Source of the DNA: a virus
Taxonomy: Duplodnaviria > Caudoviricetes
IMG/VR virus record: IMGVR_UViG_3300025018_000047
Span: 1 to 42,009 of that record
Strand: one strand, 5' to 3'
DNA: 42,009 nucleotides
The first letter of the stretch is position 1; every line of letters begins with the position of its first letter. The notes beneath the pieces are model-generated. The model worked only from the letters and a program-made list of their open reading frames with translations. It was not told the origin of the DNA and ran no database searches. The position numbers were made by a program, and so were the translations under genes. Below are positions 1 to 42,009 of this stretch, piece after piece.

Positions 1-127
1 ACATCGCCAGAGGCGTTTCCATCGCGTATCACGACAACGCCAGCTGAGACAGTGGTGTTGACAATTACGCTCTTTAGCACAACCGGTCTGGTGGAGGCAA
101 AAACTTGCTTTCCAACGGATCCGGAAA
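1..127. repeat. Terminal direct repeat, left copy (probable assembly overlap)
   Basis: ACATCGCCAG...GATCCGGAAA is identical to 41883-42009; 127 is a common assembler k-mer length. Confidence 0.95.
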
Positions 128-158
128 TGCCAACTTCTAATAATTCGCTGTTTCCCAT
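1..158 (-). CDS. 5' part of a 94 aa small beta-rich virion protein spanning the circular junction (MGNSELLEVGISGSVGKQVF...)
   Basis: ATG at 158, just after the upstream stop at 166; the frame continues through the overlap into the ORF ending at 41756. Confidence 0.8.
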   Translation of the reverse strand, partial: MGNSELLEVGISGSVGKQVFASTRPVVLKSVIVNTTVSAGVVVIRDGNASGD

Positions 159-165
159 ATAATTG

Positions 166-1356
166 TTACTTAGTTTGTTTATGTTTATTTATAATTTGAG
201 TTAAAGCATCGTGATAAAGAATAATATTATCGGCAATCCATTTCTTTGACACCCAATTCTTATTATGTTCTACCATTGCCTTTCTTCTCTCTGGATCATC
301 TATTAATTCTTTAATATTATTATACCATTCATCAAAGGTTTTTGCCAACAATACATCACAGCCATCATCCTTAGCTTCGATGTATGGAGTTACTGATGAG
401 GCTATTACAGGATAACCAGTAGCAGCATATTCTTTTAGCTTGAGGTCTGACTTAGCACAATTAAATGAGGTATTAACTATTGGTGCTAAAGCGATGTCCC
501 AGCCGTGACTAGCTAAAACCATAGGATAATTCTCTAAAGATTCTCCGGTCCAAGTGACTGACTCACCTTGATAGTTACATTTTGGGCAAGTTTCATGGAA
601 TTCTTCTAGGGCTGAGAAGGTATCTCCTAACTCTTTCTTGATCATGCCCATTGTTTCAAATTTAACTTTGCCTTTGTATTCGTGCACAATTTTTTCAATC
701 ACTTTAGAAATTAGGCGTAAGTCATCAAGATGAGCATTTCCTCCGGCCCAACCAATTCTAATATAACCATCTTGTTTTTTAGTTTGGTTATTGCTCCATT
801 TGTTTTCATTAAGGAAATTAGGCAATACGAATATTTGTTTATTATAAGGGAAATACTCTCTAGCTAATTGAGGGGTTGAAACAAGCATGGCATCAGCTGC
901 CACTACTTGCTGTATAAAACGATAGATGTAAAGAGTTCCAGGATTCCAAGCACCATAGCCACCTTCATTATGAGGGGAGATGGTTCTAACTTCATCATCT
1001 ATTTCAATTACTACTGGCTTATTATTGTCTTTAGCAAACTTCATCGCCTCGATTGATTTTGGCGATCCAGACTCTTGAAAAATAACTATATCAGATTGAA
1101 GGATATGCTCTGGGGTTGTCTCCTTAAAATCTACGATAGTATTCATTAAGCCTCGAGTTCTTAAAAATGATGCTGGCTGATAGCAACGATAGTAACCACA
1201 ACCGCCCTTATCTCTAACAACAAATAAAGCGGTTGGTAATTCTTTATTAAACTTTACCTCAGCTGGATTATCATCAGCCTTTTTAGCGAGTGGGTATTGT
1301 TCCACCGGGCCATTGGCGGTGGCAAATTTTAATGGCTTTCTTATTCTTGTGTCCAT
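166..1356 (-). CDS. Glycosyltransferase, GT-B fold (GT4-like)
   Basis: GGCGYYR, IEIDD, IGWAGG..H..DL, DIALAP...FN.AKSDLK.KEY motifs; CPKC insertion; start moved to the ATG at 1356 next to the upstream stop. Confidence 0.9.
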   Translation of the reverse strand: MDTRIRKPLKFATANGPVEQYPLAKKADDNPAEVKFNKELPTALFVVRDKGGCGYYRCYQPASFLRTRGLMNTIVDFKETTPEHILQSDIVIFQESGSPKSIEAMKFAKDNNKPVVIEIDDEVRTISPHNEGGYGAWNPGTLYIYRFIQQVVAADAMLVSTPQLAREYFPYNKQIFVLPNFLNENKWSNNQTKKQDGYIRIGWAGGNAHLDDLRLISKVIEKIVHEYKGKVKFETMGMIKKELGDTFSALEEFHETCPKCNYQGESVTWTGESLENYPMVLASHGWDIALAPIVNTSFNCAKSDLKLKEYAATGYPVIASSVTPYIEAKDDGCDVLLAKTFDEWYNNIKELIDDPERRKAMVEHNKNWVSKKWIADNIILYHDALTQIINKHKQTK

Positions 1357-1357
1357 A

Positions 1358-1834
1358 TTATTGTTTATTAGTTTTAGTAGCAGAGATGATAATCTCCGAA
1401 TTTTTCTTTTCAAATTTTACACCTTCGTGCCACAAGCGTTGTTCTTTATCTGGAAAACCTGCCTGTTCTAAAATCTTAACTATCTCTTCTTGGTTCAAAT
1501 AGGTAGTTCGAGAATAATCTTTATTGAATTCTCTAACGCTTAAATCTCCTCCCAATAGACTGCGCAGGATATAATCGAAATCTTGTTCGATAATGTAAAG
1601 CTCTCCGCCTACTTTCAAAGCAGAAACGAAGTTCCTTAACATTTCTGGTATTCTGTCATACTCAGTTATCCCCAGAATACCGAAAGCATAAATAGCTCTA
1701 ACTGATCCTGGTTTCATTTTTAATCCATAGGGTGGCCGTGGATCTAAAACTAAGTCAACATCAGGAGTTTGAAATGGCCAAATGACCATTGCATCTTCAA
1801 CCTTTTTAATAGGTGAAATTTGTATTTTTAACAT
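1358..1834 (-). CDS. Class I SAM-dependent methyltransferase-like protein, apparently degenerate
   Basis: SVRAIYA...LKVGGELYI resembles the LKPGG segment of Methyltransf_11-type proteins; the GxG SAM-binding motif is absent. Confidence 0.6.
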   Translation of the reverse strand: MLKIQISPIKKVEDAMVIWPFQTPDVDLVLDPRPPYGLKMKPGSVRAIYAFGILGITEYDRIPEMLRNFVSALKVGGELYIIEQDFDYILRSLLGGDLSVREFNKDYSRTTYLNQEEIVKILEQAGFPDKEQRLWHEGVKFEKKNSEIIISATKTNKQ

Positions 1835-2349
1835 ATATCTTTAGTTATGTTTATATTTACTAAATATTTATTTTTGAGAGATACCACCCAAGGGAAGTCC
1901 ACCAATGGACTACAATTACTATTCTCATCATATGAATAATGAGACCTAATAGTTTTGATCTTAAACTTATTAGTGAGGAGCTCGAGCACATGAGCAGTTA
2001 ATTTGGCCACTTCTGGACCTGGGTATTTATCAAAATATCTCCCCACTAACTCGATATGAATCGAGCCTTTATTAATACCTTTAGTAGAGGCTTTGCCTTC
2101 TTTTTTTATTGGAGTAAATAACCAAATACTATCCTTTGAAATAAATAGATGGGGCCCTGCTTTCCATCCTCGTGATTCATATAATCTCCAATAATGAAGC
2201 ATTGATGCGCTATTTTGCCATGACTCTATAGGGCTAGAGGTGTGATGCAAAATAATCCTATCTATTTTCCTATCAAATATCCCAAACTTCATCTCATCGA
2301 TGTAATCTTGGAATGCCTTCAGGGTCATTTTTCGATTAAGAATTTTCAT
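1828..2349 (-). CDS. N-acetylmuramoyl-L-alanine amidase (Amidase_2 type)
   Basis: IILHHT, HLFI, SIHIELVG, SH...C zinc-ligand pattern; probable start at MKILNRK. Confidence 0.8.
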   Translation of the reverse strand: MKILNRKMTLKAFQDYIDEMKFGIFDRKIDRIILHHTSSPIESWQNSASMLHYWRLYESRGWKAGPHLFISKDSIWLFTPIKKEGKASTKGINKGSIHIELVGRYFDKYPGPEVAKLTAHVLELLTNKFKIKTIRSHYSYDENSNCSPLVDFPWVVSLKNKYLVNINITKDIC

Positions 2350-2350
2350 A

Positions 2351-3112
2351 TTAATTTTTACCATACACCTGGTTTTCAAGAGAAAATCCCTCTTCGCGGC
2401 CAGATAATATGTCATTAAATTTAATTAGTTCATTACCAAAATCCGATTTAGTATGCACTGCCGTTCCTTTCCTTTTCTTCCATTTAGCTGCATACTTAGG
2501 CCAAAAATCTATATAATAATCACAAGTTTCTTCGAAATGCTCAACTGATAAACCTTTCCCAAAATGCTTAACTATTCCGGCCACTACTATTTTACAGTCC
2601 CCGGGAAGATCTACGATTCTTTGATCAGGTTTGTTATAGCGCAGATATGGAGAATTTCTAAAGAAGAAAACTATTGTCCTAAACTCTGGTCCAACCCACT
2701 CTCGCTTATTGTGATCAGGCTCGTCTCGATCTTCTGGGGTAATGTAAATATCATACAATCTGCAAGCGATGGCTCCTACTTTACGATCGAACAAAAGCTG
2801 CCAGTCATCGAAATAAAGTCTTTCATCGGCATCGAAATAAACAAACCAATCATCATCTCCGGCATCTTCTTGAGCTCTTTCAAGCGCTCTTTGTCTAAGT
2901 AGCCATTCTGATTTCTCTCTGTCCGGATCCCAATGCTCTACCTCCTGCACGCTTTTTACAGCTGGGTGAGCTCTACATATCGCGACTGTGTCATCAGTGG
3001 AGGCATCGTCAACGATATAGATGCCACCGGTGCAAACTTTGCCCCAATGGTCTAGGGTCTCTTTTATTATTTTAGATTCATTTCTGATCTTAGAAATTCC
3101 TAATATTCGCAT
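2351..3112 (-). CDS. Glycosyltransferase family 2 (GT-A)
   Basis: IRNE, IVDDASTDDT, and the DxD motif FDADE. Confidence 0.92.
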   Translation of the reverse strand: MRILGISKIRNESKIIKETLDHWGKVCTGGIYIVDDASTDDTVAICRAHPAVKSVQEVEHWDPDREKSEWLLRQRALERAQEDAGDDDWFVYFDADERLYFDDWQLLFDRKVGAIACRLYDIYITPEDRDEPDHNKREWVGPEFRTIVFFFRNSPYLRYNKPDQRIVDLPGDCKIVVAGIVKHFGKGLSVEHFEETCDYYIDFWPKYAAKWKKRKGTAVHTKSDFGNELIKFNDILSGREEGFSLENQVYGKN

Positions 3113-3116
3113 AATT

Positions 3117-3458
3117 TTATCTATTAATTTTTATTCTTCTTATTTCTCCATCCCAATCTTTTTTAGGGTATCGCTTTTTTAAGTCATCGAGATCTGCTCT
3201 CCCAATAGCAATCAGTTTAATCTTGTCATTTACCACCTTAGAATTATGAGCGCTAGGATATTTGCTCTGGGCCGAATGCTCGCTTTCTAGAAGAGGGCAG
3301 TAATTCCAGGGCTCATTTATCTGCTTACCAGCGTATATCCACGCATGATGTATCACGATTCTATCATTACTGGTTGGTGGCATCTTTGAAAGGCAGCTTC
3401 TTTTGAAATAAAAGTCACTAGCTATGAGTAATCGATGTTCAGGTGGGATTGGTCTCAT
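3117..3458 (-). CDS. HNH-like small nuclease-fold protein, degenerate zinc ligands
   Basis: IVIHH...N..PL...H pattern. Confidence 0.45.
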   Translation of the reverse strand: MRPIPPEHRLLIASDFYFKRSCLSKMPPTSNDRIVIHHAWIYAGKQINEPWNYCPLLESEHSAQSKYPSAHNSKVVNDKIKLIAIGRADLDDLKKRYPKKDWDGEIRRIKINR

Positions 3459-3459
3459 A

Positions 3460-4485
3460 TTAACTAATTAATGAATTGGCAATATCTAAGAACTTCTTAG
3501 CCGCTACTTTAACATCGTGCTCTTTTTTAATAATAGCATAGGTTTCATCTACTGATTCCTGATTCCATGCGGCATCAATTTGAGCAATAATCTCTTCTGC
3601 GCTAAATAAAGGATTCATTAAATCCTCAGCTCTTTTTGATGCAATATCATCAACGAATTTTCTCCCCGAGAAATTAGTAAGTTTTAACACTTTGTGACTA
3701 GCCCCATTAATTACTCCGCCAGTGCCCCAACGGCCATGCACAACCCCAATTTTACCGGCACAGACCCCTTCCATTACTGATCGGCCCATACCAAATACAA
3801 TGTCAGCTTCTTTGATTATTTCATCGGTTTCGTATGTGGTGGCGAAATTAGCGCCAATGCCAACAAATTTAGCCTTATAGTAATTAGCAACCTCTTTAAT
3901 AATCTTATTGATATCGCTTTCTACGCCCCAATAGTTAGAACTTACTAAAATTGTGCTTGGTTTTTTAGGTAACTTTCCTTGTTTTTTGAATCTATTTAGA
4001 TCAAAGAAGTTTCTTATTACCACTGATTCAATATTATAAACTGATTTTAATAGTCCCTGGACCTCTTCTGATACGGCCACATACTGCTCGACTATCATAT
4101 CAGTTACTGGATGCTCTGGATAAATCTCTCCAGTTTCAGGATTTGAATGTAATATTCCATGGCAGATAGCAATTATTGGAAGATTAGGGAATTTTTGGCG
4201 GACCTCCTTTGTTCTATCATAATGAGCTCCAATTGCTACATCGAAGTTACCAATATCTTCCACGAGAATGGGGTTAAACGGCTCAATTTGGCCACTTTCA
4301 TGCGTGGAGAGACTATCAACGCATTTTACTCCAATGCCTTCCAATTTGGCGGCTATGAGGCCTAAATGGGGACTATAAGCAGTAACTTCGTGTCCAAGGC
4401 GCTTTAGCTCGGTGGCTAGAGTGAGCGTGTAGGTTTCACTTCCAGCTAAAAGCGAAAGTGTATTATTGAATAAAAGAATTTTCAT
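3460..4485 (-). CDS. Glycosyltransferase, GT-B fold (GT4-like)
   Basis: MKILL...AGSETY...L...LKRLGHEV N-terminus; VAVSE, IRN, ADIV..GRS..E motifs. Confidence 0.88.
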   Translation of the reverse strand: MKILLFNNTLSLLAGSETYTLTLATELKRLGHEVTAYSPHLGLIAAKLEGIGVKCVDSLSTHESGQIEPFNPILVEDIGNFDVAIGAHYDRTKEVRQKFPNLPIIAICHGILHSNPETGEIYPEHPVTDMIVEQYVAVSEEVQGLLKSVYNIESVVIRNFFDLNRFKKQGKLPKKPSTILVSSNYWGVESDINKIIKEVANYYKAKFVGIGANFATTYETDEIIKEADIVFGMGRSVMEGVCAGKIGVVHGRWGTGGVINGASHKVLKLTNFSGRKFVDDIASKRAEDLMNPLFSAEEIIAQIDAAWNQESVDETYAIIKKEHDVKVAAKKFLDIANSLIS

Positions 4486-4492
4486 AAGTTTA

Positions 4493-4684
4493 TTATTTAT
4501 TTTCATTAGAGAACATGAATTTTGTTTTTGATAGAATATCCATTAATTTTCTAAACTGAGGTAACGGCAACCATAGTTTATTATTAACAAGGTCTCCGTT
4601 CTCTATCTCAATACTACCATTGTCATTATGATTTTCAAATTTTATCGTTATCCCATCAATGCTGAAAATTTGCTGTTTTAACAT
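4493..4684 (-). CDS. Hypothetical protein (63 aa)
   Basis: ATG with AT-rich context downstream of a terminator; fills the gap in the operon. Confidence 0.55.
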   Translation of the reverse strand: MLKQQIFSIDGITIKFENHNDNGSIEIENGDLVNNKLWLPLPQFRKLMDILSKTKFMFSNENK

Positions 4685-4703
4685 AAATTTATAATTAATT
4701 ATT

Positions 4704-4746
4704 AAACAAAAGGAGTGCCAACACAAAACTCGTGTCAACACTCCCG
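4704..4746 (-). terminator. Intrinsic terminator after the capsid and decoration genes
   Basis: Minus strand GGAGTGTTGACAC-loop-GTGTTGGCACTCC followed by TTTTGTTT. Confidence 0.8.
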
Positions 4747-4778
4747 CTTGTTTTTTAGGTTATAATCAGGCTCTTAGG

Positions 4779-5105
4779 CTAGATGAGCAAGAAGGCAGTA
4801 TATTTCACTCCTCCTTTATTTCCGATCACATAGAACTTTGAAGTAGTGGCAGCTGATGCTGCTGACTGTCCTACGACAGCACCACTGGTCCAGTTCTTTG
4901 CTTCATTGACCGCCAACTTCGGAGTAATACCGATGAAGGAAGGAACCTTCCCTAATTGATGGTTCACCGCGTAGGCGACATTGGCCGATATAATCGTGCC
5001 ACTGATCACCTGGGCTTTAAGGTTAGTTAAGTAACTCTTAACGCCACTGGTGCCTCCCATATTAGGGTAATAACCTGAGATACAATCTCCTCTTGAAGTT
5101 CCCAT
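4779..5105 (-). CDS. Putative capsid decoration or small virion protein
   Basis: Directly follows the capsid gene; G/A/S/T/V-rich; H.LG.VP motif. Confidence 0.6.
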   Translation of the reverse strand: MGTSRGDCISGYYPNMGGTSGVKSYLTNLKAQVISGTIISANVAYAVNHQLGKVPSFIGITPKLAVNEAKNWTSGAVVGQSAASAATTSKFYVIGNKGGVKYTAFLLI

Positions 5106-5130
5106 AGAATTATAAGATTAATGAATTAGG

Positions 5131-6294
5131 TTATTGTTTTAAGTTCCAATGGATAGCATGAGCTTTGGCAGCTTGTTTAACTTCCATTGTATATTCGCCA
5201 ACGATCTGCCAGTTCTCAGAATCACCAGTTTTAGCCAGTTTCTCTAAGAAGAATGAGCGACCTTGTAAAGGTTTGATCATTATTCTGGAAGAATCAATAA
5301 CGATAGCTACATCGGAAGGAATCCAACGATCTACAACTACGCGTAAGCTGATACCAAGGTCGGAAACGAATTCCTCGACAGTGAAGCCAGCGCGGCGAGT
5401 GTCCATGGTAGATCTGCGATACTCTTTATCGAAGGCAGAAATTTTCTGCTTCTGAGCACCACCGACAATTACCATATCAGGGCTACCACCATCATCCCAG
5501 ATCTGCTTGATCATGGCGTTTAGAACGCTAGGAACAAGGGTTTCTGCGGTGGAATTGGTATTACCGCTAGAAGCGTGCTTGATATAATCAATCAAACCTC
5601 CCATGGTGCCGTAGGTGCCGTCAACTACATTAGCTGCGGCTCGAATGCCCATGATAACAGTGCGATCCAATTCTCTGACCAATTCGCGCATGCGCTTATC
5701 GATCTGATAGGTATCTTCAGCGCTGATGCCATTATGTTCAATAGCTAGTGCTGTGCCTGATAATCTGACACCCTTTGAGAAAATCTGGGTGTAGTTATAG
5801 CTGCGAGGTCTGGCTACTGACTCATCTTTAGGACCAGACATGCCTTGAGGGCGTGGGTTAGAGATGATGTCATAGACAGCAGTTGCTCCGTGAGCTTCAG
5901 CGGAAGTTCCGCCATAACCACGAGTAACAGTTGCAGATACACCACTTACAGCGGTAACTTGCAAAACTTCGAACTTACCTGAAAGTTGATCTTTTAATAA
6001 GGTGCCTGCAGTAACGCGACCAGCGTGGGTGGTGCTAGTTAGAACCAAAGCGGATCCGGTAGCGGAAACAGCTGATTCTAAAATTCTGCCGGCAGTTACA
6101 GTCACCGGATTTAACTCATCCTCATCCCATTCGTGCTTAGTTTGAGTTACCGGTTTGCCTTCACTGGAGAATCCTAAGGTTGATAAGACATCAGAATCAT
6201 CCAATAAAATGGCATCGACCATCTGATCAAGACTCAGAATGTATGTTGCACTCTGGTCATAGGAAGTGGTCATTCCTGGGGTTTGTAAAGCCAT
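5131..6294 (-). CDS. Major capsid protein (SU10/DUF5309-like HK97 fold)
   Basis: TKHEW.EDEL, NYTQIF, MGGL, F.SDLG, LAKTGD...Q.VGEYT.EVK motifs; follows the scaffold gene. Confidence 0.9.
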   Translation of the reverse strand: MALQTPGMTTSYDQSATYILSLDQMVDAILLDDSDVLSTLGFSSEGKPVTQTKHEWDEDELNPVTVTAGRILESAVSATGSALVLTSTTHAGRVTAGTLLKDQLSGKFEVLQVTAVSGVSATVTRGYGGTSAEAHGATAVYDIISNPRPQGMSGPKDESVARPRSYNYTQIFSKGVRLSGTALAIEHNGISAEDTYQIDKRMRELVRELDRTVIMGIRAAANVVDGTYGTMGGLIDYIKHASSGNTNSTAETLVPSVLNAMIKQIWDDGGSPDMVIVGGAQKQKISAFDKEYRRSTMDTRRAGFTVEEFVSDLGISLRVVVDRWIPSDVAIVIDSSRIMIKPLQGRSFFLEKLAKTGDSENWQIVGEYTMEVKQAAKAHAIHWNLKQ

Positions 6295-6321
6295 AGTATT
6301 AGAAATTAATAAATAGGTTAA

Positions 6322-7035
6322 TTATTTTTTATTTTTTAGAAGGTTTCCTAAAATGGCAGTTGACCTGGCTGGTCCAGTTTTACCTGCTGTGTCTGCATCT
6401 GGTGCTGCGTTGGGAGAGGCTGGCCCGGAACCAGCTATAGGTGGCACCTGATGATTTTCTTGGCTATCTACTGGTGCTGGTGGTTTCTGCTCATCATTAC
6501 TAGGAGTAGGATGATCTAGTTCTTCATCCAAGTAATCTTGAATGTCGGCTATTGCATCCTCAAGAGATTCTGATGTTCGATTGACGAATCCAAGCGGATT
6601 CCTAGTAATTGCTTTTTTAACGGCAATCGGAATCGATTTGTATTCTTCACTATCAAACAAATCTCTTACCTTGTCTTTAACCGCTAATTCTCTATTGGTT
6701 AGAGAGAGCTCATTTAATTTATCATCCCTTGATCTCAAGGCTTCTAAGACCTCGGGAGCGGCTCCGTCTAAATCTTGATACTCGGGATTGCGGTTACCGC
6801 GATTATTGCGGCGTTCATCTCGAGCTTTTTTTTGGTAAGCTTCCCATCGACCTGCATCACGCTTTAGTTTTTCAACTGTAGCTTGATCCATTTCTATTTT
6901 AGCTCCACCATTATTTCCTCCTTGTGGCTGACCCTGGGGGTTAGCGGCCGGAGTATTGTTTGCAGGCGCTGGGGCCTGACCGGGGGCCTGTCCTGGCGTA
7001 GCAGGAGTGGCGGCCGGGTTGTTATTTTCACTCAT
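6322..7035 (-). CDS. Capsid scaffolding protein
   Basis: P/A/Q-rich disordered ends around a helical core; immediately upstream of the capsid gene. Confidence 0.75.
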   Translation of the reverse strand: MSENNNPAATPATPGQAPGQAPAPANNTPAANPQGQPQGGNNGGAKIEMDQATVEKLKRDAGRWEAYQKKARDERRNNRGNRNPEYQDLDGAAPEVLEALRSRDDKLNELSLTNRELAVKDKVRDLFDSEEYKSIPIAVKKAITRNPLGFVNRTSESLEDAIADIQDYLDEELDHPTPSNDEQKPPAPVDSQENHQVPPIAGSGPASPNAAPDADTAGKTGPARSTAILGNLLKNKK

Positions 7036-7043
7036 ATAAGTAA

Positions 7044-7072
7044 ATTATATCATTATTCAAAAAACAAGTCTA
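7044..7072 (-). promoter_or_regulatory. Sigma70-type promoter for scaffold and capsid genes, near-leaderless
   Basis: TAGACT-17 bp-TATAAT with TGn extension; ATG lies 8 nt after the -10 box. Confidence 0.7.
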
Positions 7073-7355
7073 GTTTTTTAGCACCCTTAACATTCTCTAC
7101 CCTCACCTTACAGTAATTATCATTAACTGGTAGGTCAATTCGCTCACCCCAACGACCTGTTGGGTTTTTACAGCCCCTCTTAACCAGTTGCTCATTTCCG
7201 GCCATATCTTCTACAACTAAATCGAATTCGGCATTAGGGTTGTCAAATTGAGCATGAACAAAGTTAATTTCTCTTTGTTGAAGGCTGATCTGCGCTTCTC
7301 CAGAGTTTTTGTTTTCATCTAATTGAAAAGATGCTTGATTTGGTAGTTGTGACAT
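7053..7355 (-). CDS. Hypothetical beta-rich protein, probably virion-associated
   Basis: 100 aa ORF within the morphogenesis operon. Confidence 0.6.
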   Translation of the reverse strand: MSQLPNQASFQLDENKNSGEAQISLQQREINFVHAQFDNPNAEFDLVVEDMAGNEQLVKRGCKNPTGRWGERIDLPVNDNYCKVRVENVKGAKKLDLFFE

Positions 7356-7468
7356 ATTTTTGTTTTTAATAAGAGAAAAATTGACCTGTTAAAATCCTAG
7401 ATACTATCACCGAGATAATCAAGACGATAGCAAATCTATCAGTAAACCAATTCCCTTCTCTTTGTAAT

Positions 7469-10400
7469 TTATTTTTGTTCATAGATAATTGGGGCTACAA
7501 TGTTATACCATTTTAATTTTTGGTTATTGTCCATTCTCTCAAATACGCGCTGCAATATGCCCTTTTGATAAGAATCTAGTCTATCGGCTGGATTAAAGTA
7601 TAGAGAGTTTTCAACATAGATTTCATTGAATTTTTCAAAGTCTCCTTTGACAAATGCACTCATCGCTTCTTCTTCTTGCAGTTTTTTCTTGTTTTCTACT
7701 TTGTTTATCTGATCGAGCATATCAAATTGCTTTACTCCTTCAATAGTATCAAATCCCATTGCATACATCAATAACTCACCATAACTTATAGGTCTTATTA
7801 GTTTTCCGTTAGCCGCTCTTAGAGGGAAGGCTTTTTCTCCGGTTGCTGGATCATATACTGGAATTCCTTCTTCATACTCTTTAACTGATGACAATAATTT
7901 CTCCCATCTCTGCTTACCCATACCTCCGGCAACACCTAAGAATAGCTTCAAACTTCTAGTAATTTCTTTATAGTTCTCGTTTAATGCTGATGTCATATTA
8001 CCAACAGCATTGGCGGCCCCTTCGGTGGCCAACATACCTAATCTCACCATAGGACTGATTGGCACTGATACTGGGCCAAGGCCAATCCATTTAGAGGCAT
8101 CTATTCCTAGCTCTTCTTCAAAAGACTTCTTAACATTAGCGCTCATTCCTAACATTCTAATTAATTTATCCCATTGCTTCCTAACGACCCAATCTCTTAA
8201 AAGAGTAGTATATCCCCAAGTAAAGAGAGTAAATTGTCCAAGTGCCTTTCCTCTTAATCCATGATGGAAGGCAGCGCCGGATCCTTTTCTATAGCCGAAC
8301 TGTAAAGCATCAATCGTTTCTTTAACAGCTAACTCTTTAGCTTGAAATACAGAATCTTTTGTCCCTTTCTTTAGTAGCTCATCTAATTTTTTTCTGACTG
8401 TCTGGCTATATCCTGAAAAATTAATTTCTTGTAAAAATCCTTCATAATCTATTTTCCCTTCTTCAAGTAATTTATAGGCATTTTCAAATCTATCCAGTGT
8501 TGCTCCCATAGTAGCCGTTCTGTTAATAAGATCCGGAAATCCCTCAGATACCATCGAAGCCTGGTTTAGTTTTTTGTAATAATCAACTGCCTTTCCAATC
8601 GGACCCTGACCTAATGTTTCGCTTACCTCTGATCCATAAATCACACCAGACTGGACATTAAACCCTCGTTTTTTAAGCTCTGCGAATCCCTTTTTATTAA
8701 CCCACTTTGCAAAGCTTCTAAAATATTCTGGGCCAAACTCTGCATAGGGCATCACAAAAGCCTGCCCAACTAAGTTTCTAACTATAGGCATGAACCTTGG
8801 TAACCCTAAAGCACCGGCATACATATTGCTTAAAGCTAAACTGAGAGTTTGTTTGCTGATATTTTTAGGGACTATGCCATTTGTTTTCTTTGATAAATTC
8901 TCGCCCCATTTATTAAAGGCTTTCTCGAGATCATCTCTCCTCCCCATAACTTCCTGCAACCAGTCGCTAGTTCTATGTTTTATATTCTCTGGAGCCGCTT
9001 CAATAACCTTTACTGCATGCTCATATGGATCTTTCATAAATCTAACTTTAGCTACAGCATTATTATAAATCTGAGCTAATACTAGAATATCATCTTCCAA
9101 AACATTTAATTGTCCGGCTCTTTCATATTGGGCAAATACAGTTAGCTCGGCTGGGATTTCCTTTTCTTTGTATAAAAGATTAATACCTCCGGCTTTTCTG
9201 ATTTGAGGTAAATAGGTGCCAACCCAACGACTATAAGTTAATCCAAGCTCTTTGTTCTTAAATGAGTCCTGAAAGTATTTGATAAACCAATCACCAATTC
9301 GTGATAACTCCATTTTTACTTGTGGGCTAAGTGCCTCATTTTGCAAGATGCTATTTTTGTTTCCTTCAACATAACTTGAAATTAACCTTCTATCTTCAAT
9401 ATGCCTGTTTCTGGTATAACCGCCTAAAACCTCATCAAATTTTTGATTCCATTCATCTCTAAAAATTCTTGATAATCTGATAGCAGTTTCAATTGGTATT
9501 CTAACCTCTGTATCGATTGGAATAATTTTCCCAGCGTTCTCTGATAATATTTCAACATTAGACATCCAGGTGCGAGATAATTGAAAGAATGAATCAAATT
9601 TACTAACATCATATGGCTCTTTGGCCAGTTCTTTGGTGGGGAATGATCTAATTATTTCTGATACTCTATATAATTCGTCTTGAGTTAAGTTATAAAGATT
9701 GTCCTTACTTGTCAGTGTCATGGCCGTTGCTTGAACAACTGCTTCACTTAATCCTAAGTCAGCAGCCAAACCTATAACTTGATTTGCCTGTTTATCAGTA
9801 ATTGGCTTATCTTCAAAACCTTTAAGAGGCTTAGACATGATTGATGGTGGTTCTTGAAATTTATCCTGCGCTATCATGTTCGGATCTTTACGCGCCATTC
9901 TATTTCTAGTGAAGGGATCCACTAATCTCTTATCTGTAGTGGAGTATTCTCCCACTTTGAAAGTTTCTGGATTATATTTAGTGACTCCCTCAGCTGATTC
10001 ATACTGCCTAATAATATTTTCAAACTCGGCCACGCCAGCTTCTCTGCTAACATCGCTACCCATAAATTCTCCTCTTCCTTGTAGTTTAGTGATGTCAGAC
10101 TTAAAGTGGTTTTCTAATTGAGCTATGTTGCTAGATAAGCCTGATCCTGGATCAAATATAACAGCTCTAACTCCTTTTCCATCTTGAACTAATGTTTGAT
10201 AATTAAGACCAAACTCATCAAGTTTAGCGCGTAAATCTGCCTTAGTAATGTTATTTATTTTAGTAATGAAAAGTGAATCAGCACCACCGGGCTCAACCAT
10301 AAATGGGATGACTGATTTTTGCTTTCCAATCTTTCCTTTAATAGCAGTAGAATATCTTAGCTCGTCATAGCTATTAACTTTATCAATGACATTGAAGACT

Positions 10401-12316
10401 GAGTTTTCTGCACCATCAGTCCACACTCCTGTAGCATCGAAGGCCTGGGATGTATGACCTAATTGTTTATCCACATCTTCTCCAATCTTTCTAAATAAAA
10501 CCTGATTGCCTGATTCAGTTCTAGCCAGGGCATCTTCGAAAGTTAGGTTTTCTTCTACATTAGGGCTATAAAATTGGAAAGCTTGAGCAGTCGAAACTCT
10601 TGAAGCAGTAGTGGCATCTAAAGATCCACGAGTTTCAATAGCTGTTAATGCTTTTTGCAATATTGATGGATCTTGGCTAGAGGTTAATCCTTCCTGGGCT
10701 TGTTTCCAAATAGTAGCTAATTCTTCTTTTGTTTTAACTGCACCTTGATTCAAAATTCTCATTTCACCCTCTGTTGGTAATTTAATAGCATCAAATCCAT
10801 TTTCTTGAGCCCAAGCACTTGCTGCCTTATACTCTTTTTCTAAATTTTGATTCATAAAATCAAGAATGCTTTTCTTACTAGATGCAGCTAATGCTCCTAT
10901 GTTGTAGTCATCTAAGCCCCTGTAGAGAGCTGATGGAAAATCAAAATAATTGGCTACTTTAGCATTGTTTGATAAAACGGCCTCGGTGAGATTACCACCT
11001 CGTTGTTTAATAAATTCATCAGCTATACTTTTACTGGTGGAAAAAGATCCTCCATCTTTAATGCTTCCTCGATAAATAGTAGTGCCTTGTGCTTGGACAA
11101 AATCATCTAAACTACTATATTTTAAGGCTTGCTGAGTGATAGCTGATTGTCCAGCGGTTTCTATTCCTCCTACAGTAGATTGTGCGCTAGAGACTGGCAA
11201 AGCTGATCCGGTGGATAGGCTTCTATTAAAAAAGTTAGGATCATATTTTATGTCCTCTGACCTTACTTTTAATAATGGACCTCCTTCTCCTGGGACAACA
11301 TTTTTTCTACCAAAAACTCTCCGGGCTGAATCTAGGCCCATATTCCATAATGATTGTCTTTGCTGCACGATGCTAAGTTCTGCCAATCCGCTGCCTTTTG
11401 GTTTTAATAGTGCAAAGGTATTATTAGCGTTTCCCTTGTATTGTGAGGCAACTGAATTGGGGATTGGAATTCTTAATATGTCCTTGCTTTCCTTAAAACT
11501 ACTAACTTGTAAAATAGATCCTTCTTTAGTGGCCACTTCTGTGGCTGTCCCTTTTAATGGAAGTGGGGACTTCCCGGTGGTAGTTTTCAGAACAACATTT
11601 CTAGGTCTAGTTAATGTTCTAAAAATATCTGTTATAGGGGCTAATGCGATGAGCGTTTCGGATGCAGTTTCTCCGGTTGCTTTAACAGCGGCGAAGAACG
11701 GATTCATACCTAAGTCTCTACCTTCATCGTATGATAGACCGGCAGTTCTAACTTCTCCCAATACTGGGAAAGTTTGCTTATCTGGATAATCCCAAATATC
11801 TGTGCCGGTTAATTTATTAAGGCCCCTCCCAGTTAAATTAAAGGCAGATGATGCAAGATAAACTGGGGCTTTAGCAATATTTTTTGGTAGAGAGGCCACA
11901 AATCTGGCGGTTCCTTTAGCTGCCCTCCAGGCTAATCTTGGTCCAGATAAAAGATCGCTTGTGACTTGTTGTGTTCTAGTCATTGCTTCATATTCCTCAT
12001 TCGATACTCCAGATAGCTGAGCATGCAAACCTCTACCAATATCTTTAATATTTTCTTTGGTATCTAATCCCCAGTTAGGTAATGATTTTCCTAAAATAAA
12101 CTCAGCGGTGACTTGAGGAATATAAGAAATAGCCGGCCGTTGAGCCTGCTTGGTATAAAATTCTGTCTCAGCCCTACCTATGGCAGACCTTAGATTTCGC
12201 GCTACTTGGTCGCTATTAATACTACCAGCGCTTGGTTGCGCCGGCTGAGGACTGATAGTTTGAACTGACTCCTTGTCATTTATTCTATTTTCGAAGTAAC
12301 TTCCTTGAATAGCCAT
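7469..12316 (-). CDS. Large internal virion/ejection protein of polyvalent type, with ART-like and SAM-lyase-like domains
   Basis: 1615 aa, mainly helical, third of three large genes; internal YRG/SFS/EGE motifs and GVWTD-ENSV-KQKSVI motifs. Confidence 0.7.
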   Translation of the reverse strand: MAIQGSYFENRINDKESVQTISPQPAQPSAGSINSDQVARNLRSAIGRAETEFYTKQAQRPAISYIPQVTAEFILGKSLPNWGLDTKENIKDIGRGLHAQLSGVSNEEYEAMTRTQQVTSDLLSGPRLAWRAAKGTARFVASLPKNIAKAPVYLASSAFNLTGRGLNKLTGTDIWDYPDKQTFPVLGEVRTAGLSYDEGRDLGMNPFFAAVKATGETASETLIALAPITDIFRTLTRPRNVVLKTTTGKSPLPLKGTATEVATKEGSILQVSSFKESKDILRIPIPNSVASQYKGNANNTFALLKPKGSGLAELSIVQQRQSLWNMGLDSARRVFGRKNVVPGEGGPLLKVRSEDIKYDPNFFNRSLSTGSALPVSSAQSTVGGIETAGQSAITQQALKYSSLDDFVQAQGTTIYRGSIKDGGSFSTSKSIADEFIKQRGGNLTEAVLSNNAKVANYFDFPSALYRGLDDYNIGALAASSKKSILDFMNQNLEKEYKAASAWAQENGFDAIKLPTEGEMRILNQGAVKTKEELATIWKQAQEGLTSSQDPSILQKALTAIETRGSLDATTASRVSTAQAFQFYSPNVEENLTFEDALARTESGNQVLFRKIGEDVDKQLGHTSQAFDATGVWTDGAENSVFNVIDKVNSYDELRYSTAIKGKIGKQKSVIPFMVEPGGADSLFITKINNITKADLRAKLDEFGLNYQTLVQDGKGVRAVIFDPGSGLSSNIAQLENHFKSDITKLQGRGEFMGSDVSREAGVAEFENIIRQYESAEGVTKYNPETFKVGEYSTTDKRLVDPFTRNRMARKDPNMIAQDKFQEPPSIMSKPLKGFEDKPITDKQANQVIGLAADLGLSEAVVQATAMTLTSKDNLYNLTQDELYRVSEIIRSFPTKELAKEPYDVSKFDSFFQLSRTWMSNVEILSENAGKIIPIDTEVRIPIETAIRLSRIFRDEWNQKFDEVLGGYTRNRHIEDRRLISSYVEGNKNSILQNEALSPQVKMELSRIGDWFIKYFQDSFKNKELGLTYSRWVGTYLPQIRKAGGINLLYKEKEIPAELTVFAQYERAGQLNVLEDDILVLAQIYNNAVAKVRFMKDPYEHAVKVIEAAPENIKHRTSDWLQEVMGRRDDLEKAFNKWGENLSKKTNGIVPKNISKQTLSLALSNMYAGALGLPRFMPIVRNLVGQAFVMPYAEFGPEYFRSFAKWVNKKGFAELKKRGFNVQSGVIYGSEVSETLGQGPIGKAVDYYKKLNQASMVSEGFPDLINRTATMGATLDRFENAYKLLEEGKIDYEGFLQEINFSGYSQTVRKKLDELLKKGTKDSVFQAKELAVKETIDALQFGYRKGSGAAFHHGLRGKALGQFTLFTWGYTTLLRDWVVRKQWDKLIRMLGMSANVKKSFEEELGIDASKWIGLGPVSVPISPMVRLGMLATEGAANAVGNMTSALNENYKEITRSLKLFLGVAGGMGKQRWEKLLSSVKEYEEGIPVYDPATGEKAFPLRAANGKLIRPISYGELLMYAMGFDTIEGVKQFDMLDQINKVENKKKLQEEEAMSAFVKGDFEKFNEIYVENSLYFNPADRLDSYQKGILQRVFERMDNNQKLKWYNIVAPIIYEQK

Positions 12317-12321
12317 ATTTA

Positions 12322-13692
12322 TTAGGCAAAATAATTCTTAACAGCATTTATTCCTGACTGAATAGTTCTTTTAGCGGTTGGGATTACTCCGGAATCTGCC
12401 TTGGCACTAGGTTGCTGTGGCGTTCTAAAAGCCTGAGATCTATCTCGAGGGGAAGCAGCCGGAGTGGGGTTAGACATCGATGATTGTGGTAGAGGTTGGG
12501 CTGGGGGATTAAATGGATTATCTAATCCGAAGTTCATCTTTACTGGAGATCCTAACTCAGTAGCCGGAGCCATGCCCATACCCTGATCAGGTTGTATTGG
12601 AGCTAAGACATCAACAGTCTCATCAGCTCTATTCATAAGAGATGCTTCAATCGGTTCTGGGAGATTAAAGATGTTATCTTCAATACCTAGATTTTCTGGG
12701 GTGGCGTTTAGATACTTAGTATATCCGCCATCTTCTCGGCGTTTATACATCGTGCCACCAACTCCTCTGGCCCAAGAATTCTTAGGTAGATAGCTCTGGA
12801 CTGGCACTTCTTCGCTAGATAAATTAACGAATGTCCCAGCTTGGCCAACAGTATGTTTAGATTTGCCTCCTTTAGTGTCTGGTGTTTGAACATCAGATTT
12901 TAATATATTTGTCTTAAATGATCCTGGGTTATCTGGGTCTGGCATTAATAAGTCGGCAGCTTGGAAAATTTTATCGCCTAATACGAAGAAATTTTTTCCA
13001 TCTCTTTTAGTATTAACTTTGCCATAAACTTGAACTCCATTGATCATGCCGTTAGTTTCAGCATAACCTGATTTCGAGCCATACCTAGCATATTCAATAT
13101 CTACTATTTCTCCATTATTATTGGTGGTGACATAAGCAGCGTAGCCTGGGAGAGGGTTACTAAAATCTTGGTTATTAGAAATGGCTTCATTCATTGATGA
13201 GTTTTCTCTATACCTAGCCATTGCCTCCATTAACTCATTTTCATATTGCGTAGTATCTTGGCCAACATCTCTGCGGCGATCAATAGTTTCTTGGAGATCC
13301 ATGATATTACTTTCATAAACATCGACCATAGTCTTGGTCCACTCAGCTGGGTTATTGCCAAAGATTAAATTATTCTGATAGGTAGTATTTTTATTGCTAT
13401 CTGCCATTCTTCCTAAATCATCAGATTTTTCAAATTGGCCAACTGATTTTAGTTTTTCGTAACTTGAAATTTTAACATCATAACCAGATCTCTGGTCAGC
13501 TGTGAGACTCCCACTCATCTGGATTTCTCTTGCCTTCTGTATCAGAATATCATAATCACCGGGTGATAAATACCCGTCTTTAGCTAAATCGTTTTCTAAT
13601 ATTTGTAATTGATCTGCTAACATTCCAACTCCAGTTCCTCCTTTTTTAGTTTGAAGCGCTGGGTTTAGAAATGATACATTAAAAATAGCCAT
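12322..13692 (-). CDS. Putative internal virion/ejection protein
   Basis: 456 aa; helical N-terminus and P/Q-rich tail; part of the large-gene trio. Confidence 0.55.
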   Translation of the reverse strand: MAIFNVSFLNPALQTKKGGTGVGMLADQLQILENDLAKDGYLSPGDYDILIQKAREIQMSGSLTADQRSGYDVKISSYEKLKSVGQFEKSDDLGRMADSNKNTTYQNNLIFGNNPAEWTKTMVDVYESNIMDLQETIDRRRDVGQDTTQYENELMEAMARYRENSSMNEAISNNQDFSNPLPGYAAYVTTNNNGEIVDIEYARYGSKSGYAETNGMINGVQVYGKVNTKRDGKNFFVLGDKIFQAADLLMPDPDNPGSFKTNILKSDVQTPDTKGGKSKHTVGQAGTFVNLSSEEVPVQSYLPKNSWARGVGGTMYKRREDGGYTKYLNATPENLGIEDNIFNLPEPIEASLMNRADETVDVLAPIQPDQGMGMAPATELGSPVKMNFGLDNPFNPPAQPLPQSSMSNPTPAASPRDRSQAFRTPQQPSAKADSGVIPTAKRTIQSGINAVKNYFA

Positions 13693-13693
13693 A

Positions 13694-15565
13694 TTATTGT
13701 AGTTTTAGGTAAATATCTTGACCGGACCTTATTACTTTACTTTCAACAACCTTAGGGTCCTTATATTGTTGCTGTAGTTTAGCCCAGGAATCTCCTGTTA
13801 ATTTTTCTCCAACAACAGACTTAACTCCAGACTTTAGAAATTTATCTGTGCCTTTGGTAATAATATCTTCTGGTCTGTAATATTTTAATAAATCTGGGCT
13901 AGCGATTCTTTCGCCAACTTGCTGGGTTGGTTGATTGCTGGCAATCTCTGAGGTATTAATTGGAGATCCTTTTGATATCTGGTTAATATTTCCGACTGTT
14001 TGAACTGCATCAAAGCCTTTGCCAGTAAATTGCTTAAAAGTATTTTCATCCCAAGCTCCAGTAAATGGTCTTAGAGCTCCACCTTCGTATTTATAAACAG
14101 TTCTATCATTGGCAGTTTTGTATAATTCTCCTTCCTTCATTTCTGGAACATTGAATTTACTAGCTAGAGTTTTATTTACCGTTAGCGGTGAGGTGTCTCC
14201 AAATTCTTGTTTTGCTGCGGTGGTAGAAAGATTAGTAACAATATCCGATGCTTTTTGGGTGGCTAGTTCTTCTGGTGTAACTGTAGCTCCGGCACCTGAT
14301 TTAATAGCCTGCTCCATAGCCATTTGGCTGCTTATTCCTGGATTGCTAGACATAATAGCTGACATAGTCCCTAAAATCTGGCTGACTTGATCTTGCTTTT
14401 CTTTAGCGGCTGAACTAACTATCTTCTGATAATTTAAGGTTTGATCTACGCCATAGGTATCTTGAATATAGGCTAATTCTTTAAGCGCTTTATTGGCATC
14501 TAGTTTAGTGGCAAATTCATTAAGAATCTTAGAACCTCTCAATTCGGCCGTGGCTGTAAGAGCTTTCTGTTTGTCTTGATCAACGCGCTCCATGTAAGGG
14601 GCTACTTCTGGCCTATCTTTTAGAGTCTCATACCAATTAGCAACATCCTTGAAGGTGTCGTTATTCAAAATTCCCCTAGTATCTTTGTAGGTTAGTTTAT
14701 CATTTAGCTCTTCTTGGTATCTGGTAAAGAATCCATTAGCTGATCTATCGTTTAGATACTCCCCACGCTTGAGGTCCCAAAATTGTCTAGCTGATTCATA
14801 CCTGGTGCCCCCAATAGTGATTGGAGTGTTGGCATCAGCTTGCTCTAATTGATTATTGAATTCGTTAAGTAAAGCGGTAGCTGAGTTACCGGTCATAGTG
14901 GCCACTGAGAAATTCATCAAAGTATTACTAATACTAGCCTCAGTTTTAGCCTTGGTTAAAGTTTGCATTTGTAAATCAAGCAAGGCAACATAGTCATCAT
15001 TGCCGGCTTTTAAGGCTTCGACTCTAGTAGAATTAACATCATTTATTTGTTTATCAATAATATCTAAGTCTTTATTTTCGGCAGCATACTGAGTGTTATA
15101 TTGGAGAGCATTTTTTCTCTGCTCGTAAAGTTTGCCTTTTAATTGGCTAATATTTTCTCTAATATTACTTTGAATATTTATATCAGTGGTCCTAGAAAGA
15201 GTAGTATTTAACCAGTTAATAGTTGTTTCAATCGATTGCACGCCAGCATTAAGATCACTTAATTGTTCGAGATATTTATTAGTAAAGTCTTGCTGTTCGA
15301 TGCGATCTTTCAAAGTTGAAATAGCATTTTTTATTCTTATCCTTTCATCCTTATCACCGGTCTCGACTCTTTTCATTTGATCCTTTCGATATTCTAATTG
15401 CTGTTCTAAAGTGAGGTTATCTTCTAGAACCGCTTTATTAAATCTCTGCTCGTCTTCTAAGTTTTTTCTAACCCTATTTTGGGTAATTAGAAGTATCTGG
15501 GACTGAATAAATTGTCCTAGGTTTGTAGCAATTTGTTTTTTCTCACTGAGCTTTTCGTAGGCCAT
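13694..15565 (-). CDS. Putative internal virion/ejection protein (coiled-coil)
   Basis: 623 aa, Q/E/K/N-rich and helical; follows the portal gene. Confidence 0.55.
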   Translation of the reverse strand: MAYEKLSEKKQIATNLGQFIQSQILLITQNRVRKNLEDEQRFNKAVLEDNLTLEQQLEYRKDQMKRVETGDKDERIRIKNAISTLKDRIEQQDFTNKYLEQLSDLNAGVQSIETTINWLNTTLSRTTDINIQSNIRENISQLKGKLYEQRKNALQYNTQYAAENKDLDIIDKQINDVNSTRVEALKAGNDDYVALLDLQMQTLTKAKTEASISNTLMNFSVATMTGNSATALLNEFNNQLEQADANTPITIGGTRYESARQFWDLKRGEYLNDRSANGFFTRYQEELNDKLTYKDTRGILNNDTFKDVANWYETLKDRPEVAPYMERVDQDKQKALTATAELRGSKILNEFATKLDANKALKELAYIQDTYGVDQTLNYQKIVSSAAKEKQDQVSQILGTMSAIMSSNPGISSQMAMEQAIKSGAGATVTPEELATQKASDIVTNLSTTAAKQEFGDTSPLTVNKTLASKFNVPEMKEGELYKTANDRTVYKYEGGALRPFTGAWDENTFKQFTGKGFDAVQTVGNINQISKGSPINTSEIASNQPTQQVGERIASPDLLKYYRPEDIITKGTDKFLKSGVKSVVGEKLTGDSWAKLQQQYKDPKVVESKVIRSGQDIYLKLQ

Positions 15566-15569
15566 ATGT

Positions 15570-17309
15570 TTATGGAGTTATTGCCGGTGCGGGCATAGCA
15601 CCTGCCGCGGCTCTTTGGTTAGCTCCGGCGATTGCCCCTTCAGGGCTAGCACTAGCGCCGGCTTGATTAGGTGAAGCTGGTAATCCAGCTCCTCCCTCTC
15701 CTTCAGTTGGCGGCATAGATGCCTCCGGATTATTCATTTGCAAAAGTCCAGGCTGTCTGGCAGTCTGTGGTCCAAGAATAGGATCTGATAAGTCTCTCTT
15801 CATGCGCTTCTGTTCGATCTTAGGTTGAGGAATACCAAGGTTCTTCTGAGTAGTGGTAAGAGATTGAACGCCAGATTGTAATTTATTAAGTTCATCAATG
15901 ATATTTCTAAGCAGAGTGGAGATGATATTTACTTCATTGTTATAATCTCCCATGATAATTTCTTTCGTTTCTGGGTAGTATATTTCAAATAGTTTGAAAA
16001 TGTTTCTGTTTAAGCTGCGCAATGCTCTTTGGTATCGTTTGATTTTTGGAGAAATCTTCCTGATAACTGATTGCAGAGCCATCGCCATAGACCTCCCAGA
16101 GACTTGTCCTGACTGAATAGATGACATTAGCGACTCAGAAGTCCCAGTGACATCTAAAATTGCTTGACGGCGGCCTGAGACGAAATTAGAGGATGCGTAT
16201 GGATCTCCAGCGCGCTGAATTGGATCTAATTCTCCATCATCTGGCATATTAAAAATCTTAGACAAGCCATGGACCAATACTTCCATGCCGTCTAAGTTCT
16301 TGCCTTTCAAATTGATAGTGGAGAGGAATTTCAAAGCGTTAGCTAAATCGTTATTAACTCTAGTGTAAAATAATTGGGGATCAATAGCATCTTCAATATC
16401 AGACTTACCATAAGGGTGATTAGGGACATAGATATTTTTGATATATTCAAGCGGAACAAATTTCCAATTATGCCAGTAGTAATCTACTAACTCATCTTCA
16501 ATAAAAATAGCCATTATTTGATCAGTCCAGTATTCGTTGCGAGCAAGCATTGGCTGATAGGTTTGCTGGGAAGTGATATTTGGTTGGGAGCGGAAATTAA
16601 TTCTAGAGGCAGTTTTATATTTTTTTAATAAATCAGCTACTGGCTTACCTCTCTCTGCTAACTTCTTTCCATATAATCTCTCACACTTCATTGGCGAAAT
16701 AGCAGTGGTATCAATATAGCCATATAGCTCTTTGTAGTTTTCATCAAGGAAAATAGGCCTGATATTAGCAGGATTTTCTACATTGTAAAATTTAATTTTC
16801 CAATCTGCTTTTTTCTCGCTACCACCTTTGTCTAAAAACGGACCTTTAATAAAGGTGTCACCATAGGTGGAGCCAGTCTTTGATAATTCAGGGAAGATGA
16901 TTTCATCAGCATCATTATCATCATAGACTTTTTTCAAAAGTTTCTCTTTGAATTCTGCCTTCATTTCAAGTAAGTCATCAGACTCATCTTGGGAGGGGCA
17001 GTTAATTTCTACTGGGGCATCAAAGAGCAAAGATGAAAATGTATCAACCACTGTGGCACAATAGTTGTCAGTGCGCTGTGAAGCTCCAGGTGGTTCATCG
17101 TGATCCCATTGATCGCCGCGATAGAACTGTCCGAGTGTTTCATAGCCAACGAACTGCTTACCAGAAGATCCGCGCGTAGCACTTACACCATGGAGGCGGA
17201 AGTTAAGATCCTTCTCGGTTTCGCCTTTATGCTCGATGTATTGATTTTTTAATTCCTCCTCAAATCTTTTTTTATCTTGAGGGGACATGTCTTTTTTGTA
17301 TTCTAGCAT
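15570..17309 (-). CDS. Portal protein
   Basis: 579 aa after terL; FY.G.QW, YGD.F.K, W.FVP....N......PYG.SDIED motifs. Confidence 0.85.
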   Translation of the reverse strand: MLEYKKDMSPQDKKRFEEELKNQYIEHKGETEKDLNFRLHGVSATRGSSGKQFVGYETLGQFYRGDQWDHDEPPGASQRTDNYCATVVDTFSSLLFDAPVEINCPSQDESDDLLEMKAEFKEKLLKKVYDDNDADEIIFPELSKTGSTYGDTFIKGPFLDKGGSEKKADWKIKFYNVENPANIRPIFLDENYKELYGYIDTTAISPMKCERLYGKKLAERGKPVADLLKKYKTASRINFRSQPNITSQQTYQPMLARNEYWTDQIMAIFIEDELVDYYWHNWKFVPLEYIKNIYVPNHPYGKSDIEDAIDPQLFYTRVNNDLANALKFLSTINLKGKNLDGMEVLVHGLSKIFNMPDDGELDPIQRAGDPYASSNFVSGRRQAILDVTGTSESLMSSIQSGQVSGRSMAMALQSVIRKISPKIKRYQRALRSLNRNIFKLFEIYYPETKEIIMGDYNNEVNIISTLLRNIIDELNKLQSGVQSLTTTQKNLGIPQPKIEQKRMKRDLSDPILGPQTARQPGLLQMNNPEASMPPTEGEGGAGLPASPNQAGASASPEGAIAGANQRAAAGAMPAPAITP

Positions 17310-17313
17310 ATTT

Positions 17314-19005
17314 TTAGAAGTGTCTTTCGTTTATAGTGAAAGTTCTTGTAGCTAATTCTTTTTTATCTTTTACCTGAATAATATCTTTGGGATTACTGGC
17401 TAACATATTAAGGTCAAATACTTTGGTGCGATGCTTAGCGATTTTCTTTTCGCAATACCAGATTGCCATTCCAAGCGACATTACCTCATCTTGCTCTAGC
17501 TTTTTATCTTCCACTCGGTAATTTCCCATTTGTTCTTCAAGCTCTGGGATGACGAATGATCTGATTTTTCCAAATAACGGATTAAGCTCAGTGACTTTTC
17601 CGTCTTCGCTAGTTTTAACCTTTCTGTTATGGGTGAGAACTAGCACAAGATAGAATAACATTTCATCTTTAGGGCTTCTGGCCATCGCGAAGTCGTGCAG
17701 GTGTCTAACTTTCATTTCATGCAACATCTTGGAAATTATGATTCCTCCCATTGATGAGCTGTCGTGAACAATATCAGCATCATTGAAATCTACTTGCAAT
17801 ATTTTTAGTCTGGCTAAAGCGGCATAAGGGGACCCTCCTTTAATTGATTCTCTAAAGACAACTCGATAATGAACTCCATCTGCTGGTGGTTTCCCATCGA
17901 GGTAATTCATGAGCTCAGTGATATCAAGAATATAAATGACAGTAGGATCGCCAGTATCAGCAAAGCCCCAGTCAACTCCGATAACATAACGGCGGTTCGA
18001 TTCTCCCATAGTGAGCATTGGGTAATTCTCCCACATCTGATCAATAGCTGGTCCGGGGAATAGTTTAGCTCCAGATGATACGAAATCTCCGAAAGCAACC
18101 TGGCGATATTTCTCCTTGTCGGTTTGTTTAATCGAATCCAGAATCGAATTTTTCTCTTCATCTCCGATAAAGATATTGTTAGCAATTCCACCAATCATGG
18201 TGAAGAAACCATTTTGCAGTTTCATGCCGTATTTAACAATTCGCTGATAATAGACATGCGAAGGCTTATCTACCTCCGGGGTGCCAATGATATCCATTGG
18301 TCCACCGGTATCAAGCAAACGAGACTGGATTTTAGCTGGGAGCTCGGCTCTTAGATGAAGTGACTGGGGCGCTTCATCGTATGAAATGTAATAGAACTGC
18401 GTTCCGGCCAGAGAAGAGGCTTGATCTTCTCCGGTGGGCACACCTTTGATGGTGGCGTTGTTTGAAAATACTATTTCTCTTTTAATTTGTTTATGATCTT
18501 TGAGGAATGATTTAATACGGCAAGTGTTTCTAACTTTCTGGCCATTCCATTCATAGATCAGCTTATCATTGAAGATATCAACGATGTAACGATAGGCAGC
18601 ATCGACTTGCATGGAGTGAGGGGAGATGTTTAAGGTGCTGTATCTGATGTCTTTTATATATTCAGCTGGGCCACTACAACCTATCTTATAGAAATTATAC
18701 CATATATGCTTGACAGATGTCACGAAAGTTTTACCAAATCTGTTACCAGGAGCTAAAATATTCTTCAAAAATGGGTGCGCGAGTAATTTATCAATAGCTG
18801 GAAGAGGGATGCCGGCACTGAGTGATAGATCATAAGCTAATTCAATCTGAGTTTTGGTGGTGGTCCAAAGCCAAATTTTCTGTCTATTATGAAAATGTAA
18901 GCCTAAAAAAAACTCCCCAAAAAATACAGGGTCTTTTCTGCCTCGAGCGATAGCCAAAGCTAGATCACGGGGACTAAGATTTTGATTGTTTGAGGTATCT
19001 CGCAT
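17314..19005 (-). CDS. terL: Terminase large subunit
   Basis: Walker A GNRFGKT, Walker B ISYDEA, GTP coupling motif, RNase H-like GVDWG and a late D; start probably 19005 (alternative 19026). Confidence 0.92.
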   Translation of the reverse strand: MRDTSNNQNLSPRDLALAIARGRKDPVFFGEFFLGLHFHNRQKIWLWTTTKTQIELAYDLSLSAGIPLPAIDKLLAHPFLKNILAPGNRFGKTFVTSVKHIWYNFYKIGCSGPAEYIKDIRYSTLNISPHSMQVDAAYRYIVDIFNDKLIYEWNGQKVRNTCRIKSFLKDHKQIKREIVFSNNATIKGVPTGEDQASSLAGTQFYYISYDEAPQSLHLRAELPAKIQSRLLDTGGPMDIIGTPEVDKPSHVYYQRIVKYGMKLQNGFFTMIGGIANNIFIGDEEKNSILDSIKQTDKEKYRQVAFGDFVSSGAKLFPGPAIDQMWENYPMLTMGESNRRYVIGVDWGFADTGDPTVIYILDITELMNYLDGKPPADGVHYRVVFRESIKGGSPYAALARLKILQVDFNDADIVHDSSSMGGIIISKMLHEMKVRHLHDFAMARSPKDEMLFYLVLVLTHNRKVKTSEDGKVTELNPLFGKIRSFVIPELEEQMGNYRVEDKKLEQDEVMSLGMAIWYCEKKIAKHRTKVFDLNMLASNPKDIIQVKDKKELATRTFTINERHF

Positions 19006-19006
19006 G

Positions 19007-19612
19007 TTATAATTCGTTAGGATCAAATTGAACTACTTTTTCAGCTACTTTTTCTGGGGTGGGGTTTAACTCTTTACTGTCGTGACTAAAATCTTTAATT
19101 TCCTCTTCTTCTACTTCCCCATACTGAGCTCCTTGGAGCATGTCTTCGAACATAGTAGTTTTTCTCTTTTCTGCTTGGACTTTAGTGAGGGCAACCATAC
19201 GACTGTCACGCGCCTTCATTGCACCAAAAAGCCATTTCATTCTTTCTTTGACCGGAACTTGCTTTAGAATATCTGGATTATCAACTAACTCGTCAAGGGT
19301 GGCTTGGGAGATGGCCAAAATGTTTTTAATTGAATTGGTTTCCATTTCAGCTTCGGTTTTTTTCTTGTCAACAAATTTCTCAATAATGATTTCACGCTCA
19401 TTTCTGACCTCTAAAGCGAGTTTTTGTGCAAATTTATGCCAGTTTAGGTATTTGATATCTGGATCTAGGTCGATTACATAGGTTTTCCAAAACCCCCTTG
19501 ATGTCATATTGCCACCAAATTTATCATACTTTTCCATGATAGTAGCAAAGTGAGCTGATTTGGCCACTTTAGAATCGCTGCGGATTTTTGTGATGTCGGT
19601 CTGTTTTTTCAT
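19007..19612 (-). CDS. Putative terminase small subunit
   Basis: Helical 201 aa protein directly upstream of terL; first gene of the late arm. Confidence 0.65.
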   Translation of the reverse strand: MKKQTDITKIRSDSKVAKSAHFATIMEKYDKFGGNMTSRGFWKTYVIDLDPDIKYLNWHKFAQKLALEVRNEREIIIEKFVDKKKTEAEMETNSIKNILAISQATLDELVDNPDILKQVPVKERMKWLFGAMKARDSRMVALTKVQAEKRKTTMFEDMLQGAQYGEVEEEEIKDFSHDSKELNPTPEKVAEKVVQFDPNEL

Positions 19613-19620
19613 ATGCTAAT

Positions 19621-19649
19621 ATTATATAACAAAGTATGTCTTTCCACAA
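19621..19649 (-). promoter_or_regulatory. Promoter of the late arm, near-leaderless
   Basis: TTGTGG-17 bp-TATAAT; ATG lies 8 nt after the -10 box. Confidence 0.65.
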
Positions 19650-19668
19650 GTTACGCACAATTATCATA

Positions 19669-19697
19669 TTGACCCTATATTACAAAAATGCTAAAAT
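19669..19697 (+). promoter_or_regulatory. Sigma70-type promoter directed into the non-coding region
   Basis: TTGACC-17 bp-TAAAAT with TGn extended -10. Confidence 0.75.
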
Positions 19698-19762
19698 CGC
19701 AATTGTAAGAAATTAAAACAGTAACACTATGCTAAGGGAGCATAAAAGATTAATAGAGAAAC

Positions 19763-19791
19763 GCCGACCATAATTTGTGGTGGGTTTTTTT
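19763..19791 (+). terminator. Terminator- or attenuator-like hairpin
   Basis: GCCGACCATA/TGTGGTGGGT imperfect stem followed by a T7 run. Confidence 0.45.
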
Positions 19792-19799
19792 ATATTCCT

Positions 19800-20445
19800 T
19801 TAGAGAAGATCTTCGCGAGTGCGCCATGAATCAGCGCCATTAATAAGCGGAGCTCCCAGAACCCCCGGAAGTGATAACATCAGTGAGGGGGCATATGATA
19901 TGGAGTTAAGTCACTGGGGCCTAGCCGACTGAAATGTTGGCCCTGGCACTAGAATGGGCGAATAAGCGCGCCTGAGTGTTTTCTCACCCCAACCATATAC
20001 GGGATAAATTAACAACAAGGGCCGAGATCGGCTAGATCGTAGCCACCAATGGCAATGGAGAAGATCGTAATATTAGAGATAATAAGGTTTGCTTCCACGC
20101 CAGTATTTTTGAAAACTACACGATTTTTGCTATTTCGGCCCAATAAGAAAAGACACCATAATCTGGTGCCTGATCTTGAATCAATTTTTGGGCTCTGAGT
20201 TTTTAGGAAAGCGCGCTCGTATGCACTTTGCCAATTGGACCAATTTCTATAGACGATAGCTCTGGCTATAGAATGTCGTGCCATATATATTAATATTAGC
20301 AGTTTACAGGTAATAATGCAAGCTAGCATCCTCTCCCTACTGCCCCGGCAGCGTTCTTTGTTGATCTGCCCTGGGAAAGGGGTAAGATCTAATTCATCAC
20401 CCTTCCTCGCATCCGGGGGGGCGGGGAAAAGATGTTAGCGCGCAG
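19800..20445 (+). ncRNA. Candidate large structured non-coding RNA of unknown family
   Basis: GC-richer than its flanks, no convincing ORF, many nested stems with G-U pairs that favour the + strand, and an upstream promoter. Confidence 0.55.
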
Positions 20446-20923
20446 CGCCGAAATTATTTTTTTATTATGGCCCCCCAAAAATAACAAACTCAGGGGTCCA
20501 AATAAATTTAATTTTATTCCCACCCAAACCCCTGAAACTCTCATGTTCGCTCTCCTGCCGCACCACTCCTGTCAGCACACTACTGGACACGCTTCCTATA
20601 GTGTTTTTTTGTGTCCATACCGGGATAACAAGGTTACATGATTGTTAAACGATTGTTACTCGCTGGTGTTAGCCACCCGTGCGATCAGAAGTGTAGCCCC
20701 AGTGTTTGGAATAGACCCTTGTTTGAGGGGGAGAAGTCTTTAGACATCAAGTTGTCTTACTAATACCCCCACTACCTCTTTCCTAAATACAGAAAACCTT
20801 GTAAAGGAGGTGATAAGGCAGAGCGCTTGACTCCCCATCCCACGCCTGCCACTCACTTCCTAACTCATTTCCTTGCACCATAAAACATAATGTATCCCCT
20901 CTGGGGATAATAATATGCAATGT

Positions 20924-20970
20924 GTGGCACTTCGTGCCACGAAAAAAAAACGCGTTGCACTTCGTGCAAC
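20924..20970. repeat. Two perfect 7 bp-stem hairpins with a TTC/GAA triloop, 30 bp period
   Basis: GTGGCAC-TTC-GTGCCAC and GTTGCAC-TTC-GTGCAAC separated by an A9 tract. Confidence 0.85.
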
Positions 20971-21176
20971 ACGGGCGGGGGCAAGGCTCGCTACACCTAA
21001 TGACAATTGCCTTTGCTTCTTGTTTGGTTGCTATCTAAAGCCTCAAGCTCTCCTTCTTTCTCTCTATGGTAATAGTCTTTATTGCTCTATTGTTTTCATT
21101 AGCATTTGGGGCAATCTTTTGAATATCTTCAATTTATAGTTTTTATATGCTGGGCTGATATGCTCTAAGCTATAAC

Positions 21177-21209
21177 CTCGCTTCGCTCGGGGGGCGCTCG
21201 CTTTGCTCG
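21177..21209. repeat. 13 bp direct repeat CTCGCTT(C/T)GCTCG, two copies
   Basis: 21177-21189 and 21197-21209. Confidence 0.8.
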
Positions 21210-21250
21210 CCAGCGGTCAATCTATCTTATAAATAAGCTCCCTTTTAGCC

Positions 21251-21324
21251 TGTGGATAAGTCAGCATTAATTTTTAGAAAATAATTATTTTTAATTAATT
21301 GAGCCCTCTTTCATCTGTGGATAA
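21251..21324 (-). promoter_or_regulatory. Two perfect DnaA boxes flanking an AT-rich tract (candidate origin element)
   Basis: TGTGGATAA at 21251-21259 and 21316-21324; 21266-21300 is almost pure A/T. Confidence 0.65.
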
Positions 21325-21387
21325 ATCGGGGCTTTTTTAGTGGCTAATAATAGCTAAATAATAGGCAATAATAAGTAATGACAATCC

Positions 21388-21415
21388 TTGACAATCCCTG
21401 TCAGTATGCTATAAT
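21388..21415 (+). promoter_or_regulatory. Strong early promoter
   Basis: TTGACA-16 bp-TATAAT with TGn extension, at the head of the + arm. Confidence 0.85.
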
Positions 21416-21455
21416 AAATAGTGTTGATGAGTAATAAGCCATAACAAGAAAAAAT

Positions 21456-21551
21456 ATGATGATGACTAAATCCAAAATGCTATCCCTCTTTGAAAAATAC
21501 CGAGACTTAAGCTTAATTGAATTTGCCAGATTAATGGCTGGGATGATGTAA
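21456..21551 (+). CDS. Small early protein (31 aa, MMMTKSKMLSLFEKY...)
   Basis: First ATG-led ORF with A-rich context after the early promoter; below the ORF-track cut-off. Confidence 0.45.
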   Translation: MMMTKSKMLSLFEKYRDLSLIEFARLMAGMM

Positions 21552-21623
21552 GAAGCGGGGGCTATAAAGCGGGCTAGCGTAATTGCCCGCTCCCCCCTGC
21601 GCCAATTAATAATCACTAAATAT

Positions 21624-21761
21624 ATGAACTACAAAACAGAATGGGCTCTAAAGCTCCAAGCTAAAAGAGACAAAAGACAAGCAATCATAGTTTTAATAAT
21701 CGTTTTAGCTGGGATGATGATAATCGGAAGAATGGACTATTTGATGTTTTTCGCCAATTAA
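21624..21761 (+). CDS. Small single-pass membrane protein (45 aa)
   Basis: MNYKTEW...AIIVLIIVLAGMMII hydrophobic stretch. Confidence 0.6.
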   Translation: MNYKTEWALKLQAKRDKRQAIIVLIIVLAGMMIIGRMDYLMFFAN

Positions 21762-21937
21762 TCAATCAATAAACGGGTATAGTTGGATGAATTTATGAAT
21801 TTAAGCCAATTGCCCGATTGAAAATAGATTCTCTATCTTGAGCGCCTAAGAATGCCGAGCCAGAGAGTCAATCTAATAAATGGAGCGGGAGCGGATGAGC
21901 AATCATCAATTCCCGCTCCGAGAGGAACTAAAAACAT

Positions 21938-22387
21938 ATGAGCGCACCAAATTTTTATAACAAAAACGCCAGCAAGATATTTGCTAGCGAATGTCAAGAG
22001 GAGTTTGATTATGAAGACTTAATAATGAATATCCAGAGCGAGCTTAAAGGAGCTGATGAAATAGAGGAAAGCGACAACGAGCGAAGCTATCCAGCTACCA
22101 AATTTGCCAAGTTTGAAATTGAACAAGGCAAATGGCTGGCTACTCTGTATTTAACTATTAGAAGCGGTTATTTTAGCGGGGTAAATCTTGACTGGGAGGT
22201 TGAGATTGAAGATATAAACGAGGGAAGCAGTTTTGAAATGGGCGAGGATAAAATACCCGCCAGCCTCCAAGCGAGGATTGAAAGCAAAACAAGGCAAATT
22301 GAAAAAGTCTATGCCAATTATACCACGCCATTGATATGCCTAGCGGTATTTTCTAACGGCGAGGCTATCTACGAAAAATGTAAATAA
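21938..22387 (+). CDS. Acidic early phage protein of unknown function
   Basis: 149 aa, E/D-rich, with RSGY..G.NLD and FSNGEAIY segments. Confidence 0.75.
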   Translation: MSAPNFYNKNASKIFASECQEEFDYEDLIMNIQSELKGADEIEESDNERSYPATKFAKFEIEQGKWLATLYLTIRSGYFSGVNLDWEVEIEDINEGSSFEMGEDKIPASLQARIESKTRQIEKVYANYTTPLICLAVFSNGEAIYEKCK

Positions 22388-22393
22388 ATTTAT

Positions 22394-22699
22394 ATGACCA
22401 ATGAAAAAAAACAATTTAGAGCTGAACTTCTAGTCTGCGGATGTTGCGGGAAATATTTTAGAACTTGGCAAGGTTATATTGACCAAGACCAAGACAGAGG
22501 CTATGGAATTTGCGAGGAATGCCAAGACCTAGCCGAGGGCAGAGAAAAGAGACTAATTAAAGAACAAATTGAGCAAATCATCCCGCACTTGAAGCCAGAG
22601 AATCAAGCTAAAATTAAGAAGATGAGCTATGAACAGCAGAAGCATATTATTTTAGGCTTGATTGAAAAGGGGGCGCTAGTCTGGAAGATAAGCAAATAA
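22394..22699 (+). CDS. Zinc-finger-containing hypothetical protein
   Basis: CGCCG and CEEC motifs. Confidence 0.7.
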   Translation: MTNEKKQFRAELLVCGCCGKYFRTWQGYIDQDQDRGYGICEECQDLAEGREKRLIKEQIEQIIPHLKPENQAKIKKMSYEQQKHIILGLIEKGALVWKISK

Positions 22700-22703
22700 T
22701 TTT

Positions 22704-22874
22704 ATGACTTTTATTAATACTACCAAAAAGCACTGGGTAAATGGCTATCAAGAACGAGGAGGCGGGAAGCATAAAACCTTCGCGCTATCACTGGGCAATT
22801 ATGCCGTGATGTTATCTTGGGGCGAGCTTTGCGGGTATAAATGGCAAATCTACTTTTATAAATTATTATCTTAA
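22704..22874 (+). CDS. Hypothetical protein (56 aa)
   Basis: ORF fills the gap exactly with 4 nt spacing on each side. Confidence 0.6.
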   Translation: MTFINTTKKHWVNGYQERGGGKHKTFALSLGNYAVMLSWGELCGYKWQIYFYKLLS

Positions 22875-22878
22875 TTTT

Positions 22879-23127
22879 ATGACTATAGAGAAGACAATCA
22901 AAAAAATTGAGCGAGCTACTGGCAAAAAGATTGAGAGCAATAATGATGTTTTTTATAGAATAATTAAAAACGGGCGAGAGTTATCTTTTATTAAAAATGG
23001 GAGCGAAGACAGCGCAATCTGTTTTAGAACTAGAGGCTTAAATGATATTGACGACAGCAATTCTGATTATTGCGCTGGTGTATTTTGGGATAATTGCGCG
23101 CAAGCTATAAGAGCAATAAATAGATAA
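22879..23127 (+). CDS. Hypothetical protein
   Basis: 82 aa ORF in a tightly packed operon. Confidence 0.7.
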   Translation: MTIEKTIKKIERATGKKIESNNDVFYRIIKNGRELSFIKNGSEDSAICFRTRGLNDIDDSNSDYCAGVFWDNCAQAIRAINR

Positions 23128-23146
23128 AAAAATAATTAATATTAAT

Positions 23147-23311
23147 ATGAAATTATACTATCACAAAACTAGTGGAGGGGCAGAATATCTTTTTGATACC
23201 TTTATAAAATGCCCGAATGGACACAAGGAGGGAGCAATCACGCCAGAGACTAAATATGTTGTTAGAATTGACGGCGATATAACAAAAGACGCTGAGCTAA
23301 TTATTAAATAA
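23147..23311 (+). CDS. Hypothetical protein (54 aa, MKLYYHKTSGGAEYL...)
   Basis: Fills the gap; AT-rich start context. Confidence 0.65.
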   Translation: MKLYYHKTSGGAEYLFDTFIKCPNGHKEGAITPETKYVVRIDGDITKDAELIIK

Positions 23312-23318
23312 TAAATCT

Positions 23319-23678
23319 ATGACTACTAAAGAATCAATTAAGCAGGCAATCTATGACCACCTCCAAAAAGTGAGGGAAGCCGTTGTGGCTGAGCTCCCTA
23401 ATGGAGATGTGCAGGGAGTAATGGAAGCCGAGAGCGAGAATATCTATCAATTAATGAGAGCTTTAACCGAGACAAGAGCGCTAAATGAAGCGGTAATTAA
23501 TACGGGGAGTCAACTGGCGCTATCAGTAAAAGAGAAAAGCGAGGAGCCCAGACCCCGCTTAACTCTTTTTCTTAAAAATCTTTATTGCAGAGGAAACAGC
23601 CCGACTACGGAGATCGGCGCAGAGGAAACAGCCTGTGCATCAATCTCTTTAAGTTGGATCTTCAACACTCCCGCTTAA
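23319..23678 (+). CDS. Hypothetical protein; 3' third doubtful because it overlaps repeats and hairpins
   Basis: Helical N-terminal part; good start context. Confidence 0.55.
   Translation: MTTKESIKQAIYDHLQKVREAVVAELPNGDVQGVMEAESENIYQLMRALTETRALNEAVINTGSQLALSVKEKSEEPRPRLTLFLKNLYCRGNSPTTEIGAEETACASISLSWIFNTPA
23587..23633. repeat. 15 bp direct repeat GCAGAGGAAACAGCC, two copies
   Basis: 23587-23601 and 23619-23633. Confidence 0.85.
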
Positions 23679-23804
23679 AGAAACAAAGGGTTTCTATGTT
23701 AAAGCCATAGTATTAGCCCTAACGGAACACTCCCCTCGGATTAGGATTGGCTTCATCCGAAATCCGGGGGGAGGGGTTCCTCTCAAAAATAATTATTATA
23801 ATAT

Positions 23805-24107
23805 ATGAAAAACCTGTTAATAAAAATATTAAAATCACTACTAAGAAAGCTTGCTAACAATGATAATAACGATAATAATGATAAACCAAGAATTCAAATT
23901 CTATCAGCGGCTGCCAAAGTATCAGATATTATGCTTTCCCAGTCAAAACAATCTCATGATCTAATGGGGAGATACCAAAAGAAACTTTATAATGATATCG
24001 TTTTTGAAGCTTATAGGCGCAATCTGATAGACATTTCATCATATTACGATGCAAAAAGAGGAGTATATACTCTCAGAGCGGAATTATTAATAGCTAAAAA
24101 AGACTAA
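23805..24107 (+). CDS. Hypothetical protein
   Basis: 100 aa ORF. Confidence 0.65.
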   Translation: MKNLLIKILKSLLRKLANNDNNDNNDKPRIQILSAAAKVSDIMLSQSKQSHDLMGRYQKKLYNDIVFEAYRRNLIDISSYYDAKRGVYTLRAELLIAKKD

Positions 24108-24119
24108 CTCCATAACAAG

Positions 24120-24128
24120 TGCTATAAT
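24120..24128 (+). promoter_or_regulatory. Extended -10 promoter
   Basis: Intergenic TGCTATAAT, the same core as the early promoter. Confidence 0.6.
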
Positions 24129-24156
24129 ATAAAGATAAGACATAGCACGAACTAAT

Positions 24157-24381
24157 ATGCACAAAAGAGTAAAATTTGAGCTCCAAGAAGGAGACTCATG
24201 CCCATATTGCAAAATTGGCTCAATCTTAGTTAGGTCCGGCAAATTTGGAGACTTCTTTGCCTGTAATCAATATCCTAGATGTGCCTTTATCCAGCAGATT
24301 AAAGAAGATAATGGTAATCCTCTAGATCTGGCCGCCGATGCTTTCTTAGCCTCTCATGGGATAAATATGCCACGAATATGA
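24157..24381 (+). CDS. Topoisomerase I C4-type zinc-ribbon protein
   Basis: CPYC...L.VRSGKFG.FFAC..YP.C. Confidence 0.85.
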   Translation: MHKRVKFELQEGDSCPYCKIGSILVRSGKFGDFFACNQYPRCAFIQQIKEDNGNPLDLAADAFLASHGINMPRI

Positions 24382-24536
24382 CTATTAAAGCTAAGCGCCG
24401 GGCTCTCTATCTTTATGAATGTTCTAAATGCCATAAGAAAAGATCGAGCCGAGTCTATAAAAGGGCTTCTGATCGGGTATGTGCGATATGTCGCAGAGAT
24501 CAAGTCCCGGATAATCAACCAAGTTTATTTAACTAA
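24378..24536 (+). CDS. Small zinc-finger protein (52 aa) with C-terminal QPSLF motif
   Basis: CSKC...CAIC; ATGA overlap with the upstream gene. Confidence 0.7.
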   Translation: MTIKAKRRALYLYECSKCHKKRSSRVYKRASDRVCAICRRDQVPDNQPSLFN

Positions 24537-24574
24537 CATCCCCCCTAAAAAGTGGGAGATAAGATAAAAAATGT

Positions 24575-24706
24575 ATGAACATAAAAGTATTAAAATTAAA
24601 AAGGTTAGTAGAGGATTTAGAAATAGAACTTGATAAAGAATACCCATATACAGATAGTATTGCAGAAGATATTGTTTCAGAAGCTAAGAGTTTTATTAAT
24701 GACTAG
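24575..24706 (+). CDS. Hypothetical protein (43 aa)
   Basis: MNIKVLKLKRLVEDLE...; bounded by junction motifs. Confidence 0.6.
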   Translation: MNIKVLKLKRLVEDLEIELDKEYPYTDSIAEDIVSEAKSFIND

Positions 24707-24750
24707 CCCCCCCCAATCAAACAGGGATTAAATAATAAGATGTAAAATGT

Positions 24751-25023
24751 ATGAAAGCAAAGTATAAAAATGTTAGCTTCAAATCTCAAAAAGATTTTGA
24801 AAAATGGTTAAAAAAATTAACTAAATATCACATCTTCTTTGAGTTTAAGGGACAAGATTTCCTTGAATGGTTTATTGATGAACGAGGAGAAATATTACAC
24901 AGCGACTTACAGTCTTGGGTTTGGAATGGGAAAATGTTAAAAACCGATAGTATTAAATTAGGTAAAAAACCAGTTTTTACTGACGGTAAACAATTAAATT
25001 ATAAAATAGTTAAGATTAACTAA
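24751..25023 (+). CDS. Hypothetical protein
   Basis: 90 aa ORF bounded by junction motifs. Confidence 0.7.
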   Translation: MKAKYKNVSFKSQKDFEKWLKKLTKYHIFFEFKGQDFLEWFIDERGEILHSDLQSWVWNGKMLKTDSIKLGKKPVFTDGKQLNYKIVKIN

Positions 25024-25060
25024 CCCCCACTATAAGTTAATACTTAGGGGGAAAATATGT

Positions 25061-25546
25061 ATGAGAGAAAAACCAAAAGACATCACTTTCCACTATACTA
25101 ATGAAGTAATGGTTAAAGATTTAATAAAAACGCTTCCGCTCGTTAAAGGTGACACAATTTTAGATGCTGGAAGTGGTAAAAATAAGGTTTGGTATAAAAA
25201 TATACCGTTTGATTGTGGAAAATTTGAATGTGAATTAGAGGATGGGCAAGACTTTTTACAATATACTGAAAAATATGACTGGATAATCGGAAATCCGCCA
25301 TATCATATTGGATGGCAGTTTACTGAAAAGGCTGGTCAATTAGCAAATAAGGGAATAGCTTGGTTAGTAAATAATACTGAAATGAATAGCTTATTTACAC
25401 CACGAAGATTACAAATTATGTCTGATTATGGATTTAACATAACACATATAAAAGTGGTGGCTGATAAAAGATGGTTTGGTAGATATTATTTTTTAGTATT
25501 TGAGAAAAAGGAAGGATTTGTTAGCTGGGAAAGAAAAACTTATTAA
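25061..25546 (+). CDS. Small DNA amino-methyltransferase (N6-adenine type)
   Basis: ILDAGSG SAM-binding motif, DFL, and IIGNPPY catalytic motif. Confidence 0.85.
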   Translation: MREKPKDITFHYTNEVMVKDLIKTLPLVKGDTILDAGSGKNKVWYKNIPFDCGKFECELEDGQDFLQYTEKYDWIIGNPPYHIGWQFTEKAGQLANKGIAWLVNNTEMNSLFTPRRLQIMSDYGFNITHIKVVADKRWFGRYYFLVFEKKEGFVSWERKTY

Positions 25547-25601
25547 TCAACTAACACCCAGTATAATACTGGAGAAATGTAATAAATTAATTAGATAGTG
25601 T

Positions 25602-25772
25602 ATGAAAAATATTAAAGCGTGGGCGGTTGTCAGACAAAGAGATAACGAATTATTGGGAGGAAGTTATAGTAAGCCATTAGTTTATGCTGATAAAAAAGTT
25701 GCTGATAGAACTGTTAAAAATTTCCCATTTAGATATTCTAAAGTTGTAAAGTGTGAAATTAAATTATTATAA
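25602..25772 (+). CDS. Hypothetical protein (56 aa, MKNIKAWAVV...)
   Basis: Fills the gap after a junction motif. Confidence 0.65.
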   Translation: MKNIKAWAVVRQRDNELLGGSYSKPLVYADKKVADRTVKNFPFRYSKVVKCEIKLL

Positions 25773-25773
25773 T

Positions 25774-26175
25774 ATGCCAACTAAACCAACAACAAATAAC
25801 TTAGAGTGGGAGGAGGAAAAAATTAGAAAAGATTATAAAGGCATTATTCCAGAAGATAATAATTTAATTAAGGGGTGGAAAGATGAGTTAGCAAAAGCAT
25901 TAATACCTTTTATTTACACTAAACATAATAAAGTATATTTTGGGATAGATGAGCAAGAGTTAAGATACGAAGGAGTTTTACTAACAATAGGAGATGTTAT
26001 CTCTAACATTAGAAAGAAAGATGAGGAGGAGTTTATTAAGAGGTTAGGAGAACTTAGCCCAGCTTATGAAGGAGAAGCACTAGACACAAACAACAACCGA
26101 AGATGGTATGAACAAGGTTTTGGAGAACATAAAAAAGAGTCAGAGAAACTAATTAAAGACTATTATAAAAAATAA
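25774..26175 (+). CDS. Hypothetical protein
   Basis: ORF with probable start MPTKPTT, 1 nt after the upstream stop. Confidence 0.65.
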   Translation: MPTKPTTNNLEWEEEKIRKDYKGIIPEDNNLIKGWKDELAKALIPFIYTKHNKVYFGIDEQELRYEGVLLTIGDVISNIRKKDEEEFIKRLGELSPAYEGEALDTNNNRRWYEQGFGEHKKESEKLIKDYYKK

Positions 26176-26216
26176 TATATAACCCAGCCACTTTAGAGCT
26201 GGATAACAATAAAAAT

Positions 26217-26381
26217 ATGAAAAAGACTATTAGAGTCTTCGCCATAATCGGCATTGTCATCGGATCCTTAGCCATTATCGGCTGTATTGAGGAACCAGAT
26301 GCTTATGCTTTCCTTGGTGGGGCTATGTTTCTAGCATGGGGAATAATTGATTTAACTTTTATTAACTCACTTAAAAAATAA
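26217..26381 (+). CDS. Small two-helix membrane protein (54 aa)
   Basis: VFAIIGIVIGSLAIIGC and AFLGGAMFLAWGII hydrophobic segments. Confidence 0.7.
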   Translation: MKKTIRVFAIIGIVIGSLAIIGCIEEPDAYAFLGGAMFLAWGIIDLTFINSLKK

Positions 26382-26452
26382 ATTTATGCCTATAATTGAT
26401 AAAACCGTTGAGGAAGCTGGTCGCGGATATCAGATCCTAAGCGCAAAAAAAT

Positions 26453-27043
26453 ATGAACAATCAACTAGCGGAGCTAGCAATGGAGGGAGTGAAGTCCCCG
26501 AAGAACAGCAATCTATCTCAGGAGAGAATATTATCGATAACTCCGGAAGTTCTGGAGAGCCTACAATCTTTGAGCCAGGAATTAGCGGAGAACCATCAAT
26601 TGAGGAACCAACTAAAGAGATGCCCAGTTTGCAACTCTAATATTGCTGATCGGCATGTTGCTCTTTACCGGGAATTAATAGACTCCCTTTACAAGATTTA
26701 TGTTTGGTGTGGAAAGAATCGCAGGCATGAATTCAAAACTAAAGAAATTGTCCAATTCTTAGGTAAAAGTAATTATGCTAGATTTGGAGATCTAGTTAGA
26801 TTTGGAGGGATAGTCTATAAGACAAAAGCCGAAGACGGATCAAGGCGCAAAGCTCATTATGGTATAAACATGGGCCGCGCCAAAGAATTCTTTGCCGGTG
26901 CGCGACAGATACCTGTGCAGATTACGCTTAATCAAATTACTAATGAGATCGTTGATGCCCATTATGTTAGCATCAAAGATTTCCCAAGCTTAAATAGCTT
27001 GATAACAGCCGAAGGGCTATATGACTATGAAAAACTACTCTAG
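26453..27043 (+). CDS. Putative winged-helix DNA-binding protein with CxxC
   Basis: Coiled N-terminus, CPVC, helix-turn-helix-like core and a wing-like GIVYK...HYGI segment. Confidence 0.55.
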   Translation: MNNQLAELAMEGVKSPKNSNLSQERILSITPEVLESLQSLSQELAENHQLRNQLKRCPVCNSNIADRHVALYRELIDSLYKIYVWCGKNRRHEFKTKEIVQFLGKSNYARFGDLVRFGGIVYKTKAEDGSRRKAHYGINMGRAKEFFAGARQIPVQITLNQITNEIVDAHYVSIKDFPSLNSLITAEGLYDYEKLL

Positions 27044-27488
27044 TGCATTGATTGGGCTTTTTATGATAATCTTTTTCTTTGCCTTCTTTCTTTCTGTAAG
27101 GATTGCCGAGAGCCCCTCAGACAAAGAAGTTTATATCGTGAGAAGTTGCGGAGTGGAAAGCAATGTAGAAGTAACAAAATCTAATCCTGAAGAATATACT
27201 GGCATTGCTTCTTGGTATGACTACCAGCTTGAGGGGGTGTGGTATTCTAAAGACCACGCTACAGCCGCTAGCCGGTCCTTAGAGCGATATTCCTATGCAA
27301 AGGTGACGAATATATCAAATGGCAAGTCTGTGGTTGTTAGAATCAACGATTTTGGCCCAGAAGCATGGACTGAAAGAGAGATTGATCTCTCATCTTATGC
27401 CTTCTCCCAGATAGCTGACCTTAAATTAGGGCTAGTAAATGTGAAGATTGAGCCATTACAAGACTTATCCACTACCAATGATAATTAA
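27021..27488 (+). CDS. rlpA: RlpA-family lytic transglycosylase (double-psi beta barrel), membrane-anchored
   Basis: GIASWY, TAA, VTN..NGKSVVVRIND.GP, IDLS..AF motifs; N-terminal TM helix. Confidence 0.9.
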   Translation: MTMKNYSSALIGLFMIIFFFAFFLSVRIAESPSDKEVYIVRSCGVESNVEVTKSNPEEYTGIASWYDYQLEGVWYSKDHATAASRSLERYSYAKVTNISNGKSVVVRINDFGPEAWTEREIDLSSYAFSQIADLKLGLVNVKIEPLQDLSTTNDN

Positions 27489-27530
27489 AGTGTGCTATTA
27501 TATCTTTATAAGTAATAATGACCTAAATAT

Positions 27531-27701
27531 ATGAAAATTAGCTTCCTTGATGCACTCGACAACAAATCTCTAGAACAAATGAAAAGCTTTGGACATGTAT
27601 TTATAAATAGATATACCGGCCAAACTAGAATGAAAGTATATAAACCTAAAAATTATGCCAATTTCAACAATCGAACTAATAGATCAGGGACTAAAGCTTA
27701 G
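27531..27701 (+). CDS. Hypothetical protein (56 aa)
   Basis: ATG after a TGCTATTAT extended -10-like site; overlaps the next gene. Confidence 0.45.
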   Translation: MKISFLDALDNKSLEQMKSFGHVFINRYTGQTRMKVYKPKNYANFNNRTNRSGTKA

Positions 27702-28572
27702 CCGAGAAGAAGAATATCTTGGCAAAGAAAAAACTAGCTTCTGGGCATCAGAAACTGAAACCATGGCCTTTGACATCTATCATCGCTGGATGAAGACTGA
27801 TCCAACTAACCCAATGGATGAAGAAAAGATGATGATGCTGAAAATGCGTAAATTAACCGAAGATGCAGTTGTCCACTATTTGCGTAAAACTGGCCAAGTT
27901 ATTGAAAGATTTACAAATGAAGAAAGGTGCTTCTTTGAATGGGGCCCCAATCATGTGCCAATCTCTGGATACCCTGATACTGGCCTAATGAGTGGTGGTG
28001 ATGAAGCCATAGTTGAAGTAAAGACCTATTATGGAGGAAAGCAACATAGCGAAATTAGAATCGGGCATATTAAAACGGCTTACCTCAAACAATTAGCGAT
28101 ATATCTCTATCATTTCAAAATTAAGCACGGCATTCTCTTAATGATTAACCAAGGAACTGGAGAGAGATTCGAGTATGATCTATATCAGAAGGGTAAAGAC
28201 AAATATCATTTTATCTGCCCTGACAATGAGGTTGAAATTAATCTTTTAGAAGTATTTAAGAGATGGGAGAAAATTTGGTTAGAAAATATTTTGCCAAAGA
28301 AAGAGCCTGAAATTGAATTCCTTTATAAATACGATATCGAAAGGATTAAATGGGATGAGATAGCTGATAGTGCCATTTCTAAAGCTAGAACTAACAAGGC
28401 TGTTCTGGGGGATTGGCAGGTCAAGTATAGTGATTTCAAAGATTTAATAATTAAAAAACAAGGAACAGTCGCGGGATATACGCCCGAAGAATTAAGTAGG
28501 ATCCGGGAACTTACCGCTGGCTATTCCACTAAAAAAACTAATCAGGTTAGGTTTGATCCAGCCGACCTATAA
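27655..28572 (+). CDS. PD-(D/E)XK exonuclease (Cas4/RecB-like)
   Basis: ISGYPD...IVEVKT...QLAIY motifs. Confidence 0.85.
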   Translation: MPISTIELIDQGLKLSREEEYLGKEKTSFWASETETMAFDIYHRWMKTDPTNPMDEEKMMMLKMRKLTEDAVVHYLRKTGQVIERFTNEERCFFEWGPNHVPISGYPDTGLMSGGDEAIVEVKTYYGGKQHSEIRIGHIKTAYLKQLAIYLYHFKIKHGILLMINQGTGERFEYDLYQKGKDKYHFICPDNEVEINLLEVFKRWEKIWLENILPKKEPEIEFLYKYDIERIKWDEIADSAISKARTNKAVLGDWQVKYSDFKDLIIKKQGTVAGYTPEELSRIRELTAGYSTKKTNQVRFDPADL

Positions 28573-28577
28573 AAACT

Positions 28578-28736
28578 ATGTCAAAAGACAAAGAACTAAC
28601 TTGTAAAGATTGCGGTGGCTCATTCATTGTGACCACTAGCGAGCAAGATTTTTTCGCAAGCCGGGAACTGGCCATCCCCAAGCGATGTAAGCCATGCCGC
28701 CGCCTTAGGAAAGCTAATCAATTAGGAGGCTACTAA
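28578..28736 (+). CDS. Zinc-ribbon protein (zf-trcl-like, 52 aa)
   Basis: DKELTCKDCG..F..T..EQDFF......PKRCKPCR. Confidence 0.85.
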   Translation: MSKDKELTCKDCGGSFIVTTSEQDFFASRELAIPKRCKPCRRLRKANQLGGY

Positions 28737-28737
28737 T

Positions 28738-28962
28738 ATGGCAGTTATCAAAATGCATCCAATCGTATCGTCTAATATTGCGGCCGTAGGATACGATAAG
28801 GATTCGCAGACAATGCAAATTACCTTCAAAAATGGCTCAACTTACACTTATACTGATGTGCCGTTGGCTATGTATGAAGGAATATTCACAGCTGATTCTG
28901 CTGGAAGATATGTTCAGCAATTCATTGTGAAGGGTAAATATAAATCATCTAAAAAGAAGTAA
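28738..28962 (+). CDS. KTSC domain protein
   Basis: SSNI.AVGYD......I.F.NG..Y.Y..VP...Y.....A.S.G.Y. Confidence 0.92.
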   Translation: MAVIKMHPIVSSNIAAVGYDKDSQTMQITFKNGSTYTYTDVPLAMYEGIFTADSAGRYVQQFIVKGKYKSSKKK

Positions 28963-28964
28963 AT

Positions 28965-30200
28965 ATGAAAATTATCGAATTAAAAAGTTCTAATATTAAA
29001 AGACTAAAGGCCATAGAATTACATATAGATGAGAATCAAAACCTCATCATGATCACGGGCCGGAATGCACAGGGGAAAAGCTCTGTCCTCGATTCTATTT
29101 GGTATGCCTTAGGTGGAAAACGCGCCGCCCAAGATAAACCAATTAGAAATGGCGAGGATAAAGCTGAGGTAGAACTGACAATGAAAAGCGAGAAAGGCAC
29201 TTATATCGTTAAGCGCTCATTTACTGAGAAAGGTTCTTATTTAACTGTCACCAATTCTGACGGGGCAAAATATCAAAACCCTCAGGAATTTCTTGATTTC
29301 ATTGTCGGCAACCTCTCCTTTGATCCGCTCGAGTTTTCCAGAATGGATCAAAAGAAACAAGTAGCTGAGCTTACTAAAGTTGTTGGCCTAGACTTTGGTA
29401 AGTTAGATGAAAAGAAAAAGAAGCTCACTGAAGATCGATTAATTGTTGGCCGGGAAGAAAAATCTCTGCCTAAATATAGTGAAGACGAAGTTAAAATGGC
29501 TGATGAGTTTGATAAAGACGAACTGTCTGTAGCTGAGATTAGTGCAAAATTAGAAAAAGAAACCGGTATTAGAAATACCTATACCAGCATTCAAGATAAG
29601 ATTGAGACTAAGAAAATAAACATCGAGGAGGCCCAACTAAAAATCAAACATCTTCAAGGTCTTATCGAAAGTGAGAAAAAGGAAATGGAGGAGCTATCTA
29701 AGGTGGAGGATACTAAAGAAAACCTTGATACTCTACGCGCTAGTCTATCTGAGGCTGATGAAACTAATAAGAAGATTCGCAAAGCTAAGGAGATCAAGGA
29801 AAATATAGTTAAGGCTCAAGCTAAGAAAGCTGAGTATGATAAATTAACGGCTGAGATAGCGGCGATTGAAGAAGATAAGAAAAATAAACTGTCCAGCGCT
29901 AAGATGCCAATCGAAGGGTTAAGCTGGGATGAAGACAAAGTTCTCTATAACGGCATCCCCTATGATCAGATATCTTCAGCTGAACAATTAAAAGTTTCAA
30001 TGGCGATTGCTATGTCCGCTAATCCAAAACTCAGAATGCTTCAAATCAGAGACGGCTCTCTACTCGATAAGGATAACCTCAAGGTTATTCAAGAGATGAC
30101 AGCTGGTAAAGACTTCCAAGCCTTCATTGAAAAGGTAGATGATAGCGGAAAAGTTGGGATCGTGATCGAAGATGGAGAAATTAAAAAAATTAATAAATAA
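28965..30200 (+). CDS. SMC/Rad50-like ABC ATPase with coiled coil
   Basis: GRNAQGKSS Walker A, long coiled coil, ISSAEQ signature, IRDGSLLD. Confidence 0.85.
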   Translation: MKIIELKSSNIKRLKAIELHIDENQNLIMITGRNAQGKSSVLDSIWYALGGKRAAQDKPIRNGEDKAEVELTMKSEKGTYIVKRSFTEKGSYLTVTNSDGAKYQNPQEFLDFIVGNLSFDPLEFSRMDQKKQVAELTKVVGLDFGKLDEKKKKLTEDRLIVGREEKSLPKYSEDEVKMADEFDKDELSVAEISAKLEKETGIRNTYTSIQDKIETKKINIEEAQLKIKHLQGLIESEKKEMEELSKVEDTKENLDTLRASLSEADETNKKIRKAKEIKENIVKAQAKKAEYDKLTAEIAAIEEDKKNKLSSAKMPIEGLSWDEDKVLYNGIPYDQISSAEQLKVSMAIAMSANPKLRMLQIRDGSLLDKDNLKVIQEMTAGKDFQAFIEKVDDSGKVGIVIEDGEIKKINK

Positions 30201-30207
30201 TAATTTT

Positions 30208-30600
30208 ATGAAAACAATCTTAATTGTGAACACCACCTTAGATGGTCTAAGGTCTGACAAAGAAAAATTGGTTGCTTCTCTAAGCGATCAAGGAAACTTA
30301 AAAAGCTGGGGAGATGATTCTGTCCAGACTATCGATGAGGTCGTTTATTTCTTCAAGGTTATCTCTCTGAGTGACTATGTCTCTAAGTTAATGAGTATGG
30401 TTGGCAAGGGATATGATGAGATAAAACTTGACCCAGTTATTGACGAAGTGCAAGGTTTATTGTCAACTTTAGCTCCTTTCAGGAAAGAAGAGCATGAAGA
30501 TGCCCCTGAAACCCCTTCAGAGGCCACAGAAGAGCCAGAGAGCGATGATGAAGGAGAAGATGACTTAGATATCGAAAACGAAGAAGAATTAACTAAATAA
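30208..30600 (+). CDS. Hypothetical protein with acidic tail
   Basis: ORF with probable start MKTILIV. Confidence 0.65.
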   Translation: MKTILIVNTTLDGLRSDKEKLVASLSDQGNLKSWGDDSVQTIDEVVYFFKVISLSDYVSKLMSMVGKGYDEIKLDPVIDEVQGLLSTLAPFRKEEHEDAPETPSEATEEPESDDEGEDDLDIENEEELTK

Positions 30601-30606
30601 ACCAAT

Positions 30607-30927
30607 ATGAAGTTCAAAGTTCAAAGAAAATTGAATCTGGCCAACATTGATAAGGATCTTTGGCCTTATGAAACTGAAGATATTGGCATCGAAGATGCTG
30701 ATAGTTTTGAAGAGGCCCAGCAAATGGTCGATAAGCTGGTTGCCGAAAGAGTAGAATACTATAAAGCGAAGTCGGAGGAGTATCACAGATCTAAATCATT
30801 AGGAAATAAAACACAGCAGCCATTACCTTCTGTTTCTGCTCCTGCAGTCTCACCAGTAACCAGTAATCCAGTTCCTGCAAACCCAGCCGGATCTACCGGA
30901 GGAATGCCTGCCGAATTTAATGTTTAA
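30607..30927 (+). CDS. Hypothetical protein
   Basis: 106 aa with a P-rich tail. Confidence 0.7.
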   Translation: MKFKVQRKLNLANIDKDLWPYETEDIGIEDADSFEEAQQMVDKLVAERVEYYKAKSEEYHRSKSLGNKTQQPLPSVSAPAVSPVTSNPVPANPAGSTGGMPAEFNV

Positions 30928-31144
30928 TATGAAAGAATTTTATTCACCAAAAGAAGCGGCTGAAATACTGTCTGTAAATCGCAAGACGATATTGACCCTA
31001 GTCAATTCAGGCAGAATTAAAGCTACCAATGTAGCAGTTGGGACCAGAGCGCTATATAGGATTCCTCGCGCCGAGTTAGAAAACTTTATTAATAGCAACA
31101 AGGAATATGGACCAGGAAATACCAAAAATCAAGAAAGTAGTTGA
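30920..31144 (+). CDS. Excisionase-like helix-turn-helix protein (HTH_17/MerR-like)
   Basis: YSPKEAAEILSV...TI......G.IKA.......YRI. Confidence 0.85.
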   Translation: MFNMKEFYSPKEAAEILSVNRKTILTLVNSGRIKATNVAVGTRALYRIPRAELENFINSNKEYGPGNTKNQESS

Positions 31145-31598
31145 AATTGGAGAAACACCATTCCAATTCATTGCTAAAGAGGAAAGTATCCTTCAAGGTT
31201 GGGATGCTAAGATTCGCAAAACCATTTATCTTTTCAAAACGGATAGTGGTAATTGGGGTTATTATGATAAGGAGACCTCCCAAGTAATTGATGTCACACA
31301 ATGGAAAGAGAAGGCTGCTTGGGTTGGAGATCATTATGTTAAGATGTCTCTCTATCATAGGATAATCATCAGATTTGCTCAGCCCTTAAATTATAGTGGT
31401 TGGGATCCAGCTACACGCAGAGAAGTCCCAGTCACTACTACTGAAGCTATGGTTGTTGTCACTGATAGCGCCTATAAGCAAATAGTGGAGCAACTTAATG
31501 GCCGACCGGCTGATTCTTTTCTCAAATTTCAATTTACTACGCGTAAAATCCAAAATCGCCAATCCACTTATATTGATAAGGTTGTATGGGTAAGTTAG
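31107..31598 (+). CDS. Hypothetical beta-rich protein (possibly ssDNA-binding)
   Basis: 163 aa, aromatic and beta-rich, in the recombination module; function is a guess. Confidence 0.5.
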   Translation: MDQEIPKIKKVVEIGETPFQFIAKEESILQGWDAKIRKTIYLFKTDSGNWGYYDKETSQVIDVTQWKEKAAWVGDHYVKMSLYHRIIIRFAQPLNYSGWDPATRREVPVTTTEAMVVVTDSAYKQIVEQLNGRPADSFLKFQFTTRKIQNRQSTYIDKVVWVS

Positions 31599-31957
31599 AA
31601 ATTGTCCTGACTGGCCGTATTCCTAGCAAGAAAAACTCTAAGCAATGGATTAAGCGCGGAGGAAGAATGTTACTCGTGCCAAGTGATAACTACGCTGCTT
31701 GGCATGAGGAGAAAATGTGGGAGTTGAAAAAGTATAGAGTAAAGACCCCAATCAAGAAATGTAAAATGAAAGTCCAGATAGCTTTCCCTGATAATAGAAG
31801 GTCCGATCTCAGTAATAAATTTGAATCCTTGGCTGACCTTCTAGTGGATGCTAAAATATTAGAGGATGATGACCATAAACTGCTAACTGGGATATCTGTT
31901 GATTCCCTAGGAGTCGATAAAGATAATCCCAGAGCAATTATAATAATAGAAACATAA
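31586..31957 (+). CDS. rusA: RusA-family Holliday junction resolvase
   Basis: IPSKKN, RRSDLSN....L.D.LV...IL.DDD, NPRA motifs. Confidence 0.88.
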   Translation: MGKLEIVLTGRIPSKKNSKQWIKRGGRMLLVPSDNYAAWHEEKMWELKKYRVKTPIKKCKMKVQIAFPDNRRSDLSNKFESLADLLVDAKILEDDDHKLLTGISVDSLGVDKDNPRAIIIIET

Positions 31958-32017
31958 TTAATTTAACGCCTTAACTTTAAGTATAAAATTATATAGTTAA
32001 AGAAGGCCCAAAAAAGT

Positions 32018-32233
32018 ATGTTACACAACGCAGTCGGCAGTATGCCTGCCAACCCGGAGGAAGAGAAAATCGAAGCTCCGGCTGAGGAAACAGTTGAAAC
32101 ACCGGTTAAAGAAACCGAGCCGGTGATCAATGAGCCTGCAGATGATGTTCCTCCAGTAGAGGAAGACGAGGATTCTGATGATGAATCAGAAGACGAAGAA
32201 TTAGAGGGCGATGAGCCTGTAATTAATGAATAA
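32018..32233 (+). CDS. Highly acidic small protein
   Basis: 71 aa, E/D/P-rich, PVINE repeated twice. Confidence 0.55.
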   Translation: MLHNAVGSMPANPEEEKIEAPAEETVETPVKETEPVINEPADDVPPVEEDEDSDDESEDEELEGDEPVINE

Positions 32234-32591
32234 AACTATGCCAAAAAAAACAAATAAAGCATTAGACTGGGCAAAGCATTGTGCCAAATCACATGGTGTC
32301 AGTCATATGATGCCAGAGAAGCTAAAAGCTAGAGGAGAGAAATTGCTAAAAGATGCAGATAAATTAACTGAAATGGGCGATGAACTGAATAGAAAACAAG
32401 CTGATTTTAGTATAGATAGGGATAACCTTTGGCATGATGTCCGAAAAGAATTGGAAGCTAAAGGAGTTAAAGATGCTTTCCGAAAGAAAATGATTGACTT
32501 TGATGCAAATGCTAGAGCAGAGGGATTCTTAGTAGTTAATCTACTTGATGACCCTCAGGATCGCCCGATGGGAAGACCAATGCAAATGTAA
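32226..32591 (+). CDS. Hypothetical protein, last gene of the + arm
   Basis: 121 aa ORF ending at the terminator. Confidence 0.7.
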   Translation: MNKTMPKKTNKALDWAKHCAKSHGVSHMMPEKLKARGEKLLKDADKLTEMGDELNRKQADFSIDRDNLWHDVRKELEAKGVKDAFRKKMIDFDANARAEGFLVVNLLDDPQDRPMGRPMQM

Positions 32592-32594
32592 AAC

Positions 32595-32627
32595 AAAAAG
32601 ACCCTGGAAATACCGGGGTCTTTTTTT
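32595..32627. terminator. Bidirectional intrinsic terminator between the converging arms
   Basis: AAAAAGACCCTGG-AAATA-CCGGGGTCTTTTTTT. Confidence 0.88.
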
Positions 32628-32628
32628 A

Positions 32629-33585
32629 TTAAAGAGTTCCTTTCTCAAACATGTCCCATTGATCTCTCGTAAGCGGAAGGGTTCTGCCTTTAGTGTCTCC
32701 ATTATTTCTCATATAGAAGGTGAGGGAGAGAGCACCATTTTCACCTGTTAAAATTTTGCCGTCTAAGTATATGCCAAATTGGCCATCACCTGGTTGCTTT
32801 GGCTCTCCTTCTTTTCTAACTAATTGAACTAATGTATTGTTTGCGATTGTAGGTTTAGACATAGATTTTTTATTAATTGTTATTTTTAAGGCCCAATAAT
32901 AAGCATCATCCCATGACCTCAGAGTCTTTAGTTCAGGCTCGTAGGTATCAGATATTTGCTTGGTGGAATATCTGGCCAGTAATACAGCATGAGTATATTT
33001 GCCGTTAGGGTTATAATACTCTCCATTATCATCTACATACCAAGCGTTGACATAAAGCTGTAATGATCCATATCTAGAGGCTTCTTCCCAGCGCTCTCTT
33101 CCAACCCATTCTCCCCAGATCTCGTTTTCTTCATTAAACTTATCAGCTTCAGGCTGAGCTTCTGGAACTCTAGCATAAGCATAATATCTATCTCTGGTAT
33201 TTTTAGGATCTCGGTCCTTCATGTCCCAGTCTTCAAATTCAAATGGTATTAGGAATTTTCCTTGTGCAGTGGCCATAACTTGATTGCCACTATTTCCGAC
33301 TCCTGGCTTTGTTCCTGATAGAACAATTAGATCTCTATCGGCAAAATTATAGTCTTGATTGTAGCGAGCCTTGAGGTAGGCTCTGCATCCTTTGTTGAAA
33401 CTATGGCCAACACATCCCCAAGTATCAAAATAAACGCTTGCCTGGGTCTTAAATGGCGGAAGAAAGGGGATTAAATTCCCACCAGTATAAACTTCTACTT
33501 TTTCAATATTAGTCATTCCCCCAAACTCCATTGTTTGTGGGCCAATCTCTGGGAGAACGACTGCATTTGGTGGTTTTATTTCCAT
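32629..33585 (-). CDS. Papain-like cysteine peptidase, candidate endolysin
   Basis: Q...DTWGCV (Cys), THAV (His), SDTY (Asp); lies downstream of holin-like genes. Confidence 0.7.
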   Translation of the reverse strand: MEIKPPNAVVLPEIGPQTMEFGGMTNIEKVEVYTGGNLIPFLPPFKTQASVYFDTWGCVGHSFNKGCRAYLKARYNQDYNFADRDLIVLSGTKPGVGNSGNQVMATAQGKFLIPFEFEDWDMKDRDPKNTRDRYYAYARVPEAQPEADKFNEENEIWGEWVGRERWEEASRYGSLQLYVNAWYVDDNGEYYNPNGKYTHAVLLARYSTKQISDTYEPELKTLRSWDDAYYWALKITINKKSMSKPTIANNTLVQLVRKEGEPKQPGDGQFGIYLDGKILTGENGALSLTFYMRNNGDTKGRTLPLTRDQWDMFEKGTL

Positions 33586-33707
33586 AAATTTAATAATAAA
33601 TATCTAACGAGCTCATCTTCACTTGCAACTTTAATTAATAATACTAAAATATAGAGTCCAAATAATGCTAAGGCATCTCTTATTATTTTATATATTGCAT
33701 TAAGCAT
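33576..33707 (-). CDS. Small membrane protein (43 aa, MLNAIYKIIRDALALFGLYILVLLI...)
   Basis: Hydrophobic helix; overlaps the peptidase start. Confidence 0.45.
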   Translation of the reverse strand: MLNAIYKIIRDALALFGLYILVLLIKVASEDELVRYLLLNLWK

Positions 33708-33837
33708 ATAATAAGCATTACGACTATTGACGAATATATCAGACATCCACAAGTTATTAATAAAGATACCATAGATGAGTGCTTAATTTGTTAGAAAAGG
33801 GGGAGGATTGGCAAGCCAAATTTAGAAATTATTTGCT

Positions 33838-34071
33838 TTATTTCTCCCCCCATATTTCCTTGGCCTTTTTGGATTTTTTAGCTTGTCTTACTCTTAAAAG
33901 AAGTTCAATTACTTCATCTAAGGTTCGATTGCCCCAAAGTTTGTGCCAAGCGTTGTGTCGCTCCATATCAATTAGCAAGAGGTTGCTTTCTACTTTCTGA
34001 CCACCTCTGCTTTTTGGTTTGAGGTGATGGCGATTTCTTGCTTTTCGGTTTTGGCTGGTTTTACCTTTCAT
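33838..34071 (-). CDS. Small HNH endonuclease-like protein
   Basis: RHH..PKSRGG....NL......H..WH; strong SD AGGAGGT. Confidence 0.8.
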   Translation of the reverse strand: MKGKTSQNRKARNRHHLKPKSRGGQKVESNLLLIDMERHNAWHKLWGNRTLDEVIELLLRVRQAKKSKKAKEIWGEK

Positions 34072-34100
34072 TTTTACCTCCTGCTTTTTAGTTGAAAGAA

Positions 34101-34439
34101 CTACCCTATTTTAATTTTATAATTTGCTTCTAAAATAGCTAAAATTTTTGTCTGCGTATCTCTTGTATCTCTAAGGTCTTTTTCAATATGATCAATATGA
34201 TTCACTCTAAGAAAATGTAGATCTTGGCTGATCCTTCCAATCGTCTCTTTTTGGTTTTCTTTAATAGTTGTGAATTCTTTATCTATTTCTTTGTTGCGGT
34301 ATTGTAATGCTAATTTCACCTCTGCCAATCCGGTAGCATTATTTACATCTGGGTCACGAAAATACTTATAGATAACAAAAATAATACCCAAAAGAGTAAG
34401 AACGGAGGTTGATACTTGTGTTATCTGGATAAAGGTCAT
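34101..34439 (-). CDS. Membrane-anchored coiled-coil protein (lysis module)
   Basis: N-terminal TM helix plus coiled coil. Confidence 0.6.
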   Translation of the reverse strand: MTFIQITQVSTSVLTLLGIIFVIYKYFRDPDVNNATGLAEVKLALQYRNKEIDKEFTTIKENQKETIGRISQDLHFLRVNHIDHIEKDLRDTRDTQTKILAILEANYKIKIG

Positions 34440-34444
34440 ACGCT

Positions 34445-34648
34445 CTATTTCTTAGGTTTCAAATAGGACCAGACGGCTAATCCGGCCATAATTAAGGTGC
34501 TAATCGAATTGATTATTGTTAAGGCTTGATCTGTTAAAAATTCAGCATCAAGCTCTAAGGTGACTCCGAATAAGGAGAAAACAAAGACTACAACACCAAT
34601 AATAGCCACCCAAATTCTTCGTTGTTTTAATAGTTCTAGAATGTTCAT
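34445..34648 (-). CDS. Putative holin
   Basis: 67 aa, two TM helices, basic C-terminus. Confidence 0.7.
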   Translation of the reverse strand: MNILELLKQRRIWVAIIGVVVFVFSLFGVTLELDAEFLTDQALTIINSISTLIMAGLAVWSYLKPKK

Positions 34649-34665
34649 ATATTTATGTTAGTTAA

Positions 34666-34989
34666 TTAGATTTCTTTATTAGGCTCTTCGCCCTGTATTA
34701 TAACCTGATCCACTTCTTTTTTTAATATATCAAACTTATCTAACACAAAAATTGATATTACAATCATCATTAAAACATACCACTTCCAGTTGAATGAAAC
34801 CCCTAGCATCTCTCCAATGCCGGTAATAAAGAATCCTAATAGCATTAAGGCATTAGTTGGATCGAGGACAAATAACTTAGATGTATGCTCTATAATCTTT
34901 TTAATAGAAGCCCTCTCTGAGAACTTCTCTCTAGTTATTTGGTTGTTCTCATTGTGAGTTGCTGAAATAGACATAATTTTATGATTCAA
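34666..34989 (-). CDS. Two-helix membrane protein
   Basis: Two hydrophobic segments; next to the holin. Confidence 0.6.
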   Translation of the reverse strand: MNHKIMSISATHNENNQITREKFSERASIKKIIEHTSKLFVLDPTNALMLLGFFITGIGEMLGVSFNWKWYVLMMIVISIFVLDKFDILKKEVDQVIIQGEEPNKEI

Positions 34990-37060
34990 TTAATAATACT
35001 TGCGCTACTGATTCTGTTTTATTCTCATCAGTAAAAGCTGTATTAGTTTCTATATCTTCCACATAAACGCTATATCCGTTATCTAAAACCTGGCCACTTA
35101 AATAAGCTCTAGCCTTAGTCCCACGGGCCCCTCTAGTTATTCCATAGATGGCATTTGTCTTAGCGCTAGTATAATACATTTCTTCAGAAACGCTTCCGGA
35201 TACGGCTCTAATTCTTCCCTGGTTTGGCAACTGTTTTGTAGCTGATATACTTGCTGATGTCTGAGTGGCAGTCATGCCAGTTAGAAGAGTGCATTCCTGG
35301 TAATCAATGTCTTTGAAATTTACTTGTTTTTTTGTTAATTTTTCATTCCAAAGCTGAGAAGTTAGATCATCTCCTTCCCTGTCATCATTCTGTTTATTTA
35401 ATAATTTAATTCCATCTGTAAAATTTAGACGAAGATTCCATCTATTTTTATAGTCTGGCATTGGTTTATAGGCCATAATAAGATCTAATAATATTGGTGA
35501 TGATGTCCCATTGGTATTAGCCATTGACACTTTCCACCAAATCTTACTGAATAGAATGCTGCCTGGGATAATTATCTCTCTTTTAACATTTGTTCCTCCT
35601 TCAGTGGTGTATGTTAAAGTCCCTGCGCTAGTCCAGGTCGCTCTATTATTAATAGAATATTCTATTTTTATTTCATCTCCTGCTACCATCTTTTCAAAAA
35701 TGGCAGTAACACTATAGAGTAATTTATCGATTGATACAACTGGAGCCATTTCGTTAAAAACTATAAAATTTTTAGCCGTAGTTGCTTTATACGATGACGA
35801 TTCAGAGTAAAGCGTGACATCGTTACTAATATCATTCAAATAGAATAAAGCATCAGAACTATCCACAAAAAAAGGATATAAATATAAATTAGTTACATCG
35901 CTTGCTGGTTTTTTATAATTGAAAAAATATGTTCCATCATATATTAAATTTCCCCAATATAGCCTATTTCCCTTCTGAACACATCCATATTTTAGATTAC
36001 TATCTGCCTCATACCCAATTGCTGTTTTTTTTGAGTCTATCTTAAATATTTCATTAATTGCTCCATCATACTCATATATTTTGTTTGGGAGTGTAATAAT
36101 TAATTTACCTAGAAATATTTTTAACAATCTATCGGATACACTAGTATTAGCTAATGTTAAAGTTCCAGTATTAAAAGTCCACACTAGTGAATCTACCGAT
36201 GTTACTGGATCATATACTCTTAAAAATGTTTTTGGTGATGAATACTGGAGATAGTATAATTTGCTATTATAATCACACATTGAAATAATCTGAGAATCAT
36301 ATCCGAAGCTTGTTACTAGTGACCAGGTTGACCCGGCATCGTCTGTTGAAACTATACCGCTTTCTCCATTAAGATAATCTTCTACCCCGACATATAATAT
36401 CCCACCAACTTCACATGCAGACCTAGATGCTTTTATACTAGATCCTGTCCATGCCGTAGCAGTAATAATGGCCGCCGATTGATCAGCCCAGCTTGTTCCA
36501 TTAAAACTTTCAACAACATCTGAATTACCAGCTCCAACTGTCCCTACCCACATAATGTCTTTGTGTCCGATAATATAAGCTGGTGCATTTTGGCTTGTGG
36601 CGAATGTTACCCCAGCTATTTCTCCCCAAACACCAGCAGTATCCTTCCATATGCCAATATTTGTATCTTTATATACTCCTATATAAGAATTAGTCGCTCC
36701 TGCTACTGTAACACTATTCCCGCAATAAGCATCAGTAGAAAATACCTTTTTACTTGTTACTGCCATTTCTGTTTTTATTTCTCCTTGTGACGAATAGGTG
36801 TCTATATTTGTTGAATAAAAATATTTAGCATCATCTCTCCAAATTGATTCTGATTTTATTCCAGCTGACCAGTCAGTTTGTGCTAAATAGAAAAGACCTT
36901 GTCCGGCAAAGTCTGAATACGCTATATCAGATATAGCTAATCTGCTAACTTGTGAAGGTATCACACTTCTAGAATACCCCGGCGATTGCGGGGCTCCTTT
37001 CAGCATATAACCAATGGTATTTATTTCCACATGGTATTTGTTTCTTATGCTTGTTGTCAT
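34979..37060 (-). CDS. Putative tail nozzle protein (beta-propeller)
   Basis: 693 aa, beta-rich; QTDWS.G, YN.KLY blade-like motifs; follows the adaptor gene. Confidence 0.65.
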   Translation of the reverse strand: MTTSIRNKYHVEINTIGYMLKGAPQSPGYSRSVIPSQVSRLAISDIAYSDFAGQGLFYLAQTDWSAGIKSESIWRDDAKYFYSTNIDTYSSQGEIKTEMAVTSKKVFSTDAYCGNSVTVAGATNSYIGVYKDTNIGIWKDTAGVWGEIAGVTFATSQNAPAYIIGHKDIMWVGTVGAGNSDVVESFNGTSWADQSAAIITATAWTGSSIKASRSACEVGGILYVGVEDYLNGESGIVSTDDAGSTWSLVTSFGYDSQIISMCDYNSKLYYLQYSSPKTFLRVYDPVTSVDSLVWTFNTGTLTLANTSVSDRLLKIFLGKLIITLPNKIYEYDGAINEIFKIDSKKTAIGYEADSNLKYGCVQKGNRLYWGNLIYDGTYFFNYKKPASDVTNLYLYPFFVDSSDALFYLNDISNDVTLYSESSSYKATTAKNFIVFNEMAPVVSIDKLLYSVTAIFEKMVAGDEIKIEYSINNRATWTSAGTLTYTTEGGTNVKREIIIPGSILFSKIWWKVSMANTNGTSSPILLDLIMAYKPMPDYKNRWNLRLNFTDGIKLLNKQNDDREGDDLTSQLWNEKLTKKQVNFKDIDYQECTLLTGMTATQTSASISATKQLPNQGRIRAVSGSVSEEMYYTSAKTNAIYGITRGARGTKARAYLSGQVLDNGYSVYVEDIETNTAFTDENKTESVAQVLLIES

Positions 37061-37061
37061 A

Positions 37062-37904
37062 TTATACTTTACCGCCGCCAGGCATATTATAAAGAATTGT
37101 TGATGCTGGCATTATTGGCTTAAGTTTTCTTTTTCTGTTTTCAAACATTGTCTCATTATCATTGGCTAATTGTCTTAATTGAGCAACTGATAAATACCCT
37201 TCCTCGATAGTAGCGTTTCCTTGCTGAGCATATCTGTTCGCTAATGATCTTAAGAATTCTGCACCTGCTTTTAGATCTACTAGGTCTAGCCAGTAATCTT
37301 CGACATCTAGAGCGCTTGTTACTGCGGTTGGTCTAGACAATTTTCTGAGGTATGAAATCTGCATGTAATTTGCCCTAGATGGTTGCTGTCCTAAGATTAA
37401 TTTATTTGACCATCTATCATATCTCTGGTTGGTGTTTACTTGGGCGAATGGTCCAGAAGATAAATAAGATGTTGATTCAAGTGCCTCTGTTAATCTAATA
37501 CAATCATCTGGGCAGTCATAAACCTGGACTCCGGCCGATAAAGTTATTCCTGATGTTGATCTAACAACGCTTTTGAAAAATTGATCTCCAAAAGAATCAA
37601 ATGAATCCTGAATAACTTCTAGCCAGTTTTGATCGCGAAATTTTGTCTCTTTGTATTGAGCTCTTATTTCTGCGCTAGTTGCCGCAGCTAAAACAAGATC
37701 ACCAGTATCTAGGTCAATGGTGTAATCTGTAGTTAATGTTTTCAAAACTCCTCCGACATAAAGACTAAAACTTCCTTCTAATATCGGATAAAATTGAGTT
37801 CTATAAACAGTCGAGGATCCATCTCCTTGAATAATATCTTCATGTTTTACCGGAGAGTCATTATATTTCCTCCGTAATTTTGATATAAAAGCTGAAGTAA
37901 TCAT
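37062..37904 (-). CDS. Putative head-tail adaptor with an inserted beta domain
   Basis: Helix-beta-helix layout, T.SAG...Y..P.D segment; GDG...YT.D..TG insertion. Confidence 0.6.
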   Translation of the reverse strand: MITSAFISKLRRKYNDSPVKHEDIIQGDGSSTVYRTQFYPILEGSFSLYVGGVLKTLTTDYTIDLDTGDLVLAAATSAEIRAQYKETKFRDQNWLEVIQDSFDSFGDQFFKSVVRSTSGITLSAGVQVYDCPDDCIRLTEALESTSYLSSGPFAQVNTNQRYDRWSNKLILGQQPSRANYMQISYLRKLSRPTAVTSALDVEDYWLDLVDLKAGAEFLRSLANRYAQQGNATIEEGYLSVAQLRQLANDNETMFENRKRKLKPIMPASTILYNMPGGGKV

Positions 37905-39580
37905 ATTTTTCTATTATCATTTAATGTTTTAGGGTATTGCCCTCTCTTCATTTTAGCATAACCAGCCGGAAAACCCCATATTTTTGCTTTAGCTTGTAAA
38001 GTTTTCACAAGGCTTGCCGCTTTGATTCTAGCCTTTGCTTCTATTAATTTTGAGTTACCCTCTACTTTTAATCTTCCTTTAGCTTGAACAGTCTGGTCTA
38101 AGCCGGCTGTCTTAACCCTAGATTTAGCTGTGATTGTTTTTGTATAATCAGCTTGTTTAACTCTGGCCTTAGCTTGTGTGTTTTGAATAACATCAAACTG
38201 CTTAACTGCTCCTTTAGCTTGGACTGTTTTGGACGCCCCTGTAGTTTTTAACCTTGCCTTGGCCTGGATAGTCTTTAATAGGTTTTCTGCTTCTATCCTT
38301 CCCTTGGCAGAAGTGGTCTTTGAGATATCAGTGGTCTTAATGCGAGATTTAGCCTGGATAGTCTTAGATTTATCGGCAATTTCAATTCTAGCTTTAGCCT
38401 GAATAGTTTTGGATAAATCAATATTTTTTAATGTTGCCTTAGAAGATGTTAATCTCGATACACCAAATTTTTTAATGTCTGCCTTTGCCTGGATAGTCTT
38501 GGAGTTTAATATCAATATTTTTGCCTTGGCTTGGATAGTTTTTAATAAATTTTCAGACTCAATCCTGGCTTTAGTCTGAATAGTCTTTAATAGGTTTTCA
38601 GACTCAATCCTGGCCTTAGCTTGGATAGTCTTATCATTTCCAGATGCTGTTATTTTTGCCTTAGCTTGGATTGTTTTGGATATTCCTGATTTCTTTAATC
38701 GCGCTTTAGCCTGAGAAGTTTGAGTGATGTCTATATTTTTAATATCAGATTTAGCTTGTATAGTCTTTGACTGTCCTTCCTGTTTTAATCTAGCTTTTGC
38801 TTGGATTGTTTTTGAGTTATCTTCTTGTTTTAGCCTTGATTTAGCTTGGATGGTTTTAGTATATGTTGTTGCTGCTGGAGTATAAGTAATAACTATAATT
38901 CCTTGTGCGCCTAAAGCCCTACTTCCGCTACCATTTACTGATGAACCACCACCAGCTCCATATAAACCACCATTACCTGCATAATCAGCTCCACCAGCTC
39001 CACCACCACCAGAACCGTGTGTAGCATCCCATTCTGTTCCTGGGTCTCCGTTATCAGCGTTACCTCCAACCCAAGCACCAGTTCCTCCATCTCCACCGTA
39101 ATCTAAATCTCCATTTCCACCATCACCAGCTTTAGGGGTTGAAACATAATTAGTTCCATTCCTACCAGCTCCATTTGGTCCTGCCGCACCACCACCACCA
39201 GCATATTTTAATCCTCCATTTCCACCAGAATATTTCACATCTCCGACTGATGCTGATGCTAATCCGCCATCCCCACCATTTCCGCCATATTTACCGCCCT
39301 TAGCCATTACATCGGAAGTTGACTTAAAATAAGTATCATCACCATCAACACCATCTGGCCACCAATGATAATTACCAACAACATAAGGTATTGATGCTCC
39401 AGGGGTTAATGATAAATTATTTTTTTTAGCATAAGCACCGCCACCACCAGCGTATGTATTTGAGCCGTATTGACCAGTTCCTCCAGCACCAATACATTCG
39501 ATGGTGTTATCATTATCGTTCCAATCTGCTGGGACTGTCCAATTTCCTGCACCTACAGTTGTTAAAAAAATTGTTGGCAT
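37901..39580 (-). CDS. Fibre-like virion protein: glycine-rich domain plus 20 basic 15 aa repeats
   Basis: GAGG/GGGG-rich N-terminal ~235 aa, then KTIQAKARI repeats. Confidence 0.75.
   Translation of the reverse strand: MPTIFLTTVGAGNWTVPADWNDNDNTIECIGAGGTGQYGSNTYAGGGGAYAKKNNLSLTPGASIPYVVGNYHWWPDGVDGDDTYFKSTSDVMAKGGKYGGNGGDGGLASASVGDVKYSGGNGGLKYAGGGGAAGPNGAGRNGTNYVSTPKAGDGGNGDLDYGGDGGTGAWVGGNADNGDPGTEWDATHGSGGGGAGGADYAGNGGLYGAGGGSSVNGSGSRALGAQGIIVITYTPAATTYTKTIQAKSRLKQEDNSKTIQAKARLKQEGQSKTIQAKSDIKNIDITQTSQAKARLKKSGISKTIQAKAKITASGNDKTIQAKARIESENLLKTIQTKARIESENLLKTIQAKAKILILNSKTIQAKADIKKFGVSRLTSSKATLKNIDLSKTIQAKARIEIADKSKTIQAKSRIKTTDISKTTSAKGRIEAENLLKTIQAKARLKTTGASKTVQAKGAVKQFDVIQNTQAKARVKQADYTKTITAKSRVKTAGLDQTVQAKGRLKVEGNSKLIEAKARIKAASLVKTLQAKAKIWGFPAGYAKMKRGQYPKTLNDNRKI
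37979..38860 (-). repeat. Coding tandem repeat, 20 units of 45 bp (one of 42 bp)
   Basis: Consensus SKTIQAKAR(I/L)Kxxxx counted in the translation. Confidence 0.9.
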
Positions 39581-39590
39581 ATTCTAATTA

Positions 39591-40235
39591 TTACTTTTCA
39601 AATATTTCAATACTTCCGTTTGGACTAATTATTAAAGCTTTCATCCCTGCTTCCGTCTCATATCCCAATATAAATCTATTATAATAGAATACTTCATCTT
39701 CAAACGGGAAAAATTCTTTATACTGATCATTAATTTCTCCGTTAGACGCGCTGAATCTTTTTCTGGTAAATAATATTAATTTTTTATTACCTGTTAGAGG
39801 ATTCATGCATGATTTTGTTCTAACATCCTGGCTAGCAAATCCATTAGAGAATTCGAATAATCCTGTCTCCCAATTTAATCTGATAATAACTCTAGGATCA
39901 CGGCCTGCTTCTGATGGCCAATTAAAGTTTGAAATAAATGAAATACTAGCTAAATTTTCCTGATTAATGTGTGAGAAGTTTCTTTGTTCTTCTCCTTCAA
40001 ATTGTCTTAAAACTGATCCATCCTTATACTTTGCTTCCCATTCAAACTCTAAATTTGAAATATTATACTTATCTAAATAGTTTTGAAATGATGCCGGGAG
40101 AGTAGTATCTTCTGTTTCTTTATTTTTGATTTTAACTCCCATGTCAATTAAGTCGCTAGTCGATCTAGCATAATTAACCATGGCATCTTGCCTAGTTTTT
40201 AATAATTCGTCTATTTTTTTATTTATATTTTCCAT
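39591..40235 (-). CDS. Hypothetical protein, possible fibre assembly factor
   Basis: 214 aa, WEAKYKDG..L.Q segment; lies between two structural genes. Confidence 0.6.
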   Translation of the reverse strand: MENINKKIDELLKTRQDAMVNYARSTSDLIDMGVKIKNKETEDTTLPASFQNYLDKYNISNLEFEWEAKYKDGSVLRQFEGEEQRNFSHINQENLASISFISNFNWPSEAGRDPRVIIRLNWETGLFEFSNGFASQDVRTKSCMNPLTGNKKLILFTRKRFSASNGEINDQYKEFFPFEDEVFYYNRFILGYETEAGMKALIISPNGSIEIFEK

Positions 40236-40308
40236 AGAGAGGATTGGCCAGGGAGGTATCCCTTGATCTGATTGAATTCAAATCTAACCTGATTCGGCCG
40301 TTAATTAA

Positions 40309-40815
40309 TTAAGATTCGTCATAGTTCATGGTGAAGATTGCTAACGATGTATCGCCAGCTGGAGCGGCTGAGGTAGTTGCTAACTGAAGCACTAAATAAT
40401 CTGTATATCCAGAAGCTACTAAACCTGAAGCTAATCCACCACGACATCTGACATTCGCTGTTCCAGGATCTCCGCTAGGAATTCCTGATACTGCTCTGCT
40501 TACACCGGTTACAGGAGTAGCGTATGCGCTAGGAGTTGTTGGATCCCATTTAACTGCTAGTCCGGTTGCAGGTGAGAAATCTGTTGATTTCCAGAATTGG
40601 ACATTATCAATCGTATTGAATGTTCCAGTAAATTTACCTCTAAGGTAAACTTCATAACTATTTTGTCCAGCCGTTATAGGATTGGATGAATAGTTAGCTG
40701 CGGTTGCATCATCTGCCCTCTTAAAATTAAAAAGGTTTCCTGATATTCCAAGATCAGTTGATGCTTCTGCGGATGTAACGCCATTTGATTGCGCCCATGT
40801 GAATGTTGCGGCCAT
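40309..40815 (-). CDS. Putative virion structural protein (beta-sandwich)
   Basis: 168 aa, A/T/S/G-rich, MAAT start, ends YDES. Confidence 0.7.
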   Translation of the reverse strand: MAATFTWAQSNGVTSAEASTDLGISGNLFNFKRADDATAANYSSNPITAGQNSYEVYLRGKFTGTFNTIDNVQFWKSTDFSPATGLAVKWDPTTPSAYATPVTGVSRAVSGIPSGDPGTANVRCRGGLASGLVASGYTDYLVLQLATTSAAPAGDTSLAIFTMNYDES

Positions 40816-40860
40816 AGTATTATTGGTTAGTGATATTTATTAAACTTGTTCGACCTTTAT

Positions 40861-41742
40861 TTAATCTATAACTACATGTCCCTGTGCTACACATGCGAAC
40901 TTAGTTAATGCTGTTAAATTATCTTGGATTATTATTTCTAGCTCATCACCATTATCTCCATCGAGCCTAATTGAAACCCCAGATTTATCTTGCCCATTAA
41001 AAGTTTTTCTAACCCCGAAACCATAAACTCCAGCTGGTGCTTTAGCTAGATATTGGGCATCGAAACTTCTTTCTCTAAACCCTCCATTATCGCTAACTAC
41101 AAATAGGTTTTTATTGATATGATTTAATTGGCGAAATACTACTCCATTTGTTAAAGCGGTTATTCCGCCAAACTTAGAATCATCCATTGCTACATCATCA
41201 AGCATTCCAACAATTATTCTATTTATGTCCCACATTACCCCTGTTGGTGGTTTTATTTTATAAATAGAAGATGTTGTTGAACCATCGACATTCATATTCC
41301 ACTTTGAAACTTTAACTATCGCTGAAGTAGTGATAGCCATGTCTAACGGGCAATTAAATGTTATCGTGCTATCTGTAATATCTTGGACTAACGCCTGAAA
41401 TAATCTTCCATTTTCTAAAATATTTATACAGTCACCAACTGAAGCTCCAACTACGCTTGCAACTGTAACTGTTTTACTGTCTATATTTTCGGCTGATGTT
41501 GGATTTGTTGTTAAAACTGTTCTACAAAAATAAAGGTCTATTGGCTCTGAATGTTGATCCTGGACATTTATTGGGATTGCGTTGTTTGATTCTAGAAGTA
41601 ACTCTCTGCCCGCACTATCTATAAAACCAACATTCATTGACCCTTCTCCGTTTACTTTTATTAGCTTAACATTCCCAGAAGTATCGACTCCAAGTATAGT
41701 TGGAAAATTATTTATATCTAATTTTGCATTTTCGTCTGGCAT
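40861..41742 (-). CDS. Putative virion structural protein
   Basis: 293 aa, beta-rich; FGGITALTNG, LDGD.GD segments. Confidence 0.6.
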   Translation of the reverse strand: MPDENAKLDINNFPTILGVDTSGNVKLIKVNGEGSMNVGFIDSAGRELLLESNNAIPINVQDQHSEPIDLYFCRTVLTTNPTSAENIDSKTVTVASVVGASVGDCINILENGRLFQALVQDITDSTITFNCPLDMAITTSAIVKVSKWNMNVDGSTTSSIYKIKPPTGVMWDINRIIVGMLDDVAMDDSKFGGITALTNGVVFRQLNHINKNLFVVSDNGGFRERSFDAQYLAKAPAGVYGFGVRKTFNGQDKSGVSIRLDGDNGDELEIIIQDNLTALTKFACVAQGHVVID

Positions 41743-41755
41743 ATATAGTAACTTT

Positions 41756-42009
41756 TTAAGCGATCTCTAAATAGCAAAGGCTGCCTGTCCCAGTAACTTT
41801 AACATGCATTCCTTTGTCAAATCTTTTCCCTACTAGCGTGGTTTGATTATTACTTCCTACTGCCTGATTTAGTGTTAATTTAACATCGCCAGAGGCGTTT
41901 CCATCGCGTATCACGACAACGCCAGCTGAGACAGTGGTGTTGACAATTACGCTCTTTAGCACAACCGGTCTGGTGGAGGCAAAAACTTGCTTTCCAACGG
42001 ATCCGGAAA
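41756..42009 (-). CDS. 3' part of the 94 aa junction-spanning protein (starts at 158)
   Basis: Frame is open to the window end and continuous with 1-158. Confidence 0.8.
   Translation of the reverse strand, partial: SGSVGKQVFASTRPVVLKSVIVNTTVSAGVVVIRDGNASGDVKLTLNQAVGSNNQTTLVGKRFDKGMHVKVTGTGSLCYLEIA
41883..42009. repeat. Terminal direct repeat, right copy
   Basis: Identical to 1-127. Confidence 0.95.

Follow-up and report, generated by a model that had tools for sequence, protein, structure and literature searches.

A SAM-lyase-like double ferredoxin domain as apparent cargo of a giant late-cluster phage protein

What is the role of the compact, unannotated segment in the middle of the largest late gene of this tailed phage? 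The window (the whole 42,009 bp stretch of DNA that was analyzed) contains a minus strand ORF of 1615 codons at bp 7469..12316 for which no Pfam, PHROG, or NCBIfam match was found. A sequence-only reading had proposed that positions 9998-10580 (approximately residues 580-773) encode a SAM-lyase-like domain embedded in a virion ejection protein. That placement is confirmed: both motifs lie in frame on the minus strand of this ORF, with DATGVW, ENSVF, and KQKSVI starting at residues 627, 637, and 665, respectively, and the proposed interval is nearly identical to the domain as modeled here (residues 577-775, bp 9992..10588, minus strand).

The AF2 model of the domain (pLDDT 91.1, pTM 0.88) displays two tandem beta-alpha-beta-beta-alpha-beta units, of which the earlier reading had recognized one as a SAM-lyase-like ferredoxin unit and had overlooked the other along with the closing helix. 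Unit 1 (residues 577-677, bp 10286..10588) is the predicted catalytic half by virtue of its ferredoxin-like fold and conserved residues. Unit 2 (678-750, bp 10067..10285) is predicted from its PII/CutA-like ferredoxin fold, conservation and covariation to stand in for a neighboring subunit; this region (model positions 103-176) matches PII, CutA, and the HisG C-terminal domain with Z scores of 6.3-7.4. In the model a closing strand and helix (751-775, bp 9992..10066) complete the domain. The duplication is visible in structure only, since a profile-profile comparison of unit 1 with unit 2 was not significant. The ferredoxin-like fold anticipated from the sequence is thus borne out, and the Svi3-3 SAM lyase is its top or tied-top structural match. 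Among 48,161 solved chains, Svi3-3 (6zm9) is the top match (Z 8.6, rmsd 2.9, 105 aligned residues, 19% identity); this score is tied with those of AcrB/CusA pore domains (Z 8.2-8.9, ∼160 aligned) and barely exceeds the 7-8 that unrelated best hits typically reach. Foldseek places 6zm9 29th (E 2.1e-3), with the highest identity (24%) among the matches listed. T3 SAMase matches at Z 6.4-6.7 over ∼120 residues, extending into unit 2, and a SAM-AMP lyase matches at Z 6.3.

No sequence-level link between the domain and known SAM lyases was found in Pfam, PDB, or profile-profile comparisons. None of 32 family members matches PF23780 (the T3 positive control scores E 5.7e-42), PDB sequence searches with the domain and two profiles returned no lyase, and neither T3 by itself nor a set of 41 T3-type sequences gave a significant profile-profile comparison. 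Pfam, PHROG, and NCBIfam models give no meaningful match to the domain, and ESM Atlas gave only hypothetical clusters below 0.9, a low level of recognition. DUF3293, which we take to be a possible relative, is absent from the Pfam scans of the domain. The domain has no match in 50,697 GenBank phage records, and among the papers listed by a literature search of openly available main texts, none describes the family, nor any SAM lyase that is tandem or virion-borne. The family itself is nonetheless large; of 1.84 billion cluster representatives searched with a 12-sequence profile, 1,346 proteins match at E≤0.001, and 525 of them still do so at E≤1e-30 (counted as clusters at 50% identity). Conservation was measured in 156 homologs, comprising the best 150 of the 1,346 profile matches plus hits from an earlier search; 11 of these are profile seeds.

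Unit 1 carries S584-P-N, G630, W632, D634, E637, Q666, and K667. Only E637 and Q666 are invariant in all 156 homologs, and G630 and W632 are present in 154 and 150, respectively. Position 667 is lysine in 142 and arginine in 11 (one or the other in 153). In the model G630 ends strand 2, E637 begins strand 3, and Q666 immediately precedes strand 4, and from motif order and strand position we infer that the unit 1 residues parallel G56, Y58, E69, Q104, and E105 of Svi3-3. The Gly56, Glu69, and Gln104 trio that SAM lyases strictly conserve would then have counterparts in G630, E637, and Q666, but neither Tyr58 nor the acid after the glutamine is retained, being replaced by W632 and by K/R667. The hairpin G630-V-W-T-D-G-A-E637-N-S639 (bp 10400..10429) has a loop far shorter than those of known lyases, with a tryptophan-to-glutamate spacing of five in 148 of the 156 homologs vs 11 in T3 and Svi3-3, and the conserved loop Q666-K-S-V669 before strand 4 (bp 10310..10321) is the putative B-loop equivalent. 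The replacement of the acid by lysine had been raised earlier as a caveat. The replacement is real, and a lysine there could repel a sulfonium, but its weight is softened by the only threefold loss seen in the Svi3-3 E105Q mutant (Y58F loses fivefold; PMC7877911) and by the divergent P0209, a copy that fills the corresponding slot in an orthologous carrier and has Q-D. The T3 family keeps Q-D in 41 of 41 sequences. It is very likely that the domain is homologous to the SAM lyases.

Svi3-3 (PDB 6ZM9, 6ZNB; PMC7877911) has the same ferredoxin-like, GlnB-type fold and the same order of Gly, aromatic, Glu, Ser, and Gln residues, but it is a stand-alone homotrimer of ∼130-residue subunits in which each site is completed by Ser50 and Ile77 of the neighboring subunit; the domain has two units in one chain and is cargo inside a 1615-residue protein. 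A comparable two-part site, with a hydroxyl residue supplied by the second unit, is predicted here. The Ser50-like position within unit 1 is not conserved in the 156 homologs, and unit 2 lacks the Glu and Gln of unit 1 but keeps T708 (Thr in 148 homologs, Ser in six) and D722 (146 homologs). T708 (bp 10193..10195) was proposed as the Ser50 equivalent before covariation was run. In the covariation analysis, pairs 631-696 and 631-707 rank first and second of 18,721, and of the 280 inter-unit strand registers compared, the best sets G630 opposite T708. This register gives the sum expected if the Svi3-3 inter-subunit strand pairing, which lies “around residues 51 and 55,” is antiparallel. The closing segment, in which G753 and R758 are each kept in 151 of the 156 homologs, covaries with unit 1 (for example, 655-773 and 662-766). 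Two states dominate the strongest covarying trio (D/R/R in 119 and A/H/H in 50 of 212 rows), so that this signal may represent few evolutionary events, and pair 628-710 drops from rank 41 to 225 when the motif-selected viral rows are removed. Since covariation pairs the units in the register of neighboring Svi3-3 subunits, it seems likely that the two units of one chain form a single active site as adjacent Svi3-3 subunits do.

The T3 gp0.3 SAMase (PF23780; PDB 7OCK, 8BB1) offers a precedent for completion of a site within one chain, as it takes the form of a monomeric barrel when complexed with MetK (10.1101/2023.02.27.530186). It shares G-x-aromatic, E, and Q with the domain, but its barrel is completed by a short beta extension rather than by a second ferredoxin unit, its Q-D is invariant where the domain has Q-K/R, and it is an early gene product made in ∼10,000 copies that binds MetK, whereas the domain is part of a late-cluster carrier. 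The SAM-AMP lyases (PDB 9GAB; PMC12255297) likewise have the Glu in the T-loop and the Gln in the B-loop, the only residues structurally common to SAM and SAM-AMP lyases (PMC12255297), as well as an altered T-loop and a Ser50 contributed by the neighboring subunit. Unlike the domain they are trimeric with a longer T-loop (59-71), although AcrIIIB4, a phage candidate SAM-AMP lyase, is a fused form. The cellular enzymes lie in CRISPR-corA loci, a context that was not found for the domain (of the 86 ORFs at 16 genome loci, 72 were scanned, and none belongs to a Cas or CorA family) and that is not required of phage members. In 9GAB aromatic residues stack on the AMP; in the domain, the shortness of the loop and the conserved basic residues may make space for such a group.

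The carrier gene lies between the portal side and the major capsid gene. Upstream of it on the minus strand are the large terminase (bp 17314-19026; PHROG E 1.5e-16), the portal (15570-17309; PHROG E 1.7e-12), and two genes of 623 and 456 codons (12322..15565) that have no significant family match and are candidate smaller ejection proteins by position; an SU10-type major capsid gene (5131..6294, minus strand; PF17236 E 1.4e-71) follows. This gene order is repeated in loci L003 and L004, where two genes of matching sizes also separate portal and carrier. Gene position fits the earlier proposal of a virion ejection protein and makes the carrier a probable internal virion (ejection-type) polyvalent protein, but the searches revealed no solved ejection protein homologous to it. 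The podophage PhiM1 ejectosome (PDB 8VB2) is similar in being mostly helical and the largest product of a three-gene block by the portal, but it has no sequence homology to the carrier, and neither do the other solved ejection proteins. The C-terminal scaffold (residues 780-1615, bp 7472..9979; mostly helical, model pLDDT 62.6, 40-76% identical among orthologs) gave no significant fold match, solved ejection proteins included; the longest alignment listed is with 8vb2 (185 residues, Z 6.4), below the meaningful level for helical proteins. We nevertheless think it quite probable that the carrier is packaged in the virion.

The domain is absent from five of eight other orthologs of the carrier, and so it appears to be swappable cargo; the N-terminal scaffold (residues 1-375, bp 11192..12316) is common to the orthologs that lack it. 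A second insert shares the cargo slot (385-575, bp 10592..11164) and has no relative among the proteins compared here. Its ADP-ribosyltransferase-like character is a lead from ESM Atlas, whose top rows are ART-PolyVal at 0.89 (below the 0.9 mark), and with a three-sequence ART profile it does not rise above 200 shuffles. The insert of P0205 gave no significant alignment with unit 1.

Elsewhere the family is found mostly in large polyvalent proteins adjoining phage head genes. Homologs are fused to MuF, portal, XkdF protease, LPD38, Zeta, Fic, 2H, GNAT, and ART-PolyVal domains; 15 of 33 long carriers scanned, and four of four distant carriers, have Pfam partners of unrelated activity. The top 17 BFVD matches are targets of 772-1443 residues, the named ones being uncultured-phage proteins. 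Terminase, portal, capsid, head-protease, or head-morphogenesis genes are among the nearest large genes at 37 of 55 independent viral loci (a raw count). These loci were chosen by patterns with W, D, G, E, Q, and K, and so conservation within them was left out as evidence. Phage polyvalent proteins (Iyer et al. 2017, PMC5512222) are likewise large products of late genes whose effector domains are interchangeable, and they share the MuF, portal, Zeta, 2H, ART, and LPD38 partners; the main text of that report does not mention S-adenosyl or SAMase, and no LPD Pfam model matches the domain. At seven of 16 genome loci, on the other hand, the homolog is a chromosomal gene that stands alone and has a signal-peptide-like start, Acidobacteria being among the bearers of this apparently exported form.

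The explanation that we tentatively favor, at close to even confidence, is that residues 577-775 form a swappable, single-chain relative of the SAM lyases that is carried in an injected late-cluster protein and cuts a scarce SAM-type molecule. That the domain acts as a lyase, whether on SAM or on one of its conjugates, is itself somewhat more probable, and the phage likely injects a ready-made counter-defense enzyme with its DNA. The carrier would be packaged and then enter the cell together with the phage DNA. Unit 1 would grip the amino-acid end of an adenosyl-sulfonium substrate, with E637 and Q666 binding its amino group, W632 stacking on the sulfonium, and G630 packing on the ribose, and unit 2 would provide through T708 the adenine/ribose contact that Svi3-3 takes from the next subunit. 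Attack by the substrate's own carboxylate would then yield homoserine lactone and a thioether. One chain would make one site, so no trimer would be needed inside the 180-kDa carrier. A low-abundance SAM conjugate such as SAM-AMP would be a likelier target than the bulk SAM pool, because few copies would enter, the lid loop is short and conserved basic residues are nearby.

If this explanation is correct, an unannotated domain shared by hundreds of giant virion proteins of phages gains a testable biochemical identity, a SAM-type lyase joins the toolkit of injected polyvalent proteins, and an obligate-oligomer enzyme is seen to be convertible into portable single-chain cargo. Its size (200 residues) and natural stand-alone forms make it easy to express and assay, and a search for its substrate could reveal a scarce SAM-derived defense signal, since a few injected copies could not plausibly drain SAM. 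More speculatively, and in our opinion improbably, the >1,300 clusters may all be fused-subunit single-chain lyases, with the active site divided between the two halves, that are loaded into heads and injected to break down an immune signal made from SAM (SAM-AMP or another); SAM-conjugate signaling in bacterial defense would then be far commoner than the known CorA-linked CRISPR systems suggest.

The role first suggested for the segment was that of a true SAM lyase, injected to drain host SAM before any transcription and so to disable type I restriction and BREX. Fold and residues fit this equally well, and T3 SAMase does overcome both defenses (10.1101/2023.02.27.530186). The Q-D variant P0209 also occupies the same slot. 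Copy number, however, argues against it. A cell holds roughly 100,000 SAM molecules, and four to eight copies working at the Svi3-3 rate of 9.5 per second would remove 40-80 molecules per second, taking 20-40 minutes without resynthesis. Such low numbers are expected of ejection proteins, which are reported to form tetramers or octamers (PMC11440229), whereas T3 makes ∼10,000 copies and inhibits MetK as well, and BREX was unaffected by Svi3-3 and Orf1 expressed from plasmids (10.1101/2023.02.27.530186). The phage moreover encodes a methyltransferase of its own. An injected SAM drain is thus not supported and seems rather doubtful. A lyase that instead acts late in infection, when an abundant cytoplasmic carrier would remove the copy number problem, agrees with the position of the gene in the late cluster and with that of the methyltransferase in an oppositely transcribed, presumably earlier block. 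We regard it as improbable, as a late cytoplasmic enzyme has no need of a virion carrier, and the repeated portal, MuF, and head-protease fusions, together with tag-like motifs in 36 of the 156 carriers (0-6 in shuffles), point to packaging.

Alternatively, a SAM lyase homolog may have changed its job, either binding an adenosyl compound that it leaves uncut or acting on some other small molecule, perhaps in the periplasm at the time of ejection. The W/K pair in place of Y/E, a lid loop that is six residues shorter in a class of enzymes that exclude water, the conserved basic K667, R758, and R/H707, and the nucleotide binding of PII relatives are all in keeping with this. So are the exported-looking Acidobacterial forms, which retain G, W, E, Q, K, and T and fit poorly with a cytoplasmic substrate; the seven exported-looking genes share one chromosomal position, however, and probably have one origin. 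The two invariant residues are those that hold the methionine amino group in Svi3-3, and a stoichiometric binder present in four to eight copies would have little effect, so we judge a changed role to be unlikely. That a generic ferredoxin-like pair serves as a structural or binding spacer and resembles SAM lyases by chance is very improbable. Ferredoxin folds are indeed very common (3,818 chains match the domain model at Z of at least 2), AcrB ties with Svi3-3, and homology was not found at the sequence level with PF23780 or by profile-profile comparison. But invariant polar residues stand at the matching positions, orthologous scaffolds dispense with the domain, and it stays intact both where it forms a gene of its own and in many carriers unrelated to one another.

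The phage methyltransferase had also been noted in the sequence-only reading, and that observation holds. Its ORF lies on the plus strand at bp 25061..25546, carries the motifs LDAGSG and NPPY, and matches a PHROG DNA methyltransferase family (phrog_799, E 1.9e-11); it is an amino, probably N6-adenine, DNA methyltransferase and hence a consumer of SAM.

The 42,009 base window is a complete virus record with direct terminal repeats and 38% G+C. The domain considered here comprises residues 577–775 of a 1615-aa ORF (bp 7469–12316, minus strand), and both motifs from which the sequence-only reading proposed an injected SAM-degrading or SAM-binding module lie in frame within it. The late cluster has the gene order large terminase, portal, 623-aa, 456-aa, 1615-aa, 100-aa, 237-aa, and SU10-type major capsid, which is repeated on two viral contigs (L003 and L004). 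Naming the carrier an ejection protein rests on its position, size, and helical content; nothing significant was matched by sequence or by fold, and the PhiM1 ejectosome, in a search with the C-terminal scaffold (Z 6.4 over 185 residues), falls below significance. Three glycosyltransferase genes, possibly for virion glycosylation, and an amidase gene lie immediately downstream of the capsid gene (bp 166–4506, minus strand); on L003 and L004, too, the capsid gene is followed by genes of these sizes. The window also encodes a Cas4-like exonuclease, an SbcC-like ATPase, and a RusA-like resolvase (bp 27655–31957, plus strand); no DNA polymerase, helicase, or integrase was found among the 36 + 14 window ORFs scanned against PHROGs. 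About 2.3 kb with only doubtful short ORFs (bp 19613–21937) separates divergent gene blocks and is likely a control region or genome end.

The AlphaFold2 model of the domain (pLDDT 91.1, pTM 0.88) has tandem ferredoxin-like units, 577–677 (unit 1) and 678–750 (unit 2), and then a closing helix. Its top match among 48,161 solved chains is the SAM lyase Svi3-3 (PDB 6zm9; Z 8.6, rmsd 2.9, 105 aligned, 19% identity), which agrees with the fold first proposed; T3 SAMase and the SAM-AMP lyase of type III CRISPR score Z 6.5 and 6.3. However, this top place is tied with about four AcrB/CusA-type pore domains (Z 8.5, 8.4, and 8.2; 6–12% identity). A second structure comparison gives AcrB chains Z 8.9 and 8.8, 6zm9 8.6, and 6znb (also Svi3-3) 8.4, and Foldseek ranks 6zm9 29th (E 2.1e-3), yet with the top identity among its rows (24%). 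Unit 2 by itself matches PII, CutA, and HisG C-terminal domains. Taken by itself the predicted fold is suggestive, not conclusive, and since AcrB-type folds share its scores the case for a lyase is one of fold and residues together.

Svi3-3 reportedly has strictly conserved Gly56, Glu69, and Gln104 and a Tyr58 bonded to Glu105, with losses of 4500-fold in E69Q, fivefold in Y58F, and threefold in E105Q (PMC7877911). The domain has G630, W632, E637, Q666, and K667 in the same order and structural places, from which we infer their correspondence. A region search found 12 relatives beyond the 1615-aa protein, and a 12-sequence profile matches 1,346 representatives at E≤0.001 (1,072 at 1e-10, 525 at 1e-30). 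Among 156 homologues (the best 150 of these 1,346 plus region-search matches; 27–65% identical to the query, median 34%), only E637 and Q666 are invariant, followed by G747 and F672 (155), G630 (154), G661 (153), G635 (152), R758 (151), W632 and S584 (150), T708 (148), and D634 (147). The main-motif W, D, G, A, E, and N are all invariant in the seed alignment but E alone is across the 156, so the circularity of this conservation is limited. Carriers have at least 800 residues in 97 of the 156 and fewer than 400 in 32, some of the latter probably being contig fragments. Pfam, PHROGs, and NCBIfam gave no meaningful match to the domain, and GenBank phages none. It likely functions like a SAM-type lyase; comparing profiles gave no significant match to the T3 family, and membership in that family is not demonstrated.

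In the SAM-AMP lyase, as in Svi3-3, Ser50 is described as supplied by the neighboring subunit (PMC12255297). In the 156 homologues the Glu/Gln half is retained in unit 1, where positions 622–627 hold no conserved residue. Unit 2 no longer has the Glu and the Gln, yet T708 is preserved where its second strand begins, and T708 was named as the candidate Ser50 equivalent ahead of the covariation test. Mean-field covariation (212 rows) places 631–696 first and 631–707 second among 18,721 pairs. Of 280 inter-unit strand registers, the one that scores best sets strand 2 antiparallel to strand 2′ (residue sum 1338), with G630 facing T708. This parallels Gly56 facing Ser50 in Svi3-3 (51+55), provided that the Svi3-3 pairing is antiparallel. 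The top trio is dominated by two states (D/R/R in 119 and A/H/H in 50 of 212 rows; V/R/Q in the window) and so may reflect few events; when the analysis is confined to the 156 rows selected independently of the motif, 631–696 stays first, 631–707 is third, and 628–710 drops to rank 225. T3 SAMase, a monomeric nine-stranded barrel, is a reported precedent for a site completed inside one chain (10.1101/2023.02.27.530186).

The aromatic residue and the Glu are 5 apart in 148 of 156 homologues but 11 apart in T3 SAMase and Svi3-3, and thus the lid loop is almost absent; in the SAM-AMP lyase this loop is reportedly shifted away, since the loop of SAM lyases would collide with the AMP (PMC12255297). 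The lysine in place of an acid after the Gln, raised earlier as a caveat, is a family feature, with K or R at this position in 153 of 156; in T3-type sequences D follows the Gln in 41 of 41. K667 covaries with 633, which adjoins conserved D634, and may be neutralized there. In the orthologue P0209 this slot (residues 396–575) is filled by a divergent copy of both units (E 4e-13), which has G-V-W, E-P-S, and Q-D and keeps the Thr of unit 2; it is probably a sister subfamily nearer canonical SAM lyases, and the acid after Gln is thus a subfamily trait.

A cell holds ~100,000 SAM molecules. An injected enzyme that drained this pool to relieve type I restriction and BREX is argued against on several counts: PhiM1 ejection proteins are described as tetramers or octamers (PMC11440229), which at the 9.5 per second turnover reported for Svi3-3 (PMC7877911) make 40–80 cuts per second, while T3 is reported to need ~10,000 SAMase copies plus MetK inhibition, SAM loss to raise SAM's own synthesis, and BREX to be unaffected by plasmid-expressed Svi3-3 and Orf1 (10.1101/2023.02.27.530186). 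The phage also encodes its own methyltransferase. A scarce target such as SAM-AMP (described in PMC10600005) fits an injected enzyme better than bulk SAM; no CRISPR link of the domain was seen in this analysis.

One scan of GTDB genomes found 16 loci. Seven, all in Acidobacteriota, are chromosomal stand-alone ORFs of 232–293 aa with signal-peptide-like starts by eye (L088:4216-4956, L091:5956-6651, L092:5758-6636, L094:5893-6633, L095:532-1323, L096:5911-6633, and L097:1638-2429). All adjoin a PolX-PHP gene and have their catalytic-type residues intact, with G, W, E, Q, K, and T in place, and they look like a single domestication; they also have two conserved cysteines. Their apparent export would speak for a substrate that can be encountered beyond the cytoplasm, and is the main point for which the lyase reading does not account.

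The C-terminal scaffold finds eight other orthologues, two with a close copy of the domain, one with the divergent copy, and five without it (no match at E≤10), including one with 61% scaffold identity and one with almost no insert; the scaffold therefore does not need the domain. A second insert (residues 385–575), without counterpart in the relatives compared, is ART-PolyVal-like by an Atlas lead (0.89), a likeness that a local ART profile did not confirm. By eye (Y-R/H-G, S/T-x-S, and G-F/Y-D motifs), ADP-ribosyltransferase-like inserts occupy the variable slot in the window (bp 10592–11164, minus strand; the only copy with an Atlas lead), P0210 (405–520), and P0211 (595–725). The closest domain-less orthologue, P0205, has another insert (~440–600) that appears SAM-lyase-like by eye (G-G-W, D, and Q-I-A-I-F-D motifs); it did not align significantly to unit 1.

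The domain is fused to Zeta, Fic, 2H, XkdF protease, or ART-PolyVal in 4 of 10 proteins, and Pfam partners occur in 15 of 33 long carriers: MuF, portal (2), LPD38 (3), Zeta (4), PI3/4 kinase (2), GNAT (2), and DUF7178 (2). The best 80 of 112 viral loci form 55 clusters at 70% identity, with a median host ORF length of 1190 (at least 700 in 42). A scan of 176 neighbors, each cut to 520 residues and taken from up to five large genes on the same strand at every locus, gave at 37 of 55 loci (a raw count) a best match to terminase, portal, capsid, head protease, or head morphogenesis, at 8 loci other virion-type matches, and at 10 none (one with nothing to scan). Phage polyvalent proteins are reported to have the same pattern of fused partners and virion-gene context, and the LPD alignments of that study could hold the domain unnamed (PMC5512222). 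The literature found on phage SAM lyases, SAM-AMP lyases, and polyvalent/virion proteins gives no account of this family and describes no SAM lyase that is tandem or carried in the virion; in the portions available, PMC12839542 and 10.1101/2025.06.06.658234 mention a SAM lyase merely in passing.

Direct fusions to lambda-type and Mu-type portal proteins are seen in P0045, P0057, and L098:4372-6894. Short R-x(2-4)-G-R/Q-F-type motifs, absent from the window's own protein, occur in 36 of 156 carriers (e.g., P0023, P0048, and P0138) versus 0–6 in shuffles, and are possibly head-loading tags.

What the first reader, a model, noticed from the sequence alone, without database searches (positions are those of the whole stretch)
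19800..20445. Candidate previously undescribed large structured RNA (~640 nt)
Seen: a GC-richer, gene-free block in an otherwise densely coding genome, with nested stems. These include AGCTCC 19851/GGAGTT 19902 enclosing CCCCC/GGGGG; TGGGG 19915/CCCCA 19987 closing a multiloop with GCCGAC/GTTGGC; GGGCCGAGAT 20019/ATTTCGGCCC 20132 enclosing further hairpins; and GCTAGCATC 20322/GATGTTAGC 20431 enclosing CCCCGG/CCGGGG. The imperfect pairs are mostly G-U on the + strand, as expected for selection at RNA level, and a promoter points into it. I cannot match it to tRNA, tmRNA, RNase P or intron cores. Inference: a functional RNA such as a replication primer, a packaging RNA (it adjoins the terminase genes) or a GOLLD/ROOL-like phage RNA.
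Basis: partly seen in the sequence, partly recalled or inferred. Interest (0 to 1): 0.85.

Follow-up and report, generated by a model that had tools for sequence, protein, structure and literature searches.

The report
New pseudoknotted phage RNA with antisense
A group of uncultured 42-45 kb phages carries a conserved non-coding element of about 470 bases whose base pairs co-vary into a three-pseudoknot RNA fold with no Rfam match, overlapped by a predicted short antisense RNA; it likely helps start phage DNA copying in place of the primase gene that sister phages carry, but neither its transcription nor that role is tested.

Summary
Real and conserved, but not quite as drawn. The core is window 19806-20274 (+ strand; 334-565 nt in relatives). 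I found 16 distinct homologues. All 10 members of one terminase clade with enough flank carry it; 6 sister-clade members do not. Covariation is strong: in the 5' half 34 pairs, 97.6% of cells paired, 21 pairs with two-sided changes; in the 3' half 26 pairs, 89%, 19. No shuffle of 500 reached either. It has three pseudoknots, and G-U pairs lie on the + strand. New: a conserved sigma-70-type promoter faces into the 3' end (12 of 15 above background) and a minus-strand terminator lies inside, predicting a 125-260 nt antisense RNA. A conserved DNA element follows. Five near-complete carriers lack primase, helicase and initiator genes; RNA-less relatives encode them. No Rfam, plasmid or cultured-phage match, and no RNA-seq. 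Best guess (0.4): an antisense-controlled replication-initiation RNA, ColE1-like in logic but not a ColE1 member. Rivals: GOLLD/ROOL-like cage or scaffold, or a ribozyme. Packaging RNA is unlikely.

The parts
19806..20274 (+). Core structured RNA (predicted transcript; 334-565 nt in 15 full homologues)
19811..19852 (+). P1 (19811-16/19847-52) enclosing hairpin P2 (19821-24/19834-37) and the conserved strand AUUAAUAA
   Evidence: P1 100% paired, P2 91%, two-sided changes in both; coordinates
19853..19917 (+). P3 (19853-55/19903-05), P4 (19862-66/19887-91) and pseudoknot PK-A (19880-86/19911-17); conserved single strands GGAAGUAAUAAC and GUYAAG
   Evidence: PK-A 7 pairs, 100% paired, 5 with two-sided changes
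19919..19947 (+). P7 (19919-21/19945-47) and P8 (19924-29/19936-41) with a UGNRAU loop (T-loop-like; label recalled); site of large insertions in L009, L010 and L017
19954..20263 (+). Pseudoknot PK-B: 19954 and 19956-59 with 20259-63, which lie in the loop of the terminal hairpin
   Evidence: 96% paired, 3 pairs with two-sided changes (from L067 and L017)
19965..20217 (+). Long-range helix PD (19965-71/20211-17) enclosing P10 (19983-86/20196-99) and P11 (19988-92/20188-92)
   Evidence: own partner 6.8 consecutive pairs on average against 1.3 for foreign partners
19997..20222 (+). Pseudoknot PK-C (19997-20001/20218-22)
   Evidence: 87% paired, 3 pairs with two-sided changes
20019..20141 (+).
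   Evidence: not counted formally
20244..20274 (+). Terminal hairpin (20244-52/20266-74) with a lone co-varying pair and the conserved loop GAUAGCUCUA
   Evidence: 9 of 15 own stems have 7 or more of 9 pairs, against 2 of 210 foreign combinations
20143..20171 (-). Intrinsic-terminator-like hairpin and U tract on the minus strand, inside the variable region
   Evidence: this segment folds better on the minus strand in 12 of 13 homologues that have it
20145..20286 (-). Predicted antisense RNA, about 140 nt, complementary to the 3' strands of P11, P10, PD, PK-C and PK-B
   Evidence: inferred, no transcript data
20293..20321 (-). Sigma-70-type promoter facing into the RNA's 3' end (TTGCAT-17-TAATAT here, a weak copy; near-consensus in most homologues)
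   Evidence: not listed by the consensus scan
19669..19791 (+). Upstream + promoter (19669-97) followed by a hairpin and seven T (19763-91)
20322..20439 (+). Optional downstream stem module, overlapping the -35 box of the antisense promoter
   Evidence: z -3.74; and by eye in win, L003, L004, L070
20592..20776 (.). Conserved DNA element: Box A (from 20592) and Box B (20725-76); conserved in sequence with no covarying fold; candidate origin or packaging site
   Evidence: (Box A in 13 of 15, 168-705 nt after the RNA); absent by regex from 3 sister genomes
20893..21324 (.). Three short palindromes (20893-20970), two DnaA-box matches (21251, 21316) and the cumulative GC-skew minimum (21250)
19007..19612 (-). 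Terminase small subunit-like gene, divergent from the RNA
   Evidence: lead only
17314..19026 (-). Terminase large subunit
   Evidence: phrog_2, E 1.5e-16

Best explanation
The stretch 19806-20274 is a conserved non-coding element with a covariation-supported three-pseudoknot fold on the + strand, likely transcribed as an RNA that would help start phage DNA replication at the neighbouring conserved DNA element, and likely held in check by a predicted short antisense RNA. Shown: the fold, its strand, its restriction to one phage clade, its fixed place between the terminase genes and Box A/B, the convergent promoter and terminator motifs, and the lack of recognisable primase, helicase or initiator genes in five near-complete carriers. 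Inferred: host RNA polymerase makes the + RNA. When it folds fully, its 3' extension would stay on the DNA as an R-loop or be cut to a primer near Box A/B, and host enzymes would take over. The antisense RNA starts at the end of the terminal hairpin and would pair with the 3' strands of five long-range helices, undoing the fold and so setting the timing or copy number.
For: Fold. Antisense unit: minus promoter scores 10 or more in 12 of 15 (background 95th percentile 9.8), with the -10 box 24-30 nt past PK-B in 9 of 15. The terminator segment folds better on the minus strand in 12 of 13. L009 and L017 lack both promoter and terminator. Gene content: whole-record searches find the DnaG zinc finger in RNA-less G005 but not in G001-G004. 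The G005 primase finds RNA-less G009 but not G001-G004 or the window. Toprim is absent from the window. G005 and G009 also carry a SNF2-type helicase. G164, the one distant complete holder of the same Cas4-like gene, has no RNA and has an initiator and DnaB next to it. G005 has only about 460 bases between TerS and the early genes, and Box A is missing from G005, G009 and G007. Precedent for phages that use an RNA instead of RepA: PMC7157519 (passages and Discussion read).
Against: No transcript data. The presence/absence pattern is one clade split (tree 100/100), and many other genes split the same way (Cas4-like nuclease, KTSC, AAA ATPase, SSB-like, HTH and three late genes). G164 is only a second, distant comparison. 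An unrecognised protein initiator among the small unknown genes is not excluded. RNA-less G007 (85% complete) shows no primase either. The distance from RNA to Box A varies from 168 to 705 nt, with ORFs or a tRNA in between, whereas ColE1 has a fixed ~550 nt. The antisense covers the 3' half, not the 5' end. A G-run lies within 200 nt downstream in only 4 of 15. A + promoter scoring 10 or more is seen in only 2 of 16, each followed by a hairpin plus U tract. The window's own antisense promoter is weak (8.5, under the 90th percentile). The invariant single-stranded core is more ornate than a ColE1 primer is described to be. The GC-skew minimum coincides with the switch of coding strand, so it does not mark an origin independently.
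Confidence: 0.4

Rival explanations
1. An abundant free RNA that works like GOLLD or ROOL: a late-expressed ornate RNA that multimerises or binds host machinery, with the antisense RNA silencing it early in infection.
For: It is large, multi-pseudoknotted, phage-borne and tolerant of insertions in peripheral stems. tRNAs lie next to it in 2 of 15 full homologues: three co-oriented upstream and one opposite downstream in G003, one downstream in L070. GOLLD and ROOL are described as often near tRNA islands and of unknown function (10.1101/2024.12.08.627333, passages). It is divergent from the late terminase promoter.
Against: No Rfam match. No tRNA in 13 of 15 loci, some of them short. Every long-range helix can be read as intramolecular, and I tested no palindromic loop covariation. 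This reading does not explain the missing replication genes or the link to Box A/B.
Confidence: 0.27
2. A ribozyme of a new or group I-derived kind that cuts or joins RNA. It might process the transcript itself, which could also supply a primer end.
For: Invariant unpaired bases cluster at junctions. P1 stacks directly on P3, and PK-B has a bulged pyrimidine next to a G-C pair. By eye these recall the P4-P6 junction and P7 of group I introns (recalled motifs). Rfam's group I model misses many real members (PMC6125680, passages), so that negative is soft.
Against: The helix order is not that of group I: about 50 nt, including a pseudoknot strand, lie where a 3-nt linker should be. The P7-like 3' strand sits in a hairpin loop. 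The would-be G-binding pair is C-G in L067 and G-U in L009. No conserved exons, host gene or terminal G were seen.
Confidence: 0.12
3. A cis-acting transcription control element (an antitermination or attenuation RNA) at the late/early junction, in which the minus promoter and terminator act as a short leader for late genes.
For: The minus promoter points towards the terminase operon and is followed by a terminator. In G003 it would also transcribe a tRNA-Met.
Against: The fold is on the + strand. The TerS gene has its own promoter-like site directly upstream (by eye). No conserved ORF follows the + RNA.
Confidence: 0.1
4. A phi29-type packaging RNA serving the adjacent terminase and portal.
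For: It lies next to the terminase genes in 10 of 10 clade members with enough flank.
Against: The sister clade has orthologous TerS-like, TerL, portal and capsid genes (24-65% identity) without the RNA. The phage has a two-subunit terminase; pRNA-using phi29-like motors lack a small subunit (own knowledge).
Confidence: 0.05
5. The structure forms in single-stranded DNA rather than in RNA.
For: No conserved + promoter and no transcript data; an origin-like region is adjacent.
Against: Frequent G-U-type pairs, three pseudoknots, T-loop-like loops and co-oriented tRNA genes in G003 are RNA hallmarks.
Confidence: 0.05

Closest known systems
ColE1-type origin (RNA II pre-primer, RNA I antisense); PMC5043065 and PMC8683028, passages read
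   Same: A long structured non-coding RNA overlapped by a short convergent antisense unit with promoter and terminator; no recognisable initiator or primase gene; similar sizes (~470 and ~140 nt against ~550 and ~110 nt).
   Different: No sequence or Rfam match, and no match to 72,556 plasmids. The antisense covers the 3' half, not the 5' end. Three pseudoknots. Variable distance to the candidate origin. Found in tailed phages whose genes lack Shine-Dalgarno sites.
RNA-based prophage origins of cluster A mycobacteriophages (Alma, LadyBird, RedRock); PMC7157519, passages and Discussion read
   Same: A non-coding phage RNA where relatives carry a protein initiator.
   Different: Those lie next to parABS and were tested. 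Here no parABS or integrase was found, the RNA lies by the terminase genes, and the passages read describe no pseudoknotted fold or antisense partner.
GOLLD and ROOL RNAs; 10.1101/2024.12.08.627333, passages read
   Same: Large, multi-pseudoknot phage RNAs with variable peripheral regions, sometimes next to tRNAs.
   Different: No Rfam match at E up to 10, smaller core, different helix order, a conserved antisense unit, and no multimer evidence.
Group I intron core; PMC9223047 and PMC6125680, passages read
   Same: Local look-alikes only: a stacked two-helix junction, and a bulged helix with a G-C pair after an A-rich linker (motifs recalled).
   Different: Helix order, no exons, no 5' splice-site helix, no terminal G, G-site pair not invariant.

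Membership tests
ColE1-type origin | No element-encoded initiator or primase | tested here: met
   limited to recognisable families
ColE1-type origin | Overlapping antisense RNA with its own promoter and terminator | tested here: met
   motifs only:
ColE1-type origin | Antisense complementary to the 5' end of the pre-primer | tested here: not met
   it covers the last 101-141 nt up to PK-B
ColE1-type origin | Sequence or covariance-model homology to RNA I / RNA II | tested here: not met
ColE1-type origin | Fixed ~550 nt from promoter to origin | tested here: inconclusive
   origin not mapped; RNA to Box A distance 168-705 nt
ColE1-type origin | Persistent R-loop, RNase H cut, Pol I extension | not testable with these tools
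   needs experiment
GOLLD / ROOL | Match to the Rfam model | tested here: not met
GOLLD / ROOL | Often beside tRNA islands in phages | tested here: inconclusive
   2 of 15 full homologues
GOLLD / ROOL | RNA-only multimer cage, high abundance | not testable with these tools
   no RNA run listed
Group I intron | P3/P7 pseudoknot in canonical order with a 3-nt J6/7 | tested here: not met
   helix map
Group I intron | Invariant G-C guanosine-binding pair in P7 | tested here: not met
   G-C in 13 of 15, C-G in 1, G-U in 1
Group I intron | U-G 5' splice-site helix, terminal G, interrupted host gene | tested here: not met
   flanks not conserved; judged by eye
Group I intron | Match to subtype-specific covariance models | not testable with these tools
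   only Rfam's single model is held; no hit
phi29-type pRNA | Required partner of a packaging ATPase that has no small subunit | tested here: not met
   TerS-like and TerL present; sister clade has the same motor without the RNA
tRNA, tmRNA, RNase P, SRP, 6S, group II intron, HEARO, OLE, raiA | Rfam or ARAGORN match | tested here: not met
   (that these families are in Rfam 15 is recalled)

The most novel reading that the evidence does not exclude
An ornate, three-pseudoknot RNA has replaced the primase and helicase genes in a clade of tailed phages, probably of CPR-type bacteria: it opens or primes the phage origin using host enzymes only, is switched off by an antisense RNA that unzips all its long-range helices, and may even cut itself to make the primer end.
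Probability: 0.3. Interest if true: 0.92.

Novelty: new variant of a known kind. Interest (0 to 1): 0.75.

Why it matters
Large structured bacterial and phage RNAs are few, and most have no known function. This family comes with a nearly complete helix map and a built-in off switch, and its gene-content contrast points to one testable job. If it primes replication, it would link the ornate-RNA class to DNA replication and extend RNA-controlled replicons beyond ColE1 plasmids and mycobacterial prophages. If it does not, it is still a new compact (334-565 nt) cryo-EM and ribozyme-assay target.

Tried and rejected
Rfam: nothing at gathering score in the window. At E up to 10, nothing over the RNA in the window and only chance-level hits over two homologues (E 1.8 and 2.6). 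No blastn match in 50,697 cultured phage records or 72,556 plasmids, and TerL has no tblastn match among the cultured phages. Sequencing runs: no RNA holder listed, which is no evidence either way. Contigs laid from four DNA runs gave no useful variants in the RNA. A depth step near 21.4 kb (76 against 52 in X1, a possible source run) is only a weak hint of a terminus. The 106-aa minus ORF is rejected (stop-free stretches vary from 43 to 116 codons). My first reading of the 3' end as two hairpins like group I P8/P9 was wrong (weak folds); it is one hairpin with the conserved loop. The P10/P11 duplex test was only moderate: own mean -12.7 against -9.9 kcal/mol, own partner best in 7 of 15. The antisense body outside the terminator has no consistent fold (z -0.1 to -3.0). 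Skew at four-fold sites did not tell one-way from two-way replication. Box A/B has no covarying structure. Model R1 found nothing in 151 genomes of the phylum of G012 (Ca. Saccharimonadota by the tree label), and the TerL profile hit only G012 among 401. A homologue search with the RlpA-like protein did not name a host. Pattern hits dropped as chance because R1 or the HMM did not confirm them: 12 of 21, L082 (1 of 17), L108 and L112, L130. Identical copies were merged, and L021 and L078, identical to the window, were dropped. Literature: 9 searches showed no description of this RNA. In PMC10690425 (candidates 29-151 nt; passages read), six supplementary files held none of six motifs, but files 1, 2 and 4 were not searched, so a fragment could be listed there.

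Full report
Setting. The window is a complete 42,009-base virus record with direct terminal repeats. Terminase large subunit, portal and major capsid genes lie on the minus strand and small early genes on the plus strand. Between them is a gap of about 2 kb without credible genes (19613-21623). Only 3 of 54 genes have a Shine-Dalgarno-like site, while the promoters are of sigma-70 type. This suggests a CPR-type host (inference). Terminase relatives were binned with Omnitrophota, Bacteroidota and Saccharibacteria genomes, so the host is not settled.

Observation. The + strand folds better than shuffles (z -2.71; - strand -1.35). Rfam and ARAGORN find nothing.

Homologues. Loci gathered through the terminase and through DNA patterns gave 16 distinct copies including the window, 15 of them full length. 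A covariance model of the first 122 positions finds all 16 (82-134 bits; they are its training set) and nothing in the other 31 of 47 sources. In a TerL tree of 25 rows there are two clades, each 100/100. All 10 members of the window's clade that have enough upstream DNA carry the RNA, opposite to TerL; 8 more are too short to tell. In the sister clade 6 members show none, two of them at least 98% complete; a seventh is too short. The six metagenome copies found by pattern alone (L070, L076, L081, L083, L084, L085) were not tied to a terminase; four show the same Box A downstream.

Structure. On an unfitted MAFFT alignment of 11 sequences the 5' half has 34 pairs in 7 helices, 97.6% of cells paired, 21 pairs with two-sided changes, and 0 of 500 shuffles as high; slid controls give 35-46%. 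The four copies with insertions and the partial copy were left out of that count. On 15 sequences the 3' half has 26 pairs, 89% paired, 19 with two-sided changes, 0 of 500. These shuffles ignore relatedness, and I drew the helices from the same sequences, so I added anchored cross-tests. For the long-range helix PD, 12 of 15 copies form 5 or more consecutive pairs with their own partner, against 8 of 210 foreign combinations. For the terminal hairpin, 9 of 15 have 7 or more of 9 pairs, against 2 of 210. Three helices cross others: PK-A (7 pairs, all cells paired), PK-C, and PK-B, whose 3' strand lies in the conserved loop of the terminal hairpin. PK-B is highly conserved, so its two-sided changes come from two sequences only. 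G-U outnumbers A-C 34 to 4 and 43 to 16 on the + strand. Large insertions fall in peripheral stems. The core runs from 19806 to 20274, and is 334-565 nt across the family.

Antisense unit. A promoter scan with a recalled E. coli weight matrix finds a site on the minus strand just past the 3' end. It scores 10 or more in 12 of 15 copies (background 95th percentile 9.8), and in 9 of 15 its -10 box lies 24-30 nt past PK-B, which puts the start at the end of the terminal hairpin. The window's own copy is weak (8.5). Inside the variable region a hairpin with a U tract on the minus strand is listed by the tool in the window, and this segment folds better on the minus strand in 12 of the 13 copies that have it. 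L009 and L017 lack both parts. The predicted antisense RNA is 124-259 nt and overlaps the last 101-141 nt up to PK-B. By eye it holds no conserved ORF. Promoters on the + strand are not conserved: 2 of 16 score 10 or more within 200 nt, each followed by a hairpin and U tract, and L070 has one a little further up. How the + RNA is made is open. In G003 three tRNA genes lie upstream on the same strand. A small hairpin with the motif GGUAACRCC or a close variant lies 6-29 nt upstream in 8 of 16 and may be part of the RNA.

Neighbourhood. A second element, Box A and Box B, follows 168-705 nt downstream in 13 of 15 copies. It is conserved in sequence without covarying structure, so it is likely a DNA site. 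Short palindromes, two DnaA-box matches and the GC-skew minimum lie further on, but the skew turn coincides with the change of coding strand. The sister genome G005 has only about 460 bases here, and Box A is missing from all three sister genomes examined.

Gene content. The window and G001-G004 share a Cas4-like nuclease, KTSC, an AAA ATPase, an HTH protein and an SSB-like protein. They show no polymerase, primase, helicase or initiator. I scanned 44-45 window proteins and 42 of 60 further ORFs of the four relatives (the 18 left out were short or late-region ORFs), and searched whole records for primase. Of the RNA-less genomes (52 of 69 unmatched ORFs scanned), G005 has a Toprim plus zinc-finger primase and a SNF2 helicase, G009 has the zinc-finger gene and the helicase, and G007 (85% complete) shows no primase. 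G164, a distant complete phage with the same Cas4-like family, lacks the RNA and has an initiator and DnaB. This is one clade split plus one distant case, and other genes split the same way.

Mechanism. A long folded RNA, a short convergent antisense unit, an origin-like neighbour and no replication proteins together match the logic of ColE1 (PMC5043065, PMC8683028; passages read) and of RNA-based mycobacterial prophage origins (PMC7157519; passages and Discussion). I commit to an antisense-controlled replication-initiation RNA at 0.4. Membership of ColE1 fails: there is no homology, the antisense lies at the wrong end, and the spacing varies. A GOLLD/ROOL-like free RNA (0.27) fits the ornate fold and the occasional tRNAs but not the gene-content contrast. 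A ribozyme (0.12) is suggested by invariant junction bases; group I membership fails on helix order, the G-site pair and the lack of exons. Transcription control (0.1), packaging RNA (0.05) and a DNA structure (0.05) are weaker. That the element is a functional + strand RNA I put at about 0.93.

Novelty. No match in Rfam 15, cultured phages, plasmids, nine literature searches, or earlier scan findings by place or sequence. Three unsearched supplementary files of PMC10690425 might list a fragment of up to 151 nt. Earlier AI notes describe a similar anatomy in other phages. I had noted the ColE1-like idea before reading them and did not test them. PMC6125680, PMC9223047 and 10.1101/2024.12.08.627333 were read as passages only; other papers were seen only in search listings. 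Verdict: a real, new RNA family with unproven function; new variant of a known kind; interest 0.75.

Noticed in passing
window 20592-20776: Box A and Box B: a sequence-conserved non-coding DNA element found in 13 of 15 carriers and in none of 3 sister genomes; candidate origin or packaging site.
   Followed up: partly
window 20893-20970: Three short palindromes, two with a CAC-TTC-GTG core; similar ones occur in L003, L009, L015 and L076. Possible protein-binding array.
   Followed up: partly
whole window: Only 3 of 54 genes have a Shine-Dalgarno-like site; most starts are preceded by AT-rich sequence, and the TerS-like gene looks leaderless.
   Followed up: partly
window 27655-31598: Conserved module of Cas4-like nuclease, KTSC, SbcC-like AAA ATPase without a nuclease partner, a 106-aa unknown, HTH and an SSB-like protein, confined to the RNA-bearing clade among the 7 relatives compared.
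   Followed up: partly
L094 9218-10744 (G003): tRNA-Asn, tRNA-Gln and an odd tRNA upstream on the RNA's strand; a tRNA-Met sits between the antisense promoter and the RNA on the opposite strand.
   Followed up: partly
L001 4445-4530 and L076 1680-1760: Extra hairpin modules inserted between the antisense promoter and the RNA's 3' end.
   Followed up: no
L009 4180-4420: An insertion of about 240 nt in the P8 stem; this copy and L017 also lack the antisense promoter and terminator.
   Followed up: partly
window 19948-19953 and 19976-19982 with 20200-20207: U runs flank helix P10 on both sides and a purine strand before PK-B could pair with one of them: a possible fourth pseudoknot or U-A-U triple helix. 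Not counted formally.
   Followed up: no
L098 6804-7463 (G004): An RNA ligase gene (phrog_548, E 6e-28) in one carrier only.
   Followed up: no
window 166-4506: Three glycosyltransferase genes in the late operon, conserved in both clades.
   Followed up: no
L103 5551-7627 (G009): The SNF2-type helicase is in two ORFs, where G005 has one.
   Followed up: no
window about 21400: Contig depth in run X1 is 76 to the left and 52 to the right; a weak hint of a packaging start or terminal redundancy nearby.
   Followed up: no
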